A DNA stretch of 46,378 bases, filler included, from Jimgerdemannia flammicorona (lineage: Eukaryota): the NCBI GenBank assembly GCA_003990765.1. It is 2 parts of 2 records of this genome, joined end to end, with 100 filler letters (N's around TTAATTAATTAA, not from the genome) between each part and the next. Parts side by side here need not be neighbours in the genome. Positions count along the whole stretch, not along the records: positions 1 to 23,139 come from RBNJ01001152.1; 1 more part is not named here. One strand, 5' to 3'. Within the stretch, counting starts at the first letter, position 1. Each line of letters opens with the position of its first letter. A program made the translations under genes and the position numbers. Below, in pieces: positions 1 through 46,378 of the stretch. Below the pieces are notes generated by a model. That model saw only the letters and a list, made by a program, of their open reading frames with translations, was not told where the DNA came from and ran no database searches.

Positions 1-131
1 GGTATGATTGAGTTACTGTATAATAGCTAGCCTAGATTAATGAGGGGGCAGTGCTTGGTGGGTGGTGGAAGAGGGTTTTGGTCTATATAGTCTAGGTTCA
101 CTTCTAATAAAAATCTGCAGAACTTAAAGTC

Positions 132-192
<61 letters not shown>
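1..192 (+). mobile_element. 3' end of a LINE-like retroelement with poly(A) tail
   Basis: G-rich, CpG-free sequence, AATAAA near 106 and an A-tract at 136-192. Same layout as the 3' end of the LINE at 1571-3826. Confidence 0.6.
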
Positions 193-195
<3 letters not shown>

Positions 196-1119
196 AGATG
201 TAATCTAAGAACTACTCTTTCTAGATAATAGTGCTCAAACCAAATGAGTCAATTCAAATCAAATCTGGATTCAATTTGTCACATGACAGTTTGATCTGAA
301 TCTCAAATCCAAAGTTATCTAAATCAACTTGAATTAATCCAAATCACTCCATCTGAATTGTCCCATCTGAATTACTCATCCAAATTACCTCATCTGAACC
401 ACACCATCCAAACCACTCAATCTGAATCACTTAATCCAAATCACTCAATCTAAATCACTCAATCTGAATTACTCAATCCAAATCCTGCAATTCAAATCCT
501 CCAATTTGAATCCTCCAATTTGAATCCTTCAATCCAAATCCTCATCCAAATCCTTCAACCAAATCCTCCAATCTAAATCCTCCAATCTGAATTCTCCACA
601 TGACTCATATACCAGACATATCTACATATACAATACACATACACATATAAATACACACACATATACATACAAACATATGTTGACAGATCAGTCTTCAATA
701 GTTCACAGTACCAATAATGCTTCAAGTTAAATATCTCTGATAGTTCCACACCTTCCATGTAATCCTCACTCCAAAATCTGACAATATTGTACTAAGATAG
801 GAGATGATATTGTTTGTAATTATTGCAGGTAAAAAATTAAGATATATCTATTGATATAACTGATACTTTTGTTTAATACACACATAATACTATTTCATTC
901 ACCCCCATAAACTGCACTAGCCAGAAGTTCAAAATGCTTGATGGTATAACTTTGAACATATATTGATATATAAAAGACAAGCACTCTGACAAAATCAAAA
1001 AGAACAGGAAGACAAATAAAATCAACATCCAAGCTGTGATGGGTATGTTTATCTAATTGTCTGACCATTTCTGTACCAACAACCCTATTTAATCAAAAAT
1101 ATTTAACCATACTCTTTAG

Positions 1120-4100
1120 CAGAATTTCGAAATCAGCTCATTTGCTGGATTGTGTACAAAGACCAGCCATTTACAACCATCAAGAGTGATCAATTGCACA
1201 GTATCTTTGGTCTCCTCAAGTATGATTTATATTTGCCAAGTATCAATACTATTCGCAAAGATGTCCTGAAGGACAATCTCCACCAGATATTTCAGGTAAA
1301 ATAAGGGCAGCACTATGACCTTTGCAAGCTAAATTATATATATATTTTTATAAAGTGCTCACCAATTTAACCTCACATTCAATAAGCAGAATTCAGCAGG
1401 CAAAATTTTATTTATAATTGACATATAGATATCTCCCAATGCAATTTTATTTCTGAGCATTATCAGTTATTAGATTGACCTCAATTGGTAGCTTAAATCT
1501 CTCACCCTTGACTTTGTCAAACTTGCTGGCCCTCATTCTGGAGACAACATTGCAGATGCTTTTATTAGCTGGAGTATTAGAAGAGATGGCAGCCCTCTGT
1601 AACTATGTCCTTCTGAATGGAAAGTGGATTGGCGAGCAGGACTTGGGGCTGGTGGCCTTATTGTTCAAAGATAAGGGGTGAAGAGAGGACTGGAAGAATT
1701 GGAGGCTGATCATGCTTCTAGATATGGACAGGAAGATAGTGATTAAGGTGATTGTTGCAAGGTTACAGAAGGTGACCCAACAGGTTCTGGGTGAGGAGCA
1801 GTGAGGCTTTGTGGGAGGTTGGCTTATCAGGGATGGGTGCATGGCATCATTGAGGGAGCCCAGGCCTGTAGACTGGATGGTCGATTGGTCTTCTTGGATC
1901 AGAAGAAGGTATATAACTGTGTTTAGTGAGTATGGCTTGGCAAGGTGCTGGATAGAATTGGTGTTCCTCCAAGGTTTCAGGCTTCTATGTTGAGTTTGTT
2001 GGAGGGCAGTAGGGTGGCACTGTTGTGTAATGGTCACTGGGGTTTGGCATTTCCCTTGGGAAGAGGAGTTCCTCAGAATGATCCACTGTCTCCTATCTTC
2101 TATGCCCTTTTATTGGAACCTTTGATGGATAGGATTCATTGAAGGGTGGCAGGGCTCTCTATATATGGTGTGGTGTGGAAGGTGGGGGCCTTTGTGGATG
2201 ATATGATAGTTGGACTGGGTTCAGTAGCGGATGTCGAGGCACTTAAGGAGACAGTGGAATGGTATGAGGGGCACTCTGGGGCAAAACTCAACTGGTATAA
2301 GTGTGAGACTATGGTGTTAGGGAATAGACTGGTGGGAGGGGATGTCATTGGAACAATTGTCCCCACTGGAGAGGTGGTGTGGTATTTGGGTATCTTTCTT
2401 TCGGTATATGGATCTGTCTTGCCACAAGTGTGGTGGGAGAGGAGAGTGGCTATCTGGGGAGAAACTCTTAGAGATTGGGGGGGTCGCCACATCTCCCTGG
2501 CAGAGAGGATGTTGATTCTGAATGTCTACTGGTTCCCCAACCTGTAGTATGTGGCCTACCACCTTGACTTCCCAGCTTGGGTGGTGAAGAGGCTGACAAA
2601 ATTGGCTAGAGATTGGATTTGGGCAGGGAGGAGGTCCCAGATCAGCTGGGAGACTCTTGTAATACCAGTGGTTAGGGAAGGCCTTGGCCTAGTGGACTTC
2701 TCTAAGTGGCTGCACTGCCTGAGGGCTTGGTGGTTGAAACAGACTGTTGAACTGCAGGGGGGAGGATGGGTGCCACTGCTGCAGAAGGTGTGGGAGGTGA
2801 GGTTCTCCCCTCAGGGGTCCTCCAGAGACTTACTCTCACTGGTGGGCCTGACTGGAAGCCACTGGCTTCAGTATAAGGGCTCTGGTGGGGGGTGGTGGAG
2901 GGGGCACATCAGATAGGACTGCACTGGCAGGATAATGAGGGGGAGATGCTGTGGGGTCCAGCTATGTGGTGATGGGACAGACTCCTCCTGGGGAGTGTCC
3001 CACTTGCTGAGTTTGATATTGGTGATGGAGTGGAGTGTCAGCAGGGTCTTAGACAGGATCTCTGGCTGAGTAGCTGGCAGGCCATGGAGATTGGAGAGAA
3101 GTGGGACTGGGCAGGTGTCTGGTTATGGAGTGTTGAGGTGCAATGGTGGCTTTCTCCTAAGTTCTGGGTAGTATGGTGGAGGCTGCTGAGGAGGAATGTC
3201 ATGTTGAATTTCCAAGCTGGCCATCTGGTGGAAGGGGGCCATTTCGATTGTGAGGAGTGTTATAATGTAGGGTAAGTTGGGGGTTTTGTACAAACACCTG
3301 AACATTGGCTGGGAGAGTGTGAGGTTCTGGGGGACTTTTGGATAGTGGTAGGGAATCAGCTGGGTGTGGAGAGGAGACCAGATGGAGAGTGAGGTCGCTG
3401 GGAGGATCTGGAATCTCAGCTGGTGGGTGGTTTGGGAAATGGTTGGCTCACTTTAGGGTGGGTGTTAGCAGTATGAGTTGGGTTGGCTGGACACTGGCTT
3501 TTTGTTTTTGAGAAGGGGCGACAGATGGGTTTGCGGGAGAAGCTATTAAGGTGGGAGGGGTTGATGGGGGACATGCTGACTGGGTGGTGGGTGGGTTGGG
3601 GGCCACAGAGTGGTAAGCATCATCACCTGGTGGAGGGTATATGTGACCAGAGTAGTGGGCAGGTGGAGATGGTGTTAGACAAAGTGGTCTTTTACCACAA
3701 AGGGGTAGGAGGGTGGGGCCCCCCTAGGGGGATTGGATAGAGTTGGGTATTGTGTATTATTTAGATGATAGATGGTGGTTAATAAAGGGAGAAGTCCAAG
3801 TGACTATAAAAAAAAAAAAAAAAAAAAGATACTTTTATTAGCTATATTCAGGAGCTTGAGATCACAACCAAGGTAAAAAAAGGAGGGCTTGCCATCAGGT
3901 CAGTATTTTGAGAGAGGTTCTAAAATAAAACAGATTTTATTGGTTATTTATTTTTACATAAATTTGCTAACTGAATATTTCAAGTACAGATTTTGGCAAT
4001 TAGGATAGATAATGCTACAAACAATTCAACATTTTTCCAAGTTTTAGCAGCCAGCCTCAAATAGAAAAACATGGTCTTTAGTATAGAAAGCTGCCATGTA

Positions 4101-5500
4101 TGATATCAGGTCCACATACTGAACCTCGCTGTTCAGGACTATCTTATACATATAGACCAAACATCTGAGAGAGGAGGGGTTCTGAGTATAATTTTCAAGC
4201 TACACAAACTAGTTATATCAGTCTGATCATCCCCACAATGATGAGACAAATTTGCTGTACAGTGTAGGACAATTAGTTTAGCCCCAAAAGAGCTTATATT
4301 GGACATCTATATATATTGAAACTCAATATTTGCAATGATCCAGCACATGCTGGAGTTTGCTATGGTATATATTCTTTTTTCTTTAGTTGGCTGAAGCAAC
4401 TTGTTTTAGATAATAGAAGATTTTTTTTTTTTAAAAAAAAAAAAAACCAAAAAAAGCCAATAGATTTAATGGTAGCTGCTGATAAGGAAATACAGAGCAA
4501 GACTTTAGGTGAAAGCAAGTGGGATGTACTTAGGAATGTTACCAGAGTTTTGGAAGTAAGTAGTGATTGCTCTGGCTCTATACTTATTTTGTCTGTCTCT
4601 GCATAATGTAATACCTCACCACATATAACTACCAGTGTTTCAACAATTGTATGAAGGATATAGTCAAACAAATGACCCCAACAATAAGCTCTGCAATACC
4701 AGTATACAACCTTCTGATTGACCAGCTAGAGGATAAGCTCAAGGACAGGCTAGAGGGTTGTAGTGATTTACAGTTAAGTCCAGATCAGAGAGATGCTGTA
4801 GAGGTTGCTCTAAGCAAGCTCAGAAAATACTACTCCAAAACAGATACCACTATATACTCAATCAGTACAGGTATGTTGACATGTAGTCATTGTTTCTTCC
4901 AAAACAGAAAAATCCCTGCAAAATCTCACTCTCTTTTCTCTAAACAGTGCTGGACCCATGCTTAAAGCTACAATACCATAAAGATCAGAGCTGAGACCAG
5001 TACTTCATTGAGAGCACCAAGCAGGCCATAATCAAAGTGTACTGGAAAAACTATGTACTACTGCAAGGTTCTGACTGAAGTCTGGACAAATATACCAAGA
5101 GATTCCTCTTGTCTCATATTTACTTCAGCAGAAAGAGGAAGAGGGAGCCATCAGTGAAAGAGCTGTCATCAATAGATAAACTTACCATTTACCTCACCAG
5201 CAACTGCATGATCCTGCCAGAGGGTGTAGAGATACTCAACTGGTGGAAGGTGGGTTATCAGACAGGCATTGGGCCAATTTAACCCACCAATCTAACCACC
5301 ACTCTACCCACTAGAGTGTGCAGCTACATTGAATGGACTTCTCCAGCCTCTATAGTATAGCTCAGGACTATCTGATGATTCCTGCCTCCAGTGCTCCCAT
5401 TGAGTGGGTGTTCTCAGGTAGGATGGACCTCTTTGCCCCAAAGAGATGTATACTGAATACTGAGACAATCTGGGCTTATATGTGTCTGAAGTCTTAGTGG
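1120..5500 (+). pseudogene. hAT transposase pseudogene (intron-containing, interrupted by a LINE)
   Basis: Readable motifs: LICWIVYKDQPFTT, LDFVKLAGPHSGDNIADAF, DNATNN...HILNLAVQ, KLRKYYSK, ILNWWK, and the hATC dimerisation segment AQDYLMIPASSAPIEWVFS. Many stop codons. The start is approximate. Confidence 0.85.
1571..3826 (+). mobile_element. 5'-truncated LINE (L1/Tx1-like RT and C-terminal region), pseudogenised
   Basis: RT motifs DWKNWRLIMLLDMDRK, GVPQNDPLSP, FVDD and VWYLGI. AATAAA at 3781 and a poly(A) tail at ~3808-3826. 17-bp TSD AGATGCTTTTATTAGCT (1554-1570) / AGATACTTTTATTAGCT (3827-3843). Confidence 0.92.
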
Positions 5501-5699
5501 GGCTTGGACTCAGACTGCTAAAATTCAGTGGGTTCTGGAGTAAAATTCAGTGGGTCCTGGGGGTTTGCAGATAAGTTGGTTGGCCTTGTGAAATATTTAA
5601 CACCTTTCAAAAATAAAAGGAAAAAAAACCTAAGAACTTGGCTCAGAGTTTATAGCCCAAGTGAGGCAGTGGTCAGCAGGGTTGGTGGTGGTGGAGAGA

Positions 5700-6600
5700 G
5701 CATGCAAAATTTGCAGTCCTCTACCAGCAGCAAGGGGCAGCCCCAAGCTATCAGTGCCCAGGTCGGTGGACAGATTGGTGGGTGCAGAGTCACAGAGAGA
5801 GCTTAAAATTTGTGGCTCTCTGCTGGCAGCAGGGGTAGCCCCAAGCTACAAGTATCTGGGACTGGGGGGTTGGTGGAGAGGGAGGTAGGCAGAGAGAGCA
5901 CACAAAATTTGCAGCCCTCTGCCAGCAGTGAGGGGCAGCCCCAAGCTATTAGTGCTCAGATCAGTGGGCAGGGTCAGTTGGTGCAGGGTTGGTGGAGGAA
6001 ACATGCAAAATTTATGGCCCTCTGCTAGCAGCAAGAGGCAGCTCTAAGCTACAAGTATCCAGAATAGGCAGGGCAGGTGGAGGGGCTCCCCCCAGCAGCC
6101 TGTGTCTGGGCCAGGGGTTGGTGGGGTTAGCAGAGAGAGTACACAAAATTTTCAGCTCTTTAGTAGCAGTATAGAGGTAACCCCAAGCCACCAAGGAGTC
6201 TGAGTCTAGGGTGGAGAGTACTTCTGGTGGTTGGAGGGTACTTCTGGCAGTCAGAGGGTGCTTCTGGCAGTCAGAGGGCATTTCTGGTAGTCAGAGAGTA
6301 CTTCTGGCTATTGAAGTCCACCACAGATTTAGGCTCCATTACTAGTTCTAGTCCCATGAGCACCCTGGCCCTGTGCTGCAGTACCATACTAGTAGTACTA
6401 CAGAGTAGAGCCAAGGAGCCAATAGGGCCCAGCATAATGGCTAAACTAGTACTACAGAAGAGGCACCTGGCTGCCAGCCCAACCTGTATAAAATGACTGC
6501 TAAACTCTTATAAAAGATTGCCTAACCCTTATAAAAGATTGCCTAACCCTCACAAAAGATTGCCTAACCCTTATGAAACATTACCTAACTTTTACAAAAA
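5700..6600. repeat. Degenerate tandem repeats inside the hAT element
   Basis: Recurring CAAAATTT..CTCT..AGCAG..GGGGCAGCCCCAAGCT units, CTTCTGGCAGTCAGAGGG units (~6240-6310) and TTGCCTAACCCTTATAAAAGA units (~6500-6590). Confidence 0.7.
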
Positions 6601-7849
6601 CTGCTCCACTCTCCAGTCCCAGGCCTTGATGAGCCTGTCATCTGTTGTGAGTGTAATGACTGTTGTGTCCAAGCTCTCCTCAAAGGCAACAGTACTGTAG
6701 TGGTTGTGTGGTTGAAATAGGATGGCTGTATTGGCCACAAACGGGACCCTAAAACTATAGGTAAGGTCATAACAGACTCTGCTACTATTCTCTCAGATTG
6801 GGCCCTTCCTTTCTGGGATATAGAATATTACTGGGGTGATATTGTTATCTGTATATATGGGTAAAGAAATGTTGTACCTAATGTATCCTAATGTGATATA
6901 AGTATACAGTTGGGTGAACTCTTGGCCCAGAACCTCATACTGTCAGGCTGTACTGATGGATGCCTGTTCTTGGTCCAGCCTTGGGAGCCCTGGCTTGGAA
7001 ACCTACCAAAACAGACAGCATCTGGTCAGTCTTTTTTGTGTGTAGGGGGGCAGAAATCCCCCAGGCCACAGAAATCCCCAAGGCTGCAGCACTCAAAAAA
7101 GGCAGAGCTTCTCACCTCATATGGCATGCTAAATTATGCCAAGAATATATATATATATAACCATGCTGAGATCACCACCAAGCTGGCCTGCTATATACTC
7201 TACCAATCTGCTCAAAGAACCCCAGATCACAGCTGCCATCACTGCATAGACTGTGTTTTGCTCACATACAGTTTGTTCTTCAATGGTACTTCTAAAGTTC
7301 CAGTAGGGATATAGAATCTTGTGCATCTCTGAAATTGTATCAAAAAGAGTATATCAGTGAAGAGTGTGATTATTTGAGAAGAAGTAAAAAAAAAGAGAGA
7401 TGAGTGTGGGGGATTTCAGAACTCTGGAACCCACCCTTCACCAGTGTTGCAGTATATCCAATTTCCATCCATACCCCCCCTTCTTACTTTTTTTGCCCCC
7501 TCTTTCCAGCCACCCAGTATTTGACATAATTCTCACAAATCTTATTGATATGGTAGCAAAACTTATTGCCATAGAGGTTTCTTACCACCATCACAACTAC
7601 CTCTCCATATTTGTTAATAATAATATAGTTCTCTTTGTCATTGGTTACTCCTGCTGGCCAATGGACCCCTTGGTCAAGAATGATTGACTCTGATTTGAAT
7701 GTAGACCCCCAAGCCTTGATGATTACTCATGCTGAACATCTTGCCCTTGAATTTCTCTATTTGATCAGATACTAGATATGGTTGAACTCAGGTAACTTTG
7801 AACTCTCCTTTTCAATGGAACTGAGCTCTGATCTGAAGGACCAAGATAA

Positions 7850-7995
7850 TTGTATGGATAGGTTGTATGTAGATAAATTGTATGCAGATGAGTTGCATGC
7901 AGACAGATTGCATGCAGATGGATTACTTACAGATGGGTTGCATATAGACAGATTGCATATGGATGGGTTGCATGCAGACAGGTTGTGTGCAGGTG
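7850..7995. repeat. 15-bp degenerate tandem repeat (GAYRGRTTGCATGCA-like)
   Basis: About 9 units, visible directly. Confidence 0.7.
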
Positions 7996-8992
7996 TCATG
8001 TGGGTGTTTTAGAGAGAGACTACATAAAAAAAATGAAGTTAAATAAAACATAGAGATAGATATTTCAGAAAAGAGCATGAGTGAGTAAGTTGAATACTGA
8101 TGAGTTGCAAGATTACTCATGAAGGCTTACTTCTGTTCCTTTTTAGACTTCTGCCATATGATACATTGACTCAATAGCTCAGCCACCAAAGGCATGTCCT
8201 GCAACATCTGCCAGCCTTTCTTCATCTTGACCAGATATTGCAAATAAATCAACAGATCTCACCATAGAGCTGTGGACTCTAAGAAAAGTATGAGGTGAAT
8301 TGGACCATACTGGGGAAAATTAAAAAAAATAAAAAACAAGTAAATAAGTGGCAGCAGAATAAGCAACCTACATCTACTATCAGCTGCTCCAAAAAGGCCA
8401 CTACATATATAGCTGTGAGGTCTATGAATTCAGATGTCTGAAGGGCTACTGTGAGTTGTTGCCAGAATTCTCTCTCATCCCCACCATCACCACCACCATC
8501 ACCACTGCCATCACCATTGCCACCACTATTACCACTGCCATTACTCCTTTATCTCTCAATGAGCAGCTTGTATACTACCCATATGAGAAAGAATCTAACA
8601 TTATTAGCAGAGAGACATTTCTATCTTGAATACTCCCTCTTTTGATGATCATTATAGGGTAAAAATGAGTAGACTGGACCAATGTATGATTAAGGGCTGC
8701 TATTTTGTTTGCTTGTAATTGTTGCAGGAAAGAAAAAGAACAAAAAAAAAGAACAAAGAAAGAACAAAAGAAGAGAGAGAACAAAAGAAAGAGTGATGTC
8801 ACCAAAGTGTGGCAGGAAAAAAAAAAACAGAGTTGATGTCACCAAAGATTTTATATGATTAATTCAGATAGATTAATCCAGATGGATCAATCCAGATTAG
8901 ATCACAAGACCAATCAGAGTTGATTCAAATCTATCATATGATGAATCTGAATTGAATCTCATCCAGATCAATTCCATCTATTCAGAGCACTA

Positions 8993-11900
8993 CTAGATAG
9001 ACTTGGTAGCTTGTCTAAATTAGTGAGTTCTATAATCTAAGATATAGTCTACTTTGTATTCTAGTTACTATTCAATAATTACTAGATCTAGAGATAGTAT
9101 GGTTCTTTCTTCAAAAATATTTGAGATATATAGCTAAAGTTCAGATATATAAAATACTGAATAGATTTTTTTTAGTATTGCTGAGAGGTCCAACTTATAT
9201 ATAATAGATCTAGATTTTTTAAGAATATTAAATAGTCTAATATAGTAGAGTCTAAGCTTCTTTTTGGAACTTATATTACTCAGAGTCAGATACTGAGTAC
9301 TAAGTAATACTTGTTCTCTTTTTTCATAAATGACTTCTTTTCTATTTTTGTCAGAGTATCCTACTTATATTCTTTATACTTCTATAAGAGCATTTTATAC
9401 TTACTGAATATTATCTTATATGATATAAGTAATACCTTAAGCTACTAGTACTATAGTTTAGGTAATAACTATAGAAGTTTATAGATATTATTTATAGTTT
9501 AAATAGAATGATACTATCTTAGTACTTATACTTGAGCTGTTATTATATATAAATTTAGTTAAAATTAGCTTTTTGTCTCAATTATTTTACTTATAGCTAT
9601 AATAGATACTAAATATCTACTTTAGAGTTCAATTGGTTCTTTCTGTCTGACTATCTATTTGTAGATAGTATGCTATAGATATTTTTAGTTATACTCCTAG
9701 ACTCTTGAAGAGTGCTTGCCAAAAGTTACTTGTAAATTTTATATCTTAGTCTAAGATAATTACTGATAGTAATCTATAAAGACAGAATATATTATCAATA
9801 AACAGCTGTGCTATTTCTGGTACTGTTGTAGTAGTAGTTATTATATATAATAAAGTAAGTCTACTTGTTAAGATGATCAATGAAGATAATAATTACATCT
9901 CTTCTTTTCTTAATTTTTAGCAACTAGACAATAAAGTTTATTCTGATATAGTTCTAATTTCAGATAAGAATTAATAATAGCTATAGAGTCCTAGCTAGTA
10001 TCTAGTTACTAGACTTATATCTTTGATAGATATTATAAGATACAATATAATTCTTAATGTCAGATATTATTTTGAATCAGTAAAAGTCTCAGACAATATG
10101 TTAGTATATCTTGTCAAATCTCATATATTCAGCTATAGGTATATTATATAGTTCTTATAGGATTTATAAGTAGATAGAAGTGTCAGAGACCTAGAGTCTT
10201 ATATTATTAAAGTATATATATCTATTCTGTACTGATACATTCTTGTAGATCTTTTTTATAATATTACTACCTTCTTTGAGAATTTATTTAGTAATTTCTT
10301 ATATATTGTAATAGTGATCTCAGAATGGTGATATTATTATAAAAGATAGTCTTTTCTTACAAACCACCAGATTGGAGTACAAGAAGATCATATAGTATAA
10401 CTTATCCAAACTATAAGATAAGCAATAATGATCAACTATGAGTCATAATAACTACAAGATAGACATCTTAAGAAATATAAAAGAAGGACCAGAAACTATA
10501 GTAGCAGTAACTCCAATAAGACTCACTATAAATAAAATATTTGCTACTTACCAAACCACAAGATCTAGGAACTACTAAGGTTTCTCAGTCTAAGAAAAAA
10601 TGTTCCAAGACATCAGAAGAGCTATGAAGACTCATACTAGAAGAATTCCTAGTCTCAACTTAAGTACTAGTGACTCTTACCACTTTACTCTCTACTGTTG
10701 TGAAATAGAGACAAGGATTACTACTGCTACTAAATACCTCTGGATGTGGTAGAAATATGAAATAAGAAATCTCCTTTGCTGAGAATTCCCCCAGACCAGT
10801 CTCTAAGAGATATAAGATGACATCTCTATGAATGTATATAAATTGAGAGTAGCCAAAAAGATCTATCAGGTCTTCAGACATGCATTTTGGTCAATTCTCA
10901 ACTTGGAGTATACTGGAGTCTCAGACTTTAAGAAATTATCAGCCCACTATATGGATATACTAGAAGCCATAGTGGCTACAGAAGCCCAATCCACCATCAC
11001 TCTCAAAAGTGATGAGATAGAAGAGTTCTGGAATTCTATCCTTCAGGACAATCTGAATTAATTTCTGTAAGGATTAATCTCAGTATTTCAAGACCCCAGT
11101 ATCCAGATCAGACCTTCTCAAGATCTCACCTTTGTCTCCTACTTTGTAGAGGAAAATATCATAGATTAGAGAGCCTCAGATCTCTTTCTCACCACTATTA
11201 AACATGATGATATCATCAGCAATGATGTCATTCCACTAATCAATACATGTGAAATAAATAAAATACTTGTAAAAATGCTTGCTGATCTTATTTTCTTTGA
11301 AGATATCTTATCTCTGACCTCTAGCCTTAATGATAGTGATGAAGACAAAGCCCATAGGATTTTGAACATTATACTCTAATTTATTTATATAACTATTTGT
11401 TTGAATACTTAAATATTCTGATATTCAGACCTTATATAACTATCAGAAATTATTCCAGTATTCTGATCTTATATAACTAATTATACAGGCACTTAAATTT
11501 GTACTTACAATCTGAAGTTTTTTGTATTCAAATATCTCATTTGATTATTAAATTTTATATTTAGCTTTATATCTTAGCAACTATTGAATTACATTTTGTA
11601 TAAATACCCCTCTCATTTTCTTTGAAATAAAGTAAAACACTCAAACATTCAAGTATCCAACTACTCAAGAGTACAAAAGTTCTAATCCTCTACTCAATTT
11701 CATATAAGTAAATTTAAGAAACAATAGAGTTTAAAGATAAGAAGTTTGAGAACTATAAGACCTTGGAAAGGTATTCTAATAGAACTTACTTATAAGAAAC
11801 TTGTAGTTAGTCTAAGAGATATACCTTGAAGAGAATCTGATATACTTGGAGAACTTAGTATCCCCTATGTGACAATATTGACATCCTTGGTATACTTCTT

Positions 11901-14900
11901 CTTAACTTCTTCTAATAGGCTAGTGATAATGTTACTAATTATAGTAAGATTATCTTTCTGAGTACTCTGAGAGAGTATATCAGCTACTTCATTCTTGGTT
12001 CCAGCAATATGCTTGATTTTAACATTAAAGAGTATAAGGATCTATATCTATTAAGTCTGTCTTTCTATGAGAATTAGCTATATCTAAATATATCAGAGAA
12101 CTTGATAGTCTGTCTATAAGATAAATATTTTACTAAAGAGGAAATATCTTTATTCTTACAGAGATCAGATAATAGTGAGAATTTCTTATCTTATATAAGT
12201 ATAGTTTCTTTTATATTCATTTAGTTTCTGAGATAGATAGGTGACAAAATATTTATGTTTAGTTAGGGTAGCTCTAATAGTAATATTTGAAGCATCAGTA
12301 GTAACTATGAAGAGTTCTGTTAGATCAGAACAGATTAAGATCAATATATTAGTTAGTATTCTCTTTAAGGATATTTATGGCTATAGTGTATCCTTCTGTT
12401 TATTCTTTTTCAATATTGGTTCTCTTCTTGGTAAGACTTATGAGTGAGTCTACAATTATACAAAATTCTTAAATAAATCTTTTATAATATCTTACTAATC
12501 TATTGAATCCTTATAGAGACTTAAGAGTCTTCAGAATTGATCAATTGCAGATTACTTAGATCTTTTTAAGATTGATAGCAATACTATTTTCTGAGATAAT
12601 ATATCTTAGGTATTCAATCTCCCTCTTAAAGAAGTAGTATTTTTTTTTTTTTTTACTGAGAGCTTATATTTACAGAGTATACTAAAAACTATTTATAGAT
12701 ATTATTAATAGATGATACTGCTTATACTATATATCAGGATATCATCTAGATAGACTAGAATGAATACTTTGAGGTATTTATAGAAAATGTCATTTATTAA
12801 TATTTGGAAGATTACTAGTATATTAGTAAGGCTAAATGGTATTATATAGAATTTATAATACTTAAATCTTATTTAAAAGACTGTCTTTAGGATATCCTCT
12901 TCTTTGATGTAAATTTGGTAGTATTCAGATATAAGATTAATGAGTGAGAAGATCTTGGTCTTATATACTTAGTTAAGTAGTTTATTGATTCATAGAAGTA
13001 TATATTGATTATTGATAGAGATCTTATTGAGTACTTAATAATCTATATATAATTATGTGGAGACTTTTATCCTTTTTATAGATAAAGAGAATAAGTGCAC
13101 CATATAGTGATTTCAATAGATGAATAAGGTCTTTGTTTAATAGTTCTGTTAATTATTCTTTGAGGATCTCTGGTTCAGATTAAACTAGTTAAGAGATTTT
13201 ATAGTAGGGAGGATCAGAACTAAGAATGATCTGAATGTAATATTCTATTGCTCAGATAGATAGCAGTTCTTAGAGTTCTTAGAATATATCTTCATATTTC
13301 TCAAATAGTTTTAGAGATTGTCCTCCTTATCATCTTCCTCCTTCAGAAGTTTAGAGAGTTTTTTATTATCTTCTTCTAAGATCTCTTTAACTATATAGAT
13401 ATATTAGTCTGATTTTTGAATCAGCTTCTTTATCTGGATAGTAGAGATAATATCACATCTAGGGTTGGTTTTCTTTTTAGTATACTCAGATTATAACTTA
13501 ATATCTCTTAGGAAAATTACATTTATTTATCAATTAATGTGAGAATTTTTCTAAGTAAGTCAGAATTTTCCAAAGTAAGATTATATTCCAGAAGATACAC
13601 AATGTAGAAGGTTTGTCTTATGGTATAATCTCTGAGTTATAAAAGTGTATTTTTGCATATTTTGAAGAGTTTCTATATTGTTCTATTTTAGAATATAGTA
13701 ATATTTTCTTCTGAATTCTTTTGTATCTTAAGATAGAATTTATTAGTAGTTTCTTTATCAAGATAGTACTTATTTGCTCTACTGTCAATAAGGATATCAA
13801 CAGGACTTCTTTTGATTTTTTCTTAGAGATAGATATATTCTATATTGTCTTCTTATTAGACAGTAATTATTTCTGAAGTAGTTTCTTCTTCTCAATTTTA
13901 TATATCTCTATCTTTATCATTAATATTCTTGATTTCTTCATCCTATCATTCTGAAATAGTTAGCTTATACTTCTTAGATTCAATACATATAATATATTCT
14001 CTTATATATTCAAAATAGTATATCTTAATTCCATAAGAATATCACTCTGTAGGAACATATCTATCAGTAATATACTAATACTATTTCTGATCCTGATTTT
14101 GAGGTTCTTCAATACAGATAATCTTCTATACCTTGGTCTTTTTATTAGCCTTGTCAGGATGTTTTTCTGTTGATCCAAAGGCTCTTTCTTCTCTATCAGA
14201 TGGTAATAGTTTATTTATTTCTTCAACTTTGATATTATTATATATTACCTCAATAATAACTTAGGTGATTTATTTTCTACATATGATTTCAACTGCTTTT
14301 TATTTAGTATTATATAGTAGGATCTTGATTTCATCTTTGAATTCTTGGTCTACAACTCCTCTAGCTATATGGAGTCTCTTTTTCTTAGCCAGACTACTCC
14401 TTTCTATCAGACAGATATAGATTTCTTTGGGGACTTCTATTTTAACCTCTATGCTAATAGTTGCTTGCTTGTCTGGTTTAATGGTTACTTCTATGCTTGA
14501 GTAGAGATTATAGCTAGTATCAGATTTATATACTTTATCTGAGATTTTTACAGTAATATAAAATCTCTTAATCTTGATTTTCTCAGTAATTTCTTTGAGA
14601 TTATCTTCTATTATAGTAATAGTATATAAGAAGAATAGTCTTTTATTTATATTGGTCTTCTTATCAGAACATTTTCAGAACATATATATATTCTTTCTTT
14701 TTGCAGTAGAAATATACTCTTTTTTTTATGAGTTCTTCTATTTCCTTATTAGATAGTTTCTTAAATCTATCTTATAGTCTTGAGAACTTATTTCAGAGTT
14801 TGTACTTCTTCTTAAATTGATGTTGTTTATCTCCTTTATTGTTATTTCTATTGTCTCTTAATCTTTGAGCTACATATAAGGATAATATATACTCTAGTAA

Positions 14901-16700
14901 TAGCTTATCCTAAGTACTATTACTTATGTGGACAATTATAGAGTTATTCTTATTCTTGAATTTTTTCTAATAACTATCCAAAGATAGTATTAAAGAAGTA
15001 GACAGCTCAGGTTCTATTTACAGTCTATTTTTATTAGCTATATTCTACTCTTATAATATTTAGAAGAGTTTCTAGTCTTATAGTAAATGCTTCAATATCT
15101 TCTTTTCTATTATTATAGAATTATAGATTCTTGAGCTTAGTTCTAACTTCAGTAATATGGACAGAGTTACAGAACTATTGGATAATTAGTTCCTTTAAGC
15201 TCATAGTGACTAAATAGACTTTATGGTTAGGATAATTATTATCTTCTTTACTTATATTAATTTTGATATAGGTTTCTTGATAAGAGAGTATACTAATAGA
15301 TTATATTACTACTGAGCAGCTATATATATAAAATAAGTAGTAACTTTCTCTACTTATAATTCTGCCATTATATAGAGATCTTTAATCTCATAATACTTAT
15401 TATTATTAAGAATACTATTTAAATTTCAATTGTCATTTTATCTATAAGTATGATAATTAGTATCAACTTGGTCTATAAATATTGTTACTTGATCTACTTT
15501 ATCTTTGAAGAGAGTAAGGTAGAGGCCTTTTATTGGTTTATTTATTTCAATACTACTATATATCTTATTATCTACTAATATCATTCTGCTATCTCTATTA
15601 TTTATTTGGTAAGATAGTTGGAGTTCTTTTTCTATAATATATTGATCATAGTTTAGGATTAGTTCTTCTATAATATTACTGAGGTGGGTGAGTCTATAGG
15701 CTAGTAGTAGTTCTATAATAGTACTGAAGTCATTAACATTAGGTTCAGGTGTCTCTTCAATTATCCTCTTAGATCTAAATGATATGATAGAGGTCTTGCT
15801 GGATCTGATAGCTTGTAGTTTTTGTTACTGAATTATTTTCAATTATATGTATAGAGAATTTGATAATAAAGTGAGATTTCTTTTAATTGATATAATATCT
15901 CTTATAGTTTAGGAAGATCTTAACTTTATAATAGTAATTATTGAGGAGAAGGTTCAGAAAATATTTACTTGTAGTCTCAATAGATTCTTATATATTTTTT
16001 TTATAGAGATATCTACTGACTAGCTTATTGAATTTCTCCTTAAGTTCAGAAGTATAGAGGACTTCTTTTTTGAGTATAAGAAAGATGTTAAATACTTCTT
16101 AAATAGTTTTATTGTTAAGTTTGTCAAAATTCTCTTAGCTAGTATAGATTTTAGTCTACTTAGTAATAATTCTGTTAAATTCTTTAGCTTGAGTCTGGGG
16201 AGTATTTAGAGTAAAGGTACTTTTTGATTATTACTAATAATATTAGCAATATTTACTGATTCTGATTATCTGTAGTAGATTTTTAAAGAAAGATTACTTA
16301 TGAGTAAAAAGTAACTGCTTCTACTACTAAATTATAATAAAACTATATATTGATAGAATTAATATATTATAAATAGTCAATAGTAACTGTCAGTTCTAAG
16401 TTCTATATTCTTAAAGTTACAATTATATATTATAGTAGAGTTTAGATATTGCTTTCAGATTCTTATACTGGAGATAATATCATACTTATATCTCAAGCTG
16501 ATTAGGCTCAAAATCATTAACAAGTCAGATCTGAGAGTTCTGTAAAAAAAATACTACTTTATTTTTATATTTGGAGAAAGTAAAGCTAATATTTCAATAT
16601 ATTCAGTATAGAGAGTATTTATATATATTTGATACTATGACTAAATATAATATACTGAGTATATTTATATACAGTTATACTACTTTAGATAGTTATAACT
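8993..16700 (-). mobile_element. Highly degenerate Ty3/Gypsy LTR retrotransposon (gag-PR-RT-RH-IN, probable chromodomain)
   Basis: Minus-strand remnants in Gypsy order: zinc knuckle YFYCKKK (~14700), protease ILIDSRA (~13780), RT VFILVYLDDILIY (~12745), RNase H FIVTTDAS (~12295), integrase HHCC region (~10000-10150), SIAYYLQIDSQTERTN*TL (~9625-9680) and chromodomain-like EYKVDYILD (~9040). It probably continues at 193-228 beyond the hAT. The LTR (~16330-16700) is tentative. Confidence 0.88.
10361..11705 (+). mobile_element. Unclassified repeat fragment inserted in the Gypsy pol region, with an LTR-like 3' part
   Basis: Interrupts the RH-IN linker, is less AT-rich and has plus-strand ORF remnants. 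TATAAATA and AATAAA occur near 11600-11630. No TSD identified. Confidence 0.4.
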
Positions 16701-17300
16701 ACTAGTCAGAAATTCTATAAGAATTTCTATAAGAATTTTCATAAGAATTTCTATCAGAATTTTCAATAGCTTTTATAGATATATAATAATTTATTATAGT
16801 ATCTACTATATTACAATATTTAGTTATTTTATAATATAAATATATAATAAGAAAATATCTTATAACTGCTGAAAAAATATATTAAAACTTATATTAAAAA
16901 ATAAAATAAAATAAAATAAAACCTAATTAATAAATAAGAAAATAAAATTAAAATAAATTTATTTTATTAAATTTAAATACTTAAAAATTATTATTAGTAT
17001 TTATAATTAATTAATTTTTAATTAATTAATTTTTAAATTTTTATAATTATTAATTCTAAAGTATTAATATTATTATTTATAGTATTATAATGAAATATAT
17101 TATAAATTCTAATAATAAAAATATTATTATTACTTTTTAATTAACTTTATAAATTTTATTAAACTGTTGAGAATTAGTTAAGATATTTAATAGTATAGTT
17201 ATAATTTTAATTATCTTATTTGTTAAATATTTTCTTATAGTTAGATCTCACTATCTTTATATCTTATTCCTCTGTAGTAATCTTTATATTTATCTAGATC
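16700..17300. repeat. Extremely AT-rich relic sequence at the repeat/gene boundary
   Basis: Long stretches almost lack G and C. TCTATAAGAATT repeats at ~16710-16760. Confidence 0.6.
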
Positions 17301-17520
17301 AGTGTCATGTGCTTGTCCAAAATTAGATTTTTTACAACAAAATACTTTGCATGGTCTTATATATATATAATACAATGAAACTTCTTGCTATTATGACATG
17401 TTTTAACACTGAGTGAGGCATTGATGTCGCGGATCGTCAACTTCCCAAAGAGTGGTGACGGTCAATTTCCTGTAGATTGTCAAACTGGTTAAACCGACAA
17501 CTCTTCCAACGACAACCACA

Positions 17521-18423
17521 ATGGAACCAGCCGCCTACCCGGAACCCCAGAATATCATGTTCAAGGAGATCTTTAATTCTCTCCAGTGCCAGATTTGCCT
17601 GGACACCATGAATGACCCACGCACCCTCCCCTGTGGCCACAACTTCTGCCGGGAATGTATCAACAACCTGGTCACCGCGCAACGTAACCGCTCGTCAAGC
17701 CTCCAGTGCCCGAATAACTGCCACCCGACGACCCGCATCGACCTCGACAACGTCAAGAATCTTCCCCGAAACTTCACCCTCTGCAGCATCATCGAGTCCA
17801 TGAACCAGGTCAAACGCTGCGAGAGCCACGACAACTACGTCGGCTTTATTGATATGGCCGACGGCAAGCTGCTCTGCCAGCACTGCCTCAAGAAAGAGCA
17901 GTTCCGGCTCAGTTTCGCAAAGGTCCGTCTGGTCACACAAGCCGACCCATCTGCCACACCCTCGACCACAGTAAGGATTAGGATTCCGAGGCTCTCCCTG
18001 CCCCCCGGGATTCTAACCCTCTCCAAAGCCGAGGAAGTCGTTAAATCCAACCTCGAAACCCTCATCGTCCAGTCCAAGTCCTTGGTGGCGAAAATGAAGT
18101 CTCTGGAGACGCAGTTCCGCAACGACATAAAAGCCATTCGCAGGAGCGCTGCTTCCCTTTCCAAAGCCATCGCCACTATCTCCAAAACCGCCGAAGACAC
18201 CTCCATCATGCTCAAAGCTCAGTGCGGCCAGGCCGCTCCGGAAAAGCTCATTCCGTTCCTCATATCTGCCATGCAGCTTCAGTCCTCTTTTGCCTCAGAC
18301 CTTGACGCCGCCTCCAAGACGCTTGACGCCGCAAAGAACCTCAAAAGTCCTTCCAAAATTCCTCGTTACAGGTCCAACCTTGTCTTCTCTCCCCGTAAGC
18401 TTGAGGTCGCTGGACCTCTTTAA
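17521..18423 (+). CDS. RING-HC finger protein with B-box-like motif and coiled coil (TRIM/RBCC-like, putative E3 ligase)
   Basis: CQIC-x11[10 protein letters not shown]16-CPNNC RING, then C-x2-H-x7-D-x2-D-x4-C-x2-C, then a heptad-rich helical region. 300-aa GC-rich ORF. The internal exon structure is uncertain. Confidence 0.85.
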
Positions 18424-18494
18424 GGTAACTTGGGCCGATGATATATCAGTCCCACAAAGATCTACGGGAAGCCGGCAAAGTATTTGGTTGGAAC

Positions 18495-18645
18495 CCAAAG
18501 TGTACGAGCCTGCAGTGTACGAGCCCGAAGTATACGAGCCTGAAGTATACGAGCCTGAAGTATACGAGCCTGAAGTATATGAGTCTGAAGTGTATGAGTC
18601 TGAAGTATATGAGGCTGAAGTTACGGGCCAGAAGTATATGAGCCA
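18495..18645 (+). repeat. 15-bp tandem repeat (GAAGTATACGAGCCT)
   Basis: About 9 units just downstream of the RING gene stop. Confidence 0.9.
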
Positions 18646-18699
18646 GGCAACTTGTATTATTAAACTAGTGAGAATTTGAGGAGTTTAATGCTGATATTA

Positions 18700-19100
18700 A
18701 ACACATTCAGCATTGCCTTGTGATATTTCTTCTTCTTTGTATTATTTTATTGACAGAGTGTTTATATGTATAATATCATCATATAGAATTTTGTTATTTC
18801 TTTTTCTTTTCTTTTAAAATATAAATACTAACTTTTTAGTAACATAAATATCTAATGCTTAAAATGTTTAACTAGCTCTGTAGTTATATTTTATTTAATA
18901 TTTCTACATAAGTTTATATTGTAAAAAGAAAAAATATATAGTTATCGAGATAAGATAATACAACATAATTATAATAAAAAAGAAACACTAGTAGTAAAGC
19001 CTCCTAGCATCCTACATTTCCAATCTTTTTACAATATATGAACTCAATAAACATGAAATACATCCGACTTGAGTTTATTTTTATCTCAAGTACTCTATTG
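18700..19100. repeat. AT-rich degenerate repeat relic
   Basis: Abrupt AT-rich, CpG-poor block between two GC-rich genes. Confidence 0.45.
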
Positions 19101-19597
19101 ACATCATAATGTAATATTCGTACATCCCCATGTCATCACGCACAAGGCCATTTCATTCGGTTGATTCACAACCATCGCCAAGGCCCGATGCGAAGGGTTA
19201 TGCCGTAATCCGAAACTCCTCCAATAAAATCGTCGTGATCACAAACGTCAGCTGTGTAGAAACTGACCCCTGTCACCACGTCGAAGCGTAAGAATTCGAG
19301 TGCCCCGCACTATTATGTAAAGCTCTCTTGTAGCAACGTGCTGCCTGTGCATATTATATTTCATGTAAAACCGGATCGGCATCCGTTTTTTAAATGTTGC
19401 AGGGTCATTGTCAGCGCCTGCTAACGCAAGCATCCACTTCCAGCTACGAGTGTAACATATAGTAATCGACAGGGATAACCTAAACGCGGAATTAGAACCC
19501 CCTGAACCTCAATTTGTAGCCTGATCCCCCTTATACTGTTGACCCCCTTGCCCTCTCCTTCCCCTTTCATAACCTTTCATAATTTCAAAACAAAGCC

Positions 19598-20788
19598 ATG
19601 TCGGAAACCGGTAGCAACGGATCGGGGACGCCTGATGTACCCGAGGGGTTCAAGTACATCCATAATCCCGTTAGTAACAGCAAATATCTTTTGCCCAGCG
19701 ATAATGAGGAGATCAACCGGCTCGACTATCAGGTATCAGCGTCTCTCCCCTTGTTGTTTAATCGAAATATTGTTGGTTTATCCCGGTAAATTATTTATTC
19801 CCTTTCTTCGTGGTGCACCGTAGCATTACGTGGTTCGGTGAGCAAGGAAGTTCAATCTCTGCGGAACCAGATGAATTGTCCCGTACGACTTGCGTACCAC
19901 AACATCTGACCGTTCCACCGTACTTCCCCAGCCAACTCCTCCACGGCAACTTCAATGCCCCCATGGAAAAAGCCCTCGAGCGCGGCATCAAGGTTCTAGA
20001 CGCCGGCTGCGGCAGTGGCCGCTGGGCACTCGAGCTAGCTGAGGCGTATCCGAATTCCATTTTCGTTGGCGCCGACATGAGAAACATGTTCCCGACCTCC
20101 AACGTCCCGCCCAATTGCACCTTCATTCAGGCTAACACCCTGCACGGACTACCCTTCCCCGATGGCGAATTCGACTACGTCTTCCAACGGTTCCTCGTGC
20201 TGGCGTACACCCCCGATGACTGGGCCACAGCCACCAAAGAACTTGCCCGCGTGACGAAATTCGGGGGATGGCTTGAGCTGTTTGAGGGGACGCTTAAGAT
20301 GGAGAGGCCGCCGGAGCGGTATGGAGAGTTTTATGATGCTGGTATGTCTTGATTACGGTACCATACTCCGTGTTTTTTATTTTTATTTTTTATTTTTTTT
20401 TATACCTTCTTCGACGGCACCGCACCGTTCACTATTGTTTTCTCTTGCGCCAAAATTAGTCCTCGCCGCCACCCACGCCCGAGACATAGATATGGAACTC
20501 GTGCAGAAGGTTGGCGATTTTCTCGTGGCCAACAACTTCATCCATATCACCGCCGACTATATCTCATGTCCAATAGGGTGGCACGGCCGGGTTGGAAATC
20601 TCATGTGCCAGAACACGATTGCGGCGCTTTTGGCGCTCAAGCCCATGGTAATGCCGCACATGAAGACAATGACCGACGAGGAGTACACGGTCGTGCTGGA
20701 GGAGATGAGGGGAAAGTTTGGGAAGAGACAGACCTTCACCAATGCGCCGTATACATTCGGGATGAAGCCGTTCAAGTTGGATATATAA
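19598..20788 (+). CDS. LaeA-like class I SAM-dependent methyltransferase, 4 exons (19598-19732, 19824-19837, 19932-20341, 20460-20788)
   Basis: YLLPSDNEEINRLDYQH motif across the exon 1/2 junction, motif I VLDAGCGSGRW, LPFPDGEFDYVFQR, and ELARVTKFGGWLELFE. All three GT-AG introns preserve frame. Confidence 0.92.
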
Positions 20789-21237
20789 TGTGTGCTTGGG
20801 GGGCGAATTCGAGGTCTATTGAAGCACGCTAGTTAGATAGTGATTAAACATTATGTATGATACAATGTAGCAAAGTTTGCACGGCTACATAAATTCTGGT
20901 GTAAACGGCGATACATGGCAATATATAAACGTTCATCCTTATCCCAGCTTCTGGAAGTGTCGAGCTCCGTCATCCCTTTCCTCCTCATCCTCACAAAGAC
21001 CTACGGCCCTGGTTTCGAGATAAGTAAATCTGCAGGGCAGTTTAAACGATATCCCGGGACATCCTTCCTCGACGTATCGATCACGATCATCGAATAAGAA
21101 ACCGTCGATCCAAGTGCTCCATCGCCTGATCAGTATATACGTCGTCGATCATTTATTTTACGCCTGACTGTTTGTCCTTTACAACTACCCAAACGCTCTC
21201 TTTTCACTTGTAACGAAGATCCGCACTGTTAAACGCC

Positions 21238-22059
21238 ATGACCCAATCTCGCAAACATGGCAACATACCGGATACATACGGCACTGTTCACTCAACAACA
21301 CAGACAGAGGTGACCGACTGCGGCACCGACAGCGCACAACCTCTCGTCGCAAAGCCGACCCCTAAGCCCGTCTATACCTACCCTCAAAACCCCTTCCCCA
21401 CTTATGTTCTTTCCGCCCTCATCGTCGCCCTGGCCATCATCCTGACGGCGTCGCCGAACCCGACGACGTGGTCGACCTTCCTCGCCAACCTCACGCTATC
21501 GCACCCGGAGCGCGGCGAGGCCGGCTACGGCCTCTTTCTGATCCGCGGCCACCACCAGACCGTAGCATTCGCCTACGCGTGGCGGCTCATCAACCCTACA
21601 TTCTGGTCCCGGTTCACCAGCTGGTCCGGATACGTCGTGCATCAGCTGGGTCAGTTCTACATCGTCGCACAAGCGCAGCTCGCGAAGCGGCGGGGAGAAA
21701 TCTCGTGGGCGGGGACGCTGAATAAGTATGGTTGGCAGATGCTTCAGCTTAACATACTGATGGTCGCTTATAAGTTATTCCAGGGGCATATCTGGTACGA
21801 TGGCACTGCGCAAGATTTACCTGGTAAGTGAGGTGGACCCAAATGAGTTCGTAGGTTTTGGGTAAACGGCAATATGAGCTCGACTCGTCCTCTTCGTTTT
21901 TTTCTTTTTTTTTCCGCTGTGTCTGATCTACAGAGGGAACTAGCTTGGCCAGTGTGGCGATGATTTTAGTCTTGGATTTACTTATGGAGCTGCCAAGGTA
22001 CGTAGGGATTTTGCCAAATGCACGCCTTTTATAAACGTGGCATTTTAGAATATTGATAT

Positions 22060-22134
<75 letters not shown>

Positions 22135-22986
22135 CATTAGTTGGACAGACGTGGTCTTTTCTTTGGGAACGTACGATCTCTCGCTGGCGGCATTGCGGCT
22201 AAGGATATGTTCGAGTTCCTCAGCAGATACCATGCCTATCTTTTTAGGTACATATACGTGCACAGATATTCTTCATACAATATCGTTGTAACCTCAATAT
22301 CACCTCATTAAAGCCCCGATATTTTCACGACCTAAACCCCCAGCTTCGGCACTTGCTACACCTTCCACTATCACCCACCGGAAGCGACGCTCGGCCACTT
22401 TTCAGGCTTCTTCTACATGTTCCTTCTCTTCTGGCAATCGTCTCTTCTCTTCCACACCTCTCACCGCAACCACACCTGGACGACCGCCCTTGAGTGCACC
22501 GTCTGGCTGCACGGGTTTCTCACCGCCATCTTTCAGGGCGGTCACGGCTGGCTCATCTTCACCTATGGCTTCGCTACTATCTTCATCTTCACCCAGTTCT
22601 GGGGTCTCCCCTACGTCCAACAGCAACGGGCCCTGGGGAACAAGCTGTTCTCCGTTCCGGCCGTGCTGGCCATCTACGCTGCGCTCGTCACGCTCGGTTT
22701 CGGCCTATCCGGAAATCTGAGTCGCATCTTTTTCGTCACTTTCATACCAACCTCCGAGTATGCTTACCTTGTCTTCTATTGGTTGGCCTTCCTGGCGTGC
22801 TGGAACATTGTGCGCGGACTCGAACGTGTCGGAGTACTGAGAGAAGATATAGACGGTAGGCCCGGGTGGGCCAAGGTGATTGTAGTGGTGGCGCTGTATT
22901 TCGCCATCAACTTGGTCGTTCTGCTCGCATATTCGGTCATGCTGGGCGGGCCGTTGAAGATTTATAACGACTACAATAACGAATAA
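21238..22986 (+). CDS. Uncharacterised multi-pass membrane protein, 4 exons (21238-21823, 21934-21997, 22149-22247, 22344-22986)
   Basis: Frame-preserving GT-AG introns and many hydrophobic segments. Motifs WYDGTAQD, ELPRRGLFFG, RYHAY, TFHYHP, GHFSGFFY and LE-x4-HG. Confidence 0.88.
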
Positions 22987-23139
22987 ATGCGGTGCGTAGC
23001 ATCGATCCAGCAGTTTTGGCTGCATAAAATCATCAATGTTACCGGTGCATGATATAACCACTTAAACCTGGACTTGGCTTTATAATCGAAGATAGAGTTT
23101 GTAAGGCCTAATACGTGTCACTGACATCATGGAATCAAA

Positions 23140-23239
23140 NNNNNNNNNNNNNNNNNNNNNNNNNNNNNNNNNNNNNNNNNNNNTTAATTAATTAANNNNN
23201 NNNNNNNNNNNNNNNNNNNNNNNNNNNNNNNNNNNNNNN
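23140..23239. other. Artificial contig linker/gap (N44-TTAATTAATTAA-N44)
   Basis: Exactly 100 bp and symmetric. The central 12-mer puts stop codons in all six frames. Confidence 0.95.
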
Positions 23240-23384
23240 TCTATTTTATAAAATTAAATTCTCAACCATCGATCGTAACAAGCAGCAAATTGAAAATTTC
23301 TAAAAATAATTCTGGTACTGCTGAGTTGTGACAGTGGACGCTTTAGTGAACCCCCAGTCTGGGACCCACAGTATTGTTATGACG

Positions 23385-23531
23385 TATTCTAGCCAATGGA
23401 ATGGTGATGTATTCTAGCCAATGGAACGGTGACGGCTTCTAGCCAATGGAACTGTGACGGCTTCTAGCCAATGGAACCGTGGCGGCTTCTAGCCAATGGA
23501 GCCAATGGAATCGTAGCGGCCTTGGCTATAA
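23385..23531 (+). promoter_or_regulatory. Tandem 25-bp CCAAT-box array and TATA-like element upstream of the IFI27-like gene
   Basis: Unit TTCTAGCCAATGGAAnnGTGACGGC. CCAAT at 23393, 23418, 23443, 23468, 23493 and 23502. TATAA at 23527, about 65 bp before the ATG. Confidence 0.65.
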
Positions 23532-23592
23532 CACCACAACAAAAACACAACACACACCACAACCAAATTAATCTCAACCAACCAACTCAAGA

Positions 23593-23760
23593 ATGGGTCT
23601 CTTCGCCGCTATCATCGTTGGCACTGTTGGCACCGTTGTCCTGGGCTTCTCTTCGGCCGGCATCATCGCTGGCAGTACTGCCGCTTTTGCCGGTAACGTC
23701 GCCGCCGGCTCTGTCATCGCCCAGCTCACCAGCTTGGCCATGCTCGCTCCCACTCCGTGA
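23593..23760 (+). CDS. IFI6/IFI27 (ISG12)-like small hydrophobic protein, short paralog (55 aa)
   Basis: MGLFAAIIVGTVGTVVLGFSSAGIIAGSTAAFAGNVAAGSVIAQLTSLAMLAPTP*. Below the ORF-track cutoff. Paralog of 29164-29379. Confidence 0.8.
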   Translation: MGLFAAIIVGTVGTVVLGFSSAGIIAGSTAAFAGNVAAGSVIAQLTSLAMLAPTP

Positions 23761-24072
23761 AATCGGTAGGTTTCGTGTGGCGGTTTGAAATTGCGAGATT
23801 TTTTGTCAAAAATTAACGTGTCTCCCTATCCACGCATAGGCACCTACTTGCTTGCGAAATTCCAAGCGCTGATGGTTGTTGGTCCTGTAGTTAGTGTCTC
23901 GTTGAAATTGATCCATGTATATGTTCAGTGCTGTAAGCTCTTTGTTCAGTGCTGTTCAGAGCTTCATGATTATCCCTTAGTTTGTGGTCACAACATGTAA
24001 ATTTGCATGCTATTTTTTTTATGATTTTTGTGTATATAATTACAAGTTATAAAAGTTTCGTTTTTGATTTTT

Positions 24073-24108
<36 letters not shown>

Positions 24109-24997
24109 AAGGATATAATACATCATTCCAAATCTCCAAACGTCACTAATGAAGAAGAAAATTGTGCACTATTAATTGGTTATTGAATATATGCATGCTT
24201 TTTTACTGGCCATGATAGCACATCTAAGACTACATGGTGATAATATATGTAGTGGGAAAACGGGACAAATATGAACCGACTAATTGATCCACGCAACACA
24301 ACGAAACTCTCCACCTAATCTAATGTGTCCTATCTAAAACCGGTTTGGGCCGTTTTGGTCCCAATCCGAAAATTTTGGTTTGGTTTATTCCCAATCCAAA
24401 TAGTTCCTATCAATGCTATGATGGACCAATCTCACTACTTCAAATACATACAACCAACGATGTCGCTTTTTGCCTGTTTCCTCGTCCTCACCTCTTCGTT
24501 CTCGCTTTCCTTATCAGCCTCGAATGCAAACAACGCCGGCGTCCACTCCCCTTCATATCCCTCTCCTTTTCCAACTCCAGCCCCTCCTCGATCCGGTTCT
24601 TCTCCGCATTCGCCGCCGAGTAATTCCGTTTCCCTCAATGCAGTTGTCACACCGGCCATCGTGCATCCCAACTGACACTCTAGGTGACATCTGACATCAG
24701 ACATCTAGGACATCTACGACATCTGAGATTGCATTGTCATCTGGGGATGCACCCCAATACTTTTACAAAACAACAGGCTGAACAAGACCCTGCAGTCGTT
24801 CGTGTTCACAATGCTCGAGATCACCAAAACGGGCAACAGCGATGAGAACGCCATCGACGCAAAGAGAAGCGTTGGCGTTTGTGTCGAAGAATATATGCTA
24901 AGTAAAGGGCTACCTCGGGGTTGTTGGAATAGGGTTGGTTGGATCGTGCGGGCTTTGCCAGCGCCGTTTAGAGAATGTTCCATGCGCCTGGGATCCG

Positions 24998-25030
<33 letters not shown>

Positions 25031-25344
25031 GTACTCGCGATTGGATCTCGATCAAAGCGTTCTATATACCGGCCGAAGCCTGTTTTCTTCCTTGGCTCGA
25101 ATGGCGATAGCGGGGACGAGGATGAGGAAAAAGATGATGTATGCCCTCTAGATATATATATATAAGCTTCCTTGATGTTTTTCCATCTTCGAGTCTTAAT
25201 TTTATATCTTTAATACCGCAAAAACGCACGTGAAGAAAACCGAGGCCCGCGCGTGCAAATACGAAGCAAGAGAAAGGCGGGGAATTTTAACTTTTCGGCG
25301 TTGCACTTGTTGAACGATCCACAGGGTACCTTCGAGGAGAAGTA

Positions 25345-25665
25345 CGTGGGCTACGTGGAGGAATTCAGAGGGATACGTGGAATCGTAAGGGTGGCCTACG
25401 AACAAAAAATTATGTATATACAAATAGCGAATCTTAATCGTAAAAAGCTCAGTCTTGAAATATCGAATAAGCCACGTGCATTCGCAAGGGGCAGATATCC
25501 AAGGAATCCGTGCCTTGGGAATGCACGCGGCTTATTCGATATTTCAAGACTGAGCTTTATTACAATCCATAAGATCCACTATTATACTATCTTATTCCTA
25601 CATAAGCCCGTTCGTGGCCTGTCCCTCTAATTCCCGTATCCCCCCTCGGATACCTCCATGTAAAC
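25345..25665. repeat. Foldback/palindromic element (MITE-like)
   Basis: Near-perfect core arms AAAGCTCAGTCTTGAAATATCGAATAAGCC.CGTGCATTC.CAAGG (~25444-25489 vs ~25513-25558), with more diverged outer arms. Confidence 0.8.
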
Positions 25666-27659
25666 GTCGCCACCGATGTTTCAAAACACGTCTCACACTG
25701 TGCCAGTTTCACATACCAGAAAATTTGATAATAAAGGCGGCGTTTCGGGCTCTACGCATTATCTGTGGCTTATGTAAACATCATCAATGCCCACGTCACT
25801 CATTTTGCGTACCTCCCAAGCCTTACCTTCCCCTTATCACCACACTACCCCCGACTAGAGGTGCAATGTATTGGAACTAGTTCATGCTTTGCTTCAAACC
25901 CCGGAACAGGAATATGTAACCCGGAGCCTCTAATCGCACTCCTCCGCTCGCGCGCGTTTACCCTCTTAGGCCATGGAAGGTATCCATTCACGTGTCGAGC
26001 GGTTCCCGCCTCCTGTCCTGTCTTTTACTTCCCCCACTAAACTCCTCCGCCTCGTTTCCGCGAACTAGTGTAGAGGTTGCACGCGATTTCACCGACCGCG
26101 TGATTCTCGAGTGGATGGTTCAACTCCACCGTTTGCGAATAGGCAATACCATGGTACTGTTTCTATAAGAAGCGCATGACCTTTTCCATATTCCAGTCCA
26201 ATATAAAATAAAACAGTCGACTTTCACTACACGTTTATGAGGGGCAAACATGATTACTTACAACCAAAACTTCCACCGCCATAGTGAATGGGAAGCTGAA
26301 CTTGGCATCGGAAGCCGTCCGTGAGTGTGGTGTTGACGCGATGCACTATAATTCGGACCCGTTGGGATATGCTACATTCATGTCACCATGCAACCGATTG
26401 ACAAAAAAAAAAAAAAAAGCATCAACGATATCGGGTTTATAACGTTGCAAATGTTACGAATTACATCGTCACGAGACATTTTTGAACAATGGTTTGTCTG
26501 GTTTCGACGCTACGAAGTCATCAATCGCAAACGACGAACGGCACATGGTCGAGGGATTGTTTTTGCACGAGTAAAAGATAAAGTTCAAAAAAAAAAAGGT
26601 ATGCAGGCAAGCCCGTGATACACAGAAAAAAAGTTGCGCAAAAGTGTACATGATCCAACTTCCTTGTTTGCATGACCCAGCTTTACTAACATTAATGCCA
26701 CCAGAAAAGTCGCATCTATCGTGACGCTTTTCTTTAAGAGAAGTCGTAGAGCAACCTGTTGAGCCTGGAAAGTGACCTATTATAATTACTATACGCAGAT
26801 TCTTCTGATAGTACGTTCAATCTAGGGTTTTATTGTCTTCCATACCCGCTTCTCTGTCTAATTGCACGGCTTCGTCACGCAATAATACATCCAGGCTGGT
26901 TGCCACATGAAAATGCCTTGGCCATATTCTATGACGTTCACCATCACCGTATACCACCGAATTCACCCTCTCGGTGTTATCCTCTTTTTAGTGCCATCTA
27001 AAAGTCGAGTATAATGTCCTATATATTTGCACACAAGAAAGCTTACTTATTTTGAAAGACGAACTTCTCCGGCTTATGTCAGGGGTACCTTGGCCTAAAT
27101 GTCCATGGATGATGTCTTGGCCTAGAGCTTGTAGATATGGCGTAGGTTCAGATGCTGGGGTACCAGATCCCCATCCAAGGTAAGTCCAAAGAGAGTACCA
27201 TGGTGAGGACCGTTACTCCCATAATAGGTGGGCACTATAAACATTTAACGCTGGGTGGCACGGGAGACAGGCAGCAAGATATCAATGGTCCAAGGTGCAA
27301 GTAGATTTTCTCTCCCAAGTATGGCCAGACATAACCCCCCTTCTACCATCAGTTGTTAACTCGTTTCCGTTGTTTGATTTGACGTGTCACACGTTGTTTG
27401 GATTCGACGCGTCACGCACGTCCTACTTTAAATAGGATAGGTTGCTGGAATAATAAACCGCTCACTTTTCACTTTTCAGCCTTACTAGCAAAAGCGTCGC
27501 GATAGATCCAACTTTTTCAGACACTCACCACATCACACTGGGTCTTTGGTACAGAATGCGCGCGCGATTTCTTGTGTGCTTATTATATAATATGTCAGCA
27601 GTTTTTTTATGTGCTGTATGCACGATTTCTTATACTTACAGGCCATCTTATCTCATCCT

Positions 27660-28450
27660 ACAGTATTCTTCGGATGCAGTCATGGTCTTCTAACGTGGTG
27701 ATGGGTGTTTCTACTCTTATGTGGAGTTGCCGTGCCATCCAGCCTGAGGAACTGGGCCACGACTTCTCCACCAAGGTCGTCGAGGAACTTAAGGAGTGCT
27801 GTGACTAGGCTCTTGACAATTTCACCAAACTGGCTGTCGAGAATGGGGTCCAGCGGCGAAGGGTATTATTTTATTTTATGTTATTTTTTGCGGTGGAGGG
27901 GGGGGGGGGGGGGGGGGCGGCAAGAATCAGATAACTGAGATGTTTGTGGGCACCCTCTTCATCTTCATGTTCTCAGGTCCTCGGCAACACCTACTGGGCC
28001 TTCTCGAGCAACCTGTTCCGGTTGCCCAACTTGTCAAACATGCAATAGCTGTACTTGACCTGCCTGACGGACGTGCAGGAGCTGATCGAGGCCGAGATCA
28101 GATGGTGGGCATACAGGTTTGAGGCAGATGAGGGGCGTGAGAATGGGGAGAGTAGGAAGAAGACAACAACGAGGAAAGGGAATGGGGATAAAGGTGGGTT
28201 TTGTGCGAGCCATGTTTTTTTCTTGTATTAGGAGGTAGATGATTTAACACGCGTGATCCATTGTTCCACAGAGGCAACGAACGGACACTGATCACTCTAC
28301 CAAGATTGATCCCATCAAGTTCTTCAAGACCACACTGGGTACACTCACAAGGCTCGTCATGCTGGTCACGTTTGATGTAGGAGGTCGACGACCCCATTAA
28401 GCAGCTCATCGAGGTTGGTGCGCTTGGGGCTCAATGGTTCTGAGGCCGAA
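27660..28450 (+). pseudogene. Probable degenerate gene remnant, family not recognised
   Basis: GC-rich codon-like blocks (QPEELGHDFSTKVVEELKECCD*ALDNFTKLAVENG; LTDVQELIEAEIRWWAYR) separated by intron-like segments, with in-frame stops. Confidence 0.4.
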
Positions 28451-28637
28451 TAGGCGGACGTTTATAGGGTTTATATGGAGGGTTGTATTTGGTGTCGTTC
28501 TTCAGTCAATCCCAATCCTATTCTTCCGTACAGTCCTTCAAGCTCTACATGGATGGCCATCACACTTCGGTGGACCCGACGCTCAAATCCGGTAACAGCG
28601 CCGGCGGCGCTGGCGCGATTGGGACACTTGATAGTGA

Positions 28638-28700
28638 ATTAGATTAGGTGGAGAGTTTCATTTTGTATTGTGATTCAATTAGTCGGTTCCAATGTAATTT

Positions 28701-28781
<81 letters not shown>

Positions 28782-29740
28782 TTCACTACATGTATTATCA
28801 CCGTGTAGTCTTAGATGTGCTATCATGGCCAGTAAAAAAAGCATGCGTATATATTCAATAACCAATTAATAGTAGTGCTCCATTTTCTTCATTGTAAGTG
28901 ACGTTTGGAAATTTGGAATGATGTATTATATAATCATGGGGCTCTGAACAAAGAGCTTACAAACTAGCACTGAACATATACATGGAAAACATTTCGATCA
29001 ATTGCAACAAGACACTAACTACAGGACCAACAACTATCAGCGCTTGGAATTTCGCAAGCAAGCAAGCAGGTGCCTGTGGCGTGGATGGGGGACACACGTT
29101 AAACTTTGACGGCACAATCCAAAAAATCTCGTGAATCAAACCACCACACGAAACCTACCGATTTCACGGAGTGGGAGCGAGCATGGCCAAGCTGGTGAGC
29201 TGGGCGATGATAGAGCCGGCGGCGACGTTACCGAAAAAAGCTTGAGCGGCGGCGGCAGTGCTGCCAGCGACGATGCCGGCCGCAGAGAAGCCCAGAGTAC
29301 CAAGAATGAAGGCCGGGGCACCGACGGTCAGGACAACGGTGCCGACAGTGCCAACGATGATAGCGGCGAAGAGACCCATTTTTGAGTTGGTTGGTTGGGA
29401 TTAATTTGGTTGTGGTGTTGTGGCGGTGTGGGAGGAGGAAATGAATGTGGGAGGAGGAAATGAATGTAGGAGGACGAAATGGATGGAGGAAATGGGAGGA
29501 AATGGATGTGGGAGGAGGAAATGGATGTGGGAGGAGGAAATGTATGTGGGAGGAAGAAATGGGCGTGTGTATTCTTATAGCCAAGGTAGCTAGAAGCCGG
29601 CATGGTTCCATTGGCGGCTAAAAGCCATCACGGGTCTAGAAGCCGCCACGGTTTCATTGGCGGCTCGAAGCCGTCACAGTTCCATTGGATAGGATATGAT
29701 AACAATACTGCGGTCTAGAGATGATTCTAGTCCGTCACTG
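28638..29740 (-). repeat. Right arm of the inverted duplication
   Basis: Reverse-complement match to 23332-24324. It also has a CATTTCCTCCTCCCACAT repeat array (~29430-29560) in the predicted 5' UTR and three CCAAT boxes (29610, 29656, 29684). Confidence 0.9.
29164..29379 (-). CDS. IFI6/IFI27 (ISG12; Ifi-6-16 family)-like small hydrophobic protein, 71 aa
   Basis: AP..LGTLGFSAAGIVAGSTAAAAQAFFGNVAAGSIIAQLTS matches the ISG12 motif (LGF.AAGI.AGS.AA...GxVAAGS..A.L.S). Confidence 0.88.
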   Translation of the reverse strand: MGLFAAIIVGTVGTVVLTVGAPAFILGTLGFSAAGIVAGSTAAAAQAFFGNVAAGSIIAQLTSLAMLAPTP

Positions 29741-30107
29741 CAGACTACCCTAGCTTATGTTTCCAAACAACTTTTTACTGCGCAAGTAAGTGCTGCGGAG
29801 CATGGTGGAGCAGTAGAGCGGACTGCTTGGGCAAAACTGCGCATGTTAAAGAGGCTGACTCCCTCGAGGGGTCGTGTAGTAACCACTTATCGGGTTGTCG
29901 AATTTGGATTTGGCTATATAATTATTTTTTTATGTATATACACGTCCCTTTTGACCTACTTCTTTTGTTTTGGTGACGTTGTAACAGCAACAAACAAAAC
30001 AACAGGCTTGTCCCCAATAAGGAGATTCCAGGGGTCTGCGTCATTGCCCGAGTTTGATTGTAAACACCCCAGCGCGTTGCCAACTTCCCCTTCGTACACC
30101 CACCCTG

Positions 30108-32181
30108 ATGCCCTCCATCCTCGAGCAAATCGAGCGGCAATTCAGCAAACTCACGGGCTTCAACTTCGAGGACCCGCGGGTCGCACTTCACCGCAAGACC
30201 CGCCGCAAGATCAAGGAGATCAACTACCCGATACATCATGGCTTCCACGAGGAGTACCGTCACCACCTCGCCCACCTCAACATCGGAGACCTGCACGACT
30301 ACCTCGCATGGATCCCCTATGACAGGCTCGTTGACGTCCAGATCCTCCACAAAGGCCCCCTTGCCACTGTTCACACCGCCGTCCTGCCCAGCATACGCGA
30401 GGAGGGCTTCGCTATCGTTAAGAAGGGCAAGTTTCATTCCTTCGACGGGAAAAAGGAGAAGAGGGTCGTGCTCAAAGAGTTGGACGATGAGTTGATTCAA
30501 GAGGTGCGTTTCAAGAAATATCCTTGCTCATTCATATGTTCACCCGAAGAACCATTCTTTTGTCCCAAACAGATTCTCTAATCCATGCGCTCCCCCCCCC
30601 CACTCTACTCAGCTCGTCGTCTCCGAAGTCTCCATTTGCAATTCCGAGTGGCCGCTCACCATGGAACTCATCGGCCTCACCCGAAACCCTGCCACGGGTC
30701 GCTACCTTGTTGTGACTGAGCAAGCCTCCGACGGCAACCTGACTTCGTACATTACCTGCAACCCGCCGAAAGACTGGGACGAGGTCTACCAGCATATCTT
30801 CACACTCGCCAAGCGCCTTGCCAGCCTTCACCATCTAGGTTACATGCACGGCAACCTCCACGCTGGCAATGTTGTCTTCCACGAGGGCGAGCCCTACCTC
30901 CTCGACATTGACATTGCCCCACTGCATGGCGAGCATCACCGCGGCCCCCATATGCCACCCGAAATCATCACCGGCAGCGACTACGCACCCAGCGCTGACG
31001 TCTACTGTTTCGGGACACTGGCGTGGCAGATCATCGCCGGCGGCGCCAGGCCCCACGGGGATTCCGTCGATACGGGAAGGGATGATAAGTTAAGGGAGGA
31101 ATACGTTCCAGGGTGTCCCAGGGGGTTGTGGAATATCGTGGTGAAGTGCTGGCACCCCGATCCGGAGGTCCGGTTGACGATGCAACAGGTGTGCGTGAGG
31201 TTGTATTACTGGAGAGTTGAGCGCGAGTGGACGAGCTGGGGAAGGTGGAAGGTGATGTCAGAGGAGACGGTCGACTTTGTCAACAAGAGACTGGCGGACG
31301 ATTCACAAACGGTGGTACTCGAGGGGGGTGGTGATGGTGTAATCGTCGGCGGGTTTGACGTCGCGGATTCGTTTATTCACGTGGGCGATGGGCGGGATGG
31401 TGCCAACAGTCAATCGGGGGTGCTGAATAATCCATCTACGAGAGCAAAAGGTAAGCGTGCATTTGAACGGCTCGTTATTTTCGCGCTTTCATCCGATCTC
31501 CACAATGTTGGAAAACAAAAACACACAACTAACCTCGTCACCACTCCTCTCCCGTCGATCCACCTAGGCCGACGCAAACACGTCCCACTCCTCATCCCGA
31601 TCGCGCCAAATCTGAACCACCTAATCCGTGTCCTCCTCCCACGCGACCCCTCGCGCTGCCGCCTAGTCTCCTGGCTCCTCTTCCCATTCATCGCGGCGCT
31701 GGTCTCTCCCTTCGGCTATGCGAACGCCAACACCTTCTTCCCTCGCCGCCTGATACCAGACGCCCCCTTCCCGGACGCCGCACACGCCGACCACATGACC
31801 GTCCACCACACCCTGCCACGTCAGTACCTCGCCTACACGCCTGGTCCGCGCGTCTCCTACGCCATCGGCATCGCTGTCTATATGTCGGGGATGAAGGCCG
31901 TCATACCGAGAAACGAGATGTCGCCCACCGCCGAGCTGCTCATACTCGATTTCGTGCATGGGTTGAGGAAGCCGAGGAAGAGGCGCATTGACGTCGGCGT
32001 GAGGATTTTTGGCCTCTATCTCAAATGGAGACTGCTCGGGCTTATATTCCAGAAATATCGCGTGTTTGGAATCCCGTTACATGGTGATCAGAGGTCGTTG
32101 GATGCGCTCATCATTGGGTTCGCGGCTGCCGTAGCGCATGCCAGCGTTGGAGAGGTGCTTAAGATTGCGTTGACATGGTAA
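30108..32181 (+). CDS. TKL-type protein kinase-like protein, probable pseudokinase with C-terminal extension; exons 30108-30503, 30613-31450, 31568-32181
   Basis: LAWIPYDRL, VVLKE, LIGLTRNP, HGNLHAGNV, PPEII, ADVYCFG and KCWHPDPEVRLT. Intron 1 (GTGCGT..CAG) restores frame. Intron 2 (GTAAGC..CTAAC..TAG, 117 bp) is in frame, so it is less certain. Confidence 0.87.
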
Positions 32182-34204
32182 GGTAGAAATCGTTGGTGCA
32201 TGGTAATGAAGGATGAGCGAGTTGCGGTGCTGTTGGGTAGGTTTCGGCAGCGTCATCAGGAGAATGCTTGGCTTTGTACATGTCAGTGCGGTTTTTTTTA
32301 AAAAAAAAAAAAAAAAAAGTGTATCTTGTCATCTTCACTATACGTGGCGCATATTTTGGTTTAGCTCGATCTCGTGTATGTTTACCTCAATAAACTAACA
32401 CCACTCAAACTGACAATTAAGGTTCCGTCTCAAAAACATGATGTCTTCGTTCCTTCCCGTGGTGTGTCGGTAGATGATTGGGGCCCTATGGTGAACAAGG
32501 TCGTGCTTTGGGCCAGGGACGATCAGGACGTTTTCGATTTTTGATGATAGGAGGAACTATTGCACGGCAGCCGCGCGTGATGTGTTTTGGTGAGAGATGT
32601 GGCGGCTCTTCAATAAAAGTTTGTAAACATCGGGGTGGGCGGTTCATACACGTAATGCCTTTGTTTATTGATTGCAGTGTTGCTTCATTTGCGTTTTCGT
32701 TAAATCCGGTTGCTCTGTTCCAAGTAAATTGGTTGCGTAATAGGCTGCATTTTGCCAAGTTGCCCCATTGCCACCTGCGTATATAAATGAGGAGAAAGTG
32801 CAAGAACAAAGATTGTGGTGACGAGGACATGTGTGCGTGTGCTGATCCCGATTGATCGCCAGCACCTGGCCCTCTCGTTTTTGTAATGCAGCAGCGATGT
32901 ATTCTCCAAGACATCGTGATCCAACCTTTTCGTGGCCAGCACATTTAACACCAAGCTACCATACGATGCTGGTTTCCATTCGTGTTATGCACAACATTTG
33001 CACTCGCTATCACCTTACCAACCGAATCACGTCCGCCGCGCAGTAACGCCTACCTACACTTCCGTATCGACCTCAACATTGATCGGCGCCCTTCAACGAG
33101 CGCAACGGATGGCCGTGGATGGTATTGACAATTAGGTGGCTGTAAATGGTATAGGTGGATTTGATGTGATGAGAATCGATCATTCATCTCTCGGAGGTCA
33201 TCAGGGATTGGTAACCGCATATTATACAACGATTTTCGATGACGAGAGTAAAAGGCTCCGTAAATCGATAGTCGAGAGCAAAAGGGCGTTGGCGGGAAGC
33301 CAACTCCCTCTCACTTGGTTTTGTGATAATATTGCTGAAGCGTGTCCTGTTGCTCAAAGCCAGCGAATCAAATCAAGAATTTTTGGACCTGAACTCTGTG
33401 CACCAGTTCTTTCCATGATTTCGAGAATACAATGCACATGCGCATCGGTACGACGAAGGAAACATAGGGTGGCGGGAAACCCCCGCTTAGGTTTAAGACC
33501 AGCTCAATAGAACGATATTACCGTTTGTAGGACTACGTTAACACAGAAACCGTTAGATATTATGCAGTTTTGTCCTACCGTCAAACCAAAGTCGCCGATC
33601 TCCAATAACAAAACGCACTGCCATACATGGGTTACCGAAATTACCATTTCTGCTAAACTTCACAAACGCCGAACCCCAACCTACTTGCCACCAACCTACT
33701 TGTCACAGACTTGCTATTTTCCTGCACGTAACACACGATCGACGACAGCACGAATCCAGACTATTTCAAGAGGCTGCACACGGGTGAGGGGGCAAAGGAT
33801 GTAAAATAAGTATATACCCTCGACTTTTACAGTTCAAACAAACTATGAAATTCATTCTCTTCCTCGCCACACTAGCGCTGGCAATGTCTGCTGTTCAATT
33901 TTAAAGAGATTGCTGTGTCCGTTTTCACGTGTTTCCTTTGTAGAAAATAATAAAGACAGATTTTGCAGAAAGCACCAGATTTCGGAATTCCTTGCATTCA
34001 GACTAGGATGCACGTTATCAATCAGGGTTATTTTTCGGGCTTGAAAGGTTGCCTTGCGACGCTTCACTTAGGCAAAAGCATCGCAATAGATCCGACTTTC
34101 CCAGCCACTTGACCGCTCTTCATCTGTTAGCGAAATAATTAATGGTCATGTCATGTATGTACGACGCAGCCCCGTCATCTGGTGAAGAACCCATTACAAA
34201 AACC

Positions 34205-35165
34205 ATGTCCGTCCCAACCCGCCAACAACGCCTACAGGGCCTACTATCCCGACTCAAGCCCTTCGAACACCTGCACAGTGCCGACCAAACTGAAATTCTG
34301 GCCATGAAGAAAGAGTTTTCCAAAAATACGACCAAGAACTCCGTGCCTGGCTTGACACCTTGGCTGTGCGGCGGCTGGGGCAATCTATTTATACAACTGT
34401 ATTTAACCTTTTTATTAAATATATTCAAGCCTCTAATAGTCATATTAGTTATAAAATTTATATATCTAATATTATCTTAATTATAAATATCATCAGAATC
34501 TCCTTAATATATAAATAATATAAAATATCTCAAATACTCTTTTGATTCTATATCTCCTTTAGATCAATTATTATATTATTATAGCTAATCTCTATAGTAA
34601 TAATTTTTTTCAGTTGGTATATAATATGTTTTTATACTTTACTACTTTGATCTCAGATCTATTTACTTTCTAGATATTAAAAGAATTGATATCTGTTTCA
34701 TGATTGCAAACTATATTTCCTCTTTATCTATGCTTTTACTTATATATTAGAACTCATCTTTCTTATATATATCTTTAATTTTAGCTCAACTATTATAAGG
34801 ATGATAATATCTGTACTGCTATAGCTCCTATCCAGACTCAGTACTAGTATATGGATTTCATACTTTAGATCTTGAGGAGGTGTACATCTCTAAGTCATGT
34901 GCAAACCTAAAGATAGCCAGTTGGACCCAGGTATTGAGTGGGATGATTAGGGTTATGCATCTGGATGAGTGTGTTGCAGAGATCAAGATGCCAGCAATTA
35001 GAGGATGTGGATTTCGGAAACATCCAGGAGGCGGCGACGCGGTTGAAGGCATTTTGTCAATTTTTTAACCCGCTCCGTTCCATTCGTTGGTCGGATGTGT
35101 ATCAATACTATCCTCAACTTTATAAAGAACCTTTTAATTTCCATCATCCCAGCGAAATTTTGTAA
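34205..35165 (+). pseudogene. Small ORF disrupted by a 1-nt frameshift and a ~0.6 kb insertion
   Basis: Removing 34385-34998 joins ...YDQELRAWLDTLAVRRLGQ|LEDVDFGNIQEAATRLKAFCQFF...PSEIL*. The upstream MSVPTRQQRLQ...EFSK needs one extra A in the A-run near 34322. Confidence 0.55.
34385..34993. mobile_element. AT-rich, CpG-free repeat fragment flanked by GCAAT direct repeats
   Basis: Sharp composition change. GCAAT at 34380-34384 and 34994-34998. No TIR or LTR recognised. Confidence 0.6.
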
Positions 35166-36680
35166 CTTCAGCAACATGCCCAAGAACTTTCGCGGACAAA
35201 AAACTCTCATCGCGGACCATCACCTATGCAGTGGCACAGCATTGATCCTCGACGTCTCTCTGACTGTAGATACAGTCAGAGAGGACGCAGTTGTGCCAAT
35301 GGCATAGATGTCTCTATAAAAGCGCCTGATTCGCCGGCGCGCCTAACAAGCGGCGCAGCCCTCCTTCGGCGGACGCGACAGTATGATTCATCCTGTCTTT
35401 TGGCCACGAGGTTTAACTGACTTATGATGGGATTCGTAATGGCGATTCTGAAAGTTCTCTTGTTGCGCTGTATTTGACGTAGGCTACCTATCATTGTATG
35501 TCAACGTCTTGTTTCACAAAATAATGACCATCGACAAAGCCATGCCTAAAGTCGACTTCGATTCTCGAAATCCATTCATTCCAGTTTACCCAAAGACCAT
35601 GAGGCGTATTCACACGACCGCTGCGGGAGTGGATGTGTGCCCATACTGCCTAAAAGGATGACGCGCAGCCCTCTAGCTGGCCAACAGATGTCCGATGTTG
35701 TCATTAACACAATCCGCTTGCCATTGTCTTGAAGACACAAATTTCGGCACAATTTTCGGCCTAACTCCTTGACAACGATTTGACCGACGAACTCGGCAAC
35801 GAGTGGGACGCATATCGTGATTTGCGTGTCAACACAGTTCCCAAAATGAGGTTTGGAGAGATTTTGCAGTAGAATTCCGTCCGCTGCGCGACTGAGCATT
35901 GGTTGGTCTCGCCGTTGATAAGACCCCGTGATTAAGGTATTGGGAAAGGTCGATAGGAAATTATGGCTGCGCGATTGATATCCAACTCCATCCTTGCCCA
36001 TGGAAAGTACCCTTTTTGCGGACAAGACGTCACATATTACATATTATCCCTGTAAAGGCTCAGAGTCATTGGGTCGAGGATGAGATTGGGAGGAAAATAG
36101 GTGCGACGGACAATTTCCGAAGTGCGGTGGCTGTACGGATAAGCAATACTAGCGCTGGCCAGCGAATAATTAGTGCGCCTTCGAATACAATATCAGCCGA
36201 AGAAATCGGCAACCCGTCCACATTCAATTTACTACGTGGCATGCATTTCTCTATTCTACACATGAACCTCACATACGGGTTGATGTGGTTCCTGACTGCG
36301 GATTCAGAAACATGACATCACGTTGAAACCCTTTGTAATACATGGCGACCGGATGGGCCGTGAAAACAATCACATTGACTCCCGTACTCGTTTTCAAGTG
36401 AGAATAAAAATATTTGAATGGATATTCGTTGCTTGACAATCGGTGCTAAAAAACAATATTGTTTCATACGAAATTGAATAAAGATACTTGCAAAATTTGA
36501 AAGCATGATGAATAAAGGGGTATTTGGACTCCTTTTCCCAAGGTGCTTATAAATGGCGAATTTTCTTTAACGTAGATAATCAACCCAACACTCCTTCGCA
36601 CCACACGACTTTAAACTACCAAGAATATCGCCTTTCAAAGACCAAGAATTACGTCACCGACCAAGAACAGGAACAAGAAC

Positions 36681-37349
36681 ATGCCGCAAATAGGTGGAAG
36701 AACGGACATTGCCCACTGCATACACGCCCATGAATGCCGTTTAGGCTGCCTACCACGAACACTATTCTGTGATGTACAGGGTTGTCCTTGGTACCTCCCG
36801 CATTCCCTTCATCGATGCTCAGCATGCGGCGCCCGGCTGGCATGGTATAACGGCGAAGTTCACTTTCAGGTCAAGACGTCATGCCGTAATAGCGTCTGTT
36901 GTACCACGGAAATGGCATGCTTCTTTTGCCATCAGCCATTGGTCATCCGCCGATACCCTGGCACGGAGGACTTGTACACGACTTGTGCCGCAATCAAACA
37001 TTGCCAGGCCTGCGGAGCGAGAGGCGTCTTGATAGAAGACGTTGTGACCTGGAACCATTTCCCCAGCTGTGTATTCCACGCCGTCGAGGAGGGAGGAGTG
37101 GATTGCGAGCTATGCACTCGATGTCGCATCTGGATACCCCACCGTGACATGGAAAACCACATTGAAAGCGGATGCACTCGGCTGCGTCCGGGCCTGCGAC
37201 GGGTCCTGTCGCGGGATCTACCTTTGCTGCCTCAGGGAACACGGAGAGCTCGCTGTCCTTATTGTAGGGAATGGTTTCGGGGAGATATCTGGGCAGTCCA
37301 TGTTCTCTTGTGTACGGAAGCTCCTGGTGGCCGTCGAAATTTTGAATGA
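36681..37349 (+). CDS. Cys/His-rich multi-zinc-finger protein (222 aa) with C-terminal C2HC UBZ/TRAF-like fingers
   Basis: Intact ORF with CSACGAR..H..C, CQACGAR..H..C, CTRC-x11-H-x4-C and CPYC-x11-H-x3-C. TATAAA about 130 bp upstream. Confidence 0.72.
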   Translation: MPQIGGRTDIAHCIHAHECRLGCLPRTLFCDVQGCPWYLPHSLHRCSACGARLAWYNGEVHFQVKTSCRNSVCCTTEMACFFCHQPLVIRRYPGTEDLYTTCAAIKHCQACGARGVLIEDVVTWNHFPSCVFHAVEEGGVDCELCTRCRIWIPHRDMENHIESGCTRLRPGLRRVLSRDLPLLPQGTRRARCPYCREWFRGDIWAVHVLLCTEAPGGRRNFE

Positions 37350-37977
37350 GCTAGGAACCAACATTTAGCTGTAAATTGCATACTCAAATATGTTACTTGG
37401 CCAGTGTGCGTAGGTCAAAATACAATAAGAAGAATTACGCAATATGAGCACACGGCAATGGTCACAGTGGAGCCTTTGGGTCTGTGAAGAAGAACCCGGT
37501 AATTGAGAAATGTGGAAAAAATATCTGAGTGGCATCATGACGAGAACTCAAACACCTTACCGCACACCATTTCTCCATCCCTCCATTCCGATATCCTATA
37601 TTCCGACATTAAGGATCCTGTGCACCTATTGACGCTGAATCCGTATCCATATTTCATATAAAATAGTCATTAATTTGTTTATTATTATTATTATTATTTT
37701 TAAAAAAAATGCATCGATACATCGCAAAAGGCTCCCTCTCGTCCCCAGCATACCCTCAATCCTGAGTACAGATTTGTGCTTCTATGCTACAAAAATACAG
37801 TTACCATGTTATGGAACGTGGGAAGGACTGCCGCGCGAATGTTTTCTGGGAAGGTAAAGGCGAGGCACACGGGTACTGGTGCTATTAAAAGTATTGTAAG
37901 ATATTAGTAGATTGTACTTGGAACTCGGCGAAGAGCGGCAGAGAAGCAGTTTATTGATAATGCTTCTGATTATTGGT

Positions 37978-38025
37978 GACGTAGACATTGATGGCGTAGA
38001 CATTGATGGCGTAGACATTGATGAC
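37978..38025. repeat. 15-bp tandem repeat x3 (CGTAGACATTGATGG)
   Basis: Visible directly. Confidence 0.8.
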
Positions 38026-38367
38026 GTGACATAAGACGTATATATCTCCCAACACAGAGATGGTGTGCGAGAGAGGTAGTGGTGCCAGAGAGGAGGAAGG
38101 CCGATATCAACATCGTTGTGGACACCAATTGCGAATGGAAAGGTTCCACTCCAACGACCGGAAAACACAAATAGTTAAGCCCCACCCCCCTCTCCCCGTC
38201 TCGCGACGGCATTCAGTTCACGAAAACCGCACTGGTCATCTGGCTGATCTGAATATATATATATATGGATACAACAGGCAAAGGAAGTATGGGCCAGGAA
38301 CAGTATCTGGAACAGCACTAGCATATCTGACATATATGCATTCTGGTTGTGCTATTTCGAGCTCTAC

Positions 38368-38465
38368 TAGTGCTCCCAACGAATCGAATTATAGGCCAAT
38401 TCGATTCGATTCGATTCGATTCGAATCAACCCCGATCCGAATTGATTCGATTAGTTTGGGAGCAC
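38368..38465. mobile_element. ~100-bp hAT-family MITE
   Basis: TAGTGCTCCCAACGAATCGAAT ... ATTCGATTAGTTTGGGAGCAC inverted ends with internal (ATTCG)n. Same terminal octamer as the hAT ends at 229, 8992 and 46139. The right end lacks the final TA and there is no clean TSD. Confidence 0.75.
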
Positions 38466-38554
38466 GCTACTGAATAAATTGGAGTTATAATTTTATTATT
38501 ATTATAAATCTATGAAATAAAATTGTAACTAAAGCTAATTTACAACGATTGATG

Positions 38555-40131
38555 AAAGACAACTAAGCCATGAACGCTAAACCCGGAACAGTACAGAACG
38601 ATGACAACTAAGCGCAGAATGGCAACGAACGACGACTAAGCACCGAACGACTAAGCCCAGAACAACAAAGACTAAGCTTATAACAACAACGGCTAAGTGC
38701 AGAACAATGGCGACCAGAACGATAATGACTAAGCGCAGAACGATGGTGATGACTAAGCGCAGAATGATGGCGATGACAACTAAGCGCAGAATGATGGCGA
38801 TGACGACTAAGCGCAGAATGGCGATAAGCCCAGAACGACCAAGCCCAGAACGATGATGACTACGACGGACGACGGACGATGGACGATGGATGACGGACGA
38901 ACGATGAATGATGGCTAAGCGTAGAACGGCGATAAACGACGACGACTAAGCGCAGAACTACGATGAACGACAGCGACTAACACCGACCAAGCGCAGAGCG
39001 ATGACGACGATTAAGCACAGAACGACGACGATGACGACTAAGCGCAGAACGACGATGAACGACGATGAACGACGACTAAACCCCGAATAGTAAGCACAGA
39101 ACGGCAATGAACGACGACTATGCACAGAACGACGATGATGACGGCTAAGAGCAGAACGGCGATGAACGACGAGCAAACCCAGAACAGTGCATCACGATGA
39201 CAACTAAGCGCAGAACGGCAATGAACGACGACTAAGCACAGAACGACAATGATGGCGACTAAGCGCAGAACGATGATGAACAGCGACTAAACCCAGAACA
39301 GTGCATAACGATGATAACTAAGCGCAGAACGATGATGAACAGCGACTAAACCCAGAACAGTGCATAACGATGATAACTAAGCGCAGAACGGCAATGAACG
39401 ACGACTAAACCCAGAACAGTGCATCACGGTGACAACTTAGCGAAGAACGGCAATGAACCACAGAACGGCAGTGATGACGACTAAGCGCAGAACGACGACT
39501 AAATCCAGAACAGTGCATCGCGATGACAACTTAGCGCAGAACGGCAATGAACGACGACTAAGCACCGAACGGCGAAGCCCAGAACAACGCAAAATGATGA
39601 TGAACGACAACCAAGCATGAACGACGACTAAAACCAGAGGCAGCAATGAATGACGGCAAGACCCAGAATAGCACAGAATGATGAAGACTAAGCGCAGAAT
39701 GGCAATGAACGACAACTAAGCACCGAACAGCGATGAATGACTAAGCACTGAAAGGCGATGAACGACTAAGCCCAGAGAGGTGATGAACGACGACGACTAA
39801 GCGCAGAGCGATGACGCCAACTAAGCGCAGAGCAGTAATGAGCGACGACCAAGAGCAGAATGACAATGAACGACGACTAAACCCAGAGCAGTGATAAACG
39901 GCGACTAAGCAGAAGGGCAATGAACGACGACTTAGAACCAAACGGCGATGAAGGACTAAGTGCAGAAAGGTGGTGAACAACGACGACTAAGCACAGAGCG
40001 ATGACGACGGCCAAGCGCAGAACGGCAACGAACGATGATGAACGACAATGATTAAGCACGACGGATGACGGACGATAGACGATGGGTGATGGACAGAACA
40101 ATGATGACGACGACGGACGATGGACGACTAC
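38555..40131. repeat. ~1.6 kb complex minisatellite (core GACTAAGCGCAGAACG with ACG/ATG/AAC-rich linkers)
   Basis: Dozens of degenerate cores, with higher-order duplications at ~39180-39560. No long ORF. Confidence 0.9.
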
Positions 40132-40607
40132 CAAGTGGCTTCTAGCTGCCGCGAAATATTTTCAGAATGACCCCAAGACCAAACCACAGCGAAAATTCTC
40201 CAAATGATCTCCCAAGATGCGAAGGCCTAACCACTGCGAAAGTCTAAGGTGTATTCACAGAGCGATTTCGGCGGTTCGTCATTGCAGCGGGGTGTAGGGA
40301 GGCCGTGGAGTGCAGTGCGTTCACGGTAGGGTGCCTTGTGGCAGTGGGGGAGGGAATGATTACGGCAGTTTGTCGTTACAGCAGGGTGTAGAGTATGGGC
40401 TTAGGCAAGAGAGGCAGGGGGGATGAGGGAAAGAGCAGTGTGGCGCATGCCAAGACAATGAAAGTAGGAATAGCAATAAGTATCGCTTACGCCGAACTGA
40501 CCATTAGCCACGCAATGTCGATTTTCCGATCTTTCGTCCGATGGTCCGGTTGGCATCTGAATTCCAGATACCGATATCGGGAGAATCGGACTCCACATAT
40601 AACATTA

Positions 40608-41489
40608 GGGGCGTTCACACATCAGAATTTCACGTCCGAATTTCAAATTCAGAATTTATATGGCTTTAGACACATAGACCAATCAGAAATGAATTCTGTT
40701 GGAGAGGTGTTAATGAGCCTTTTTTTTGTGTCCAGATTTCTTCAGCCAGACATTCAATCCTTCTTGCTCTTCTTTTTTTTTTTTTTTTTTCCATTAACAC
40801 CACCATTTACTCTACTTTGAACCAACAATTGCTTCCCCACCTGACAATATCTGAAGTGAGCAAGTGTAAGCATTTGCACCAAGTACTGAATGACTTCATC
40901 ACTGCCAAACTTCTTCTGAATATCATATTTGATAATGATAATGATGATGATGAGGAGGAGGAGGAGGAGGAGGAGGAGGATCTTTTAATAGACTTGATTG
41001 GGCTAGAGATATCAAATATAGCAAGTATGCAGATACTAATAGAGATATAATAGTATTTGCCATATAGAAGAAGGTACTCAAATTAAACTTTTTTGAAATT
41101 TTGATAAAGTATAATATAAGCAGTAGTATAAGAGTATTCAGATAAGTAAAAAAATATTTAATATCATTATTTATTTGCTGAAAAATAATGTGAATTTCTA
41201 GAATTATTCTTTCTATTCTTAAGTACTAGTTGTTATAGATAATAGTTACTTTTTATCAATTATAATAGGTCTAATATTTATAAGCTAGTAGCAAAATGAA
41301 AAATAGATAAGAGAACTATAGAGTTATTTATAAAAATCAGAAGTAATATTGTAAAGTAGCCTAATATATCAGAGTAGTAATAATTGTAAACAAACTACAA
41401 AATACTCATTATTTTTTAAGTTATATTGATTTTATAGATAAGACCTCTATTATTCTTAAAATGGAGTCTTTAATTAATAGTATAACATA
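40608..41489 (+). mobile_element. 5' part of a degenerate PIF/Harbinger transposon
   Basis: TTA (40605-40607) followed by a GGGGCGTTCACAC TIR-like end. Decayed transposase motifs (IVK*PN for VKWP; SYIDFIDKTSIIL for CIGFIDGT.I.L) near 41350-41460. Confidence 0.6.
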
Positions 41490-44400
41490 TCTGGCTCAAT
41501 GGAGATAAATCACAAGGTTGGGGGTTGATTTAGTTTGGCTTAAGCCCCTAGTTACTTTGTTAAAAAGTAATAAAATATTCTAAAATTTCTAAAGTCCTTT
41601 GGTGTTTAGTAATATAATAGTCAATCTGGATATAATGGTAGTTCTCCATTTGTATGATAGTGATTTCCTTATTGAGACAGTTCTCTGAGTATAGCAGCAA
41701 TTTGTATATGGTACAGATATTCCTTATGTAGGCAATTTCTACATGATGATCTCTGTATATTATGAATAGATTCCTTATGCAGGACAATCTGGTAATTTAG
41801 TGATTTCCTTCTTAAGTAGCAGTGATCTTGACATGATGATCTCTGTATAGTGCAATAGATTCTTTATGTAATTTCTATATAACAATTATATTTCTAAAAG
41901 TATGCAATTTCTAGCAGAACAATCTTAGTAGTATTCTTTATATAGATTTGGTAGATAGCTTGATTCAGTAGATAACTTAGATGACTTGGATAACTTGGAT
42001 AATTTGGATAACTTAGATAGCTCAGAAGTCATGGATTCTTAGTAAAGTTATATCAAAGACCAGCTTTATTTAGGGTTATATTGTAGACTGACTCTACTGT
42101 GAAGTTATATCAAATAGACTGGCTTGTGATAAGAATAGCAAGCTCTCTGAGAATGGTGGATAATGCAGATTCTTCTCAAATTAGCAGACTTCTTTTGAAA
42201 AACAGACTTGTTCTTTATATCAGAAAGTAGACTGGAGTGGGGAAAATAAGCTTATAATCTTCTAGCAGTGGCTGTAGAGTTCCTTTTAAAGTATGGTAGA
42301 CAGACTTGTCTTTTGCTTTTTGAACTTTTCAGACTGAGATTTATTCACTCTTATCTCTGGGATATTTTATATAGTTATAGTTGCTATCTGGTTACAATAT
42401 TGCTAATTATAGATTACTATCTATGGTAGGTATATCTGGATAATACAGTGTACTGAACTAATATAGTATATCTACTCAATATAGTATACTGGACTGATAT
42501 AAGTAAACATACTCTCAGACCTTTCTTCAGTAACATTCAGATTATACAACCTTTTGGTAATACTTTCAACATAGTTTCTGGAGAAGAACTATTAGTATTA
42601 TGGTAACTGATGAGCATTCTAAGGTGTATACTAGGCAGGATGGCCTGGGTATATTTAACTGACAGTATGTAAAGAGGGGCCCTGGCTTGGGAGAAAGTAT
42701 GAGAGACCTATTGGCAGGTGGATGTGGTAGGGGAGGGGACAGTACTGGAGGTCAGGGAACAGAGAGAGTGAGTTTTATAGACAAGATGAAGGGAGGTCAG
42801 CAAGAGGCTAGATTGGAAGGCTGGCTTAGGAGGGGCAAGGAGATAGTGAAGACTATAGAGCAGTAGCCTTAAGGGAGAGTCTCTCTGGATTACTGGAGTA
42901 GTGGGGCTGGTAGAGTAGAGGCTGAGGGAGTGACTACTGATGAGAGCATGATGGGTGATCAGGAAAAAAATCTAGATGGGACTACTGATGGTGAACTAAG
43001 TAGTTGAAAAGACACAAGGCCTAGCAATCTGACCAATAGTGTAATTGGACTGGTGGTGGCACTGTTACTCAAGAAGTCAATCTTGGAGTTTGCAGTCACC
43101 TTGTATTTCTAAGGCTTGGTGGTGATGGCAAAAATGGTCCTGGGGCTGATTGCCAAGCAGGTGGCTAGAGTGGTATCCATGAAGTTTCTAAAGAGACTGG
43201 AAGGAGTGAAGTTTGGCTTCAAGGAGGCTGGACCATTGGAGGAGACTCTGAGGGTGGGGTTGATAGTTGGAGAGGTATATGTTCTGATAGTGTATTGCTT
43301 GAGGTGGAACCCCAGGGTAGTACAGCTGCTGGTGAAGAGTGTATCCATGATGACTGCTGAGGAGACAAGGAGGAGAGTTGTGGAAGTCATGGCTGAGTAT
43401 GGTGAGGTAGTTGATGTTGGATTTTAGGTCTAGGAGGAGACCTCTTTCAGAACTAGAGATGTTGATATGCATATTCAGTTAGCAGAGAAGGGAAGGCTAG
43501 AGACTGGTCTTTGGTGATAATCTGGGGGGCTATCTTGTACAAGGTGGTGAGGGTGAAGGGGAGTGAGGAGGAGGAAGAGGATCTGCTGAAGGCACTGGAA
43601 GAGCTGAGTAGTGCTGTAGAGTAGAGGGTGAAGGCTTGAAAGATATATATCAAGTTAACACATTTGGAAGTAGTGGATGAAAAGAGGATTCAAGTAGATA
43701 AGGGGTGGTGGGATAGATCCCAAGAATGCAATAGGCAGAGGGAGCTGTTAGCAAAACTGGATAGCAAGACAAAGAAGGATGCTGGTGATATTGAAATTGT
43801 TGGGGGAGCTAAGGAGAGCATCTGGGCTGATAAGGATAGAGCAAATACAGAGAAGGAGCTGGGAGGGAGAGAGGAGGAGAAAGGAAATAACCCTTATACT
43901 GATAGTACCTTTGAGGTCTGGGAGCCATCTCTAACCCCTACACTGCTTATTAAAAGAGGTCTAGCTTCAAGGGGCAGGGTGGCAGAGGATGTGCCCATGG
44001 GGGGAGCCCAGAGGGTACACTTTGGAGTTTCAGAGGTGGCAAAGGGGAGACAGGTAGTGGTGGTGGGTAAGGGTGAACTGGTGGATGTTCAGGAGGAGAA
44101 GTGGGATGAGGCTACAAGTGCAAGAACTGATATCTCAATACTAGATAGAGGGTGGCCAGCAACTCCCAGGGGGAAGAAGGTGGGAAATCTGCTATGAATG
44201 TGCAGGATGATGAATAACTTTGCAGTGGAGGAATTGGGAGAGGTAGATCTGTGAGTGATGAGTAATGAGCATTGGATATATATTCTGTATAATAAGAGTG
44301 TAGTGGAGGTGCTGAAGGCAGAGATTCTTACAGTTTTCTTGGAGGAGGAAGGGTATGAGGTTGATAAGAAGAGGGAAGCTGGGCTGGCAGTTACTGCTGG

Positions 44401-46138
44401 TGAAAGGGCTGCTTTCTGTTGGGCAGAGTGGTATGGATTACAGCTCTGGCAAGAGGCCTGCCTGGAATATCATGAGGAATTCAAGGAGAAGGAGGATAGA
44501 GAGCTTGCAGAACTTCTGGTTGAACTGGAGGCTAAGAGAACTGAAGAGAAGACAGTAGCTGTAGAACATAATCTGGATCTGACTTAGGAGAAGATAAACA
44601 TGAAGTAGTAGAGAATATCAGTACTATTATACATTATTCCTTATGAATAGTACAACCAACATTTTCTCTTTAAATATGAATGGGCTCTGAGATTCATTAT
44701 ATCAATGGAATATTTTTGCTTGGCTAAAGAGATTGGAGACCAATCTTTTTCTTTTGTAGGATATTAGGTATGAGGATGATTTGGACAAACTGGAATGGGC
44801 AAAGGAATAGGGAGGGGAAGTGGTTTAGAAGAGCAAGGTTGGAATTCTGGTCAGGAAGGGTAGAGGGGAGATATGGAATGTATAGAACTGAGGAGATAGG
44901 CTGATCTGGGGTGAGTGGATTTGCACTAGGTAGGAACTGGTTATAGTTGGATCCTGTTACTATCCTATAGTGAGGGGTGAATGGGTAGAGTGGGTGAAAG
45001 GTCTACAAGAGGAAGGGACTCTGGTAGGGGCTATAGTGAATGTGCTTGGAGGGGACTTTAATATAGTCAGAGATGCTTTGTTGAATAGAACTGATAGAGG
45101 GCAGGGGGTGGAGGATAAGAGTGGAGGCTTGGAGGTATGAGAGAAGATAGAGAGACTGAGTGCTTTAGTGGATACTGGTAGAGAGCTATGGGGTGATAGA
45201 AGGGTATATACTTATTGGGTGAGTGGTCTGGAGATAAGGATCAACTGAATTTTGACAGCAGACTGCTGGGATCTGGATGTTTGGGGGTCTCTGGAGGTGG
45301 AATAGTGAGGCTGTAAGGATTTATTGGAGGGAGAGGCTGGAAGATAGCAGAGGAAGAAGAGGGCATGGGCCTCTGCTAGATTGATAAGGCTGTTAGAAGA
45401 TTGGACAGATCTGGTGGCCCTGGAGAGAGTGGAGGATTGGAGATTGCTTCAGGCAAGAATAGAGGTTATGGAGCTGCAACAGGTATTGCAGGAGGAGGAG
45501 GAAGTACAGATGTAGAGTATGGCAGCACATCTCCATTGGCAGGGGCTGGAGGAAGGAGAGAGGCCCTCTAAGTTTCTCACAAGGGCCCTTCAGACAAGGA
45601 GAGTTCAACAGAGATGAGAGGGAGTTCTCAATTCTGAGGGGTCACTGGTGCATGGTATATAAGACATTCTCAGATCTCTGAAGGAGAAGTAGAGTGGCTT
45701 GTAGAGTGAGGAGGAGGGTGGGGCTGATGATGCCTTTATTGGTATTTCCTTAGAGGATTGGCACCTGCCACAGGCAAAAGGATTGGACAATCTGGTAATG
45801 CTGGTACAGGAGGAGAAGATTTACCAGGTTCTTGCTACAACTACATTAGGTACAGCACCAGGGGAGGATCCTGTCTTGAGCATGCTGGAAGAAGATGGTA
45901 GATGTCTCTGGTGTACTAGGAGAACTGAGAGCACTCTGTGATTTGGTACTGTAGTCAGAGAGATGGGTAGGGGAGCAGGATTTGGGACTAATGGTACTAC
46001 TGTATAAGAACAAGAGAAGAAGGGAGAACTGGAGGAACTGGAGGCCAATCATACTTCTGGACATAGACAGGAAGTTTATTACTAAAGTGGTAGTAGTGAG
46101 GCTGCAGAAGGTGGCCCAGCAGGTCTTGGGGGTAGAGC
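41490..46138 (+). mobile_element. Degenerate LINE (ORF1, APE endonuclease, start of RT), related to the LINE at 1571-3826
   Basis: IFSLNMNGL (~44660), VLGGDFNIV (~45045) and NWRNWRPIILLDIDRKFITKVVVVRLQKVAQQVLG (~46030-46135). The 5' boundary is uncertain, and 41490-42600 may be a separate repeat. Confidence 0.82.
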
Positions 46139-46378
46139 TAGTGCTCCTAACGAGTCAATTTAATCCGGATTGGATTTGGATTGATTCGGATTGAATCCCA
46201 TCCGGATCAACTCGGATGGGATTCGAATCCCATCCGGATGGATTCGAATCAGATTCGAATCGGATTCGAATCGGATTCGAATCAACCATTGTTTTGATTT
46301 CCAAATTAGACAATTAAATGTTTACATCAATAATTTGATGAATAATCATCCAAATTTGATGATCTTGGTGTCATTTGA
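46139..46378. mobile_element. Terminus of a young hAT element inserted in the LINE RT
   Basis: The RT frame breaks at TAGTGCTCCTAACG, followed by intact ATCCG/ATTCG subterminal repeats. It runs off the end of the window. Confidence 0.85.

Follow-up and report, generated by a model that had tools for sequence, protein, structure and literature searches.

The window, a stretch of 46,378 nt (filler included) joined from two records of the genome, comes from Jimgerdemannia flammicorona (Endogonales, Mucoromycota), an early-diverging mycorrhizal fungus; the preliminary description of this DNA had guessed at Mucoromycota and not Pezizomycotina, and the guess was right. Positions 193-17300 consist of nested dead transposons, beyond which lie genes and CpG-bearing repeats that we used as controls (Table 1). 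The young hAT-like end at the far side of the window sits inside CpG-free LINE-like DNA. Exact look-up of three window ORFs returned no match. Two sequencing runs share 0.23 and 0.14 of words, and no RNA run is among the matches.

Table 1 Features of the window and the DNA used as control.
Feature	Position	Strand	Remarks
Dead hAT DNA transposon, LINE-interrupted	229..8992	+	8-bp terminal inverted repeats (TIR), 8-bp target-site duplication (TSD)
17-bp LINE TSD, left copy	1554..1570	+	TG retained
LINE-like retrotransposon	1571..3826	+	5'-truncated, poly-A tail; 10 CpG remaining
LINE TSD, right copy	3827..3843	+	TG to TA, a CpA-context C>T on the opposite strand
Heavily decayed Ty3/gypsy retrotransposon	8993..16740	-	dUTPase, RT, RNase H, integrase; many stops
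Integrase stretch cited in the preliminary description	9620..9679	-	codon tallies from copies
Solo LTR of another high-copy LTR family	10307..11874	+	nested in integrase; TG...CA, 4-bp TSD; CpG-free
Very AT-rich, CpG-free margin	16741..17427	.	ends ~90 bp before RING-gene start
Gene-rich control DNA, normal CpG	17428..34370	.	RING protein, SAM methyltransferase, kinase; CpG o/e 1.02
Control: linked inverted duplication keeping most CpG	23366..29715	.	copies 23366-24330 and 28630-29715
Control: CpG-rich dispersed tandem-repeat family, undecayed	38560..40130	.	CpG o/e 1.57
Young hAT-like element end	46139..46378	+	same TIR octamer; 13 CpG in 240 bp

Dead transposons beside CpG-bearing genes

The hAT element is recognisable from a PF05699 match at 5333-5494 (E 4.5e-7) and from its target-site duplication (221-228 and 8993-9000, one mismatch), and has at least 39 other copies at 82-86% identity, with joint homology over 229-1568 and from 3827 to beyond 7100. 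Its LINE-like insertion was classed by RT-like motifs judged by eye, the poly-A tail and the target-site duplication, with no Pfam match in the two pieces searched. The Ty3/gypsy element, CpG-free and the most AT-rich of all, matches PF00692, PF17917 and PF17919, with PF00078 under its cut-off; it recurs in at least 39 other places at 75-82% identity, and homology to these copies reaches 16738. For the solo-LTR family, the best 39 of 4308 candidates lie at 78-83% identity. From 16800 on, the margin is unmatched among the fetched loci.

The interval 193-17300 holds 15 CpG, where 200 shuffles gave 514 on average and never fewer than 462: CpG o/e is ~0.04 across the hAT and LINE (193-8990) and zero CpG occur in 8990-17300, the next one past the block being at 17428. 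With an o/e of 1.02 in 17430-34370, the described loss of CpG from transposons and its retention in neighbouring genes is evident, as is the extreme AT and TpA richness of the oldest elements. The Ty3 parts have a GC of 0.24, TpA o/e of 1.13-1.29 and CpA+TpG o/e of 0.65-0.70, compared with 0.76 (TpA) and 1.06 (CpA+TpG) for the gene-rich DNA. Over 193-8990, the half made up of hAT and LINE, CpA/TpG is in excess (o/e 1.29) and TpA is scarce (0.81). Standard RIP indices, put forward in the preliminary description as a check on its RIP-like reading, are consequently split: positive over Ty3 only (TpA/ApT 1.33 and 1.13; substrate index 0.65 and 0.88), negative over the hAT/LINE half, and 1.02 and 1.25 (TpA/ApT and substrate index) for the whole interval.

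Decay is restricted to repeats, with flanking genes keeping their CpG. The dispersed tandem family has kept CpG at 19 of 19 other fetched loci. The two copies of the linked gene duplicate, ~90% identical, show 74 differences over 777 aligned bases (44 transitions, 30 transversions), with CpA/CpC/CpT differences of 0.085/0.10/0.06; 13 of 43 CpG columns nevertheless carry a transition difference, and with this CpG excess the decay is not wholly confined to transposons. When the kinase region served as a DNA query for close gene paralogues, it matched only itself, which is uninformative on paralogues.

C-to-T changes spare CpT in every repeat family

Over five repeat families, C-to-T changes rank CpG > CpA >= CpC >> CpT, and the sparing of CpT is a constant feature across them. 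In pairwise comparisons of 30 copies per family, transitions made up 92% of the differences in the solo LTR, 89% in Ty3, 82% in LINE and 93.5% in old hAT. Sorted by shared 3' base, C/T differences at CpA/CpC/CpT were 0.52/0.52/0.14 (LTR), 0.68/0.68/0.27 (Ty3) and 0.22/0.17/0.09 (LINE); polarised by column majority, they were 0.193/0.177/0.029 in old hAT and 0.114/0.085/0.032 in LINE, where T>C stood at 0.018 and C>A at 0.004. CpA and CpT differ at column level in both hAT and LINE (p<1e-35), and mutation is 2.5-7x heavier in columns whose neighbour is fixed as A or C than in fixed-T columns. The 3' base is the main determinant, with CpG on top and a weak effect of the 5' base, and neither the type of element (DNA transposon or retroelement) nor the strand changes the spectrum. 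Former CpG pairs read CG today in just 0.1-7% of copies. Of former CpG sites, 8-36% are now TpA, a state that takes a second hit in CpA context. Two narrower contexts were tried and rejected: a CHG (plant CMT-like) pattern, as CAG is no higher than CAA (about equal) and CAT/CAC are highest, and a TpCpG preference, since a 5' T gives no rise (LINE: ACG 0.85, CCG 0.76, GCG 0.71, TCG 0.71).

The preliminary description had proposed a RIP-like process acting at CpA as well as CpG. The context bias of the non-CpG transitions does go far beyond AT drift; CpA specificity is not supported, CpC being about equal to CpA in three families and lower in two. The TG>TA difference between the LINE target-site duplications is present (G in 15 and A in 13 of the 28 out of 29 uninterrupted hAT copies that cover the site). 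Codon tallies over the integrase stretch, from 10 gap-free copies out of the 11 covering it, recover ACA at the ACA>ATA site in 4/10 and CAT at the CAY site in 1/10. The supposed CCA>CTA change finds CCA in 0/10 copies (CTA 7, TTG 2, CTG 1), and a former CpG codon fits this site better than CCA. At the TG>TA site of the integrase stretch, a GG>GA change, in CpC context, is also seen in 4/10 copies.

Old copies erode slowly and by single events

Forty near-identical young hAT ends (99-100% identity; ends of 240-600 bp only, many located at contig ends) keep 12-15 CpG per 240 bp. C-to-T changes in these youngest copies number 17/1386 at CpG, 5/1452 at CpA, 3/1152 at CpC and 0/570 at CpT, a CpC-CpT difference that is not significant within the young family (p=0.09). 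Using actual young copies as the ancestral state, the same tally in 28 of 30 older copies (L218 was left out as unaligned, L241 for its 78 other changes) gave 241/785, 132/1017, 48/684 and 18/412. The older copies form a continuum of decay in which CpG loss correlates with CpA/CpC loss (rho 0.78). Old J. flammicorona transposons have thus lost nearly all CG and many C before A or C through slow C-to-T change; the near-intact state of the young hAT family marks this as slow erosion and not a barrier to transposon bursts.

Strand statistics of hAT, LTR and Ty3 are consistent with independent single events: simulated one-strand bursts of five or more gave variances of ~3.5-4.5, against 0.62, 0.70 and 0.92 observed. 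For the LINE, a strand-share variance of 1.95 (single-event simulation, 0.81 +/- 0.22) is compatible with bursts of ~3 at most. A one-strand pattern occurs in just one of 10 older copies with 2-11 events; of the 40 youngest hAT copies, four have two events, on the same strand in 4/4 (chance ~1 in 16). Spatial clustering (z 1.95 and 2.7) was set aside when it shrank with per-copy load fixed (hAT 0.431 vs 0.429; LINE 0.374 vs 0.363 +/- 0.007; Ty3 0.342 vs 0.329 +/- 0.007). The LTR flanks give no clear measure of spreading because they are mostly other transposons. One-strand clusters and prompt attack on near-identical repeats, the hallmarks of RIP, were tested for and not found.

DIM-2-like methyltransferase genes in the genome

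Searches with PF00145 and two protein queries yielded three BAH-type or DIM-2-like loci plus DNMT2-like pieces, PF00145 having missed C11271. The three are C5-methyltransferase loci of DNMT1/DIM-2 type (C8187, C11271 and C3657). The predicted C8187 product combines RFD-like, BAH and methylase domains and has Neurospora DIM-2 (9BAQ) as its best PDB match, at 136 bits versus 92 for mammalian DNMT1; by these sequence criteria C8187 is a predicted intact DIM-2-clade gene and C11271 its putative paralogue. The C3657 product is ambiguous (DIM-2 123 bits, DNMT1 116 bits). In a DNMT tree of 144 out of 150 rows, every row was picked by likeness to P0121, so that DIM-2 is not resolved from DNMT1 or RID; the tree holds no true DNMT1 or RID outgroup, and the two Jimgerdemannia rows sit on long branches. 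The homologues sought in the preliminary description are hence present as regards DIM-2; a RID-like locus was not found in a weak search (PF00145 and two protein queries, neither of them RID), nor was a fourth DNMT1-like locus with the same profile and queries. The PF12047 profile had no match in the genome or in controls, although the domain is visible at protein level, and this search is uninformative. At domain level, a chromo-shadow domain at two places and a Pre-SET domain at one over cut-off point to candidate HP1 and H3K9 methyltransferase genes.

Heterochromatin-directed methylation as the favoured reading

In its pattern, the transposon decay resembles what DIM-2-type DNA methylation would leave behind, not what classical RIP would. 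Of the two processes that the preliminary description had offered, RIP-like CpA-specific mutation and non-CG methylation/deamination, the data favour the second; neither of the outcomes it had named as refuting, a Pezizomycotina host or neutral AT drift, was found. The best reading, which we hold to be somewhat probable, is heterochromatin-directed 5mC followed by gradual C-to-T fixation. Within H3K9me/HP1 heterochromatin, DIM-2-clade methyltransferases would methylate transposon cytosines chiefly at CpG, to a lesser degree at CpA and CpC and hardly at all at CpT. Methylcytosines would then deaminate singly, T:G mismatches being fixed as C-to-T on either strand, and copies would decay clock-like, CpG first (early on at ~3-4x the CpA rate) and CpA/CpC next, to end as AT- and TpA-rich relics with surviving CpT/ApG. 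We infer gene activity, 5mC in these contexts, H3K9me/HP1 targeting and passive deamination. In the available text of PMC8016269, Dim2-dependent 5mC on Zymoseptoria transposons follows CG > CA > CC, with CT below 0.01%, and this matching order supports the DIM-2-type 5mC reading. A review credits DIM-2 with methylation in all contexts and a CpT preference (PMC13297926 Table 1), so that CpT sparing, as far as that table goes, is not general to DIM-2. We count against the favoured reading this review entry, the CG-sparing, CA-centred Dim2-dependent mutation of Zymoseptoria, the LINE overdispersion, the same-strand doubles, the CpC-CpT p value, the C3657 ambiguity, the missing outgroup and long branches of the tree and the CpG excess in the gene duplicate.

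Were DIM-2-clade enzymes active mutators, through enzyme-promoted deamination or biased non-CG repair, the decay would be a dedicated, RID-independent, slow genome defence and not a by-product of silencing. The CpA/CpC C>T level of ~7x CpT in the old hAT family, a CpA/CpC rate within ~2-4-fold of CpG early on, the expansion of the DIM-2 clade to three loci and the mitotic Dim2-dependent mutation proposed in Zymoseptoria tritici (PMC8016269) speak for this. As that paper's available text has it, though, Zymoseptoria spares CG and barely mutates CC, whereas here CpG goes first and the order tracks reported methylation levels, as expected for passive deamination; we regard active mutation as unlikely.

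Still less likely is true homology-triggered premeiotic RIP (RID-type or a DIM-2 branch), so weak or rare that many small rounds blurred the strands. It could draw on the very high transition excess in repeats only, abrupt boundaries at certain solo-LTR ends (in L017 and L030 the first CpG is 12-39 bp off), the LINE overdispersion and same-strand doubles, and the weakness of the RID search. Yet Neurospora RIP clusters are given as 91.9% one-strand in the part of PMC7296669 available, and the strand variances of hAT, LTR and Ty3 here lie below those of bursts of five or more; copies at 99-100% identity retain CpG, the linked gene duplicate is largely intact and the tandem family intact, and the search for a fourth DNMT1-like locus (PF00145 and two protein queries) was negative.

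Deaminases yield transition-only, context-dependent C>T, which would suit an AID/APOBEC-like enzyme, or a context-biased heterochromatin repair defect, working without methylation. We think this very improbable: a spectrum that DNA transposons share with retroelements, and one strand with the other, is not that of retro-cDNA editing, and APOBEC specificity is mainly 5', against the dominant 3' base here. Least credible is CpG-only methylation decay with neutral AT drift, or a sequencing artefact, for despite CpG being the strongest context and the hAT/LINE half negative on RIP indices, it is contradicted by the excess at A/C-neighbour columns, by TpA at former CpG sites and by untouched genes and young copies on the same contigs.

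Comparison with known systems

Our literature search, which took in few subscription papers, found no description of such a signature in Endogonales. A kingdom-wide survey confines RIP-like signatures to ascomycetes and, in its accessible text, lists J. flammicorona as 'no_rip' (PMC12543289); the repeats of this 'no_rip' species are yet strongly marked by non-CG C-to-T change, and TpA/ApT-type RIP indices may both miss and mislabel such decay. The context order CG > CA >= CC >> CT may be read as a fossil methylome that predicts a specific methylation pattern, and bears on whether DIM-2-linked mutagenesis predates RIP. A bolder proposal, to which we give little credence, is that Endogonales possess a dedicated repeat mutator, independent of RID and based on an expanded DIM-2 clade, faster than passive deamination and the ancestral core of ascomycete RIP. 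If true, the three loci might divide the CG, CA and CC contexts among them, and DIM-2-linked mutagenesis would be older than the Mucoromycota-Dikarya split.

With RID-dependent RIP of Neurospora and other Pezizomycotina, the decay shares repeat-focused C:G to T:A change, CpA targets and AT-/TpA-rich relics. It differs in lacking one-strand clusters, in letting near-identical repeats and the gene duplicate mostly escape, and in that CpG leads and CpC joins, CpA not being the main target; CpT, spared in J. flammicorona, is named as the second RIP target in Magnaporthe and Botrytis in the sections available of PMC7296669, PMC4352252 and PMC12543289. CpG likewise leads in transposon decay of Tuber melanosporum and Pucciniomycotina, credited there to 5mC deamination; as far as the sources go (PMC4352252, PMC3318451), Tuber combines CpG and CpA loss with a large TE load, its CpA part being credited to RID. 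Against the CpG/TpCpG pattern reported for Pucciniomycotina, J. flammicorona shows no TpCpG preference in the LINE tally and has a strong CpC component.

The nearest relative with a methylome in the literature searched is Phycomyces blakesleeanus (Mucorales), whose transposons carry CG and CHH 5mC and which has a DIM-2-clade gene; a mutational footprint is not described in the available text (PMC11258239, PMC7862722). By that account CHG is spared in Phycomyces; in J. flammicorona, CAG and CAA are mutated to about the same extent. The Zymoseptoria Dim2 system shares a DIM-2-clade enzyme, restriction to repeats and CA loss with TA gain (PMC8016269). In the portion available, its mutations lie to >98% at CA and spare CG, a pattern that the authors count against passive deamination; in J. 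flammicorona CpG disappears first and CpC is clearly mutated. Zymoseptoria, an ascomycete, has RID and Dnmt5 as well; Jimgerdemannia has three DIM-2-clade loci known from sequence, and its order of mutation is the order of methylation reported for Zymoseptoria, CG > CA > CC with CT spared.

CpG loss in the transposon block

A Mucoromycota host, raised as a possibility, was borne out: Jimgerdemannia flammicorona belongs to the Endogonales, an exon from the genome is 100% identical to its proteins, and the best named matches of the window methyltransferase come from Endogone and Jimgerdemannia. Counts also agreed with the preliminary description of transposons lacking CpG beside genes that keep it. 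Positions 193-17300 hold 15 CpG versus 514 in block-wise shuffles (minimum 462, 200 shuffles), with none across 8990-17427, and the gene-rich DNA after the CpG-free block has an observed/expected ratio (o/e) of 1.02. Composition within 193-17300 is heterogeneous. Over the first half (193-8990), CpA/TpG is over-represented (o/e 1.29) and TpA scarce (0.81), the product expected of CpG decay; the Ty3 parts (24% GC) are depleted in CpA/TpG (0.65-0.70) and CpC/GpG (0.44-0.80), with TpA raised (1.13-1.29) and CpT/ApG high (1.68-1.85). The dUTPase domain of the Ty3/gypsy element may be relevant in a genome whose cytosines are heavily deaminated.

Features of the window and their basis
Feature	Position	Strand	Basis or remarks
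hAT transposon	229-8992		terminal repeats, 8-bp target duplication, PF05699
LINE target-site copies	starts 1554 and 3827
LINE-like element nested in hAT	1571-3826		class by eye; no Pfam match
Integrase peptide of the preliminary description	9620-9679	minus
Solo LTR within Ty3 integrase	10307-11874
Ty3/gypsy element adjoining hAT	up to 16738 (traced)	minus	RT, RNase H, dUTPase domains
dUTPase domain of Ty3/gypsy	14303-14671	minus	PF00692, E 1e-12; upstream of RT region
Inverted gene duplication, linked	23366-24330 and 28630-29715		90% identical; small gene, Gly/Ala-rich hydrophobic protein
CpG-rich degenerate tandem array	38560-40130		27-59 bp units; at least 19 dispersed relatives; no long ORF
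Young hAT-like terminus	46139-46378		closes the window

Further CpG-free islands, with edges sharp to within tens of bases, lie at 34375-35010 (a 0.6-kb relic) and 40650-46140 (an AT-rich block plus a LINE-like element). Where the RING gene region ends (18476-18640), the units of a 15-bp tandem coding-like repeat grade from CG at the start of the array to TG at its finish. Two N runs (23140-23239) mark the join of contigs C1152 and C1153, the window halves not being contiguous.

Mutation spectrum across repeat families

For each of four families we aligned 30 copies, namely the window copy and the 29 best loci among 576 to 12,103 candidates. Transitions made up 92% (LTR), 89% (Ty3), 82% (LINE) and 93.5% (hAT) of differences. 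C/T differences with a shared 3' neighbour ran, for CpA/CpC/CpT, at 0.52/0.52/0.14 (LTR), 0.68/0.68/0.27 (Ty3) and 0.22/0.17/0.09 (LINE). Polarised by column majority, the rates were 0.193/0.177/0.029 in hAT and 0.114/0.085/0.032 in LINE, where reverse transitions (0.018) and C>A (0.004) fell far below C>T. The proposal of transitions beyond CpG thus held at CpA/TpG, but not as a bias confined to CpA: CpC did not differ significantly from CpA in hAT (p=0.27), CpA exceeding CpC in LINE (p=3e-5). At former CpG pairs, CG remained in 0.1-7% of copies and TA stood at 8-36%, the latter requiring a second change, in CpA context. Neither a CHG nor a TpCpG preference was seen in the contexts of the aligned families.

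At single sites, the reported TG/TA difference between the LINE target-site copies was recovered, with G in 15 and A in 13 of 28 uninterrupted hAT copies. Among the four codon changes read from the integrase, CCA>CTA found no support across 10 copies, and one site showed a CpC-context change besides the claimed CpA/TpG change.

A young family and its decay series

The best 40 of 1778 candidates for the young hAT-like end, chosen for their similarity to the window copy and in many cases situated at contig ends, are 99-100% identical and carry 12-15 CpG per 240 bp; many sit within CpG-free flanks, and the family has multiplied in a recent burst, the decay notwithstanding. C>T changes in these 40 copies amount to 17/1386 at CpG, 5/1452 at CpA, 3/1152 at CpC and 0/570 at CpT. 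A pattern search for a decayed first CpG returned 179 older matches, of which the first 30 were taken and 28 scored, with real young copies as ancestral state. These grade without a break from untouched copies to saturated ones (CpG 241/785, CpA 132/1017, CpC 48/684, CpT 18/412), and loss of CpG correlates with that of CpA/CpC (rho 0.78). Within the family, change is commoner at CpA than at CpC (p=8e-5), the difference between CpC and CpT not being significant (p=0.09).

Methyltransferase genes

This one Mucoromycota genome holds three loci of DIM-2/DNMT1 type (L035, L115 and L038, on contigs C8187, C11271 and C3657, respectively), at least two of which have Endogone relatives (P0123, P0274). 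Chromo-shadow and Pre-SET domains were also found. Gene pieces on C58 and C2181 look DNMT2-like in their motifs, judged by eye; two such pieces (L037:1268-1521 and L036:423-746) lie at contig ends, directly abutting CpG-free transposon blocks, and L037 has a short inverted duplication close by. The C8187 protein combines RFD-like, BAH and methylase domains, and among solved structures it comes closest to Neurospora DIM-2 (136 bits vs 92 for DNMT1; PDB codes of the comparison structures confirmed in PMC11315935). The C11271 gene is its paralogue, and the C3657 gene is ambiguous between DIM-2 and DNMT1. In a tree built without DNMT1 and RID outgroups, P0121, P0221 and P0274 (from Endogone, related to the C11271 gene) grouped with Mucorales, Glomeromycota, Basidiobolus and Entomophthora proteins, in a clade adjoining a large one whose named members are ascomycetes.

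Mechanism and alternatives

We lean towards a process in which DIM-2-clade enzymes would methylate the cytosines of transposons with the preference CG > CA >= CC >> CT, single deaminations then becoming fixed over time; the methylation, the enzyme activity and the timing are what we infer. An active DIM-2-linked mutator appears less likely, and the present data do not discriminate between the two.

A weak form of true RIP is less probable still. Neurospora RIP clusters are given as 91.9% one-strand (PMC7296669). Here, strand-share variance was 0.62 (hAT), 0.70 (LTR) and 0.92 (Ty3), close to the ~0.8 simulated for single events; in the simulations, bursts of 3 gave 2.3 and bursts of 5 gave 3.9. 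Same-strand adjacency equalled the figure for single events in each of the four families. In favour of RIP, LINE variance reached 1.95, above the single-event simulation, and among the youngest hAT-like copies the four that carry two events each show them on the same strand. Against RIP, the duplicated genes, whose product by eye resembles IFI6/IFI27-like proteins, retain 39 and 48 CpG and differ by 44 transitions and 30 transversions, with a modest CpG transition excess (13/43 CpG columns). Likewise, the CpG-rich dispersed tandem family retains CpG in 19/19 other fetched loci (66-83% identity). No RID-like locus surfaced in a PF00145 search, a weak one that gave four places in the genome and missed one known gene. 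Tested for membership, the repeat erosion falls outside classical RIP. A ~100-bp MITE-like piece (38368-38470) starts with the hAT terminal octamer and retains its CpGs.

A deaminase or repair bias as the source of the C>T excess is very improbable, and CpG-only decay or an artefact scarcely credible.

Comparison with known systems

Methylation-linked repeat decay and Dim2-linked CA mutation are already known. Badet and Croll, using scaffolds >50 kb, report RIP-like signatures in ascomycetes only (PMC12543289) and score J. flammicorona 'no_rip' (supplementary file 12); Amselem et al. report CpA, CpT and CpG signatures, tying CpA/CpT to RID (PMC4352252). Within an incomplete coverage of the literature, we found no published description of the signature in Endogonales. 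In Zymoseptoria transposons, Dim2-dependent methylation is given as 43-61% at CG, 10-22% at CA, 3-8% at CC and <0.01% at CT (PMC8016269), an order that the decay contexts here match. However, mutations there fall >98% at CA and spare CG (PMC8016269), unlike those in J. flammicorona, and a review ascribes a CpT preference to DIM-2 (PMC13297926), so the match is suggestive only. Among known processes, that of J. flammicorona works like DIM-2/5mC-linked repeat erosion.
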